The notes under the pieces are model-generated. The model had not been told where the DNA came from, did no database searches, and saw only the letters and a program-made list of their open reading frames with translations. Source: Octopus sinensis (Eukaryota). Taken from it: 64,000 bases of DNA. Numbering within the stretch: the first letter of the stretch is position 1; every line of letters starts with the position of its first letter. The position numbers were made by a program, and so were the translations under genes. The DNA is taken from the NCBI RefSeq assembly GCF_006345805.1, contig NC_043007.1, positions 28,830,001 to 28,894,000 on the forward strand, read 5' to 3'. Positions 1 through 64,000 of this stretch are shown here, in pieces.

Positions 1-1940
1 CAGCCCAGACTTGATGGCGTCTTTTGGTAAATCCAAGAATCTCTGTTGCAGTTTTCACCAATGATTTCTCTTGGTTGATTCAATGGACTCTTGTGAGGCT
101 GGCGATGGGTGTTCTGTAGAGATGTGGTCCTTGACTTCAGCACGACGACTAAGTTAACCATTGTTCTTCTTTCATTGATTAGGAGTTCTAATCCAAGGAT
201 TGTTCAGTTTCATGTTGAGTTTTCAGATGATCTGACATTAATCTGTCCGATAGGCAGTGGTTCTTCTCCTGGCTTGAGTGATACAACCATCTCCTTTATC
301 TGTGGCATGCCAATGTGTTGAGGGCTGACCAGCAGTTGTCATGTTGTGGGTGTAGCTCTCAATATTACCAAAGAACACACAATGTACCATTCTGCCACAA
401 GGGCCAGACTGTGTGATGGACATTTCAGATGAAATCATCAGATGTGGTCATCTGACCAAGTTGGTATTAAAGAAAAGTAATTTTAATGTTAACTTTTCCT
501 GCTCTTTGAAGTGAGTGGTGCTGGACCAAAATGGTGCAGTGGTGCTTGGCTCCACTTGGTCATGATGGTAGCACCTAAGTTCCAATACTGTCTGAATTCA
601 TTGAAATGACAACCATCTCTCCTTTCTTACCACCAATCTAGGAACAATCTCAAGTGCTCATTATATCTTTCCTCTATTAGACTCCTCTTCCTTCTCCTCC
701 TCTCACCTCTGGATCTAGGTTTGAGAAATTGAAGTTGATGGATGCCATCTGTGGGATTGGGGGGAATTGGCTGTGGCCTCCAAACACTAGAGCTTAATTG
801 ATTCTGACTCAGTTCCATGGCACAGAGATTGGGTTACTGAGCATTCAGTTTTTCAAATGTAATCTTGTTACCAGTCCACTTGGGTTGGCCATATTTGTAG
901 TAAACCTCCATATTTGAAGGCCATTCTACTATCTGCCACCCAAGGACATACCCTTTCCCCAGTCATTTCTGATTTCCATAGACACACCCATAGGAGGGTG
1001 AAATAAAATAGATATCTATATTTTAAAACTATGAAGTTATATTTCTATAGCACACACACACACACACACGTTGACCCAGCAAACCCTTAAAGGGTATTGA
1101 CAGAGTTGTTTCCCTTCAACAATCTCTGCTGATAACTGGTTTCTAACTCAACAGGAAATTGCAGCCAAAATTTCCCTTAAAACATATCCAAGGATGGATA
1201 TATTGAGTAACGTAATTAAGCCTACACAAGAAATAAAAACAGAGGCCAGATAGAAACAACTGGATGGTCCTTAGTCATAAGTTGAATCAAGGCTGATCTG
1301 GGACGAAACAACAAATGGTTTTATTATTGTAAAAGAAGTGAGGAGCTCCTCAATCAATCACTCTCGGTCCATCCCTGTTAAAGTTATTGCATTTCACATT
1401 TACAACTTGGTCAATACATCAATGTCCAGTCCTTGACGACACGCAAACTTGCAGTGGAATATTTTTGCGATGTGCAGATATCTTAGAGCATATCCCCCCC
1501 CCCCCACCAAAAAAAAAGATGACTGTTTGATAAAATGCTATACTGCACAGTCCCTGTGTTGTCTCCTCCCTCTGCCTCAACTACTGCTACTATGAAGGCT
1601 TCTGTTCACCACAACTAAATAGTTGTAGCCCAGCCCCCCCCCAACTCCCAACAAAACCCAAGCTTTTCTCCTCAGAATATCAACTTATTGAAATTCTCTA
1701 CTTTCTCTGTAGATGTTAACCTAAAGATGTCTTAAGGTCAATATCAAAAAGACCACCACCACCACCACCACCCCACCACTCAGTAACGGTCATGCAATCA
1801 CCGTCTCTCCCTCCACACACATTTTTTAACACTGAATGTTTTTAGTCCTGGTCCCATTGTGCCACTTGTCTTAATCTAGCATTAATTACTTTTGACTGAA
1901 TGTTGCTCTAAATAAATGACGATATTATATCCATTATTAT

Positions 1941-2100
1941 GGGTGCAGGCGTGGTAAGAAGCTTGCTTCCCAACCACATGGTTTTGGGTTCAGTCCCACT
2001 GCATGGCACCTTGGGCAAGTGTTTTCTACTATAGCCTTGGGCCAACCAAAGGCTTGTAAGCGGATCTGGTAGATGGAAATTGAAAAAAGGCCATCCTGTA
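1941..2100 (+). mobile_element. tRNA-derived SINE (family A); a second copy lies at about 4071-4220 on the minus strand
   Basis: A-box-like GTGGTAAGAAGC and B-box GGTTCAGTCCC; the two copies are reverse complements. Confidence 0.8.
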
Positions 2101-3578
2101 AATATATTTTATTATTTTTTTTATTTATGCCCCCTTTTCAAGCCTAGCCAGGCTCATGGGCCCGGTTTCTATGGCATAGGTGTTCCCCTCCAGCAGGCAA
2201 TTATGTGTTATAATAAATACATGCGCACACACACACACACATATAAATTAGTTCCTCCAACCTAGCTTGAATGTGTTGTTTTTAATGCCTTCCACTGCTG
2301 TAGATGTTCCAAAAAGCCATTTTATGCTAAATTGCATCAAGATTCTCTTATTGGTTGATGAAACTCCTTCAGTGCACAGGTGGATGGTGCTAATGGATGG
2401 TATTGCATGATTTCACCAGATCGTGGATCATCATCAGCAACTAGCTGAGCCAAATGCCAGACAGAAAATCAGTCAAAACTGATATAGAAGAAAACTGACC
2501 AAATAGCCAGTGGTCATGAAAAGCTGCAGGAGATTTTCAATCAAATCTCCTGTGAGGTCCCTTGACAACAATATAACCTTCATTTGACAAAGGTATCTTT
2601 GGCCTGAGGAGAGCTAGCGGAGTACCCCTCCTTTAGGTATTTACTATTTCCAAGGTTCTACTAGCTAGGAAACATATGCAGCCTGGATTTTACCTGCTGC
2701 TCCATCCCCTAAATTTGGATTTTTATTCACGTACACAGCAACCCCAGTTGCTAACTGAGAACAATAAAATACCTTTTTCCTGCATATTGAACTTCAGTAT
2801 GGGAAAAATCTACAACCTTCTCTGCCAAAAAAATCACTGTGGACTGCTTGAAGCTTACTCACTTCTCACACCTGGATCCTAGGATCTCACCTTTATATAT
2901 ATATTTGGGAAACGATTAGAGATTTATACAAATCAGATTTTTATATATAAAAGATGGCAGTGGAAATGCACAGAAGTAAGTCTAAGACATTTCAATTTAA
3001 GAGGGAATTTAATAAAAAATGATTTGAAAATTATATAAAGAAAATTTTACCGATTTCAATGTATCTCATCTTATCAAATATCAGTAAAAATTGATAAAAT
3101 ATTTGAAGTAAAAACACTTTATCTTCTGTCTGGGGTCAAGAACATGTCTGGAGATTTTTGGTTGAAGTCTTCTTTAAATATAGTTTGGTATAGAGTCCAA
3201 GGTGTTAGAAAATGAGAGAAGGGGTGTCTATTGTCTAAACGAAATCTTTGTATGCTCCTGCCAAGGGAATGGCTAAAAAGCATTTATTGAATGGGTTTCA
3301 TGTCCACCTGTGTGTGTGTGTATATATATATATATATACACACACATATGCATACACACAGATGGCCAAAAGTCACCTGACAGTATATCAAAACCATTTA
3401 ATTCCAAGATTAAAACAAAAGATTATTTTATATGGGGCTTCGCCAATAAATAGACAAATGTTGAAAAAAAAATGCTGATTTTTAACTCACAGCATTCAGT
3501 TATTGAGTATTTATGGAATTTTGCTTTACTGTTGAGTGACTATTGGCCAGCCCTCTGTGTGTGTGTGTGTGCGCGCAC

Positions 3579-3968
3579 GCGCAATGGCCCAGTGGTTTGG
3601 GCAGCAGACTCGTGGTCATAGGATTGCAGTTTTGATTCTCAGACCGGACATTGTGAATGTTTATTGAGCGCAGACAACTAAAGCTCAACGAGGCTCCAGC
3701 AGGGGGTAGTGTGGTGGGGGCTGGTGAACCCTGCTGTACTTTTTCCCCACAACTTTCTCTCACTCTCTCTTCTTGTTTCTGTCGTACCTGCATTTCAAAG
3801 GACCAGCCTTGTCACACTCTGTGTTGTGCTGAATCTCCCTGAGAACTACATTAAGGGTACATGTGTCTGTGGATTGCTCAGCCACTCGGATGCTAATTTC
3901 ATGAGCAGGCTGTTCCGTCGATTGGATCAACTGAAACCCTCGTCATCGTAACCAACGGAGTGCCACGA
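3579..3968 (+). mobile_element. tRNA-derived SINE (distinct family)
   Basis: tRNA-like head GCGCAATGGCCCAGTGGTT..GATTCTC; GC-richer body embedded in microsatellites. Confidence 0.6.
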
Positions 3969-4336
3969 TATATATACACACACATTTATACATGTGTGTA
4001 TGTATATACAAATATATATATATGTATATACACATACACATATATATTCATAAACACGCACACATACACATGGTGGGCTTCTTTCAGTTTCCATCTTCCA
4101 AATCCTCTCACTAGTCTATCGTTGGCTCAGGTCTAGAGTAGAAGACATTTGCCCAAGGTGCCATGCAGTGGAACTGAACCCAAGACCACATGTTTAGGAA
4201 GCAAGCTTCTTAACTACACATCTCTCTTCCTTTTTACTCCCTAGCTCTTTAAAATTCTGTCTTGCATCATTCAAGAAAGGAAGATTCTACTTTGTTGGGT
4301 AGGATTTTCTGGATGAGAATTTTAACACTCTCATTT

Positions 4337-4348
4337 AGAGAGAGAGAG

Positions 4349-4384
<36 letters not shown>

Positions 4385-4409
4385 AGAGAGCTAGGAGAGA
4401 GAGAGATAT

Positions 4410-4452
<43 letters not shown>

Positions 4453-4480
4453 AAGAGAGAGAGAGGAGAGAGAGAGAGAG

Positions 4481-4530
<50 letters not shown>

Positions 4531-4682
4531 GAGAGAGAGAGAGAAGAGTAGAGAGAGGGAGGAAGAGAGAGAGAGAGAGAAATAGAGAGGGAAGGGAGAG
4601 AAGAGAGAGAGAGAAAGAGAGAAGAGAGAGATAGAGAGAGAGAGAGAAGAGAGGAATAGAGAGAGAGAGAGAGAGAGAGAGA
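4337..4682. repeat. Imperfect (GA)n homopurine tract
   Basis: About 345 bp of near-pure AG. Other long microsatellites: (AAG/AAC)n 12061-12170, (TAA/TTA)n 25705-25810, (TA)n 29382-29460 and 31158-31239, (GAT/GGT)n 42400-42650, (TAA)n 62586-62654. Confidence 0.97.
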
Positions 4683-5074
4683 ATATATTTTATGGGTCTG
4701 TGGTGACATCAAAGTTACCTTAATTTTAAACAGGTTTCATCAACGTTTATCACAAAAGACAAACAAATACAAGATAAACTATCAGGAAGTTGTTGGAATT
4801 CAGCAGGAACAGGATAACAGGAAGCCCTCTTTCCTTGCCCTTCCCCTCTTGCCCAGTCTTGACACAGAAATAATTATTTTAACAGAAATATAATCACAGA
4901 CATATTGCAATGTTAGGATGTCTGAGTTTCTCAATTTCTCTGCACCTAGCACACACACACACACACGCACACACACACAAACATGCATTCACACACATAT
5001 ATATATACACACATATACATGTATACATACACATAAACATGCACACACACAACACACGTATGCACATACACACG

Positions 5075-6200
5075 TACTCATTCCTGCTGAATTTTACAAT
5101 CACGGTGGAATTCTGCTCCATCTCAAATTGCAAACGTTTTGCAACTATATTGCCAAGAATAATCAGTTCCACAAGAGGAATGGAGATTGTATGATCCGTG
5201 ATGATCACTGTGATATCTCTTTGATTGTAATTGTTGAGAAAATTATTGCCAAGCCATTCCTGAAGAGACTTCCAGACATATTTCTCAACCCAGAAAGTTA
5301 GTGTGGCTTTTATGTCAAAATCAGAACAACTGATTGGTTTTTGAGACTCATCTTTGGGAAAAGGCCAGAGAACAAGCTGAAGATGTCTTCTTGGTTTTCA
5401 TTGATTTACTAAGGCATTCGACAATGTCATGAAGACCTGTAAAAAGTTCTAAAATCTGTTGTCCTCTTGGTTTTGTCAACATTGTCACATCCTTTATGAT
5501 GGAATGTAAAAGAGGTGTTGTCGGAAATGGAATGGTGATTGAACCTTTGACTGTGACAGACTGTGTCAAACAAGGTTATGTCCTTATTCCAATGTTATTA
5601 TTCATCTGCTTCTCATCTCATCTACACTTGATACAACTTTAAAAAAAGAAACAATAAAATACTAAAAAAAAAAGAGAAAAAAACACCAGTTGGTTATAAG
5701 TTGTAATTTTGGACTGGTGGCAATATATTAAACCTTTGATAACTGTACTGAAACAAAATAGAAATGGTTGTGTGAGCTGCTCTTTGTAGATGTCAGGTGT
5801 CTAAAAGTGAAGCTAGGCCACAGGTTTATCTAGCAAAAGCCAAAGCAGAAAGAAAGAGTTTGCCAATGTCTTACAATGTGAGGATAAGGGATGAGAGATG
5901 CTCTGGATTGATAGATAGTGTATCAGAGAGGATGATGATGTGGGAGAGAAGTTTGTATGGATGGATAATGGTAAGCTGGCACTTAGTGATTCTGAAAAGA
6001 AACAGGCATGGAAGTGTTGCCATTAGATTCAATGAACCACAGACTGTTTCTCAGCTGCTTCAAAACACTTTGGTCTCACAATCAGCATGAGAATGTCTGG
6101 CACCCTGCTCTAACCCAGAACTAGATTCTTGCTGAGTAATTCAGAAATCACTGCTTACAGAAATGTGCTAAAGGTGGTAGAGGATTTTACCTTGTTGGGC
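5075..6200 (+). mobile_element. Decayed RTE RT fragments (two families, nested)
   Basis: PAEFY..DISL..PES..DFTKAFD-like and VKQG motifs at 5075-5610; FGLTIS..LKVVEDFTLLGS at 6020-6200; an intervening piece of the main RTE family at 5780-6015. Confidence 0.7.
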
Positions 6201-6342
6201 AGTGTAGGCTGACTTAATAGATCAGTAATAGACAAACGAGTTTAATATAAATCAGTAATTGAGCCACATTCATAAGACACAGAATGATTATATGTCATGG
6301 ATTAACATTAATAAAACACATGTTTAATAATAGAAAACTTAC

Positions 6343-6416
6343 TGTTTAGAAGTTTACTGTCTCCTCTGGGAAGTTCTTTCACAATAGTACCATCATCTTT
6401 ATCAAGGGCCAGCCAG
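6343..6416 (-). CDS. LOXHD1: LOXHD1-like PLAT-repeat gene, exon F (end of intact PLAT module)
   Basis: Acceptor ctctacag, donor gtaagt; 74 nt, phase 2 to phase 1. Encodes (S)WLALDKDDGTIVKELPRGDSKLLN, the PLAT C-terminal WL-x-x-D-x-DDG-x-IV-x-EL motif. Joins exon E in frame as CNSWL. Confidence 0.88.
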
Positions 6417-6862
6417 CTGTAGAGAATATAGAAGCAAATCAGAAGAAAGACCCCTTTTCCCATAAAATTGATTTCTTATAAAATCCTCGTTGTTAGATTG
6501 TATTTGTATCATGTCTATGAACCCATAGGAATGTTTTACTGCTTAAAAGGAATATTTATTATTTATTGCATTTTGGACCAGTTCCATATTCTGTTCAAAA
6601 CTAATTCATATATTGTGTGGTGTGTTATATAATTTCTCTCAAACATTTATTGTCAAGTCTCTAATACCTGCCCGTTTATTTTTGATATTATTATATGTGT
6701 AAACATTTTGTCTAAAGAAGGATATCACTACAATTGCACTTGAAATCTGCATCAAGTGATGTCTTATTTTTGATATCATTACATGTATAGGCACTTTCTT
6801 TAAGAAAGTATATAAAGTAATGGTTGTACCAAAAATAAATGTGACTCGGCTGTATTCAAATA

Positions 6863-7064
6863 CAGTAACCCCTTGACTATTGTGGGTCTTACATTCCCAA
6901 AACCCCTGTGATAGGTGAAAATCTGCAAAGTACAAACAGTGCTGCTTTTTTTAAAATTATTTTTATAATTTGTATCGATTTATTTTATTATAAATGCAAA
7001 ATAATACCACGGAGGAATCAACATAATCTTAAATGATAAACTGCAAAATGGCGAGGGATGACTG
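6863..7064. mobile_element. pogo/Tigger-like MITE
   Basis: TA on both sides; imperfect TIRs CAGTAACCCCTTGAC.. and ..GGCGAGGGATGACTG; about 200 bp, non-coding. Confidence 0.6.
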
Positions 7065-7699
7065 TACTGAACTTTTAATTGTCAAACTTTTGTGTCTTAG
7101 ACTTTATGCCCTTACAAAGAGGTTTAACATTCTCTGGTCTGATAATATTTCCGTTCGTTGTCAAGATTTTACAACACTCTGTTGTTTCCATTTTGTTATT
7201 ACAATGGCCTCTAATCTTTCAAGATGGTCGACATCAAACCATCTTCACTCAAATCCACTCATATTCTCTCAATTCCTTTCTACTCATCCCCTACATTGTA
7301 TCCACCACATCAAGGTTTCACATTACTCTCCTTCCTTTCTAGAATATCTTCCCTCTGGAATAATTCTTTGCCTGTTCTTGTTTGCCTGTAGTTGTTCAAG
7401 AAGATCAATAGCATGGACCCCATGATAGGGGGCTTATCATGACTATTATTACAGTAATACTTTTGTTTGGAACAAACTATTCAAAAATCTGCTTAAATTT
7501 ACTATGCAAGGGCTAACAAAACAAAGCTGTAGGCAACCCCATTGTTTTTATAAACTTTTTAACCTTAATGCAATTCCTCATGCAACACGGTCCTTTGTTA
7601 AAAACTATCTCCTCTCAATTGAAGAATCCAAAATACTCCTATTGTGGAGTTAAGGAGTTTATATCTGATACTCCTTAATGTTAGAGAATGATTTTCCCT

Positions 7700-8120
7700 A
7701 AAATCAAAATCAAACTCGATGACTGGCGTCCGTGCAAGTGGGGTGCAAAGAGCACCATACCAGTGTTATCGTTGACAGAGCGGCTAACTGGCTTCCATGC
7801 CAGTGGCACATAAAAGGGCACCATCCAAGTGTGATTGTTACCAGTGTCGCCTTACCGGCACTTGTACTCATGCTAGTAGGGTGCCAAGAGCACCATCCGA
7901 GCATGATTGTTGCCAGAGCAGCCAACTGGCTTCTGTACTGGTGGCACGTAAAAAGCACCCACTACACTCTCAGAGTGGTTGGCGTTAGGAAGGGCATCCA
8001 GCTGTAGAAACTCTGCCAGATCAAGATTGGAGCCTGATGCAACCATCTGGTTCGCCAGGCCTCAGTCAAAATCATTCAACCCATGCTAGAATGGAAAGCG
8101 GACGTTAAACGATGATGAAA
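7700..8120 (+). mobile_element. RTE 3'-UTR-type short elements (representative copy)
   Basis: Shared GTGGTTGGCGTTAGGAAGGGCATCCAGCTGTAGAAAC..CATGGAAAGCGGACGTTAAA(GAT)n. Further copies at about 10.6, 17.8, 30.3 and 41.7 kb (+) and 60.4 kb (-). Confidence 0.85.
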
Positions 8121-8414
8121 ACAAAAAGAAAAACAGCCACGTCATTTTAGCTAGAATGGAAATTTTGTAAAAACTATAACTGCTATTGACAACACTAATA
8201 ATGGCTTCTAGTTTAGATGCAAGGCCAGCAATTTTGAGGGAAGGGGATCTCTCAATACTGTCAACCCCAGTACGTGACTGGTACCTGTATTTTTTTTACC
8301 TGAAAAGGATGAAAGGCAAAGTTGACCTCAGCAGGAATTAAACTCAGAAAAGAACTGGAAGGAAATATTTAAAGACATTTTCTTCCAACTCTCATGATTC
8401 TGCCAGCCTGTTGC

Positions 8415-8453
<39 letters not shown>

Positions 8454-8471
8454 GGTGGTGATGGTGGCGGT

Positions 8472-9672
8472 GGCGGACCTCAAACTTTATGGTAAAGATG
8501 AAGCCCAAGTCAGTTCCCTTGTTGATATGGTGTATACTTTCAGTGCTGATATCAGAATGGAGTTCAGACTGAGAAAGTGTGGTGTGTTAGAATTGAAGAG
8601 AGGCAAAATCAAATGTATGGACGGACTAACGATACCGTCGGGGATGGTTATGAAGCAGACAGAAGAGACGGGCTTAGAATTACTTGGGGATACTGGAAAT
8701 AGATAAATTAATGGAGAAAGAAATGACAGAAAAATTTAAGGTGGAGTACTTACGCAGACTGAGACTGATCCTTAAGTCAAAATTAAACAGAAAGAATAAG
8801 ATCAAAGCTATCAACACCTGGGTGGTTTCACTCCTTAGATATGGAGCAGGGGTAATCGCTTGGACAGTAGACAAACTAAACAGCTTAGACAGACAGACAA
8901 GGAAGTTGCTGACTAGATATGGGTCACTCCACCCAAAAAGTGACACAGGCAGACTGTATGTACCAAGAAAAAGAAGGGGAAGAGGACTTATTGGATGCGA
9001 ACACAGCATTAGAGCAGAAGAAAACAACATAGCATGGTATGTAAAAAAATGCCACAGAACCACTATTATTAGAAGTAGGAAGGTCAGACCTGTGTCGGAT
9101 GAAAGATTGCAAAGATAAAGCACTGTACAAGCAATTGAAAGCGAATGAAACTGAAAATAGGTGGTTAAAGAAAAGAATGTATGGTCAATTTCATAAGGAT
9201 GTTGAAGATAAGACAGGCAGAGAAAAAAAGATGGCTGTGGATGACTAAAAGTGCTGCCCAAGAGCAAGCACTAAGAACAAACTACATAAAATACAGAATT
9301 GACAACACATCAGAAAGTGATAAGTGTAGAATCTGTGGACAAAATGGTAAAACCGTATGGTATATTACCAGCCAAAGTACGCCACTAGTATGTCAGGTTA
9401 GCTTGGGAAGTTAAGCAGTTGTGGCCGATGAAAAAGGTAGCAGTAGTACCAATGATTGTCGGAGCCCTGGGAGCAGTGAGCAAAAATCTCGAGAAGTATG
9501 TGGAACAAATAGGGGCTTCAATAAGGGTGGAGCACTAGCAGAAAACAGCACTGCTTGGAACTGCTCAAATACTCCGGAAGGTGCTCGAAAAATAAGAGGT
9601 GTTACCTTACTTCACTGGTAGTGAACAGCTGACACCGTAGTATATCTCCAGCATTAGAAGCTGTGCAAAGGC
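8472..9672 (+). mobile_element. R4/Dong-like RLE non-LTR retrotransposon, 5'-truncated and internally deleted
   Basis: DLKLYGK..LGILE..KIKAINTW..RLYVPRKRRGRGL; zinc knuckle CRICG; C-terminal VGALG..KTALLGTAQILRKVLE; ends in (AAT)n at 9673-99. Confidence 0.9.
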
Positions 9673-10066
9673 AATAATAATAATAATAATAATAATAATG
9701 TAGTTAAATTATGCTTTCAATTTTGTCCTGTAGTTAAGCTTGTTTAGTTGTTGAGGTAAAGTGAAAAATAATAGATAACAACTCTCAAGGTAGATGAGGG
9801 GATGAGTGAATAACAAAGACCATAGCTTTCAGAGATTTTCTCTTTAAAAACTGCTCATTAAACACTACCTAGGTGGACTTTAATATCATCTGAAAGATCA
9901 AATAAAATACAATTTCAAGAAGAATTACTGAGTTCATGGGTTTCTATAAATGTCCAAACATCTAACACTTTTTGAAATAATTAAGAAGTTTCCACAGGCA
10001 TTGTGAGATAAAAACAAAAATAAATACAAACCATGAACATAAAAAGACAATATTTATCGGACATAC

Positions 10067-10224
10067 CTATTGCAGTGGAACAAATAAAGTTTACTGGGAT
10101 CGTTCTTCACTCTAATTTCAACTTTCTCCAAGAACCATCCACTTCCGGGATTACTGGCATCATGTCCAATATGTATTTTCGTTAATTCTTTCAAGTCAAC
10201 AGCTTCAATTAAGAATTCATCCAC
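10067..10224 (-). CDS. LOXHD1: LOXHD1-like PLAT-repeat gene, exon E
   Basis: Acceptor atttcag, donor gtatgt; 158 nt, phase 0 to phase 2. Encodes VDEFLIEAVDLKELTKIHIGHDASNPGSGWFLEKVEIRVKNDPSKLYLFHCN, with canonical PLAT IGHD and GWFLEKV motifs. Confidence 0.92.
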
Positions 10225-10776
10225 CTGAAATTACCTTCATAAATTATTGTTTCTGAACAAATTTTCTTTATTTGCAATATTTATTTATTTTGTGTGTGTG
10301 TGTGTGTGTGTTGACAACTGGAAACAAAGGTACGGAATATGATAGTAGAGATTGCTAATATTTTTATTTTAGTCAAGTCAGTGTGCTGCCACCCTGGAAA
10401 CTGACTTGATTTATATATATATGTGTGTGTATGTATATGTATATTCTACTGTACTGTTCCCTGATGTTAAGATCAACAGGAAAAGTATTGCATCTGGTGA
10501 GAGATAAATATTATACATCATCATCATCATCATTTGACGTCCATTGTTGGCACGGGTCCGACATATATATATATATATATATATATATGCCACTTAAAAA
10601 GCACCCATGTAATAAATGCACCTGTGCAGGTAGCATATAAAAATCACTCAGCACATTCTGTTAAGTGGTTGGCATTAGGAAGGGCATCCAACTGGAGTCT
10701 GGACAGCTCTCTGCTAGCCAGCTCCATGTGAAACCCTCCAACTCATGCCAGCATGGAAAGCGAATGTTAAGCTACG

Positions 10777-10808
<32 letters not shown>

Positions 10809-11082
10809 ATATATACACAAACACACTTGTAAAAAGCATCCAGTCATAGAAACCATGCCAAGGTAGACAACTGGAGCTTAGCACTGCTCTCTGGCTTTCC
10901 ACTTCCTGTCAAGCCATCCCAACTCATGCCAGCATAGAAAATGAATGTTAAATGATGATCATCTCTGTCTGTCTGTCTGTCTCTCTCACACATACATTTC
11001 TTAATTACAGACAAAAGGAAGATTATTTAACACATGAAGTAGAGTTAATAATTATAATGAAATAACCAACAATTCCGTTCCG

Positions 11083-11122
11083 TGCTACTCAGAGCTTTTC
11101 ACCATTTATGCTCTTTCAGGCA
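11083..11122 (-). ncRNA. Decayed minimal hammerhead motif in a PLE 3' region
   Basis: Minus strand reads TGC-CTGAAAGA-GCATAAATGGT-GAAA-AG-CTCTGAG-TA-GCA. Stem I (TGC/GCA) and stem III (CTC/GAG) are present, but there are two insertions in or next to the core. It lies about 230 nt 3' of a PLE ORF end. Confidence 0.35.
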
Positions 11123-11900
11123 ATATCAAAACTGAATTTACATGGCCTGAGAACCATAGTGTGGTACAAAGCAGTGTTCTACCCTACTGTTTGTCACCAG
11201 TATAACAGGTAACTTTTATGAGGTGTTACATTTTTAGCACTTTACAGCTTCTATAAAAAGTGTGTGTGTGTGTGGGGGGGGGTACTGTCAGTGACTCCCT
11301 TGTTGAAAACTTGGAGGATTTTCAAAAATTTAGGGTGGTGAGCAAAGTTTTTTAGGAGCAATAACCTTCAGTAGCAGCAGAGGAACACAATCTTTGAGCT
11401 CCTGTTCATGGATTGTAGTAGACGTTTCAGGGTGTGGAATTTTTCATTAAGCATAATTTGCAGGTCCTAGTTTCCTTAGTGTGTAGGTGTATTTTATCTA
11501 CAATGCTCCAAGTTACAGAAAATTTTCAATTATGTTATCCCTTAATATCAAAATGTATTGGGACAAATGATTCTGAACACTTTCTATCTCTCAATCTGAA
11601 TGAATCTATTGAAGGTTGTATCTGATCTTGAAGGTATTTGTGGGAGTCCTTTATATTTCCTCCTGCAGGTGTTATACTGGTTCTAAATGGCATTGATTTA
11701 GAGAAGCAAGACATCTAAAGTGGGCATTTTAGAAGGTTTCTATAGTTACAAGCTGCATATTAAAATAGGAGTTGGTTGGATGTATGTCATAGATTGTTGT
11801 GTAAGATCAGAGTAGTGATGCTGACCAGCCTAGAAATTATTGTGATATCTATGTTTGATATCTTACTTGAGGCTGGTATTTGCCAGCTATGTTGGTGCTA
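11083..11900 (-). mobile_element. Penelope-like element 3' fragment of a different subgroup (Cys-rich C-terminus)
   Basis: Decayed minus-strand frames read TFKIRYN..SFRLRDR..LSQYILILRD..TWSIVDK..TCKLCLMK..MNRSSKIVFLCCY*RLLLLKNF, the PLE endonuclease tail with CxLC and late Cys motifs. Confidence 0.65.
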
Positions 11901-12216
11901 CTAACATGTTGTACAGTGAGTTTACCCAAAGTTATTTTTCTCATCCTTTTTCTGCTGTTGTGTGGGAAGTATTCCTTGTATACAAGTATCATGTTGAAGA
12001 CACCTTATGTTATAAAAGGAAATGGAGTGTACTAAAATTCCCCAACAGCAGCAGTGATAGAAAGAAGAAGAAGAAGAAGAGAAGAAGAAGAAGAAGAAGA
12101 AGAAGAAGAAGAAGAAGAAGAAGAACAACAACAACAACAACAACCACCACCATCACGATCAACAACAACAACGAATATCTGAAACATCACAAACATTATA
12201 CACAAAGCAGATATAC

Positions 12217-12371
12217 CTGTCCTCTTTCAAATTTAGTCTGGTTGCTCCTAGATTCTTCCAAGTATCGTTGTCCAGTGTCTCCAAGTTTTCCAAAGATGTT
12301 CACAAATACATTGGCATCGGTTCCTGCTTCAGCTACATCACCTGTATACACCACTACGATGTAGTGAACAA
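12217..12371 (-). CDS. LOXHD1: LOXHD1-like PLAT-repeat gene, exon D
   Basis: Acceptor tatttcag, donor gtatat; 155 nt, phase 1 to phase 0. Encodes (V)VHYIVVVYTGDVAEAGTDANVFVNIFGKLGDTGQRYLEESRSNQTKFERGQ, a canonical PLAT N-terminal half. Absent from the ORF track. Confidence 0.92.
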
Positions 12372-12616
12372 CTGAAATATAGAGATGATGCTATGATGAT
12401 GTTTTGAGAATGAGAAAGAGGTAGGGAGAAAGGTAGTATTATCAATTCAGTCTGCCTTAGTATATGACTGGTACCTTCTGTTGTAGAGTATGGATGCTTT
12501 TGTTCAGCTTCCTTGTGTTTTACATAATATAATATATACAGTTTAACATGTCACGCTAAGTTGGAGATAATTGTCCATGACGGAAACTAACAGATGCCCA
12601 TAGTGTGCATGGATAT

Positions 12617-12656
<40 letters not shown>

Positions 12657-12658
<2 letters not shown>

Positions 12659-13980
12659 CATCATCATTTAATTTTTGTTGTCCATGCTGGCACGGGTTGG
12701 ATAGTTTGACTGGGCTGGCATGCTGGAAGGCTGTGCCAGGCTCCATTCTGACTTGGCATGATCTTCTACAGCTGCATGCCCTTCCTAACGCCAACCACTC
12801 CAAGAGTGTAATGGGTGTTTTTACATGCCATTGGTACTGGTGCCATTTGTGTGGCACCGGCATCTGCGATGACTGCGAATTTACCTAGGTGACCAAGCCA
12901 GTAGCAGGGGAGGGTGCTCTGAAAGTGTAAATGCAAGAATAAGAATAGCCTGGGCAAAGTTCAGAGAGCTCTTACCTCTGCTAGTGACAAAGGGCCTCTC
13001 GCTCACAGTGAAAGGCAGACTGTATGATGCATGTGTACGAACAGCCATGCTACATGGGCTGTGACTGCTGAGGACATGCGTAGGCTTGCAAGGAATAAAG
13101 CCAGTATGTTCCGATGGATGTGTAATGTCATTGTGCAGACATGACAGAGTGTAAGTACTTTGAGAGAAAACTTGGGCATATGAAGCATCATATGTGGTGA
13201 GAATGGATGAGGACAGCTGTGTGAAAAAGTGCTACACCCTAGCTGTTGAGGGAACATGTGGAAGAGGTAGACCCAGGAAGACCTGGGATGAGGTGGTGAA
13301 GCATGACCTTCGAACATTAGGCCTCACCGAGGCAATGACTAGTGACTAGGATCTTTGGAAATATGCTGTGCTTGAGAAGACCTGGTAAGCCAAGTGAGAC
13401 CATAACCCCGTGGGCAATGCCAGGGGTGTAACCAGCCCACTTATGTGTACCTTTCTTTCATTGGACACTAAACTCTGCTTGCGAAGACCTGTTGAGGCAA
13501 GTGAAATCAAAATCAAATTCGATGACTGGCATCCATGCCAATGAAGCGCTAAGAGCACCATCCGAGCGTGATCGTTACCAAAGCTGCAAACTGGCTTCCA
13601 TGCCGGTAGCATATCAAAAGCACCATTCGAGTGTGAACATTACCAGCGTCGCCTAACTGGCACTTGTGCCAGTGGCACGTGAAAAAACATTCGAGTGAGG
13701 TCGTTGCCAACGTCGCTGGACTGGCTCCTGTGCAGGTGGCACATAAAAAACACCATTTGAGCGTGGCCATTGCCAGTACCGCCTGATTGGCCCTCGTGCC
13801 GGTGGCATGTAAAAGAACCCACTACACTCTCGGAGTGGTTGGTGTTAGGAAGGGCATCCAGCTGTAGAAACACAGTCAGATCAGATTGGAGCCTGGTGCA
13901 GCCATCTGGTTCACCAGTCCTCAATCAAATCATCCAACCCATGCTAGCATGGAAAGCGGACGTTAAACAATGATGATGAT
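12657..13980 (+). mobile_element. RTE 3' end (12883-13980, +) fused head-to-head with an inverted 3' UTR piece (12657-12882, -)
   Basis: LGDQ..GGC SES..VKGRLYDA..LHG..GRGRPRKTWDEVV plus the family 3' UTR; (CAT)n at the left end and (GAT)n at the right end. Confidence 0.85.
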
Positions 13981-14257
13981 GAGATATATATACAACTTAA
14001 TTTGTACTCCTATGCTAAATAACTGACCAATTATATTGTAGAGATAAAAATAGCACAATTTAACTAAAAAAAAAAAAAGCAATGAAAATACCTAATTGGG
14101 AGAGAAGCATTGATAGGTGTTCTCTAGTCTCATATGTAAAGTAGTTGTCTGTGAAGCAACTGATATCTAGTTCAAGTCCCACAACAGAACCCATTTGTTT
14201 TTCTGTCTGAAATTAGGGCTAATATCAATTTACAATGCTAGCAAGTTATTCATCCAC

Positions 14258-14307
<50 letters not shown>

Positions 14308-14399
14308 TGATGATGATGATGATTTAGGCACAAGGCCAGCACTTTTGAAGGAAGAGGTTAGAGTTAGTTGATACCATCAACCCTACTATTTAACTGGTG

Positions 14400-14800
14400 T
14401 TTAGCAGCAATCTGTCCGTCTTTATGTTCTGAGTTCAAATTCTGCTGAGATTGACTTTGTCTTTCATCCTTATGGGGTCAAAAAAAGTAAGTACCAGCTG
14501 AACACTTGGGCTCATTGTAATTGACTTAGCCCCTCCCTCAAATCTGCTGGCTTTGTGTCAAAATTTGAATGCATTATTATTTTTAAAATGGCAAGCTGGC
14601 AGAGTTGCTAGTGTTGGAAAACTACCTTGTAGTATTTACTCCAGGTCTACATTTTGAGTTTAAATCCCACTGGGCTCAGCTTCATCTTCCATTCTTTTGA
14701 GATCGACAAAATAAAGTACCAATCATGTACTGAGGTCAAATACAATCAGTTAATCCTTCACCCCAAATCCCTAGCTTTGTGCCTAATTTAAAACCATTAT
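14400..14800 (+). mobile_element. SINE family with a GTTCAAATTC..GACTTTG(C/T)CTTTCATCCT core and (TTA)n tail (tandem copies)
   Basis: The same core recurs at about 18.1 and 43.9 kb (+) and at 8.2, 19.7 and 54.7 kb (-). Confidence 0.8.
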
Positions 14801-17092
14801 TCTTATTATTTATCATCCAATCCATTCCAGGATAAACTTGGTAAATATTTGAAGAGTAATAAATCTCAAATATCATTAATATACTGAAAACATATTTCTG
14901 TAGATATCTTTTGGTTTCTCAGCTGTAAAAACAACAAAGCTATTAGCAGCAGCAGCAGTATTTTATGAAGAGAAGTTGCTGTTATCTCAACAGGATAACT
15001 AGTAATGTCTGTTTGAAATAAAACTCAATTGAAAATATTCTGCTCATTCCTGTCATTTTCAAAGAAAATATTGCAACAAGATTTTAAGATTTGCATCTTA
15101 GTAAAATCCATAATTTCCTCCCTGTTTGACTAAGATTTGAATCTATCAAACCCATCTTTGTTATCATTCTACATTTATCTGTCTGCTATGCTGGCATCAG
15201 TTTGGATGTCAGCACCTTACCATTTGTTTCAGTTCTTTGTCATCATTTCAGACACACAATAACACCAGAAACCATTAGCTTTTGTTCTAAACCACATCAC
15301 GTGTTTATTGGAATGTTCTCCATGGCCCAACTCCCTCTCCATTACCAACCATTTTTTACCATCTTGCAGACGATACTGATGCAATGCGTTATGATACTGA
15401 CAGTAAAAAGTTTGTTCTTCCCTTGCGAGTCCCATCTTTTCTGGTGAAATATATTTATTAAGAAAGTGACACAAAAAAAAAAAAAAAAAAAAAGAAAAGA
15501 GACAACGCAGGAGGCACAAGTTTTAACAAATGTTGTATTGATTTGATTCTTGATCAGAAGCAAAAATAGGGAAGGAAAAATAAAAGAAGAGAATTCATTG
15601 TCATGATGATGAGAGTGAATAAGAGAAAGTTGTTGGAAGAAAGAAAGTGAAGGAGTTAGTGGCAGGTGGGAATGTGGTTCTATGAAGGGACATTAAGAAC
15701 GGAGGAGGAGGCATGTATAAGATGGTATCAGTGTTTAGAGATGGGCATCAGGTGAGGTGTGTGTGATGGTGGTATGGAGCACATGTGGTTTCTTGGATGT
15801 GTGGAGGTGTGCATATATGGCAGTGTAATGGTGTGGGAGAGTGGGGATGTGAAAGGATGGTCTGCAGGTGTAATAATATTGTATGCGAGAGGAAGGTGTG
15901 GAGGGAAGGAGGAGGTGGTAGGTGCAAGTGTGAGGTGAAAGGAAAGATAAAAGGAACATAGTATTTAAGAAAAAACACTGATGTGATACTGTCTAAATAG
16001 TAAAAATCATAATAAATGGCAAAATAATAATACAGGTGAAAAGTGTGTGGAGGTTATATAACATGTACACAGGTATATATATGTGTGTGTGTGTGTGTGT
16101 TTGTAGAAAATAAAACTTGGTTGTTTGTATGATATTTAGTTGTATTATCTTATTTATATTTTGTTAACACAATGTGATTATTAGTTACCTAATGTAAATT
16201 ACATGAGACTAATTGTCAAATCACCAGAGATGTGTATATACAGAACATTATTGAATTGTAGAAATGTCAGCAGGATAAATCACTGCGGAGATGCAGTTAA
16301 CTCAGAGAGGCAGACTGTGTTAGTTGTATAGATTTTATACGAGAAGGGGGAAATTCACATGAAAAAATAAGGAAAAGACAGAGAAGAGATTAAACATTGC
16401 CAGAGAAATGTTTGATAGAAATAATAGACCACTTTCTAATTAATGGCTCTCTTGGGTCATTTTATCAAAGATTCTAAACAGCAATAAAGACAAGTGACCC
16501 TTCTCTCTCTTTTTTTCCACTCTGCCTTTCTTTTTCATTTCTCTCCCTCTTCCTTTTTTTAAACTCTATCCTTGTTCCCTGCTCCTTTTGTTTTCTATCT
16601 CTCTGGCTTTTGATCTTTATTTTCCTCTGAACATACTTATAAAAAATTTTGCCATGTGTCCCACTTGAAGCATTTTAACTAAATTGTTCTCCCGAAGGAT
16701 TGTTGGTATACAGCATCCAATTGCACAAGGAACAGCCGCTGCCAAGGACACAAATAACCACAACATGTGTAGGGAACAAATGACATAAACTTGTGTTTAT
16801 CTTACATTTGCTCTGAATATCATAAACAGAAACACTGCTGAGTACAGAAGTAACCAAACCACTTTACTGGAAGCAGACTGATATTCTATGTAGAGCTCTA
16901 ACTCAACAGTCACAGCTATGCATCCAACTGGACACACAAGAGATGCATGTGTGTGTGTGTGTGTAAATTCCTGTTACTTAATGGTAGTTAAAACAATGGC
17001 AATGAGTAAAAGAAAACAAACTAAATTTCGTTTTTGGATTTGATTTGCAAGATTCTTTATATGAGTTCGTGTGTTGAAGCATATTCTGTTGT

Positions 17093-17483
17093 GTCTGGGG
17101 AGTCATTTTCTTTTTGTGCCTTATAATTTAACTCATTCACTGGTAAAATTTCCACATTCCTTATTTTTATTTTCCTAAAATTTTCGTTGTGCCTTGCAAC
17201 CTTTTCAATAGTCAAGACTATTGAAAAGGTTGCAAGCAAGCTTTTGCCCTTTTGCACGACTTGTGATTTTCATCCATGCTGAGCTTGCCTTGGGACACCT
17301 GTGTTACCCTTTGACAGACATACCGCCCCAGTCAAACTCCGCAACCGACACTGTTCTCAACTATTGAAAAGGTTGCAAGACGCAACGCAAATTGTAGGAA
17401 AATAAAAATAAGAAATAAGTGGAAATTTTACCAGTGGGCATGTTAAATTATAAGGCACAAAAAGAAAATGATTCTTCCCAGAC
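17093..17483. mobile_element. Foldback/MITE-like palindromic element (about 120-bp arms)
   Basis: 17093-17212 is the near-exact reverse complement of 17360-17483. The original loop is only CAAG (17213-16). No TSD or family was recognised. Confidence 0.8.
17237..17359 (-). pseudogene. 28S (LSU) rRNA fragment from the domain V P-loop region, non-functional insertion
   Basis: Minus strand AACAGTGTCGGTTGCGGAGTTTGACTGGGGCGGTATGTCTGTCAAAGGGTAACACAGGTGTCCCAAGGCAAGCTCAG...AAAAGGGCAAAAGCTTG matches the conserved eukaryotic 28S segment. Flanked by the direct repeat ACTATTGAAAAGGTTGCAAG at 17217-36 and 17360-79. Confidence 0.9.
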
Positions 17484-18630
17484 CAAACAAACTAAAATCA
17501 GCCCCTTCCTTAGACTAATGTGTATTTTTTGTAATATCAGTGTGCCGTTATCTTTGAGACACTGACAGAATTTACCATTTCAATTAACTGCAACGATGTG
17601 TTGCACAAGAGTAGGTGCTATGTGTGCACTCCACATATCTACTGATATAAACGTATCAGATGTTTGGATTTTTCAAAGATGAAACAACTTGTTTTGTCTG
17701 GTTCCTCTCTCTTTCCCTCTTGCTCGTAGTTATTTCAGGTAATCCATTGTATCCATTGTAGAGAGCACCATTTGAGTATGGTCAATGCCACCTGATTGGC
17801 TCCCGTGCTGGTGGCACGTAAAAAGCAGCATTCGAGCGTGGTTGATGCCAGTGCTGCCTGACTGGCCCCCATGCCAGTGGCATGTAAAAAGCGCCCACTA
17901 CACTGTCAGAGTGACTGGCATTAGGAAGGGCATCTGGCTGTAGAAATTTTGCCAGATCAGATTGGGACCTGGTGCAGCTTCTTGGCTTGCCAGTCCTTAG
18001 TCAAACTGTCCAACTCATGCCAGCATGGAAAGCGGACATTAAGCAATGATGATGATGATGATATATAAATTACCTAAAGTATATTTTAATATTACTAAGG
18101 TGATAAAGGCAATGAGCTGCAAGGCAGGATGCTTCGTGGCATGTTGTGTCTTTATGTTCTGAGTTCAAATTCAACCAAGGTTGACTTTGTCTTTCATCCT
18201 TTTGGGGTCAATAAAATAAGTACCAGTTGAATACTGGGGTCAACTGAATTGACTTGGCCCCTTTCCCAAAACTGCTGGCCTTGTACCAAAATTTGAAGCC
18301 AAGATTATAATTTTGTGTTTAGTTTTTCATGCAAGTATGAGTTGAATTGTCGATTGTGATGCTTTCAGTTAAATCTTATTTGAAGATACTGCCCTCATAG
18401 ATGTGAAGGGGAAGAACCATGCCTCGCTTAAATTTGGCATAGTTTCTTTGTTGGATATCTTATATTTTATAACATAATAAGTTATAATTTTTATTTCTGT
18501 TCAAATATGATACAATTTTATTATGAAATGTTATTAGCAAACATTGTTATATGTAAGTTTTGGTGGAAAGCTGATGATTATTAAAGGTTTAAGGGGAAAA
18601 AAATAAATAAACAAAAGAGGGGGTAATAAC

Positions 18631-18769
18631 CTGATAAAGGGTTCTTAATTTCAGGTCCAGAGGCAGGTAACTCTTGCACAATTTGTCTCTTTCCTTCATC
18701 CTGTGTTGACCAACAGCAACTAGCCAGAAATTCATAACGTTTTGAGGTCTTACTATTTTCCATTTCAAC
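18631..18769 (-). CDS. LOXHD1: LOXHD1-like PLAT-repeat gene, exon C (divergent PLAT C-half)
   Basis: Acceptor ttttccttcag, weak donor gttatt; 139 nt, phase 0 to phase 1. Encodes VEMENSKTSKRYEFLASCCWSTQDEGKRQIVQELPASGPEIKNPLS. Continues exon B (LEK|VEM) and joins exon D (PLS|VVHY). Confidence 0.8.
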
Positions 18770-19894
18770 CTGAAGGAAAACAAAAATTTTGTGTATACTA
18801 TAAATGAATGTATATGTGTGTGTGTGTCAGTGTAATTATGTATAGATGTGTACATGTAATTATGTGTGTGTGTGTGTGTGTGCACATGTGCATATAAGTC
18901 TGAATTTATAAACAAGAATAGCAAGTACTTAATAGCAATGGTGACGGTGGTAGTGGACGTCAGTATTTGTTGTACGGCTGAGATTATTTGCTGTTGTTTC
19001 TCAGAGATTGTTTTCTGATTTTTCACTGAGTTTGCAAGTAAAGACTGTTTTAGAAGAGGGAGAAGGTATAATAACTGTACATAGTCTTTAAAGTGAGAAC
19101 AGGGTGAAACTATTTGGTCGGATAGTACAAAATACAACTGGCCATAAACTAGTCCTACAATATTTGGGAAGAGGAAAGACAAAGGTTACCATCAAGGACA
19201 TCAGTGATGTTGATTCATAACTCATGATCATATTTATGGAACAATATGGAAGGGGTGGTGAGTGATACAATCCCAGAGTTGTGTTCTGTAGTGAGTGCTG
19301 AGAAGAAAGTCTTAAGAATAATAAACCAGGGCTGAAAATACAGCTGTTACATGTGGTAATAAAAACATTTTAGTGTTTGCTGCCAAAAAAGCTTGAAAGA
19401 AGAAAAGTAGCAACAGAGCATGGATAATACCTTGGCATAAAACAGCACTACTCACAACTTTGGAGAGATGTTGGAGAGAATTGTCTTCATTTCCAGGAGT
19501 GAGGAGCGAGGAGATCTAGAAATTCCATCTCCAGTCACATCTGTCAGTGGCAACAAAGAAGAGAAGGAAGGGAGAATGTTCCATAGATACAACAAGGAAT
19601 TTCCTCCCAGCTGTACCGTCTCAGGTTGTCTCTATTTCCAACTCTTTCGATTGGGATAATTGCTCCATTTCTTTGAGTATAGCAGGCCAAGACTGCTATA
19701 TCAATAATAATTATAATAATAACAGATTCAAATCGACCCCAGTACTCAACTGGTACTTATTTTATCGACCTCAACAGGATAAGAGGCAAAGCTGTCGTCG
19801 GCAGGTTTTGAACTCAGGACATAAAGAAGGACAAAATGCCACTAAGCATTCTGCTGGCAGGCCAATGATTCTGCCAGCTCACTGCCTAATAATA

Positions 19895-20215
19895 ATAATG
19901 ATAAATCAATACCAGCAGATGACAACGAGTCTCTAAAAGAAATGGAGAAACTTTCAAAATACAAAGACCTGGAAATAGAGGTAACTTGGAACAAGCCACA
20001 TTCTAGGCAAGACACTATCCCTTCAATAGTACAAGCCAAAGAAAGCAATCCACAAACACAAGACAAACTCTGTATAACAAATATCTAATAAAATAAACAA
20101 CTGGCACACCAGGCACTCTACAGGCCGGATACCCAACAGAAGAACACAACTCGCATTACACACACAACACAAACACTAATACAACAAAACATTGCAGCCA
20201 TTTAGAACTGATCTT
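19895..20215 (+). mobile_element. RLE LINE endonuclease relic
   Basis: SIPADDNESLKEMEKLSKYKDLEIEV directly after a short (TAA)n. Confidence 0.6.
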
Positions 20216-20280
20216 ATTCAAGAATTTCAGTCTCAAAATAATTATCACCATTGATAATGCAATATTTTAGTGAAGTTAGA

Positions 20281-22182
20281 CATCATCATCATCATCATCG
20301 TCGTTTAACGTCCGTTCTCCATGCTAGCATGGGTTGGACGGTTCGACCGGGGTTCTGGGAAGCCAGAAGGCTGCACCAGGCTCCAGTCTAATTGGCAATG
20401 TTTCTACAGCTGGATGCCCTTCCTAACGCCAACCACTCCGTGAGTGTAGTGGGTGCTTTTTACGTGCCACCTGCACAGGTGCCAGGCGGGGCTGGCAACG
20501 GCCACGGTCAGATTGGTGTATTTTATGTGCCACCGGCACGGAAGCCAGTCGAGGCGGTGCTGGCATCGGCCACGAGTCGGATAGTGCTTTTTACGTACCA
20601 CCAGACCAGGGATCCTGGCTGGTTCAATTCGATTTCGATTTCGCTTGCCCCAACATGTCTTCACAAGCAAAGGGGGTTGGCAAGGGTGCCTGTCGTACGG
20701 TCGCATTGGAGTATTTTACGTGCCACAGCCACGAGTCGGATAGTGCTTTTTACGTACCACCAGACCAGGGATCCTGGCTGGTTCAATTCGATTTCGATTT
20801 CGCTTGCCCCAACATGTCTTCACAAGCAAAGGGGGTTGGCATGGGTGCCTGTCGTACGGTCGCATTGGAGTATTTTACGTGCTACGGCCCCGAGTCGGAT
20901 AGTGCTTTTTACGTACCACCAGGCCAGGGATCCTGGCTGGTTCAATTCGGTTTCGATTTCGCTTGCCCCAACATGTCTTCGCAAGCATGGGGGGTTGGGA
21001 TGGGTGTCTGTCGTCGGATGAGGTTCTATATCGACTTCGCTTGCCTCAACCGGTCTTTGTGTCCAAGGGAGGAAAGGTATTCATAAGTGGGCTGGGCTCA
21101 CTTGTCCTGCCTGGTCTTCTCACGTACAGAATATTTCCAAGGTCTCGGTCTCTGGTCATTTCCTCAGTGAGGCCTAAAGTTCGAAGGTCGTGCTTCACCA
21201 CCTCGTCCCAGGTTTTCCTGGGTCTACCTCTTCCACGGGTTCCCTCAACTGCTAGGGATTGGCACTTTCTCACACACCTATCTTCATCCATTCTCGCCAC
21301 ATGACCATACCAGCGCAATCGTCTCTCTTGCACACCACAACTGATGCTTCTTAGGTACAACATTTCTCTCAAGGTGCTAACGCTCTGTCGAGTATGTACA
21401 CTGACATTACACATCCATCGGAGCATACTGGCTTCATTCCTCACGAGCTTACGCATGTCCTCAGCAGTCACAGCCCATGTTTCGCTGCCATGTAGCATGG
21501 CTGTTCGTACACACGCATCATACAGTCTGCCTTTTACTCTGAGCGAGAGGCCTTTAGTCACCAGCAGAGGTAAGAGCTCCCTAAACTTTGCCCAGGCTAT
21601 TCTTATTCTAGCAGTTACACTTTCAGCGCACCCACCCCCACTACTGACTTGGTCACCTAGATAACGGAAGCTATCAACTACTTCTAGTTTTTCCCCCTGG
21701 AGAGTGACGGAAGTTGTTTTCTGCAGATTTTCGGAGGTTAATGCTCCCGAGCATCTGCCACATACAAAAACTATCTTCCCAGTTAGCCTACCTTTGACAT
21801 TGCTGCACCTCTTATGTGTTCATAGCTTACACTGGGTACATCTTATAGAGTTTCTACCTACACCTTTTCTACAGATCGAGCAGGGCCATCTTCCTGAAGA
21901 TATTTGTGGATTGTCTACCTTTCTACTTATTAGTACTTTGGTTTTAGCTAGGTTGACTCTAAGGCCCCTTGATTCTAAACCCTCCTTCCACACCTGGAAC
22001 TTCTCCTCCAGTTCTGATAGTGACTCAGCAATAAGAGCAAGGTCGTCAGCGTAGAGGAGCTCCCAGGGACAGCCTGTCTTGAATTCCTCCGTAATTGCCT
22101 GGAGTACTATGATAAATAGGAGGGGGCTGAGTACTGAACCCTGGTGGACCCCAACCTCTACTTTGAATTCTTCTGTGTACAT
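20281..22182 (-). mobile_element. RTE-clade LINE, young 5'-truncated copy with 3' UTR and (GAT)n tail
   Basis: RT motifs VGVHQGSVLSPLLF and LLYADDL (ORF 21820-22182); C-terminal ORF 21046-21561; a TGG>TGA stop at about 21820; CpGs are retained. Confidence 0.95.
20571..21010. repeat. 159-bp tandem triplication inside an RTE 3' UTR
   Basis: Units begin at 20571, 20730 and 20889 (CACGAGTCGGATAGTGC..). Confidence 0.92.
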
Positions 22183-23535
22183 CAGTGATGCAAAGTGTTA
22201 GGGAGACATCACATTTTATTTAATTAAAACAACATTAGATGACTTCTTTAAGTTCAATAATTCACTAAGCTAATAAGGATTAACTCCAGCATGGCCATAT
22301 CATAATATTCAAAACCAATACAGGAATACAAACTTTCCCTGCTATCAGGCATAAAACATTATTTTTGTCATTATTTTTATTATTAGGGTCAGATAACAAA
22401 AACCCAAAAGTTATTTATTAGCAACTTAGTTTCATGTATTTGGGCCTGTTGAGCCCAGTATATAACTGGTTGTATTGATGTCAATTCATTGCTGAAATTT
22501 TCATTGGCCCTGGAAGGTTGAAATGTCAAGTTGCTCTGTATCTCTGTCAAAATGAAATTCTGTTTAGTTTGCTTTTGGGAAATAAACTATATTTATTATT
22601 AATAGATGAAAAGAAATTGGGGCAACTGGTTTATTTAAAAACTTTGTGATGTCTAGATGTTTATATTTGAGAGACAAAAATGTTAACATCACTGAATGAA
22701 TTTTAGACAAAAAAAAAATCACCTCTGTTGTACCAGCTTTCAACACAAAATGGAGAGAGAAAAAGAAGGAAAGGATAAGCTTATATTTTAGAAAATAAAA
22801 AAAAATTTTTTTTATTGGAATTCTTGTGGTTTATTCTGAAATTCATTGTTGCACTGTGGCATCATTACCATTTTGGTAAATATTAGAAACAATGCGCAAA
22901 TGGTGTTTCTGTTCATTTTTCATCTCTTCAGTTGCAGAACTACAGGTATGGCCGCGTACACCCTGGTTCAATCCCAATATAGAGCATTTTGGTTAAGTAT
23001 CTTTTGCCACAGTCTGAACCTGACACAAGCTTCAGGTGAGAAACTAGCGAAATGAAAACTGTGTAATAAAACTATTATTTCCAACTGACACTAACAGCTT
23101 TGTTGACATTGATTATTATTGGACATTTAAAACAGGAAGGGGCAGTGGCCACCATCACTGAATGATTTCCCAGGAGCTAATAATGTGCTTGATCAGGTTA
23201 TCCTTATTTTCAGTTTAGAATTAAAAGGAATCAAAAAACATTGAAGACCAGCACCAATGCCAAACGCTCTTTCCTCCAGAGTTTTAAATGTTAGTTTGCA
23301 GAAAGAGAAAAATCTACAAATGTGAAAAGAAAGAAAAAGATCTTTTTCCTCTCCAGAATGTTGTCTCTCGGGTCTTTTGTCTCTGCCCATGTTTTACCTG
23401 TTGTCATCAAACAGCAACTATTCAAAAGTAATACTGTGTCAATCCTTCTGCTGTCTGAGTGCCTGTAATGGTCACTACAGCAGTCTCTCCTTCAAACTAT
23501 AACAACAGAAAAATAATAAATAAATAAATAAGTAC

Positions 23536-23783
23536 CTTTTCTAAAGGATAACCAGAGAAAGTGCCAGAGTTATCATGCCAAATTCTGATTTTGTAGAGAG
23601 TTCCAATGTCTGCTGTGGCTATTTCAAATTTGTAAGTTTGTCCTCCTTTGAAACCTATCTTTCTGTTGGACAAAAGTATTTCATTTGACTTCCCTTTCAA
23701 ACCATATACAACAACTGAAATAGTAGAATCAGGCCTTGCTCTTGTGCTCTCACTTGTTGACACCCACAAAAACCAACGTTGTT
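23536..23783 (-). CDS. LOXHD1: LOXHD1-like PLAT-repeat gene, exon B (divergent PLAT N-half)
   Basis: Acceptor ctttatttcag, donor gtactt; 248 nt, phase 1 to phase 0. Encodes QRWFLWVSTSESTRARPDSTISVVVYGLKGKSNEILL...DIGTLYKIRIWHDNSGTFSGYPLEK (overlaps ORF 23497-23769). Confidence 0.85.
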
Positions 23784-23896
23784 CTGAAATAAAGTTTAAA
23801 AATTTACCAAGTTCTTATCAAAATACATGTAAGCTTGAAAACATTAGGGTTTTATAAATAAGCCCAACACATGCAGGTATGGAAAAGTGAATGTTA

Positions 23897-24290
23897 TGAG
23901 GATAAGTCAAAAATTATATGCACTCTTGTCTCTGTAATTTATTAGAAAATAAAAACAAGGGTTGAACAATTACATCTTCTTTTTTGACATAGACTCCTTG
24001 CTTTTCGATGCACTTCTTCCAGTGGTCCATAAACTTGCTCATCCCATTGGAGAAGAATGTTTCCAGTTGGTCGCACAGGCATTTATGCATCACTTCCTAC
24101 ACTTCTTTGTCTGTAGAAAATTGACAACCTCATAAAGGATGTTTGCAGAATCCAGGGAGATGATAGTCAGAAGGGGCCTGATCTGGACTGTATGTAGGGT
24201 TTTCCAGCAAATCAAAAGCCAATTTTTCAATGGTTGTAATGGTTTGGGCAATGGAATGTGGACAGGCATTGTAGCACAACACAAACACTG
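23897..24290 (-). mobile_element. Mariner 3' fragment
   Basis: YNACPH..LENPTYSPDQAPSDYHL..WKKCIEKQGVYV on the minus strand; TIR-like TA-TGAGGATAAGTCAAAAA at the left end. Confidence 0.8.
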
Positions 24291-24369
24291 GAATAGACAA
24301 TAGACCTTGGTGTTTGGTGTGAACTGCTGGTTTCAGTGGTGTTGGCCAGCATTTCACTGTAGCCTACGC

Positions 24370-24830
24370 TGGTGACTGGAAACCCCTTTTCCAGGTAATG
24401 TCCCAGTATAGGCATTGGTTCTACTTCCTCACTTAGAGACCCAGTAAGAATAACTGCATCATTAGCAAAATCCAGATCAATAATCCCAGTTTTATCGAGT
24501 GCTCTGCAATTCAGTTGAGCCACGATTTGTCCAAGTATCCAATCCATGCAGACACTGAACAGAGTGGGAGTCAAAACACAACCCTTAATGGACCCAATAT
24601 CGAACTAGGGAATAAGTCAGATGTTGATCCCCCCAGTTTCAACTGTGCTCACTGTTCCAGTGCCTACAATAGAGACAGACTAAAGAACACAGGAAGCCAA
24701 CTAAAGAACACAGGCAGAGGTTTTTGCAAGGGTTACTTGCAGCTTATGGCGACCTCCACAAGGAGTTTGGTTCAGTGGACAGGGATGTGCTCTGGAGGAT
24801 TCTGGAGCTGCAAGGTATACTTCTCTGACT
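24370..24830 (-). mobile_element. RTE RT fragment
   Basis: TPTLFSVCMDWILG..DLDFANDAVI (ORF 24227-24574), a decayed F/YADD motif. Confidence 0.75.
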
Positions 24831-25084
24831 GATAATAATAATGATAATAATAATAGGTCTCCAAAACTGCTCTAATGGAGACAGCTGGGATTTTGTGATT
24901 GTTGGTTGTGTTGAGTGTCTTGCACTGTAAGTTAATATCCCGGTACTAAAACTTATAAGTCATGGACAGAGATCCTGTGAGACCTCTGACAACGGGTTGT
25001 TGTCTGCTCTCACAGAATCAACCAGAGCAAGTTCGACTGAGGGCTTTGAGAAGTAAAACAGCAATGATGATGATGATGATGATG

Positions 25085-25704
25085 ACACCAGCAACAATAA
25101 GAGTGAGTGTCTGAAATTGGCACAACACGAATATATGTCAATGTGGCAAGAATGATCCATTGGGAGCTCTGTGGAAGTCGTGGCCTACAAAGAGAGCAGA
25201 GACATGGTATGAGAAAACCTCAGGAGTCACCAAGAATGAGAATTGCCAAATCCTGTGAGATGCAATAATCCAGTGTGATCGCCTGACCAGATATCGGAAA
25301 CTGGACATTGTTGTGGTGAATAATAAAGAACATGTATGATAATTGACATAGCATGCCCAGATGACAACAGGATCAACGTGAAAGAAGAAGAAAAAATAAA
25401 CAACTATGACGATTTGAAATGGGAAATACGATGGTTGTGGTCAATGAAGAGAGTAGATGTGATAGCAATAGTAATTGGTGCACTTGGAAGTATCAGCACT
25501 CAACTACCAGCATGGCTGAAAAAGATTGGTGCAAGTGTGAAGGTAGAATATCTACAAAAATCAGCATTGCTTGGAATTGATAAGTTTTCTTTGCAGGGTT
25601 CTTGAAGTATGACCAGTAAAAAAGTGTCAACTTGGTCTGCTGGCTGTGGACAGCTGATGCTTTCCATCATACCCAGCAAAATAAACTGAGAGTTTTCATC
25701 AAAT
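25085..25704 (+). mobile_element. R4/Dong-like RLE LINE 3' end (endonuclease domain)
   Basis: RKLDIVVV..IIDIACPDD..KEEEKINNYDDLKWEI..VIGALG (ORF 25336-25605); followed by (TAA)n. Confidence 0.88.
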
Positions 25705-25705
25705 A

Positions 25706-25749
<44 letters not shown>

Positions 25750-26219
25750 CTACTGAATAATAATAATAATAATAATAATGATTATTATTATATTATTATT
25801 ATTATTATTACCATTGTTACATTAATTTAATACTATTGTCAGAATCATTATTTTCCTTTGTAACTCAGGTCTTATTGGAACTCTGGAGTCTTACACGCAT
25901 AATACACTTGCTATCTGCGATCTATGGTACCATACAATGTTCTTTTTAGCCATTGTTATTATTATTGTTATTACCTGAACTCTGTTGGTTCTCATCACTA
26001 CATAACTTGAGTCTTTTTTTTTTTTTATCACCATCTAATATTTAATATTTTATTATTGTCTTTCTGTAACAAGTTCCTGTCACCACTGGACTTGTTTGAA
26101 TGTGCAGATCACTCTTAAAATGTGAGGGGATTGTTTTATTGAGGAGATTGTTTTCCTCAATAAAGAATTCACCCAACATAGTCTAATGAGTTAAATATAA
26201 TTTGCTCAATTGGATTCTT

Positions 26220-26768
26220 AATATATGCAATGTTTCAAGTGTCCTGGGTCATCAAAAGTGGAAGAATGTCCCTGGAAGACCTGCTATGAGTGTGTCAGCC
26301 CAGGAAATGTGGAGAAAATACATCAGCTTTTGTGCCTGAAGAGCCTCCGAAGACAATCAATGATGTTTTGAAGCATTTGAAAACATTTGGGTGAAAGCAA
26401 TGGATCTGTCACCGAGCTCTCTTCACTTGTGAGATTCTTGCCAAAAACAACATGGTATCACTTCCACACTCAGCCTATTCACCAGGCTTAGCACCTATGG
26501 ACTTCCATCTCTTCCCCAAGATGAAAATACAGCTCAAAGGTCACTGTTTTAACACTGTTGTTGAGAGCAAGAGCAAATTACGGAAGGTCCTTAGCTTGCT
26601 TATTGCAAAAGACTTCCAGACCAGATTCCAAAAGTGGCAGGAAGGCTGGGACTGGTATATTGCTGTGCAAGGTGACTCTTTCAAAGGAGATGATGTTTAA
26701 AACTTAGGTAAAAAGGTTTTTTTGTCTTATGAAACACAACTATCCAGGAAGATTTTGATTCCACCTCA
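26220..26768 (+). mobile_element. Mariner deletion fragment
   Basis: ORF 26452-26700 LPHSAYSPGLAPMDFHLFPKMK..WQEGWDWYIAVQGDSFKGD; TIR-like ...TTGATTCCACCTCA-TA at the right end. Confidence 0.8.
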
Positions 26769-27799
26769 TACGTGATGTTGAAATTTTCATCTCCTGAAAC
26801 TGCAACACTTGGTCACTGACAACATTGCTCCACATCTCTCTCTCTCTCTCTTTCAGTATATATATATATGTATGTATGTATATGGGCCTACACCAGGAGC
26901 AGACAAATCATGCGTGTCTGTATGTATGTATAGGTAGACAGATGGATAGATTGATAGCTAAATAGCTTTATTGAAAACAGATGTCTTTTTATTGTTGGTA
27001 ATTGTTGTTAGAATAAAGGAAAACTCTTCCTACACACACACACATACTGGAGTAGGAGATCTATTTTATTTACTCAATGCTGTTGTTATTCTGTGCCAAA
27101 GAAGAAATGCTGGGTGAGGAATATGAGAAGTGTAAGAATGTAAATAATGGTTAAAAGTGCAACGAAAGTGAGAAAAAGAAGTTGAAAGAGTGAGAAAGAG
27201 AGTGTAGACGTGTGTGATTAGGGGCAAGTGTGCCAAAGTGTGGTGGTGGTTGAGTGTGAAAACGAAACAGTATGCTCTAGAGAACAACACACACACACAG
27301 ACAGAGGGAGATTGGTGATAAATGTATGTAAATTAAACGAGAAGTTGAAAAATATTTGTAAAAGAGTTAATGGTATAAATAGTTCTTTGAGTGTGTTACT
27401 GGATGGGGTGGTGAGATTAGGGGGCTCATAGCAACACTACCTTTTGGCCCTTAAGTCATACACACACAGCATAGCAAAACATAATAAAAAACCAACAAAA
27501 GTAATAGAGATGTTTGTAGTCAGAGGCTCAAGGAATATGGAAAGAATTGAAGATATTTTGCTAGTGTCCTTCTTTAAATACAAGCGAAACACCCAAAAGA
27601 AATGGACAAGCAAAGGAAGAGAAAAAAAAGGAGATAAAAAAAGGGAAGCATCAGGGATTGGTTTACATGATTCACACACACATTCATATATATATATGTG
27701 TGTGCCCACTATTCCTGGGTTAGGGTTAAGTAGTAGTGGGGCTGGAGTTCTCAGGCATCCCCTCCTCAGGGTCCCTATCAGAAGCAATTGTCATTAGAT

Positions 27800-28900
27800 T
27801 TTCTGGCTGGATTCCCAAGCACAACCAACTGAGATGATGGATGTTATCCAACCATCTCAGTTTTGGTCAACCCTGAGGTCTCCTGCCTGAAGCCTTAGCT
27901 TGAAGAATCCATCGTGAGATTCCTTCCTGCAACATTCTAATTCCATATCTATAGTATTGGTACCTGTGACCTCTCAAAGCAGACAAGTAGCAGCGCCACC
28001 TGGACAGACTCTCTATTCACTGAGCTATGCACCCTGTTGAGTAATGTTACTCCAGAGATCCTTTGGCAGAACCCCAGTTTGGCTACTCATGTTCATGATA
28101 ATACTTTTTCAGTCATTACCCAACATTCATCACCAAATGGGGAGGACAAACATGAAAACTGAAATGAAGTCATTAAGTTTGGCTTTTCTTAAACAACCTC
28201 TTCTCTCAGTAATATGCCCTCCACTGCAATTCTGCCATCCAATTCAGCCTTCTGCTTCCCATCACTCATGAATGGAGATATTTTAAGCTTCTTCACTTGT
28301 CTCAGTGATGTTCCATTAACATGCAGAGTGCACTGGGAACTGGAGAGGACCAATGTCTCAGTTTTTGCAACATTTATTCAGATTGCCACTTTACAGCACT
28401 CGGTGCAGAACCCATTCTGTGCCAGCTGGAGGAGATCCTCTTCTGAGGAATCAAAGAGCTGACTGAGTCTCTATGACCACTGATTGTGACACAATGGCTG
28501 AGTGTCAATTCAGTTCATAATAATCACGGGAAAGAGAGGCAGCAATACAGACCTTTGTTGAATCAATACCGACACTGAAAGGTTTGGTCACAGCACCATT
28601 CACAGGGACACAAACGTTTGGGTATTCATGTAGGGACTTCACAGTAACCAGAAGTTGCTCATTAATCACAAAAACCTGGAAAACCCTCCACGGCATGGCA
28701 CATGACCATTTGCCCTTTCAAATGCCACAAAGCAAGTGGACACTTCTTGGCACTATTCCCATGATTTCTCAAAGACCTGCTGTAAAGTAAATATTCGGTC
28801 AGCTGTAATGCACCCAGGGCAACATTCACACTACTTGCCAGCTATCTTGCACTTAACAGTGTCCCTACATCTCTTTACACTTTGCTGGAGAGGCTCAACA
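27800..28900 (-). mobile_element. Decayed RTE-like RT/C-terminal fragment
   Basis: Minus-strand relics: SSEEDLLQLA, INVAKTETLVLS, LHVNGTSLRQV, WVMTEK, GVTLLNRV. Confidence 0.65.
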
Positions 28901-29380
28901 AGGTGGTTCCTCTAGAATTATGACTAGATTTAGGAGATCAGCAGAGTATCCTCTCTACCTTCCAAGGATGCTTTTTCCCTGCGGAGAGAAGAACCCCAGC
29001 CAAATTCTTAATAGTAGGGGTGGAAGAGAACTTCTTGTAACAAAGATGGTCTGCTAGAATACTTTATTGGCCAATCTAAAATCTGAGTGCAGCTTTACCC
29101 TAAAGTACTCCCCTGACTTTGCTTTCGATCTTTCTACTCTCTTTCTCTCTCTGTTGTAACTTTTCTGGCCTCAGTGTTCCACCCGGGTGAAAGGAGATGG
29201 CTGTTTTTAACAAACCAAACTTTATAAGCTTCCTTCTCTGCTTTGATGGCATTTTAAAATTGTGTGGTATACAGCTGGTAGCTTGCTGGCAAAAAATGTT
29301 CACTGTCTCAGAGTTTGTTGGGATTGATGCTAGATGGGTCAAAACAATTGCAGTGATCAATAAAGATTCTTCTCTCTCTC

Positions 29381-29460
<80 letters not shown>

Positions 29461-31144
29461 GTATGTATGTATGTATGCATGTATGTATATACAAGGGGAT
29501 ACCGAAAAGTAACTGGAAGCATTCTATGTGGGACAAGCTCATTGTAAGCTCGGGTTTTCACTGCTAGAAGCCACTTGCAAAATTCCAATTTCTTTTGATA
29601 CTTCTTCGTGTGTGTGTGCACCTTTGCATTTGTGTTTGTCCCCACCCACAGCCTGACAACCAGTAATGGTTTGTTTATGCCCCCATAATTTAGCAGTTTG
29701 GCAAAAGAGTCTGATAAAATAAGTACCAAGCTTTAGAAAAATAAGTACTGCTACAATTTTTTCAACTAAACTCCAAGGATGGTTGCTGTCCAATGACTGA
29801 AACAAGCAAAAGATACTTTGATATATTATGTAAGGGAGAAACCAATGAAGATGTTGGGTAAAATGATGGAGAACAAACTCTGAATGTCGAGTTTCATAGC
29901 CGTGTGTGTGTGTGTGTGAAACAACCAAGATGAGAGGGGAGTTGCTGTGCTTGAGGGGATCCATCCATCTAAGTAAATCTGATGCCCTAAAAGCATATAG
30001 CTTGCGCCTATGCTCCTGCATTCAATCTGTCCCTGATGAACCTTTGCCATACAACCCCTCTTCCAAACATCCACCCCCTACAACTCATCTTTCTAACACC
30101 CACCCCTCCGTCATCCTTCTCACAATGACACTAATCACTCAGCAACTCTTATTATGAGAGTAAAACCGCATATATTCCAACCTCCAGTCTCTGCCCCTCC
30201 TCTCATACATTAAGCCATCATCCCCTACTACATAGCTGACCCCCACTTTGCTTGGGGTTTGTAGCCTTGCAAGCTGCATGGCAATGTGAAATAGGGCTGT
30301 AAAATGGTTGGCAGCATGAGGAAGGGTGTCTGTCTGTAGAAACTGTGACAAAGTAAACATTAGACCATAATGCAGTCCCAGGACCCATCAGATCAGGTCA
30401 AACTGCTGCCCAGTCAATGCCAGCATAGAACAGGGACATTAAATGACTCTTCTTCATCATCATTGAATGTTCCCTTTCCATTCTGACATGGGGGTAGTAT
30501 AGTTGAGCAGGGAATTGTCAAGTTGGAGAGCTGCATCAAGCTTCTATGTCATCTTTGGTGAGGTGCCTACAGCCGGATGCCACTTTCTGACACCAGCCAC
30601 TTAACAGAGTGTACCTGGTGCTTTTTTCATGTGACCTTTTTCATGTCATGTGAGGTGGCCACGTAACTAAAGAAAAGAGAAGAAAAGAAAGGGAAAACTT
30701 CCACTACTAACAGAATGTGGGGGAGGTGAAGGTAGGGGACTATATTTCAGGTGTTGAAAGGATAAAGCATGATAGAACGACAAGCACAGGTGTCTTGCTG
30801 TAGAGGAGATATTCAGCTGAAGAAGTTATGAGAAAGATAATGATGGGGTGCTACAACAAGCTCTCAAGAAATCTATGGATCTGTGTTTATGTGTATACTT
30901 ATACACATGTCTACAATGCATACATATACAATTATATATAGACATATATGTATATATATATGTATATATATATCACGTGACCGACCAGTCCATCAGATGT
31001 AGTTACACATCGCTGGTCACAATGCGTTCGCATTGTTTTAGCCTTCGAATGACGCCACCCTGCTGGCTAAGCGAGCAGGCCTGTATGTATATATATATAT
31101 CTTTACAAATAAAGAATTTTCTTTATCTTCTGATTATTTGGATA

Positions 31145-31239
<95 letters not shown>

Positions 31240-31830
31240 TAGAACATACTAACAAATATTGCATAAAAAACAGTAAACGACAAGACAAAAACCTAAAGAA
31301 ACATCTAACAAGAGCGAAATTCTCTTCAGAAACTAAAACTGAATTCTTTGCAAAAGATTGCGGAGATGGTTGATGTGGGATCTGCAGCAACCCCACTGAC
31401 AAATACATAGAGGGAGACAAAGAGATGAAATTTAAAAGTGGTTACGTATTTAAAGTAAATGCAGATATGAACTGCAAGACGCAGAACGTTATATACTGCA
31501 TAACCTGCCCCACGTGCAAGGAAGATTACATAGGTGAAACTGGTAATTCTTTGTGCCAGCGAGCCAGGATTCACCGACAACATGTTCAGCAGGAAGAACT
31601 ACGCAAGATACCACTGAGTAAACACCTAGATACATGTGGAGAAGGAAAATTTAAGATCTTTCGCTTCTACAAATGTCCGAAAAACGACACCTCTTTCAGA
31701 AGGAATATGGAAAAATATTTCATAGCTAAGTTCTCCCCCAAATTAAATGGCTGAAAATATCTCTATAATAAGCTGTACCAGATGAAGGACCAAATTTGCT
31801 AAGTAAACTGTATTAAACACACACACACAC
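31240..31830 (+). mobile_element. Penelope-like element 3' fragment (GIY-YIG endonuclease)
   Basis: ORFs 31146-31373 (SKRQDKNLKKHLTRAKF) and 31425-31754 (NVIYCITCPTCKEDYIGETGNSLCQRARIHRQH..PLSKHL). It starts directly after a (TA)n tract. Confidence 0.88.
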
Positions 31831-32129
31831 AAAACAATCATAAAAAGAATTCCTCTTCTCTAAACCCAAAAAACCATTTGACCATCCCTCATTAAACACA
31901 CACACACTCTCACAATGATAAAAAGAAATATAATTTATGGTCTACCTCCTCGCCACCACACACTCAATAACACTATGAAATGGTCAAAACTGAAATTCTT
32001 TTTCCCAAGATCTTAGACTCCCCCCTTGGAGTAAGCATCCTGTCCAGCAGAGCAAAACAATTATTTTCTTCTTCTTCCCTCTCCATTCCCCTCTGTTTCT
32101 TTAGCACTCATTCCAAATACAAACACACA

Positions 32130-32160
<31 letters not shown>

Positions 32161-32482
32161 CACATGCTCTCTCTCTCACTTTCTCCTCATCCATCACCCT
32201 CTTGTACTGTCTTATATTCCTCCCCACCACTACAAACTCAATACCACTATAAAATGGTCAGAACTCCTCACACAGGAACTTGGTTTGATTTGAAAACCCC
32301 ACTAGAATGGGGGAAAGCGCTAATACATGATCTAAGTTATATGATGTATAAAAAATGTAATATACAAATAAATATCTGTAAATATAAACTATCCGATTTT
32401 CTGAGTACCTCATTTCTTCTAATATAAAATACCTGTACATCATCTCCAAACCTTCCAATATATATATATATATATATATATA

Positions 32483-33755
32483 GGGTCATCCCATAAATAC
32501 TGCAGTTTTTTCAATTGCATGAACTAAAAGTTGGAGGGGGATGGGATAAACTACCTGCATCAACTTGCTATAAAAGCTGTTAGTAATTTTACCTTGTACT
32601 TATTCTTAGTGCAAGTTTTGAAGAGTGCAGTTCGATTTTAACAGTTATTTTTTCAAAGCTATAATGGAAGTGACAAAGGAACATATTCAGCATATTTTGC
32701 ATTATGAGTTTAATAAAGGCAACAGTGCAACAGAAGGTGCAAGGAGTATTAAAGCCATATACGGGGATTGGACAATAAGCATAAGCCAGTGTCAGTGGTG
32801 GTTCCAGAAATTCTGAGCCAGAAACTACAGCCTAGAAGATGACCCTCATTCAGGAAGATCTGTAGAGGACGTCCTGCATACCCTGGTGAAACAAAATCCC
32901 ATCATAACTGTTGAACTAGCAGAGACGCTTGGATTTGGTCACTCAACCATTCATTGACACCTGTATGCTATCAGAAAAGTCAGCAAATTGGGTCAATGGG
33001 TTCCTCACAAACCTTCTGAGTCTAATTGTGTGCAGATAGTGAATATGTGCTCTTCTTTGCTGCCACATCTCATGAATGAACCTTTTTTGGACCTAATAGT
33101 GACTGGTGACGAGAAATGGGTTCTCTATAAAAATGTCAAGCAGCAAAGACAGTGGGTAGGGGAAGGAGAAACACTGGCACCCCAGGCTAAAGAAGGTCTT
33201 CATCCATGTAAGGTGTTGTTATCTGTTTGGTGGGATATGAAAGGTTTAGTCCACTTTGAACTTTTAAAGCCAGACCAAATGATAACATAGGAGATCTATT
33301 GTGAGCAGCTTGAGTGGCTTAAGTCAATGCTAGAAGAAAAATGACCATCTTTGGTTTCAAGACGAAAGGTGTTCTTCCATTAGGATAATGCTTGGCCACA
33401 TACAGCGAGGATGACATCCCAAAGGCTGGAGCAGTTTGAATGGGAAACGATGCCCCACCCACTATATTCACCAGACATTGAACCCATCTGGTTATCATTT
33501 ATATCGCAGTTTTCAAAATCATTAGGACGGAAAAAATATGAATTCTGTAGATGAGGTCAGAACAGTATGGAAGGAGTATTTTTCATTATGGCCAAGTGAA
33601 TTCTGGAAGAGAGGCCTTGCAAGTCTACCAGATAGATGGAAGAGATTGTAGAAAATGAAGGAGAGTATATTTTAGATTAAAAAAGATCTTTGTTTAACTT
33701 AATTTTGAAAAATAAAAGAAGTATAAAAAAACACATTATTTATGGGATGACCATG
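32483..33755 (+). mobile_element. Near full-length mariner (DD34D) transposon, dead copy 1
   Basis: TIRs GGGTCATCCCATAAATA / TATTTATGGGATGACC; ATG at 32664 (MEVTKEHI); WVPH, GDEKW, DNAWPH and YSPD motifs; multiple stops and frameshifts. Confidence 0.95.
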
Positions 33756-33859
33756 TATATATGTATATGTGTGTGTGTGTGTGTGTGTGTAATGACCTTT
33801 ATAATTTTGAAGAAATTAATTAGACTGTAACGATGAAATAAATTCAATGAAAAACTTAC

Positions 33860-34257
33860 TGTTTTCAGGTTTTTTTTTCACCGTGTTTCCTTCCTCCAAA
33901 ATCTCTTTGATCAAACCATCTCTTTCATCTGCTGCTAACCACATGTTGCATGGAAAAACTTGCTCAAGACTTGTTAAAGTCTAATGAATAACCACTTGGT
34001 CCAAAGTCAATCTAGAGATAAGCTGGAATTATCATGACTAATTATAATTCTATCAACAAGGGCCACTTTCCTCAAAAGCAATATATTGAATAAAGTCTGT
34101 TTTTATCTCGTTTCAAGTTTTACCGTTTTTGGATCCGGTTCTTGCAGCTGCTTGTTTGTATTTGAGTCTTTGTCGAAGATAAACAGAAATACATTGAAAC
34201 CAGTGCCAACATGTCTTCTGTTTGTCTTGTAGTGACAACTGATGGTGAGTGGACAAT
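33860..34257 (-). pseudogene. LOXHD1: Disabled single-exon PLAT module (pseudo-exon A) of the LOXHD1-like gene
   Basis: Acceptor ttttattcttccag and donor gtaagt are intact. The 398 nt (3n-1) read ..VGTGFNVFLFIF..KLETR*..DRIIISHDNSS..D*[-1 shift]LDQVVIH*..EQVFPCNMWLAADERDGLIKEILEE..PEN, with three stops and a frameshift. Confidence 0.82.
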
Positions 34258-35285
34258 CTGGAAGAATAAAAGACATTACCGAGAAACGGAATCAATAGTT
34301 TTGCTTATGAAAGAACATTTGTTGCGAAGAAAGGAGATTGACAAACCTGGAAGTTGGCTTTGTTGTTTCCAATAAACAAGACTTAGAAAAACTATTCCAG
34401 TTCATAAAAGAACAACAAGAATAACAAGCTAATTGTTCGAAAACTATTCCTTTGAGGTCTGAATAACTAAGGTTGGTGGAAACACATCGGTAGGAAGGCT
34501 GGAAATAAGAGATTCATGATGGTTCTCAAGGAAAGAATAACTTGAAGAAGGATAATGAAATAAATGCATCACTGAAAAGAACAGTCGAAAGATAAGTATT
34601 TATTATTCTGACGATATAAAAAGGCTGACATAGTTTCATCTTGTCCCCTTTGTTGGACCCCACCTCCCTTCCCTGTTTCACCCTTCTCAGCCCTACTCAC
34701 TAGGAAGAAATGAAAAGAAGAAGTTGGTCTGTTACATTCATTTTCAGCTATTTTTGACAAACATTGCTTGCTCTCCACCACCCGTCTTATTGTTTACATA
34801 ACAAAGGACACCCCAGCTAACACAAATATGTTAAAGACTCTATTAAATGTGTGTGTGTGTGTGTGCGTAGGCGCATATAGCAGTATACGTTGGATGGCTT
34901 TGTCTTAGTGTGCGTATAAACACATAAACACGCATGCCCCAGCAAGTCTGCACAAAGCTTTTGAATGAAAGAACACACACCTATATGTATGCACCACCCC
35001 ATGCACACCCATACACTTTCTCTCTCTCTCACACACACACATTTACAGTAACCTGGAAATTTCTCAAATCATTCCTTATAAGTTTCCCTTTTCTGATCTT
35101 CCAGAAACATAATATGGAGTAAGAGTTGGGGAGTTGCTCATCTTAGAATAAATAGAATAAAACTCTACAATACATATTGAGCACTTTTTTTATACCTTCT
35201 AATTTTTATAATTACTTGCACCATAATGTAATAAACACATGTGAGTATGCGACTGTATTTATTTCAAACACATCAGGTCAAAAGC

Positions 35286-35342
<57 letters not shown>

Positions 35343-38300
35343 CAAAATTTTCCATGAAGATTGTGTTCCAATTTATTTTCAGTTTAGAAGTAAAGATGAC
35401 GAATAAAAAAGATAACAAATAAAAAAGATAATGAATAAAATGTGTGTTTATCCAGAGTTTCACTCTGACTTGGCTAAACCTATTGATGATACCCTTAATG
35501 AAGGGAGACAAGAGGTGACATTTTGTTGAGAGAATTTGCTGCCCTCAAAGACATCAATTATCACAACCAAAGGTTTATTACATTCAAAGATGAAATTCCT
35601 GCAGTCATGCAAAGCAAGAACTGGTCAAGCCAAGTTTATAGATAGAAGAATACACCACAATGAGATCAAACTTAAAACCATGGGGCATATCTACAGCCAA
35701 TATTACATGCAAAACCAAAACCATTTGTACAATGGTTTTCATGAAGCAACACTTAAAGAGTCCAGTTTATGAATGTAGCAAAACTGATGATACATAAGTT
35801 ATATAAGAAGAGAGAAACTGCACACACAACCAATAGACTGTTTATATAATTCGAGAACAATGTATGAGGGAAAGTGTGTAAGGGATAGGAGAGGGGGTGA
35901 CATCAAGCTTTATAAACAGACACCAGATGGCACCGTAAATGACTATTTGTTATCAATTTAGGATGTTTTTCGTTGGATTAACAGATAAAAAAATAGAAAC
36001 AGTAAAATCTGCAAAATACATTATCAGTGATGCACAGTGCATACATGCACACATCAAACCACACAACAACAACAACAACAATACACACACACACATATTA
36101 CCTTCATCTTTTCTGTCCTCTTTCCACTGCATAAGAGGTATTGTCCACTCAATGCTGACCAATTCTCTTTCACCATTGACCTTTATCCAGGGCAAACACA
36201 GCAACCTAATTAAATCTTATATTACATCTAGCTAAATCATCCTTAAAATGGTGACATGTATGTCTTTTGCGACAAGATAAAAATGCTAAGTATGTGGCCA
36301 ATGGTAGACTTGATGTATCTTAGCCAGAATCAGTTTTTTCTTTGTTATAAAAAAAATCCTTTCAGCTGAGAAAGTTTACATTTATGGAATTAGCTGACCC
36401 TTATTTTGAGAAAGTGAACAAAAGTAGACATAGAGCAATGTCCAGTGTCTAATTCTCTTGATAATGTGTGTTTGAGTGCAAGCATACAGATGCACATACA
36501 CACAAGGACGCAAACGAAGACACACATCCATACATAACAGACACACGTACATAGTCACACAAACCCACACACAGACACAATCAAACATACACACACATTA
36601 ACATGAACACAAACACATGCATACATACACATACACATGCACACACATGCACACAAGCAAACAAACAAAAAGAATGCAGCTTCAATGCTGGACAGAGTCA
36701 ACGACCATTGAAGAGGTTGCAAGAAGCAACGAAAATTTTAGGAAATATAAAGAAGTAAATGAGTGGAAATTGAACAGGTGCGGTGAGTGTGTTAATTAAT
36801 AAGGCATTAAAACAGAATGACTCTCCCCAAACACAATAATATATATATATATAGAAGGAGAGAGAGAGAGAGATCACGAGAGAGGGGGGTGTGCATTTCC
36901 ATGTATATATTGGTATACTTAATAAAAGGACTAGAAAGACAAGGTGATAACCAGATTTCAAATGAAGAACTCAGTTCTTGGTCCATGTAAAAGGTGTGAC
37001 ATAAATATATTTCACACTGTATCCTAACAACATTGCAACTTTTAGAAGTACAAACAGAAACAAACTGTGACTTTGTTAGAGTACATGACTAAAGCTTTTT
37101 TCATGTCAAAAAAGCTGATACAGAGCGAAGGGGACATCTTACAGAGACAAAATTACTTGTTAGAAACAGCAGCTCATACAATATATTCTGCTCTGTTACT
37201 TTTATGTAATGATTGTGTAGTGGTGTTGGTAGAAAAAGAGACAACTTTTATTATAGCCAATAAAGCACCTTCCCTACATCATGGAGAAATGTGACTTCTT
37301 AACTCTAAGAAAGCAGCCTGCCTGGGAAATTGGTTATTTAACCTTATTGTGGAAAGGAGATATTATTATGGTTAAATCATGGGTTTTCTATCTGTGACCA
37401 CAAAAAGAGATTAATTTAACTAGTTTCAGTATTTATTACAGCCTCATCAGAGATTGTAAACTTATTTTCTGCCCACAGAATGAATATTATTTATAATTGA
37501 AAGAAACTCACACAGAACTAAGTTGCCCTACAAAATGTTTTAAAAAATTAATTGAAATACTGCACTGAGGTTAAAACAAAAAAATTTTTTTAAACAAAAT
37601 ATGAAACTTTTAGAATGTGAGACCAGTGTGTAGCCATATTGAGGTTTTCACAAAAACTCAGGCTCATGAGATTTATCGTACACTTTAAATTATTTGACAG
37701 AAATCAGTAGTTTGATGTATTAGGATTTAATATTTTGTTTAGTCTCAAGTCAGTCCAAATCCAGTAGGCCCATAATCAAAGTTGTTCCAACTGTGGCCAT
37801 CCAATCTGTTATTCAGACACAATGTATCTATAACCAGATCATCTAATGTGTCCTTCATTTTGTAAGATGGCAGGGTGTGATTTGATGGAAATTTGACTGC
37901 TATTCCCAGCAAGCTGTATAAAGTATATCTGGTATATATTTCATTGTTATTTAGCTCTAATCAGTCATTCAGCAGAACTATAATATTCCAACCATGACCA
38001 TCTTGCAAAGATTTCCTTATCAATTCACTGTTCAAATGGTATTATTACTTACTAGAACATTGAATATTCAGAACTCAGTAAGAATTCCACATCTAAACTA
38101 TTGGAGAGATGAGATTCTGTTGTGTCTAATTCTAGTTTTGGTTTTGATTGCACACAAAAGATTCACTTTGTATTTTAATATCTCTTTCCTAATCCTCTTC
38201 CTCAATCTGTCTCTCTGTCTCTCCTTTCTCATCTACATCTAAAATCAGGCTCCTTTTATGCCAAAAGAATGATTGAACAACCAGTGGTAGATGTTTAAAT

Positions 38301-38899
38301 AAAGATTAATTAAAAATTTAGTGATTATAAGAATAGAGATGGCATGTTCAATCCGAACTTGACACACAAAGACATCAACATATGGAAAGAAAATTGCTTC
38401 CATCTTTATTAGTCTAAAAATACTCCCCATGAAGGTGGTCTACTGGCTAGAATAACTTAGCATAGGAAGTTAGTGAAGTTGCTTAAATTAATGACTTTGA
38501 AAAAGAGAAAAAAACCTGGCTTGAGAAGAGGAGGGAAAACAATTCGTGTATGGTTCTATTTTCTTCCAAAGCCTTGAGTCAACATTTACAAGCAGTGTCT
38601 AGCTAGTTGTTATTATTATTACTATCATTATTATTATTACTATGAAAATTACTATTAAAAACATAACATTGCCTCAAATAAGCACACAATACGACCTAGC
38701 TGAGTTTGCAAAGATTTCCTTCAAGTATGTACAGCTTGTTATCAACACATGAAATCATAACAGTCATTTATTCGATGTTTGTTTTGTATTTCTCATGGAA
38801 GTATGACATAAAATATATAAACACTTCTCTAATCAAGTAGATTGGTAGGGCATCAGTGACAGCTTCAGTCTCATAGGGGTGCATAGAAAGGGTTACTGT

Positions 38900-39350
38900 T
38901 CTGACTTAATTCATTAAATGTCCTGTCTCCCAAACTCAATTCTTTTGCTCCTTAGTGTGTCTTGTCTTTCAGACAACACTAAACATATCTTACAATTCTT
39001 TCAGTCCACAATAGTTATCTCTGGAATTCAATCTTTGGCCATAGTTTTCCTCCATACATTTGTGAAAAAGATGGCCAAACTGATCATTAACCACATCAAA
39101 GTCATCAGGGTGGGAGGAGAGTGATCGACCAATTTCTGCTTGCATCACCAGACCAGAGAAATAAAAGATTGTCAGAAACACTTACTACTTCTCCCAATTG
39201 GATCAGTACCTAAGTGACCTTCTTTACACCCTGGCAGAGGTGCATCAGTCAGCCCACAGATGCATTGCTTAAGCTTCCATACCTGTGACTTTGGATCACT
39301 GTCTGGTAAAGTAAAGAAAGCCAAAATTTCAAAGTCACGCTTGAAATTGT
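38900..39350 (-). mobile_element. Ty1/copia-like reverse transcriptase relic
   Basis: VWKLKQCICGLTDA (copia L-x-K-x-x-YGL motif) followed about 50 codons later by SHPDDF (copia (Y/H)VDD motif). Confidence 0.65.
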
Positions 39351-39964
39351 CTTTATAAAATTTTATATATAAAGATAGAAATAAAATCATCATCATCATC
39401 GTTGTTTTCACATCTGCTTTGCCCTGCTTGCATTATTCTTTCATGCCATCCATACACTTGTTCACACAGATGCACATTCATTCTTGCTTACCCATACACT
39501 TGCAAATATATGGTTAAATACAAATATACACAGACATAAGTATATACATCTACTCATTCAATCTCCATATGTGTTTCAACAGAATGCTTATATTCAGGGC
39601 AATCCATGTATTAACAGATATATACACACATTCATCCTCTAATGTGTGCCTGTCCAAATACATATATGTTCATACATACAGATAAAGGGATATGCTAACT
39701 TATACACTCGTTTGTAAGTATATACCTCATACAGGCACACAGACATATACATACATACATACACACATTCATGCACATACATATCCATACACCTATATAT
39801 ATATATATATATATGTGCGTCTATAGATAGACAAATATATATACATACACACACAAATATACATGTATGTGTGTGTGTGTGTGTACATACACATACATCT
39901 GCACAATTGTCACAAAAAGACTCCAGGAATTTGCATCCAAGAGGTAAGGTGGAGAGGAACTTCA

Positions 39965-41065
39965 GGCAAAACACATAGGTATCTTCTGGGAAGGTAACAG
40001 TGATAGAGTAGATGGTATGGGCATACTTCTTGTAGAGAAATGGGTGGATAAGGTCATAGAGGAAGTCAGAGTGTGCGAATGAGTAGTTAAGCTCAGGCTA
40101 GTCTTGCAGAATAGTATAGCTACAATTATATCTGCCTATGCCCCACAAGCAGGCCTACCAAATGAACAGAAGGAGCACTTTTATGATATTCTTCTGCAGG
40201 CTACCTCAAAGACGAGTGACAATGATCTCATCTTCATGGCTGGGGATTTCAATGGGCATGTTGGATGGCAGCCTGGTATCTTCCATGGTGTTCATGGGGG
40301 TCAGGGAATTGGTTCCCAAAACAAAAAGAGGGAACAAGGCTATTGGATTTCTGTGATGTAAATAACCTTTTGATCAGCGACACCAACTTCAGGAAGCCAG
40401 CCAGTCACCTGATAACCTATCAGTCAGGTGACTCTGTTAGCCAGATTGATTTCATTCTCACCTGACAGCGGGATGCATGGTTGCTCTTAAATGAAAAGAC
40501 CTTCCCTGGTGAAGAATGTACCTCTCCCTACAGGATAGACTAGCCATTAGAAACTTTGGACTCCAGGTTGGAAGGATGCCAAGAAGCAGACCAATCTGGG
40601 AAAGAAAGATTTGGAAGTTTAAGGACCCTTCAATATGATCAGGGATTTAGGGACATCCTAATTGAGAAATTTGATGAGAGGGAGGGGAGCTACAAACTTG
40701 ACATAGAGGGCAGCTATGAATTCATGCGAGACAGCTTGCTGAGTGCCACAGACCAAATCTGTGGTTGGTGCAAAGTCCCTTCCAGACTTAGGGTAATGTG
40801 GTGGTGGGACAATACTGTACAAGGCCATTAGAGTAAAGAAACAGGCCTGGAAGAAGCTTGGAGATGCCATTATGAAACACTGCTGAATGTGGAGAACGAA
40901 TGGGAGGAGGAGGAGGAGTCTGCCAAATGTTGACCCAATTGTGGGACCAGCTACCTGAATTGACAGTACCTTGGTAGATAAAGTAATTAAGGATATGAAG
41001 ACAGGGAAAGCCCTGTGGCCCATCGGGAATGACCACTGAGATGCTGAAAAAAATATCTGGTGGTT
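39965..41065 (+). mobile_element. RTE apurinic endonuclease and linker fragment
   Basis: IISAYAPQAGL..FMAGDFNGHVG (ORF 40104-40361); TNFRK..SQIDFILT (ORF 40265-40465). Confidence 0.88.
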
Positions 41066-42894
41066 AAACTGTACTTTGTGACAGCAGGTTGAGTGATCCT
41101 TAACCATCTGCTTGTTTGCTGACAGCCAATAAAATATCAGTGAGTTATATTTAACCAAAATTTTCTTGATATTGGTTGGATGATTTGAAAATTTGCTGAT
41201 ATAATTTATGGTTTCATTAACTTTTATTGCATGGGTAAAATAATCGATTAGAGAGATTTAGGTAGGATCACATCCTAAATACTTACTATAAATAGATTTG
41301 TGTTCAATGGAATTGACAGATTAAGACCTTTGGAAAAGCCAGTTGGCTCTTTCCTGAATTGATCAAAAGCATGGGGGATGAAAATGGTCATGGTTAATGG
41401 ATCATCTTCCCTATAGAAACCCTCTAAAAGTTTGGATGTGTTTTAAAAATTCATTGTGAGTTTTTAAATTTTTTTTTTAGGTAGAAATGTTTTAACTAAA
41501 ATGGAACAATGTTGCTGGCCTCTGATTGTTTGACATCAGACATCACGGAGAAATCAAGTTTGTTATAAATAGATTTCATAAAGATACTCTGAAATATTTT
41601 GACTGCATTTTAATAAATTCCAAATATTTTGCTTTTACAGGAGCTATCAAGGAATTAGCAAAAAATGGCGACTCTTTGCTAAACATAAAATCTGTATCAT
41701 TACACACACAGAGTCCACTGTGTAAAGTGGTTGGCATTAAGAAGGGTGTCCAGCTGTAAAAACTTTAGCTGATAGTGGAGTTTGGTGCAGTCTCAAGGCT
41801 TACCTGCTCCTGTCAACTCATGCCAGCATGGAAAACTGGCCATTAACTGATGATGATGATGATGGTGCAATTTGAAACTTAAATTGCATGACAAATGACC
41901 AATATTGAAAACTTCATGTCTATTCCCTTTTGTGTTGTTACTAAAATGTACAGAGGATCAGGCTGTAACTAAATATCTTATACACAGTTTCTCACGTTTT
42001 GTTTTATTTTCTGTGTGTGTATGTGTGTGTGTATGTACAATTGTATATAGAAGCATATTTTCAGGTTAATTTAGGGAATAAATGAGGTCATCAGATCAGT
42101 CTCCTAACTCAAGTCCCTCGAGCAACCAAAGAATGGTGGTGCTAGGACACTACCTCTTTCTCACCATCACTTAAGTAGTCACATGTCAATGTTAAACTTT
42201 GGTGCCTTTTGTCCAAAGTAGATTTTTCTCTGCAAGTCCCTCACTCAAGATATCATTTATCCATCTAAATCTCAGCTCTCCGATTTCACAATACGAAAAC
42301 TTAATATCATTTCCGTGGTTGAGAGTGGATTTCCTTCTGATAAACAGTTTCTACCGACATTGGGCAATTATATAAATTAAGTCAAGTCTTTAAAATTTAC
42401 AATGATAACCATAATGACAATGATGATGATGATGGTGGTGGTGGTGGTGATAGTGCTGGTGATGATGACGGTGGTGAAAGTAGTGATGATGCTGATGATG
42501 TTGATCGTTATGCTCTTGTATACAGTGGTGTTTATAGTGCTGCTGGTTACTGCAAGGGTGATATGGTGATGATGGCTAAAGAAGTGATGGTGTGAAAATG
42601 ATGTTGGTGATGGTTATGACAATAATGATAATGGTGGTGATGATGCTGAATATATTCCAGAGAAACAGATTAAATGAATTAGTGAGAGAGGAGGAGGAGG
42701 AGGAGGAGGGGAGAAATAAGGGATCAATGATCAACACATTAAACTATTTTGTCTTCAGAGCTGTTTCATAAGACAAGCAGGAGGTCAGTATTAAATGGGG
42801 CACAATGAAACTATAACAAGCTTGCCTTGTTACAAAGTGTTCTAAATGGGCAAAACTGGGATCAATTCACATTGGAACCAACTTAGTATCTGGG

Positions 42895-43290
42895 AGGTTG
42901 CCTAGCCCCAGATCAGCCCTGATTTAACAGACCTATGATCACATATGTTCCACCTATGACCATCATGTTTTAATGAGTAAATAGGCCTACATTAAATAGC
43001 ATGCTCCTTGAGGAAGATTTCACTGCTATTTCTATCTGCAAAGTGACCACACAAAGACTGCTTCACCAGTTTGTCAGTCTTTAAACCATAAGACTGAAGG
43101 TCTGTATGGAAATGTGGATCCTACTAGAAATCTATCTCAAATCGCATGCTACTGTATTAAAAAGGAGAGGCACATTGGATAAGGAATCCAAGATATATTA
43201 TGCCTAAATAAAAGATGGAATAATCACAGCTATATGTCTATAATATTGTAGGTTGACTGGATCAAGGCTGATCTGGAGACAATCACCAAC
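42895..43290. mobile_element. Head-to-head pair of a further dispersed repeat (GAAATTGCAGCCAAA..GGCTGA(T/C)CTGGGG..AAACAACAAC)
   Basis: Other copies at about 1.15, 46.95 and 48.95 kb (+) and 37.8 and 50.2 kb (-). Confidence 0.65.
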
Positions 43291-44689
43291 AAAACATCCC
43301 TTTATGTTAGATAACATTGTCCTTGGATATATTTGAAGAGAGGATGATCTGCTGGGAGAGAACTGACTTGCGTGTAAATAACAGTAACAAAACCAAGTTG
43401 CAGACTCTCCTCTCAGTAACCTGAATAGAGTCGGACCCCCCCCCCACCCTTACACAACATTAGGACAGACTCCCGTGGTATGATAACAATCTAAAGAAGA
43501 CAACTTTATTATACTATCTATTCCTGTTATTCCAAAGACTGACAGTCAAAAATATCACCAGACCTCTGGCTTACATTTTCTACAGGAAAAGTGCATGCGT
43601 GCGTGTGTGTGTGCGTGTGTGTGTGTGTGTGCATGTGTGCGTGCGTGTGTGTGTGCGTGTGTGTGTGTGCATGTGTGTGTGGTGGCAGATAGAATCCAAG
43701 GAAGCACTTAATGGTGAGTTTCAGTAAAATAAGATAAATACCACAAGAAGTGAAAACCATTTTCTCTTCATGAAATATTTATCTTATTTTACGAATTATA
43801 CTCTGAGTAATTTAACTAATTACTGTTGTTGCTCTTTCATTTCATTATTATTATTGTTATTATTATTATTATTCAAATACTGCTGAGGTTGACTTTGCCT
43901 TTTATCCTTTAAGGGTCAATAAAATAAGTACCAGGTGGACACTGGGGGTCAATGAAATGGACTCATCCTCCCACAAGCTGCCCTTGTGGCAAAAATTTGA
44001 AATACTAATTCTTCTTCTTCTTCTTCTTCTTCTTCTTATTATTATTATTATTACTCTAATTATTACCGTAATGTTTCAGAAGTTGTTGTGTTTCTGAAAT
44101 ATCCTTCCTGTGGGATAGTTCTGTCTGAAATATCTACTTTGACTTTGTATCCCTTTTCTCTCTTCTATTCATTCCTATTCCCACACCTCACTACTTCTAA
44201 CTCGGATAATTACAGCTTCTCACTTGTCTTCAATTTAACATCTATTTCGGATTTATTATCCAACATCTAAGAAAAACTTGGATAATTGTAATGAATTTTT
44301 TGGTGGTCTGTGGTGGTGATGCCGGACACATTCTACAGAAGCCTAGCTTCCTCACAGAGTCTGGCTTTTCCTAACTAAACATTTGTTTACAGTTGATAAT
44401 CCTAATTCCAACAAATATATCATCATGTATCTCTGTGCTTCTCTGAAGAACGGCATTGGACAGGGATATTTAGAAGACAATACATTGATAGCAACTGCAG
44501 ACAAGGACAGAATGTTAGCTTCTACTTTATCTTACAGAACAAAAACTTCCATCTCTTCAGATTTATTTCCATTCAACCCTGGTCACACACACACTTGACA
44601 ATTTTTACATCTGAAGTTCTCCATGTTACTATGATTGAAACAACATCAAACTTACGCTCAGCAGTAGATGATAAAGTAAACAGTGTGTG

Positions 44690-44734
<45 letters not shown>

Positions 44735-45024
44735 ATATATATATATATACAGGAGTTCAGCAAAAATTTATATTCTGATGAATATGGTACTTAAGTTGAG
44801 GCACCAGAATTTAGTACGGTATTATCCATACAATTTCAAAGGAAGGTGATTAAATATACACTCACACACACACAGATATATTAGTAGCCATCATAGTATA
44901 TGCATACCACTGGCAGACTGAGAATGCAAGCTTCATATGTTGGGCAGTATGTGTAAGTATACTTGAGACTGAGTTTCTTAATTGCCCAAATGGCTCGTTA
45001 GAAGTAGTTGATTGCTTTTGTTAC

Positions 45025-45490
45025 CTAGGGAGGTGTCTGCTCTGAAAGTATAGCTGCTAGAGTAAGGACTGGTTGGAAAGAGTTCAGAGACCTACTACCC
45101 CTGCTGAGATAGCAAAGATCTTCCCTAAAAGTGAAGGGCAGATTGTATGATGCTTGGGTTAGAACTGTAATGCTGCATGGTTGTGAGACATGAGCCTCGA
45201 ATGCAGAGGACTTGAGATAGAAATGAATTGAACATTGGATGTGTAATGTGTGTGTGTGTGTGAAAGTTTGTAGAAAGGTGCTAATTGAAAAACTGGGTGT
45301 AAGAGAAGTCAGATGTTGTGATAAAGAAAGAAGAATGAAATGGGATGGCCATGTGATGCGTATGAATGAGGACAGCTGCATAAAGAAGTGCCACTCACTT
45401 AATGTGGCTGGAAGGAGAGGGCCAGGAAGGCATGGGATGAGCCTGATGGATTAGATGACAAAGGATCTGGATCCCTGGTAATATGAGGTT
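45025..45490 (+). mobile_element. RTE C-terminal relic
   Basis: VKGRLYDA..MLHGCET..WDGHVMRMNEDSCIKKC. Confidence 0.75.
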
Positions 45491-47732
45491 CTCAAAAAGA
45501 TTTGCCCTCCTCAGCAAAACTGAGTCAAGATAGAGCCATATTTTGGGTTTCCCAGCCCTTAAAGTCACTCCCACTCCCCTCATGCACTATGTCTACCCCT
45601 TCCCCCTCCCTCCCTCTTTTCCTTTCCCTCCCCAACAACAGTGCCATCTTTACTACTCCTGCTACTTGTATACCCCATCATCCTCCCCTTAATCTCACCA
45701 GTCTCTCCACCTCCCCAAACCACTTACTCAGCCACTGTTATTCAGTTTGTGCCTTGTGGGGCCACCTGGGTACCTTTTCACCATATCTAAGTCTTGCAGC
45801 TCCTACTGATCATTTCCCCCTATTTCCCATGCAGATCCCACCATAAGTACCTGCTCTGCCCCCATCCCCTCATCCCCGAGCATGAAGCTGACCCACCTCC
45901 CACCCCAGAGTCTTTAGTCTTGTGAACTGCATGGTGACCTCAATAGTGCAGGCAGCAAGTTAAAAACAGCAGCCAGTTCTCAATGTAAAGTGGTTGGAGT
46001 AAAGAAGGGCGTCCAGCTGCAAAATTCATATGAACCTGTAGCCATTCCTTGCCTTAATTCGAACCTGGAGTGTTTGTTTTTGAATTAGGAAAGTTTCCAT
46101 AACCAAAAAACTGGATTTTTCAAATTTAGGGTTGACATCATAAAAAAACTAACCAATAATGCCCAACACATTGTATTCATTGACTGACACCAATAAAAAC
46201 AGTTGTTGATTGCTAATCAGTGAAGCTTTGATCAAACTATATGCAGTTTGTCTAAAGAGCTTGACAGGCTGACAGTCTCTACGTCAAGAGCTTGACAATA
46301 TGAGTAGCAAAGAAGAATGGCCAGCAAATTCTTACACTTGGCAGAGTTTCCATAGTTGCAACCATCAAAATACTGTGCTGTAAAAGGAACTGGCTACCCC
46401 GACATTAGGTGAGTCATCTCCTTCACAAGCATATTTGGTTTCTCTTTTAACAGTCTACCTCTATAATCAGAAATCTCTGATAATACTTTGTTTTCTTTCC
46501 TTGGAACGGTTGCATTCCATTAAAGCTTTTATCAATAAAACCAATGATAGATGAAAAATGAATGACTATTTTCCTCAATCATCCAACATTTATCTCATTA
46601 ATATGACAAAATCACTTTCATATCATAGTTAAAAGTTTTAGTATATGATGATGTGGTACTTATTTTATCAATATATAAGAATAAAAAGTAGAATTGATAA
46701 TGGCAAAATAGGAATTCAGAATGTAAAAAGACTAAATACAAGGCATCCTCACTGTCGTTTCACATATTGCCCTCATACCAATGGACAGTCAGTCTTACTT
46801 TTTATTTTCTACATTATTTATAAAGACAGTTGGTGGGTGTTTAAATATTTTCTTTAGCAATGTCTAAGCTTACTCCATTGTTCACTGCCATGCAACACAA
46901 AATATGGGTTCAAACTCTAAATGATAGTCAAATAGCAACCAAATCTCTCTGAAATCACAAACTCCTCTCCGAGAAAAGGAGATATTTGATAATGCAAATA
47001 TATTTTCTGTGCATGTGAGAATAAAATGAGATAGCATGTGTAGAACAGCACAGATCACTGAATAACCTGCTGGATCAGGGTTGACCTAGGGTTAAATAAC
47101 AACAACTTCTGGTATACCCAATACAAATCTGGCATGGTAACCATGACAACTAAATATACTGACATCAATGCCCATTCCTTTGAGCTGGTGCATAAACAGT
47201 GAGGAAAAAGTGGAATAGCGAAAGTTTCAGATTTGAAAAAGAAATTCCACGTCCAAGAGTTCCTGATGAGTTTTAATTAGTGACGAAGGATTTCGATCAG
47301 CTTATTTTATATTTTCACTGGTTGTGTGAGAGTGTGTGTGTGTGTATACATCCATGTATGCAGGTATGTGTGTGAGTGCATGTATGTGTGTGAGTGTATA
47401 TATGTGTATGCAATTTCTAACCTATCTAGGAGGGCATTAACTCTAAATAAGAACTGTCTTGTACTCTAACAAGTCATCCAAGCCATGCTAACATGGGAAA
47501 ATGGGTTAAAAACGATGATCTAAATGTAGGGTGTTATAAATTTCGTATGCTATACGTAGCTATCTGATATCTTCTACTTAATGATCCTCATTATCATCAG
47601 GGTTGTGTAGAAAGCGATGGGAATTTATTAGATCAGTCTGGGTCTTTCTTCCATTACTCACTCCTTTGTTAACCTCATCATCTTGCTGTTTCTATTCAGT
47701 ATCATCATCAACAACTGTCATCTAGCTGCCTA

Positions 47733-48733
47733 CTCACCTCCCTCTCTCTTAGCTTTTACTCTTCTTTCTCTCACCTCCCTCTCTCTTAGCTTTTACTCTT
47801 CTTTCTCTCACCTCCCTCTCTCTTAGCTTCTACTCTTCTTTCTCTCATCTCCCTCTCTCTTAGCTTCTACTCTTCTTTCTCTCACCTCCCTCTCTCTTAG
47901 CTTCTACTCTTCTTTCTCTCACCTCCCTCTCTCTTAGCTTCTACTCTTCTTTCTCTCACCTCCCTCTCTCTTAGCTTTTGCTCTTCTTTCTCTCACCTCC
48001 CTCTCTCTTAGCTTTTGCTCTTCTTTCTCTCATCTCCCTCTCTCTTAGCTTTTACTCTTCTTTCTCTCACCTCCCTCTTCTTAGCTTTTGCTCTTCTTTC
48101 TCTTCTTTCTCTCACCTCCCTCTCTCTTAGCTTTTGCTCTTCTTTCTCTCACCTCCCTCTCTCTTAGCTTTTACTCTTCTTTCTCTCACCTCCCTCTCTC
48201 TTAGCTTTTGCTCTTCTTTCTCTCACCTCCCTCTCTCTTAGCTTTTACTCTTCTTTCTCTCACCTCCCTCTCTCTTAGCTTTTGCTCTTCTTTCTCTCAC
48301 CTCCCTCTCTTAGCTTTTACTCTTCTTTCTCTCACCTCCCTCTCTCTTAGCTTTTGCTCTTCTTTCTCTCACCTCCCTCTCTCTTAGCTTTTACTCTTCT
48401 TTCTCTCACCTCCCTCTCTCTTAGCTTTTGCTCTTCTTTCTCTCACCTCCCTCTCTCTTAGCTTTTACTCTTCTTTCTCTCACCTCCCTCTCTCTTAGCT
48501 TCTACTCTTCTTTCTCTCATCTCCCTCTCTCTTAGCTTTTACTCTTCTTTCTCTCACCTCCCTCTCTCTTAGCTTCTACTCTTCTTTCTCTCACCTCCCT
48601 CTCTCTTAGCTTTTACTCTTCTTTCTCTCACCTCCCTCTCTCTCAGCTTTTGCTCTTCTTTCTCTCACCTCCCTCTCTCTTAGCTTCTACTCTTCTTTCT
48701 CTCACCTCCCTCTCTCTTAGCTTTTGCTCTTCC
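47733..48733. repeat. 37-bp polypyrimidine minisatellite, about 27 copies
   Basis: Unit CTCACCTCCCTCTCTCTTAGCTTTTACTCTTCTTTCT, with variants TTTTA/TTCTA/TTTTG. Confidence 0.97.
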
Positions 48734-50679
48734 TTCTATCAATTAGTGTTGCTCAGTTAAACTACAGGGTTGAGTTTAGTTCTTCCTTCCAATATAGTTT
48801 GGAGAGAGATTTCATGAAGCTGACAACTTGCTCCTTGATGAAGTCTTCAGGGTTGGTTCCTCCTACAAGTCACATGCTGTTTGTGCTGCCATTCCAATGA
48901 GTAAGTCAATAAGGAAGCCTCTCTCTGCTTATACAAGAGGCTAGAAATTGCAGCCAGCTAATTCTTCTTCTAATCACATCCTGTTATCTAAAAAAAAGAG
49001 AGGACACATTGGATAATGTTGTTCCAGATGTACAATCAATAAAAGATGAAATGGTTACGGCTGGAATATCTTTGATCATCGGTCTACCACATTAGTGCTG
49101 GCCTGGGGTTAAACAACAACTAAAAAATTCCCAGCACTTTAGAAATGATGAGAAGGAATTGCTTTCTGGCCACTTCAAACAGAATCCTTTGTCATGTGAT
49201 CTTAGCCATGTTCTTCACCAACTTCTTAATGACTCCTTCCACTTGACTGACCACAATAAATCTATCAGTGACTTCACTAATTACACCAATTAGTAAAGAA
49301 AGAAACTAGTGCATCCTACTTAGTATGACTCAGCCAGGCTGACCACAGTGCTGTGGTAGGAACGAATTACTTTCAGTGTTAAATACATGAGTAGTAGTAG
49401 AAGAAGAAGAAGAAGAAGAAGAAGAAGAAGCCCCACAACAGATGCCACCCCCACCTAGACAATGGTGAATGTAAAAAGAGATTTGAATTAACCAAAGCCA
49501 GTTATTGAGATTATGGAATGTATTTTATCTGAGAAACTACTGAAAAAAAGAAGAAAAAAAAAGGAAAGAATATTTCCTTTGTTCGTGAACTGTTAGCAGT
49601 GAGTAAAACGGTTTCCTGTGATAGAAGCCCTGACACCTGTTGCTCACTTGAAATCAACAGTCATTGAGATCAAAATGGCTGACATGAGTCAGACTTTGAA
49701 AAGACCCAATGTGATATATGAATTAATTGCAATGTTGGTTTAGTAAACTGCAAAATACGAATTATCCTCCTGTACCTATCTCTCTATTAAAGGCACTAAG
49801 AACTGACTGAGAGGTACAGGAAGGGAGAAGAATTGCCACAGAATCGGATATTTCCTGCAACTGTCCAAAGGCGAGTGAATCAGAAGACCAGTGGTGTACA
49901 GTGTGTTGCCTAAGGTTCTAAATATAGGTCTTGTGGCAAAGAGTCGTTAAATAGGGAGCTGTTAAAATGTGTCATACATATTCTGGCACAAAATTTAGAT
50001 TCTAAGAGCTTAAGAAAGTGTATTTGCTCGGAAGTGAGATGAGAGAAGAAATTGGTTAAGTGATGGCAGTTCATTACTAATTTCCTCAACTTTAATTGCT
50101 CAAGAATCAGCTTCCATTGTTAAACAAGAGGATGACTAACAGACACACAACTGTGTCACACAATACGTTCCCAATGATTGTTATTCAACCCCAAGTCAGC
50201 CCTCATTGAACAAACTTTTGTATTGAGACAATCTAGTCATGACCACCACTGCTTTTTTTCATTGTCTAAGGTGTGCTTTTTAAAAAAAAATATTAGGGAA
50301 TGATTTTAGGGAGATTGGGTTGTTGTATCTTGTAGGTTGAGTGCCTTTTACCCACCAATACATGCAAAATGTAATTGCTGAAGAGAGAGGGAGTGGTGAA
50401 AGGGAGGGAGAGAGAGAGAGGGGGAGAGTGAGGGAGAGAATGAGTGCTGACCAAATACTGCTGGTGCAACTCTCTCATTTTCTTTCTCTCCTTTTTCTCT
50501 CTGTCTATACAAGATGCTTTCTCACGACAAATACTTTAGTAGTGTCACTTTCTACAGTATATCCACATTAAGTAAGATTTACAGAATGCTATTCTGAACT
50601 AATACTGCTTCCATCACTTATAACAATTACACACACACACAAACTCCTCACATAAATGGGACATGGGTACAAGTTCTTT

Positions 50680-52230
50680 TGGGCAAGTACGAGTGGGTGA
50701 GGTAGACATACTGTTAACTGAGAAATGGATAAAGAAATTGAAGTAATCAGTGTCTGATGGGATAATTACAATGCAACTAGTTACAACTGCACAACATTTA
50801 TCTTTGCATCCACCCACAGGCAGGATTGGCTGAAAAACAGAAAGACCCCTTCTAAAAGACTACCTCAATGGTTGACGGTGTCTTCATTATTGTTGTTGGC
50901 AACCTCAAATGAACACGTTTGCCAACACAATGTTGGCTTTCGTGAGATAGATGGAGGCTGTAGACATGGTTCAAGAAGTGAGGAAGGTAGAATGCTCCAC
51001 CCATGATGCAACTGATTTAGTTACTTGTGTGACACACACACTTTCAGAAACCTCACCATCTAGCAATCTGGTGGACACAGGTCAGATTTCATCCACACCA
51101 GAATAGTGGGCAGAAGGGCCATTGTAAAGAGGAAAACTTTTCCTGGCAAAGAATGTAGCACGAAACATAGATTGGTGGTTAATGACCTCAGAGTCAGAAC
51201 TAGGGAGGCACAAAAACAGATGTTAAGAAGAAGACAGAGAAGCTAAAAGACAGGGACACTTTGGAGGTTTGGAGAAATTCAAACTGATGCATAATGATTG
51301 TAGGAAGAAAGGGTTAAGATATCTGTAGCAATAAATGACAATTGGGAATTTCTGTGAAATAAGCAGCAACTCAGGCATATGAATGGAGCAAAATTCCAGC
51401 CAAGCTGAAGGTGACATGATGGTGGAATGACACAGTTGATATGACACAGTAAAAGCTAAGAGACAGGCAAGGAAAAAAACCAGGAAGAACTCCTAGAATC
51501 AAGAGGACCCATTGTTATCTTAGCAAAGACAAGTATTTTAGAAGTAGGGAAGAAGACAGGATTCTGGTACCTTCAGAGAAATGGCCTTGCTTGATATGCA
51601 GAAAAGGAGTAGGTATAAACTCTATATGTTGTGAGATGTAGTGGAATCATAGCCAGACTAACAAAGAAAGTCTGCTTCACTTTTGACAGATGCAGCAGAA
51701 CGTACTCAGAGTAGCAGTAGCAGTAAAAGTAGTTGATAGATTTTGCTGTGTAGGAGAGATGGTTGCTTTGAAAGTAAAGCAGTCAAGGTAAGAAGGGTTT
51801 GGCAAAATTCGGGGATTTTCCACTGTTGCTGGCAACAAAGGTCTTTCCTCTCAGAGTGTAAAGTATAGATTATATGAAACTTGTGTTTGAACCATTATGT
51901 TGAATGGTCATGTGACATGGACCTTGAATGCAAAGGACTCAAAAACCCTAAAAGAGATTAATCTAGCCTGTTCACTGCACATGCAATGTATGTGTGCATG
52001 AACAGCAAGGTACAAGTGTGTTGCGAGAAAAACTGGGCACAAGAGGGTCAGATGCAGTGTGAAAGAAAGAAGACAAGTGTTGTTAGAGGTATGTGATGCA
52101 TATGGACAAGGGCAGCTGTACAAAGAAGGGCTGAGTACTTGATGTGATTGGAACATGCAGAGGGAGACTTAGGAAGACACGAGATGAAGTGGCAATGGCT
52201 AAAGAAATTGGCTGATGAGGGAGACACAGT
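50680..52230 (+). mobile_element. Decayed RTE endonuclease and C-terminal fragments
   Basis: PQAGLAEKQKD, TFPGKECSTKHRLVVNDL, and 3' relics at 51920-52230. Confidence 0.65.
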
Positions 52231-52844
52231 ATGGGGTACACACTGACAGAGATGTAGGTGAGAGGATTGCAGGGGTGGAAATAGTGAGTGATGATAGACA
52301 AAAGTGGTGGGTGGCTGTGAAAGGCAGATCTGAGAGGGTGTTCTAGGAGAAGGAGTGCGCAGTAGAAAATGAAATGGTAATGGATGGTTCTGACAATAAA
52401 AGGATGAGTGATAAAAGGAAGTGGTTCCAAGGGAAGGACTCTCGAACTGCAGAAAAGGGAATCTGATAATCTACAATTCTTGAGTGAGTAGCACCAAAAC
52501 TATGCCTACACACACACACACACATTCACTTTTGCCAGCTTCTGTCATTGGATAGTGGCCATACTAGAGCATCACTGAAGGGTTTAATCAATTAAATTGA
52601 GACTGTACTTGTTCCATGGCTCTCTTTTACAGAATTGCTAAGTTATGGAGATGTAAATAAACCAACACTGGTTATCAAATGAATACACACAAACATGCAT
52701 ATTTTACACACACATATGAGGGGCTTCTATATAGTTTCCACCTACCAAATTCCCTTGCAATGGACCTTCACACCAATTTTGTTGCAGGTGTTACCTTTAG
52801 AACGTAGACAGTCAGACTAGATGCCGAGTTCAAATGCATGTTTA

Positions 52845-54107
52845 TTGGGTCATCCCATAAATACTGCAGTTTTTTCAATTGCATGAACTAAAAGTTGGAG
52901 GGGGATGGGATAAACTACCTGCATCAACTTGCTATAAAAGTAGGTAGTAATTTTACCTTGTATTTATTCTTAGTGCAAGTTTTGGAGAGTGCAGTTCGAT
53001 TTTAAGTTATTTTTTTTCAAAGCTATAATGGAAGTGACAAAGGAGCATATTCAGCATATTTTGCATTATGAGTTCAATAAAGGCAACAGTGCAACAGAAG
53101 GTGCAAGGAGTATTAATGTAGTATAACGGGATAGGACAATAAATGGAAGTCGGTGCCAACGGTGGTTCCAGAAATTCTGAGCCAGAAACTACAGCCTAGA
53201 AGATGACCCTCATCATGGAAGACCTGTAGAGCTTGACAAGGACAGCTAGCAAACCCTGGTGAAACAAAATCCCATTGTAACTGTTGAGGAACTAGCAGAG
53301 AAGCTTGGATTTGGTCACTCAACCATTCATTGACACCTGTATGCTATCAGAAAAGTCAGCAAATTGGGTCAATGGGTTCCTCACAAACCTTCTGAGTCTA
53401 ATCATGTGCAGATAGTGAATATGTGCTCTTCTTTGCTGCCACATCTCATGAATGAACCTTTTTTGGACCCAATAGTGACTGGTGACGAGAAATGGGTTCT
53501 CTATAAAAATGTCAAGCAGCAAAGACAGTGGGTAGGGAAAGGAGAAACACTGGCACCCCAGGCTAAAGGAGATCTTCATCCACATAAGGAGTTGTTAACT
53601 GTTTGGTGGGATATGAAAGGTTTAGTCTACTTTGAACTTTTAAAGCCAAACCAAATGATAACAAAGGAGATCTATTGTGAGCCGCTTCATTGCTAGAAGT
53701 AAAACGACCATCTTTGGTTTCATGACGAAAGGTGTTCTTCCATCAGGATAATGCTTGGCCCCATACAGTGAGGATGACATCCCAAAGACTGGAGCAGTTT
53801 GAATGGGAAATGATACCTCACCCACACTATTCACTGGACATTGTCCCATCTGATTATCATTTATATCGCAGTCATCAAAATCATTTGGACGGAAAAAATA
53901 TGAATTCTGTAGATCAGTACTGGAGAAGTATTTTTCATTATGGCCAAGTGAATTTTGGAAGAGGGGCCTTGAAAGTCTATCAGATAGATGGAAGAGTATT
54001 GTAGAAAATGAAGGAGAGTATATTTTCAATTAAAAAAGAATTTTGCTTATCTCTTTTTGAAAAATAAAGAAGTATAAAAAAACTGCATTATTTATGGGAT
54101 GATCCAA
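52845..54107 (+). mobile_element. Full-length mariner (DD34D) transposon, dead copy 2 of the same family
   Basis: TA TSD at 52843-44 and 54108-09; TIRs TTGGGTCATCCCATAAATA / TATTTATGGGATGATCCAA; ATG at 53028; 34 residues between QD and SD. Confidence 0.95.
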
Positions 54108-54151
54108 TATGTTGTGTGTGTGTGTGTGAGAGAGGGAGAGGGAGAGAGAGA

Positions 54152-54200
<49 letters not shown>

Positions 54201-56556
54201 CTGTTGATTGAAAGAAGCAACAATTTATATCACTCTTATGTCATCAAGACCGGAGAAGAGATAAATAATAATAAATTCAGTCATATGACAACTGCAATAT
54301 TTTAGTCGGTCGATACAAGAATCACAATAACTATTATTCTTTGGGTTTTATTTTTATTCTCAATCCATTTAATTCATTTCAGCATGGTTTGTATTATTTT
54401 CAACATGTTTGAATGAAAGTCAGATAAATTTATGATCTTTTTTTACTAAATTAAGAGGTTTGTTCTGGCTGTATTATATAATAACTTCATTATTGCAGAG
54501 ATAATTTTAAGTATGAAAGAAGCATTTGAACAGAGTAACACTGGTCTGTTTGTTTGTGGTTCAGTAAAAGTGAAGTAATATTTTGTGAGGTTAGCACCAA
54601 CATTTTTAATGTTGTAACTCATAAATCTACGTAGAAATAATTATGCAGTGAGGAAAAGACAACATTAGCTCAATGATTAATATTGGTTTCTAATTTTGGC
54701 ACAAGGCCAGCAATTTTGGCAGAGTGTGGTGGTGGTGATGGTGGGGGGGGTTAGTTGATTACATTGACCCCAGTGCTTATTTTATTGATCTGAAAGACAT
54801 AAAAGGTAAAATTGACTTTGATGGGATTTGAACTCAGAACGAAATACTGCTAAAAAATTTGAGCTCAATGATGAATATTATTTAAATCTTTTTAGCAAGT
54901 AAAGGAGACATTTGTGGACATGCTCAGTCTTCTTTCAGCAAAGATTAAACCCTAAACGACCCACTGAAGTTGTGATGAATCACTAATTAAAGCGAGTGAA
55001 CATGGGTGGGGCCAGGGGGTAGATGTGTAAGTTGTAGAGGAAAGGTTTGTCAGATTGCGTGAGGGGCTGGGTACATAGATATAAATGACTTGCTTTTGTA
55101 GCCTTGATTTTCAGTTAAGTGGATGGGTCTTCTCAAGCACAGCAAATCACCCATCATCTCTGATGTGATGCTCAGCATTTGAAGATAGCTTTTCATCATT
55201 TCATCCCTCGCCTTCCACAGGACACCTCCTCATTTAGAGATCGGCTCACCATACGGCTATCTTCATTCATATGCCTCACATGACCATACAGTTCAGTCTT
55301 TTTCCTTGCAGGTTACACATCATGTCTCTAATACCCAATTTTTTCTCAACTCATTTACACAGATTGACAAGCAAAAAATAGGGATGAGAGTAGTTAAGTC
55401 TCTGAGAAAATACATTGAAACGTGAATAGTTATATTCCGTATTCAGGAGAAGGGACAAAGTGGTGACAACTGATATCAGAGTTCAATATTTTATACTTGT
55501 CAGTTAGCAAGTGAATAACCGAATGAGCTAATGTCCAACATGCAGGGACTTTTACAAGAAAAAGGGATGCTAGAGACAAGAAAAAGGCAGGTGTGAAAAA
55601 ATTTCATCAAGCTGGTCAGTGAGTTAACATAGAAGTCTTGCCAAGGACAATGGATGACACGCTGGGTATTTTATATTGTAAACCACTTAAATGTATGCAA
55701 ACACATACTTTAGTTAAAAACACATAAATTGTGAGATAATACATTCTAAAATAGGCTGAGTGGAATTATGAGTGAATGGATTAAGCAAGGCTTTTATGAG
55801 TGGACCTGTTGTGTGTGTGTGTGTGTGTGTGTACGTGTGTGTGTGTGTGTGTGTGCGTGCATGAGTGTATACTTATGTGTGCATGTGCATATACCCAAGT
55901 CAAAGATCAAAACTATATTCTTTCTGTGATAAAATTTAGTTGGTATTTATTGAAAGATGTTTATGAATAAAAAAAGAGACCTTATATTGGGAGACAAACC
56001 CATAAATATGGTGGGAGTTGAATAAAATTAGCAATAAGAAGCACCTGCATTCTTTTTTAATAAAGTCCGCTTCTTCCCCACCACTGTGTATCTCTCTGTG
56101 TTTCTTCCTCAGTATCCTCCTATAATTTAAATATTAACATTTATTTTCACTCCAAAAATAAACATCTCCAAAGGAAATTCAAAGCAAACACCCTACCCAT
56201 ATCCCACAGCACAACAACTCCACTACAGCTGCACCAGACAGCATTACATCTGTGACCCACCACCATCCAAGACAGCAGCAGAAATTGTGCCATTGTAATG
56301 TTGTAATGTTCCTTCAATGTCAGAAACCACATTTAATTGGTAGAAGACTTTCTGTTATTGGAGTTGTTTGGAACTGTCACAGCCAGAATTCATTAGCAAT
56401 GGTTTGGCAAAGTTTGGCATTAAATACTGTCAGAAGAACAATAGGAAAATCTCTGAGACTTACAGTCAGAATTCATTACCAAACTCTGTACAACACCTGC
56501 TACACTTTGTTAGAATTTTGATAGAGAATGGTTGGGGTGAGGGGGAAGGAAAATAG

Positions 56557-56595
<39 letters not shown>

Positions 56596-56824
56596 GCACA
56601 TACTAAGATAGGTCTGTATCCATGCAGAAACACTCATACATTTGTGTATATGCAAATAGGTAGGAATTCATGGCTACCTACATTCTGTGATAGATGACAC
56701 CATGTGTCAGAGATACCAAATCTAGAGGTTTGGCAATTTATGCTTTAGTCATTTTGACAAATAAATATGTTAATACAAACATATACACATCTGCCTTCCA
56801 ACCCTATATATGTGTGCGTATACA

Positions 56825-56864
<40 letters not shown>

Positions 56865-57339
56865 TATAATGAAAACACAACTAAGTTCTAATTTGATCTT
56901 CTTATTCGGGTGTTTTCTTATCTACATATCAGACCTTTATAGTTCTTCATCTCGTGTTTCATTTATGAAAGAGAATCTAAATGCTCTCCTCCACAGAGAT
57001 TCTACCCCAGACACTTTGCAGATTTGTAGCCATTCACTATCTCTGTGTTGTTATATGCATTTGTTTGTATCTTTTGTGTAAACTGACATAATGATTCTAT
57101 TCTTTATTTTATCAGAATATCTATGTTTAAAAATGAAGTTGTATTAACATCGTTTTGGAAGTTATATTTTAGTAATGAGTTGTTCTATTACACACATGTT
57201 ACATACAAAAGTGTATTTTATGAATCAAATGTATGCCAGGTATAGAACAGATAAACTCTTAATCAAAAATTACATAAAATAAAACACATGTGTATCACAA
57301 CACAAGCTGATACTAGCAATAAGTAAAAATCAAAAACCT

Positions 57340-58499
57340 CATTATTAAAAACACTTCACAAACTTTTAAATCTGAGAACAAACTTAGAATGACCGATATA
57401 ATTTATAGATTTGATTGCAGAAGTTCCTGATTCTGTTGCATTTCTGTTCTCTTGAAATCCTTCTTTTGTATAGGCTCACATTGTGTTTAAAATAAGGAGC
57501 AATTAGAACACACTACATCACATACCATAAAAGAAAGTGAGATTGAAAACGATCAAGAAAATACATCAACACTCTATAGACTTGCCCACAGGAATAACTG
57601 ATGATAGGAAGTCATAGCACAAACCTCCAATTAACATACAACATACACACATCACAAATATAAATCTGATGACATTGAACACAAACAGTTTATCAGTGAA
57701 TTTCTGGTAGGAAAGTCTGTTTTAGCATAAGTTATCAACTGTAAAAGGAACAGTGGAGAAGCCAACACAATAGCTTGAAGATGTAGAGGTGATAGCCTGG
57801 AAACATTGTAAAAGATCTATTTAGGAATCTCGTTCCTAATGAACTACAATAGTCTGGTACACAGATACAAAAATAAAGAACTAAAAAAGATTAAATTAGA
57901 ACATAGTTGTATCTTTAATGACATGTCTAAAAGAAAAGCTGTATATATATATACATGCTAGCATGGAAAGCGGACGTTAAATGACGATGATGATGATATA
58001 TATATATATGGAACTAGAAGTCCAATATGTAGAATAACTGTGTTTGTTAATGTATATTGATATATTTTGTTTATTTTGTATTATTGTATTAATGAGTATA
58101 TATATATATATATATATGTGTAGTATTATGAGTGTCTATGCACACATTTTTATATTTCATATTTTTGTATTTATATGTAAAAAAATTTTATCACACTTAT
58201 AATAAATTAAATTCTCTGAAGAGGCCATGGGACATCCTTGTTAATGTCTCATTTATACCTGCCTTATATGGCTTATAGGTTAAATGAGGCATACTTGTCC
58301 TCATGGCCGAAACAGCTGTCAGATATGATATAATTATATATTATATTTTATATTTCTATTTCCTTGTCTAATTATATTTACAATATATTTTGTATAATGC
58401 CTTTGCTGTTATGTAATGGTGTAATAAAGTATTGATTGGGTATCATCTGATGGTTGATGTTTGATTGATTTAAGTATGTTTCTCCATTTTCTAATTTTG

Positions 58500-58532
<33 letters not shown>

Positions 58533-58645
58533 AGATAGGGGTTGTAAATTCAACCCTCCATGGGATAACATATATCCAATATTATGATTCGGTACTATCT
58601 GACAGTTGATGATTGATTTAGATATATTTCTCCATTTTCTCATTT

Positions 58646-58680
<35 letters not shown>
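57340..58680 (+). mobile_element. Probable heavily decayed PLE 3' end whose pLTR carries the 58213 hammerhead
   Basis: Faint GIY-YIG-like relics (TFKSENKLRMTDIIYRFDC; CIGSH..LEH; EDVEVIA..KRSI*ES) lie about 400-850 nt upstream of the ribozyme on the same strand. The recognition is weak. Confidence 0.35.
58213..58323 (+). ncRNA. Hammerhead ribozyme (type I, palindromic stem III, 86-nt stem II)
   Basis: Stem I TCT/AGA; CTGAAGA 58216-22; stem II closed by GGCCATG/CATGGCC; GAAA 58309-12; palindrome ACAGCTGT 58312-19; GUC cleavage triplet 58318-20. Confidence 0.85.
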
Positions 58681-58681
<1 letters not shown>

Positions 58682-58705
58682 TTTGTATGATTGTGTATAG
58701 AAGAA

Positions 58706-59259
58706 TATATTAATCAATGAAATTCCAACTTAGTCTGGTTTTCACATTTTATTATTTACAATTTTACAATATTGAAATAAACTAGTACTTTCATGTATTA
58801 TGCAATCATCAGGATCATGTAGTGACATTTGTGTTCCACAATTGACAACTATAGTGAAATAGTTAGATGTGTCCTTTAAAAGTACCATCCAATGGGCTCC
58901 AGCAGGCTGAATCTTATGAACTGTATTTCAACCAATCAGTATGTGGCTTAGATGTCACGGTTTGGTGAGTGTGCCAATTTGGTTAGTATTTATCCTACTT
59001 TTTTCAACGAAATATTTCAGTCAATTGGAGTGTGGCTTGAACATCATGGTTTGGTGGGCAGATCAAGGATTCTTCACTTTGACCGAACCTAAAGGAATAA
59101 TTGTTTGGCTACATTTTGAAATGTTGTAAACAACACTCCTGTTTTCATTGAATTCTATTGTTACAAATTTCCAGAGAGTCAATGTTGATATGGTTAACAC
59201 TACCACTATCATCCTCATCATCATCACCTTTATTATTGTTGTTGCTAGAGGTGGCAGTG

Positions 59260-59292
<33 letters not shown>

Positions 59293-60397
59293 ATAGCATT
59301 ATTATCATCATTACAGTTATCACCATTACTATAACTGTTATTATTATCGTACATTTAAAAGAGGTTTGAATTTATCAATAACATTTTTTCTTTCACTTTT
59401 CTCTTCATTTCACTTGAGTTGTGTAGTTTGTAGAATTGGTATATTATAAACTTTTTCTAACTACGTGTTGCCAGATGATTGCTTAAAGGGACCTGATGAA
59501 CATCAGGGTCCCTAATTTGCTGTCGATGCACATAGGAATGTTCTGACAATGCATTCCCAGTTTAACCAATGCATATTTCTTCACAATTTAGACATTTGAT
59601 GCAGTAAATTGCATTTCTGTTTTGCAATTCATATTTACTTTTGCAAATATTCTTCTGGTTTTTATGTTCCTATATTCACTGGCAAATATGAACTGATCAT
59701 GTACCACATCAATTATCCCTGCAATTAGATACAATGAATGATTCATCATTTTTGTTTTGATCAAACTTTGCCTTTGTCAATAACTGCTTCAAGTTTTATG
59801 GCTGTCTTTTGGAATCGTAGCTCAATCTGTGATTATACCTTTGAATTCATTACTTTAAGCAATGATTCGCTAGTTTGCTTTGGCAATGCAAAAGATATTT
59901 TAGGGACATGGATTGTATATCACTATAAATGGTATGACCTGTTTTCGTTTTCCTCTTTTTTGTTTTTTGGGTTGCCCTAAGTTGTTGTATAGGTATTTCT
60001 ATAACATACTGTATACCATTTTCTATAAGTAGAGATGAGTATTTTTGTTTTAGTAGAAATTCTTTGAGTTTCGTAAGGCATTTGTTTCTAATATTTACAT
60101 CTTCTATAATGGTACAAATTTTTCTAACTAAAATATCTCATTGGAAAAAGCAGGATAAATGCTAACCATGACATCTAAGCCACATACTGATTGGTGAAGA
60201 TATAGTTTGTAAAACCCATCGGAAGGTACTTAAAGCACACATCTAACTATTTCACTATAGTTGTCAATTGTGGAACACAAATGTCACTACATGATCCTGA
60301 TGATTGCATAATACATGAAAGAACTGGTTTATTTCAATACTGTAAATAATAAAATGTGAAAATCAGACTAAGTTGGAATTTCATTGATTAATACATA
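58706..60397 (-). mobile_element. Penelope-like element fragment with inverted terminal (pLTR) repeats
   Basis: Inverted arms at about 58706-59025 and 60125-60397. The minus strand between them encodes a decayed thumb/linker/GIY-YIG region (FLLKQKYSSLLIENGI..SKRQP*NLKQLLTKAKF..CIKCLNCEEICIG*TGNALSE..HRQQIRDPDVHQVPLSNHL). Confidence 0.88.
58777..58818 (-). ncRNA. Minimal hammerhead ribozyme motif in the PLE terminal repeat
   Basis: Minus strand reads ATGATC-CTGATGA-TTGCATAATACAT-GAA-AGTACT-A-GTTTAT. The core is intact, stem III is the palindrome AGTACT, the triplet is CUA, and stems I and II are imperfect. An inverted copy at 60291-60332 is mutated in stem III. Confidence 0.6.
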
Positions 60398-61046
60398 TCA
60401 TCATTATCATCATCATTTAACGTCCGTTTTCCATGCTAGCATGGGTTGGACAGTTCGACTAGGGTCTGGTAAGCTATGGAGGCTGCACCAGGCTCTAGTC
60501 TAATCTGGCAGTGTTTCTACAGCTGGATGCCCTTCCTAACGCCAACCACTCCGTAAGTGTAGTGGGTGTTTTTTACATGCCACTGGGCACAAGGGCCAGA
60601 GCAGGCTGGCAAACGGCCACGATCGGTTGGTGCTTTTATGTGTCACTGACACGGACGCCAGTCAGGTGGCGCTGGCATCTGCCACGTTTGGACGATGCCT
60701 TTTACATGTCACCGGCATGGGTGTCTTAACTACAATTTTCATTTGAATTTTTATTTTGATGTTGATGAACTTGACACAATAGGTCTCCTCAAGCACAGCA
60801 GGCCGTCCTGCAAGCCATGAACTCACTTAATATATATATTAAAGTTTATTTGCCAACATAATGTGGCAGTCCTGAATAAGACTATGTTACTACTTTTTAA
60901 CCCCAGGAAACACCCTTTCCAGCTGTCAGTTCATGCATGCATGCATACATACATACATACATACATACACACACACAACAACCACACACACACACACACA
61001 ACACACACAAAACATACTACATACATAATACATACATACATACATA

Positions 61047-61925
61047 CAGGGTGCGGTGAATAAATTGTCATCTAAATTATGCAAAAATGAAAATAACACA
61101 GACATCTTATTTTAACATATATTTACCAAAATTCCATTAAAATATCTTGAAATACTAAAGAGTAAATTCATTCAATAAAATTGTCATTAGCTTCAACCAT
61201 GGCTTCCAGACAACTTCAGAATCTCTTGCAACTCTTTTGGAATGTCTCCTTGTTTAGGTTGGTGAATACTGCCGTAATCCTTGCCTTCATTTCATCTTTG
61301 GTATTACAAGGAGTTTTGTTGGTCTCTTGCTCAACTGTGCCTCACATGTATTAATCAAGGGGACTGCAGTCTGGGGAGTTAGGTGGCCAGATGTTAGGGG
61401 TGATGTGGTTGTAGAAATTGTCTGACAGCCATGCTTGGGTTATCCTGCTTGTGTGGCATGATGCAGAGTCCTGTTGCTAGATATAGGGTCTTCCAGCAGC
61501 CACCCTCTTAACCCAGGGCAGCACTATCTCCTCCAGGAATTTGATGTAAGCCTCTGTGTTGAGTAAGAGGCCATGTGGGAAGATGAATGGAAGCATAACA
61601 TTGCCATCACTAGTGATCACTCCAAACACCATGATGTTGACTGGATGTTTGATTTTTATCATGTTCTCAGATTGCACTGTACCCAGATCGACACCCAAAC
61701 ATTCTGAAATATTCATATTGGAGCTTCCAGCATGAATGCTAAGCAGTACTGCATGTTGTTTCCAAATTTCTGGCAGAATGAATTGCATCATGGTACTGTT
61801 TTTTCTCAGACTTCTCAGATGGAACCCAATTCACTCTACTGTGTAGTCAACAAAATCAAAATCAATCAATCTGAATGTGCAAAATTAAAAATATGAAATG
61901 GCAATAATTTACCCATCACACCCTA
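61047..61925 (-). mobile_element. maT-type (DD37D) Tc1/mariner element, internally deleted
   Basis: TA followed by TIR CAGGGTG..., with ..CACCCT at the right end. The minus strand reads MVFGVITSDG..*QQDSASCH..WPPNSPDCSPLD, with 37 residues between the two Asp. Its 879 bp are too short for a full transposase. Confidence 0.88.
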
Positions 61926-62299
61926 TGTGTGTGTGTGTGTGTGTGTGTTGAAATGATATAAATTTTCACATGAGTAAATTTTTACAAAAAACAAAAAGAA
62001 AATGATTTCAGAACTTCATTATTTTTATTTCCTACAAAGGAAACAAAGCACCAACACCAAATAGTTTTTGTGAGAAAAACATGTGAACTCTCAGAAGTGA
62101 TATCATGAAAAATTAATTTCATTCATTGCAGTTTATTTCAACTTCTTTTTATTTCAGCATGACTAAATTGTCATTTTAAAGTGATTGAAGCCAGTAGCAT
62201 ATTTTGGTAAAAATCTAAATACTTTTATCTATGATAAAGTTCTCAAATCATATTTTTTCTCTTTGTTTACATCCAACTGGAAATTTGGAAACACAGATG

Positions 62300-62570
62300 A
62301 AGAACAAAGATAGTTTTGTCATACAGGTGGATTAAATGGTTCAGTGGAATACCTTCCTGCTTCATGGGACTGCATACCACTAAAGATTTTGTATGGAGAT
62401 ACTTAAAAGATAGAATTAATGGTAGAAAACCAGCAGCAGTTTATGGATTAAAGGAAACTGTCAAATATGGCTGCACACAAATACCAAACAGAATGATTCT
62501 TGAGGTTTGCAATTCCATTGTTTGGTGTTATTAGCAAAACTTGGACCAGAATGATCATCAGCTCGAAAAC
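62300..62570 (+). mobile_element. Tc1/mariner-superfamily transposase C-terminal relic
   Basis: DFVWRYLKDRINGRKP..LKETVK..IPNRMILEVCNSI..DQNDHQLE resembles the helices after the third catalytic Asp. Confidence 0.55.
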
Positions 62571-62585
62571 AAAAGCAGCAGCCAC

Positions 62586-62654
<69 letters not shown>

Positions 62655-64000
62655 CATCATCATCATCGTTTAGCGTCTGGTTTCCATGCTAGCATGGGTT
62701 GGACAGTTCAACTGGGGTCTGGGAAGCCAGAAGGCTGCACGAGGCCCAGTCTGATCCGGCAATGTTTTTACGGCTGGATGCCCTTCCTAACGCCAACCAC
62801 TCCGTGAGTGTAGTGGGTGCTTTTTACGTGCCAGACGAGGCTGGCAAACGGCCACGATCGGATGGTGCTTTTTACATGCTACCGGCATGGAGGCCAGTCG
62901 GGGCAGCGCTGGCAACAGCCACTTGGATGCTTCTCTTATGTGCCACCAGCACTGGTATCACAGCTACAATTTCCATTGATGTTGATCGATTTCAATTTTC
63001 ACTTGCCTCAACAGGTCTTCGCAAGTAGAGTTTTGTGTCCCAAGAAGGAAAGGTAGGCATAAGTGGACTGGCTACATCCCAGGTAGAGGCCATGGTTATG
63101 GTCTCACTTGTCCTGCCAGGTCTTCTCACGCACAGCATACTTCCAAAGGTCTCGGTCTCTAGTCATTTCCTCGGTGAGACCTAAAGTTCGAAGGTCGTGC
63201 TTCACCACCTCGTCCCAGGTTTTCCTGGGTCTACCTCTTCCACAGGTTCCCTCAACCACTAGGGTGTGGCACTTTTTCACACAACTGTCTTCATCCATTC
63301 TTACCACATGACCATACCAGCGCAAATGTCTCTCTTGCACACCACAACTGATGCTTCTTAGGTCCAATTTTTCTCTCAAGGTACTTACACTCTGTCGAGT
63401 ATGAACACTGACATTACACATCCATCGGAGCATACTGGCTTCATTTCTTGTGAGCTTATGCATATCCTCAGCAGTCGCGGCCCATGTTTCACTGCCATGT
63501 AGCATGGCTGTTCATACACATGCATCATACAGTCTGCCTTTTACTCTGAGCAAGAGGCCTTTTGTCACCGGCAGAGGTAAGAGCTCTCTGAACTTTGCCC
63601 AGGCTATTCTTAAACTTTCAGCACACCCACCCCCGCTACTGACTTGGTCACCTAGGTAACGGAAGCTATCAACTATTTCTAGTTTTTCTCTCTGGAATGT
63701 GGTGGAAGTTGGTCTCTGCGCATTTTCAGTGTTTATTGCTCCTGAGCATCTGCCACATACAAAAACTATCTTCCTAGTTAGCCTTCCTTTGACAGTGCTG
63801 CACTTCTTATGTGTCCATAGCTTACACTTGGTGCATCTTATAGAGTTTCTACCTACGCCTTTTCTACAGATCGAGCAGGGCCATCTACCTGAAGGCGTTT
63901 GTGATTTGTCTACCTTCCTACTTATTAGGACTTTGGTTTTAGCTAGGTTGACTCTAAGGCCCTTCGATTCTAATCCTTGCTTCCACACCTGAAACTTCTC
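62655..64000 (-). mobile_element. RTE-clade LINE 3' part (same family), running off the window end
   Basis: ORFs 63512-63988 and 63104-63505 are near-identical in protein to the 21-22 kb copy; same 3' UTR and (CAT)n at 62655. Confidence 0.95.

What the first reader, a model, noticed from the sequence alone, without database searches (positions are those of the whole stretch)
33860..34257. A whole PLAT domain fossilised as a dead, phase-symmetric exon with intact splice sites
Seen: the exon aligns end to end with a PLAT domain but has three stops and a net -1 frameshift, while its acceptor and GTAAGT donor are perfect. Both ends are phase 1, and it would join exon B in frame (PEN|KQRW). A dead mariner sits about 100 nt into the following intron. 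Established: vertebrate LOXHD1 is a tandem-PLAT protein required for hair-cell function, and cephalopod statocysts use hair cells. Inference: phase 1-1 modules can be skipped without a frameshift, so this lineage may be shortening its PLAT array by exon death. Alternatively the 5' part of the gene, or the whole copy, is pseudogenised.
Basis: partly seen in the sequence, partly recalled or inferred. Interest (0 to 1): 0.7.

Follow-up and report, generated by a model that had tools for sequence, protein, structure and literature searches.

The report
Dead PLAT exon in octopod LOXHD1
One exon of an octopus-like copy of the hearing gene LOXHD1 once encoded a whole PLAT domain but now carries two stop codons and a one-base deletion, while the next two PLAT domains stay intact; this is an ordinary case of domain loss by exon decay, and whether the gene still works cannot be told from sequence alone.

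Summary
On the minus strand, 34257..33860 is a 398-nt exon-shaped block with a polypyrimidine-AG acceptor and an ACA|GTAAGT donor. It aligns end to end with a PLAT domain: 62 bits against a LOXHD1-derived PLAT model, but only 19.7 bits against Pfam PLAT, below its cut-off of 23.

The homologous reading path is broken by a TAA (34105-34103), a TAG (33983-33981) and a 1-bp deletion in a Trp codon, which leaves TGA at 34009-34007.

New here: the window holds three consecutive LOXHD1 PLAT units, each starting and ending in phase 1.
- Exon A (dead) matches best the unit that corresponds to mammalian PLAT3, and carries its class-specific EQ[TV]F motif.
- Exons B-C correspond to PLAT4.
- Exons D-E-F correspond to PLAT5.
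- Spliced, B to F give 258 open codons.

No PLAT1-2 exons lie in the 29.7 kb upstream, and PLAT4 has lost several near-invariant residues.

So exon A is a real pseudo-exon in its ancestral place. Three readings remain open: it is skipped in frame, the 5' end of the gene has been abandoned, or the whole copy is dying. That needs RNA and comparative data. I lean slightly to 5' erosion. The intact splice sites are not evidence of function. Modest interest: a new example of a known kind.

The parts
34258..34275 (-). 3' splice site of exon A: polypyrimidine tract and AG (tgtcttttattcttccag)
   Evidence: Read directly from the sequence. The AG is at 34259-34258.
33860..34257 (-). Exon A: decayed single-exon PLAT unit, 398 nt (399 minus 1), phase 1 at both ends. 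It matches best the LOXHD1 unit just before the PLAT4-type unit, that is mammalian PLAT3.
   Evidence: tblastn. HMM score 62 bits over positions 5-110 of 112. Pfam PLAT 19.7 bits, below the cut-off of 23. Position-specific comparison and the EQ[TV]F motif.
34103..34105 (-). Premature TAA in the homologous frame (ETR*KQ)
34007..34009 (-). TGA at the frameshift point. Inferred 1-bp loss in a Trp codon (TGG-A became TGA). With the base back, the path would read SLSLDWTLDQVVIH, which fits the PLAT G-x-x-W-x-L motif.
   Evidence: The deletion is inferred from the change of homology frame.
33981..33983 (-). Premature TAG in the shifted homologous frame (VIH*TL)
33854..33859 (-). 5' splice site GTAAGT of exon A. 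The context AACA|gtaagtttt is the same as at the end of exon F.
32482..33753 (+). Dead mariner element in intron A-B, 106 nt from the donor of exon A. A second copy at 52846..54110 is 89% identical.
23536..23783 (-). Exon B: first two thirds of the PLAT4-equivalent unit. It starts in phase 1 (A|AA CAA CGT TGG = KQRW) and ends in phase 0.
18631..18769 (-). Exon C: last third of the PLAT4-equivalent unit plus the linker ELPASGPEIKNPLS. It ends in phase 1.
12217..12371 (-). Exon D: start of the PLAT5-equivalent unit. It starts in phase 1.
10067..10224 (-). Exon E: middle of the PLAT5-equivalent unit
6343..6416 (-). Exon F: end of the PLAT5-equivalent unit. It ends in phase 1 at AACA|gtaagt.

Best explanation
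Exon A is a genuine relic and can no longer code. It was once the single-exon PLAT unit of a LOXHD1 orthologue that corresponds to mammalian PLAT3, and it still lies in its ancestral place upstream of the PLAT4 (exons B-C) and PLAT5 (exons D-E-F) units.

Shown:
- It carries two nonsense codons and a 1-bp deletion.
- Its protein-level similarity to its own class is far below that of any intact member.
- The 258 codons of B to F are open.
- Every unit is phase 1-1.

Inferred:
- Any productive mRNA from this locus must leave exon A out.
- My preferred scenario is that the 5' end of the gene (the PLAT1-3 region) is no longer part of the translated product. Either transcription or translation now starts downstream of exon A, or the upstream part has been lost.
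- In that case exon A is invisible to selection and drifts, with its splice sites intact by chance.

How sure I am: about 0.9 that exon A is a real dead exon of LOXHD1; about 0.35-0.4 for the 5'-erosion scenario specifically. The confidence value given for this explanation (0.4) is for the whole statement, including the 5'-erosion scenario.
For: - Homology and collinearity of the three pieces.
- Lesions.
- In ten LOXHD1 proteins from choanoflagellate to mammal, all named as LOXHD1 or PLAT proteins by their sources, B-C matches one domain class best (127 bits against 81 or less elsewhere) and D-E-F matches the next class (170 against 141 or less).
- Exon A's best normalised score is for the class just before these (z -0.85). 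Its best single hit is that domain in carp loxhd1b. It has the motif [EQK]Q[TV]F, seen in 7 of 10 members of that class and in none of the 75 domains of the other classes.
- Exon A scores 63 bits against its class, whose leave-one-out mean is 132 and minimum 82. B-C scores 127 against 159, and D-E-F 170 against 162.
- Open frame of B to F: P about 8e-7 for random sequence. All three lesions falling in A: conditional P 0.04.
- For 5' erosion: no PLAT remnant on either strand in 34258-64000, although the other introns are 2-10 kb. PLAT4 has lost near-invariant residues: AGTDA became ARPDS, GW became GY, and CxRWL became SCCWS.
- The splice sites are intact although including the exon would introduce a stop.
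Against: - There are no transcript data, no orthologous cephalopod sequence and no reads. Two protein searches with exon A returned no close relative of it, cephalopod or other.
- A single intron longer than 30 kb upstream of exon A is quite possible in a cephalopod. The missing PLAT1-2 exons are therefore weak evidence.
- Exon B begins in phase 1, so a downstream start needs an unseen first exon that ends in phase 1.
- The assignment of exon A to the PLAT3 class rests on relative scores and one motif. Absolute scores for three classes are tied at 62-64 bits.
Confidence: 0.4

Rival explanations
1. In-frame skipping in a full-length, working gene. PLAT1-2 exons lie beyond the window. The spliceosome joins the last PLAT2 exon (phase 1) to exon B, and the protein simply lacks PLAT3.
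For: All units are phase 1-1, and A|B would read in frame. A mouse Loxhd1 nonsense allele yields an ORF-preserving transcript that lacks the PLAT10 exons (PMC8051682). The downstream exons are open and PLAT5 is well conserved.
Against: Exon A keeps a strong acceptor and a consensus donor, so by default it would be included and would bring in a stop. Selection for skipping would be expected to weaken those sites. No upstream exon lies within 29.7 kb.
Confidence: 0.3
2. The whole locus is a dying copy, either a unitary pseudogene or a redundant paralogue. Exon A merely took the first disabling hits.
For: Exon A is dead. PLAT4 has lost several near-invariant residues and scores at the low end of its class. 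No upstream exons were found. Teleosts have two LOXHD1 copies (carp loxhd1b), so paralogues do occur.
Against: 258 consecutive codons are open, with canonical splice sites at all ten junctions. PLAT5 scores above its class mean. If the lesion rate were equal across exons, about 6 lesions would be expected in B to F and none are seen. The conditional P that all three fall in A is 0.04.
Confidence: 0.2
3. Assembly or sequencing error: the exon is intact in the animal.
For: The frameshift is a 1-bp loss in a GG dinucleotide, which is a plausible long-read error. Reads could not be checked.
Against: Two of the three lesions are substitutions. None of the 774 nt of neighbouring exons has a lesion. 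Apart from the stops, the exon has also lost conserved residues (GTDA became GTGF) and scores 2.6 SD below intact members of its class. Base-call errors cannot explain that.
Confidence: 0.05
4. Poison exon: the dead exon is kept with good splice sites because regulated inclusion sends the mRNA to nonsense-mediated decay and so tunes LOXHD1 dosage.
For: It carries stop codons and has strong splice sites.
Against: No conservation data are available. The survival of the splice sites is explained by chance. Amino-acid-level decay is what neutral drift predicts.
Confidence: 0.05

Closest known systems
LOXHD1 (lipoxygenase homology domain-containing protein 1; DFNB77), the tandem-PLAT protein of vertebrate hair cells
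   Same: Consecutive PLAT units with short linkers. The window's units B-C and D-E-F match, in order, the fourth and fifth PLAT of mink LOXHD1 (XP_058995688.1) and the equivalent domains in sea urchin, lamprey, carp, a rotifer relative, a schistosome and a choanoflagellate. The linker ELPAxGPxIxxPL is conserved.
   Different: The PLAT3-equivalent unit is dead here. PLAT4 has lost several near-invariant residues. Only three units are visible, so the length of the array and the integrity of the gene are unknown.
Nonsense-associated skipping of the PLAT10 exons in Loxhd1 T1308X mice (Trouillet et al. 2021, PMC8051682)
   Same: Removing a whole PLAT unit keeps the reading frame. A stop-bearing PLAT unit can be left out of the mRNA.
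   Different: That is a laboratory allele with the transcript in hand. Here the lesions are in a reference genome and no transcript has been seen. The unit concerned is PLAT3-like, not PLAT10, and it is a single exon rather than five.
Pseudo-exons (decayed exons) inside modular repeat genes: loss of one repeat unit by exon decay. This comparison is from general knowledge and was not tested here.
   Same: A symmetric-phase exon homologous to a coding unit in orthologues carries disabling lesions and is flanked by intact exons.
   Different: Nothing distinctive apart from the gene and the lineage. Exclusion from the mRNA is not shown.

Membership tests
LOXHD1 orthologue (the gene as a whole) | PLAT/LH2 domains above the Pfam threshold | tested here: met
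   B-C scores 48.2 bits and D-E-F 73.9 bits against PF01477, cut-off 23.
LOXHD1 orthologue (the gene as a whole) | Tandem PLAT units in the conserved positional order of LOXHD1 | tested here: met
   B-C is best against the anchor class (127 bits) and D-E-F against the next class (170 bits) in ten LOXHD1 proteins.
LOXHD1 orthologue (the gene as a whole) | Full array of about 15 PLAT repeats in one open reading frame | not testable with these tools
   Only three units lie in the window. None is found upstream (34258-64000) or downstream (1-6342).
LOXHD1 orthologue (the gene as a whole) | Expression and function in mechanosensory hair cells | not testable with these tools
   No expression data. 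No paper in the library links LOXHD1 to cephalopods.
PLAT domain (exon A itself) | Reaches the Pfam PLAT gathering score | tested here: not met
   19.7 bits against a cut-off of 23, with X at the stops and the Trp restored. A first version without the Trp gave no hit. The family-specific HMM gives 62 bits end to end. So exon A is a degraded PLAT, not an intact one.
Pseudo-exon (decayed exon of an otherwise open gene) | Homologous to a coding unit of orthologues, in the syntenic position | tested here: met
   Best normalised match and the class-specific motif point to the unit that precedes the PLAT4 type. Absolute scores are tied among three classes, so support is moderate.
Pseudo-exon (decayed exon of an otherwise open gene) | Disabling lesions in the homologous frame while neighbouring exons are open | tested here: met
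   TAA, TAG and a 1-bp deletion in A. B to F give 258 open codons.
Pseudo-exon (decayed exon of an otherwise open gene) | Absent from the mature mRNA | not testable with these tools
   No transcript data could be reached. Exact-sequence look-ups of window ORFs found nothing.
Processed (retrotransposed) pseudogene fragment | Homology runs across unit boundaries without splice signals; poly(A) tail and target-site duplication | tested here: not met
   Homology stops at a canonical AG and at GTAAGT, in the same phase and position as the boundaries of units B-C and D-E-F. The A9 run at 33878-33870 lies inside the exon and codes KKK.
Recent intragenic duplicate of a neighbouring PLAT unit | Close similarity to another unit of the window | tested here: not met
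   Apart from the adjacent mariner, nothing in 33000-36000, exon A included, has a nucleotide match elsewhere in the window. The protein alignment to B-C and D-E-F shows only generic PLAT similarity.

The most novel reading that the evidence does not exclude
An octopod LOXHD1 that works without PLAT3, or without the whole PLAT1-3 block. This would be a natural deletion experiment showing which PLAT repeats are dispensable for hair-cell mechanotransduction. A variant of this reading: the dead exon is retained as a regulated poison exon.
Probability: 0.15. Interest if true: 0.5.

Novelty: new member of a known kind. Interest (0 to 1): 0.25.

Why it matters
LOXHD1 is needed to keep the TMC1 mechanotransduction channel at stereocilia tips in mammals (PMC8051682, PMC11387651). 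The individual roles of its 15 PLAT repeats are largely unknown.

If the octopod gene is expressed and functional without PLAT3, or without its N-terminal block, that says which repeats are dispensable. It also shows repeat arrays shrinking by decay of phase-symmetric exons.

If instead the locus is decaying, it is one more lineage-specific pseudogene or paralogue loss. That matters mainly for genome annotation: gene predictors may wrongly include exon A, or may truncate the model.

One by-product is useful. The positional identity of individual LOXHD1 PLAT repeats is recognisable from choanoflagellate to mammal, so single repeats can be homologised across animals.

Tried and rejected
- **Pfam on the first read-through.** I joined the two frames without the Trp and got no hit. 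With the Trp restored the match is sub-threshold.
- **Word-index search with exon A.** No relative found. The same tool returned only LOXHD1 fragments of 360 aa or less for the intact units. Its silence on cephalopod LOXHD1 is therefore not informative.
- **Exhaustive representative search with the read-through.** Rerun with the 40-aa C-terminal piece, it gave full-length LOXHD1 proteins but no close orthologue; best identity was about 50-60%.
- **Exact look-ups of 17 window ORFs, to find other assemblies or transcripts of the same species.** None is in the collection. I therefore could not check the lesions in independent data.
- **PDB.** No LOXHD1 chain matched by sequence. Only PLAT domains of polycystin-1, Rab6IP1 and lipoxygenases matched.
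- **Internal intron rescuing the exon.** 33 GT..AG pairs would give a stop-free, in-frame product. All of them delete the domain core, and so many arise by chance that the idea is uninformative.
- **A-to-I editing as a rescue.** Rejected on reasoning. Editing could turn TAG or TAA into Trp codons, but it cannot mend the frameshift, and Trp is not the expected residue at those positions.
- **Retrocopy origin and recent duplication.** Both rejected.
- **Decayed PLAT1-2 exons upstream, or the next unit downstream.** I searched with generic and class-specific HMMs at E up to 100 and found only noise.
- **Literature.** Nothing on LOXHD1 in octopus or cephalopods.

Full report
**1. What is at the coordinates**

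The feature lies on the minus strand.
- From 34257 down to 33860 there is a 398-nt block.
- It is preceded by tgtcttttattcttccag, with the AG at 34259-34258.
- It is followed by gtaagt at 33859-33854.
- Reading from the third base gives CPLTISCHYKTNRRHVGTGFNVFLFIFDKDSNTNKQLQEPDPKTVKLETR*KQTLFNILLLRKVALVDRIIISHDNSSLSLD.
- After a -1 shift it continues (W)TLDQVVIH*TLTSLEQVFPCNMWLAADERDGLIKEILEEGNTVKKKPEN, with one base left over.

**2. Is the PLAT homology more than chance?**

Yes.
- LOXHD1-type proteins were fetched using the intact neighbouring exons as query. By tblastn they hit 34210-34016 (E 9e-6) and 34004-33873 (E 1.5e-7).
- Against a PLAT HMM built from those proteins, the three stop-free pieces rank 4th, 8th and 9th of 3,335 six-frame segments. 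They cover HMM positions 5-29, 48-71 and 89-110 in order.
- The joined read-through scores 62.1 bits over positions 5-110 of 112.
- Pfam's general PLAT model matches positions 9-109 of 117, but at only 19.7 bits, below its cut-off of 23. The two neighbouring units score 48.2 and 73.9.
- Solved PLAT domains of Rab6IP1 and polycystin-1 also match.

The exon is a whole PLAT domain, and a degraded one.

**3. The lesions**

Along the homologous path there are three events:
- a TAA at 34105-34103;
- a TAG at 33983-33981;
- a frame change between them.

The frame change is explained by the loss of one G from a TGG-A. With it restored, the sequence reads HDNSSLSLDWTLDQVVIH, which is the PLAT 'HDNSG..GW.L..V' motif. 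As it stands, the sequence reads TGA at 34009-34007.

A random 133-codon stretch of this window would carry about 7 stops. The two other frames of the exon carry 6-7 each. The relic is therefore far from randomised.

**4. The gene around it**

Five more exons lie downstream on the same strand, all with canonical sites:

| Exon | Coordinates | Length (nt) |
|---|---|---|
| B | 23783..23536 | 248 |
| C | 18769..18631 | 139 |
| D | 12371..12217 | 155 |
| E | 10224..10067 | 158 |
| F | 6416..6343 | 74 |

- B+C and D+E+F are each 387 nt. Each pair or triple encodes one PLAT unit plus its linker.
- Each unit begins with two bases that complete a codon and ends with one extra base. Every unit is therefore phase 1-1, like exon A.
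- Exon A's last A plus the AA at the start of B gives K, so PEN|KQRW is in frame.
- Exons A and F even end with the same AACA|gtaagtttt.
- Spliced, B to F give 258 codons with no stop, P about 8e-7 for random sequence.
- The introns are 10.1, 4.8, 6.3, 2.0 and 3.7 kb long and are full of transposon debris.

**5. Which PLAT is exon A?**

An exhaustive search with the last 40 residues of exon A returned full-length multi-PLAT proteins. Their sources name them LOXHD1 or PLAT-domain proteins. They come from sea urchin, lamprey, carp, mink, Seison, a schistosome and a choanoflagellate.

I cut ten of them into domains and built one HMM per position.

| Window unit | Best class, score | Next best elsewhere | Leave-one-out range of intact class members |
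|---|---|---|---|
| B-C | anchor class, 127 bits | 81 or less | mean 159, minimum 120 |
| D-E-F | next class, 170 bits | 141 or less | mean 162 |
| Exon A | class just before the anchor, 63 bits | two other classes at 62-64 | mean 132, minimum 82 |

- In mink LOXHD1, B-C and D-E-F correspond to the fourth and fifth PLAT.
- Exon A is too eroded to give a clear absolute winner.
- Its score normalised for each model's generosity is highest for the class just before the anchor.
- Its best single hit anywhere is that domain of carp loxhd1b.
- It carries EQVF. The motif [EQK]Q[TV]F occurs in 7 of 10 members of that class and in none of the 75 domains of the other classes.

I conclude, with moderate confidence, that exon A is the PLAT3-equivalent unit in its ancestral position.
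- It is not a retrocopy, because the homology ends exactly at splice signals in the unit phase.
- It is not a recent duplicate, because it has no nucleotide match elsewhere in the window and only generic protein similarity to the other units.

**6. How degraded is it?**

Exon A's 63 bits fall below every intact member of its class. B-C is at the low end of its class, and D-E-F is slightly above its class mean (table above).

Exon A has therefore lost much amino-acid signal beyond the three lesions, for example GTDA became GTGF. That argues against sequencing error and for a period of relaxed constraint.

B-C is open but has lost residues that are nearly invariant in its class:
- AGTDA became ARPDS;
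- GW became GY;
- CxRWL..DEDDG became SCCWSTQDEGK.

**7. What is missing**

If exon A is PLAT3, exons for PLAT1-2 should lie upstream. Neither tblastn with 35 long LOXHD1 proteins nor generic or class-specific HMMs find any PLAT trace in 34258-64000 on either strand. The window has no assembly gap. Either the next intron is longer than 29.7 kb or the 5' part is gone. Nothing convincing lies in 1-6342 either.

**8. Interpretation**

Shown:
- a real, dead, phase-symmetric PLAT exon of a LOXHD1 orthologue;
- two open units following it.

Inferred:
- any productive mRNA must omit it.

The intact splice sites are not evidence of function. About eight critical bases surviving in a relic of modest divergence is expected. 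If upstream exons were spliced through here, a strong exon carrying a stop would be harmful, so its persistence fits a state in which selection does not see it.

Together with the absent upstream exons and the erosion gradient (A dead, B-C worn, D-F conserved), I lean to erosion or abandonment of the 5' end (about 0.35-0.4). The other readings:
- in-frame skipping, about 0.3. The mouse T1308X allele shows that whole-PLAT skipping keeps the ORF (PMC8051682).
- a dying whole copy, about 0.2. Against it, all three lesions fall in A, conditional P 0.04.
- assembly error, about 0.05.
- a poison exon, about 0.05.

**9. Organism**

No direct identification was possible. The only named close relative of a window sequence is an Octopus vulgaris hypothetical protein, 80% identical to a retrotransposon ORF. 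An octopod origin is therefore likely but not proven. No paper in the library connects LOXHD1 with cephalopods.

**10. Verdict**

This is an ordinary kind of event, decay of one module of a repeat gene, in a gene of some interest. The question that would make it interesting is whether a shortened LOXHD1 is expressed and functional. That needs RNA and comparative data, which these tools could not reach.

Noticed in passing
window 17142-17505 (-): A fragment of eukaryotic 28S rRNA (Rfam LSU_rRNA_eukarya, model positions 2418-2819, 83.7 bits) sits inside intron C-D of the LOXHD1-like gene. It may be an rRNA-derived pseudogene or debris carried by a transposon.
   Followed up: no
window 23783-23536 and 18769-18631 (-): The PLAT4-equivalent unit (exons B-C) is open but lacks residues that are nearly invariant in the same unit of ten other LOXHD1 proteins. 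AGTDA became ARPDS, GW became GY, and CxRWL..DEDDG became SCCWSTQDEGK. Its linker is well conserved.
   Followed up: partly
window 34258-64000: There is no PLAT-like coding remnant on either strand in the 29.7 kb upstream of exon A, although two or more further PLAT units are expected there and the other introns are 2-10 kb.
   Followed up: yes
window 32482-33753 (+) and 52846-54110 (+): Two mariner copies, 89% identical, with terminal inverted repeats GGGTCATCCCATAAATA. Both transposase frames are broken by many stops.
   Followed up: yes
window 31425-31754 (+): An intact 109-aa ORF with a GIY-YIG nuclease domain (28 bits) lies in intron A-B. It may be the endonuclease of a Penelope-like retroelement.
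   Followed up: no
window 21046-22182 (-) and 63099-64000 (-): Two copies of a non-LTR retrotransposon tail, 89% identical, with an RVT_1 match in the copy at 21046-22182 and a PHD-finger ORF in the copy at 63099-64000. The closest named protein is an Octopus vulgaris hypothetical protein.
   Followed up: partly
window 7722-8118, 12621-13990, 17787-18106, 20242-20855, 60389-60743, 62642-63025: A dispersed repeat family of about 300-400 bp, 74-84% identical between copies, with a local tandem duplication at 20569-21014 (96%). No tRNA-like head was found by ARAGORN.
   Followed up: no
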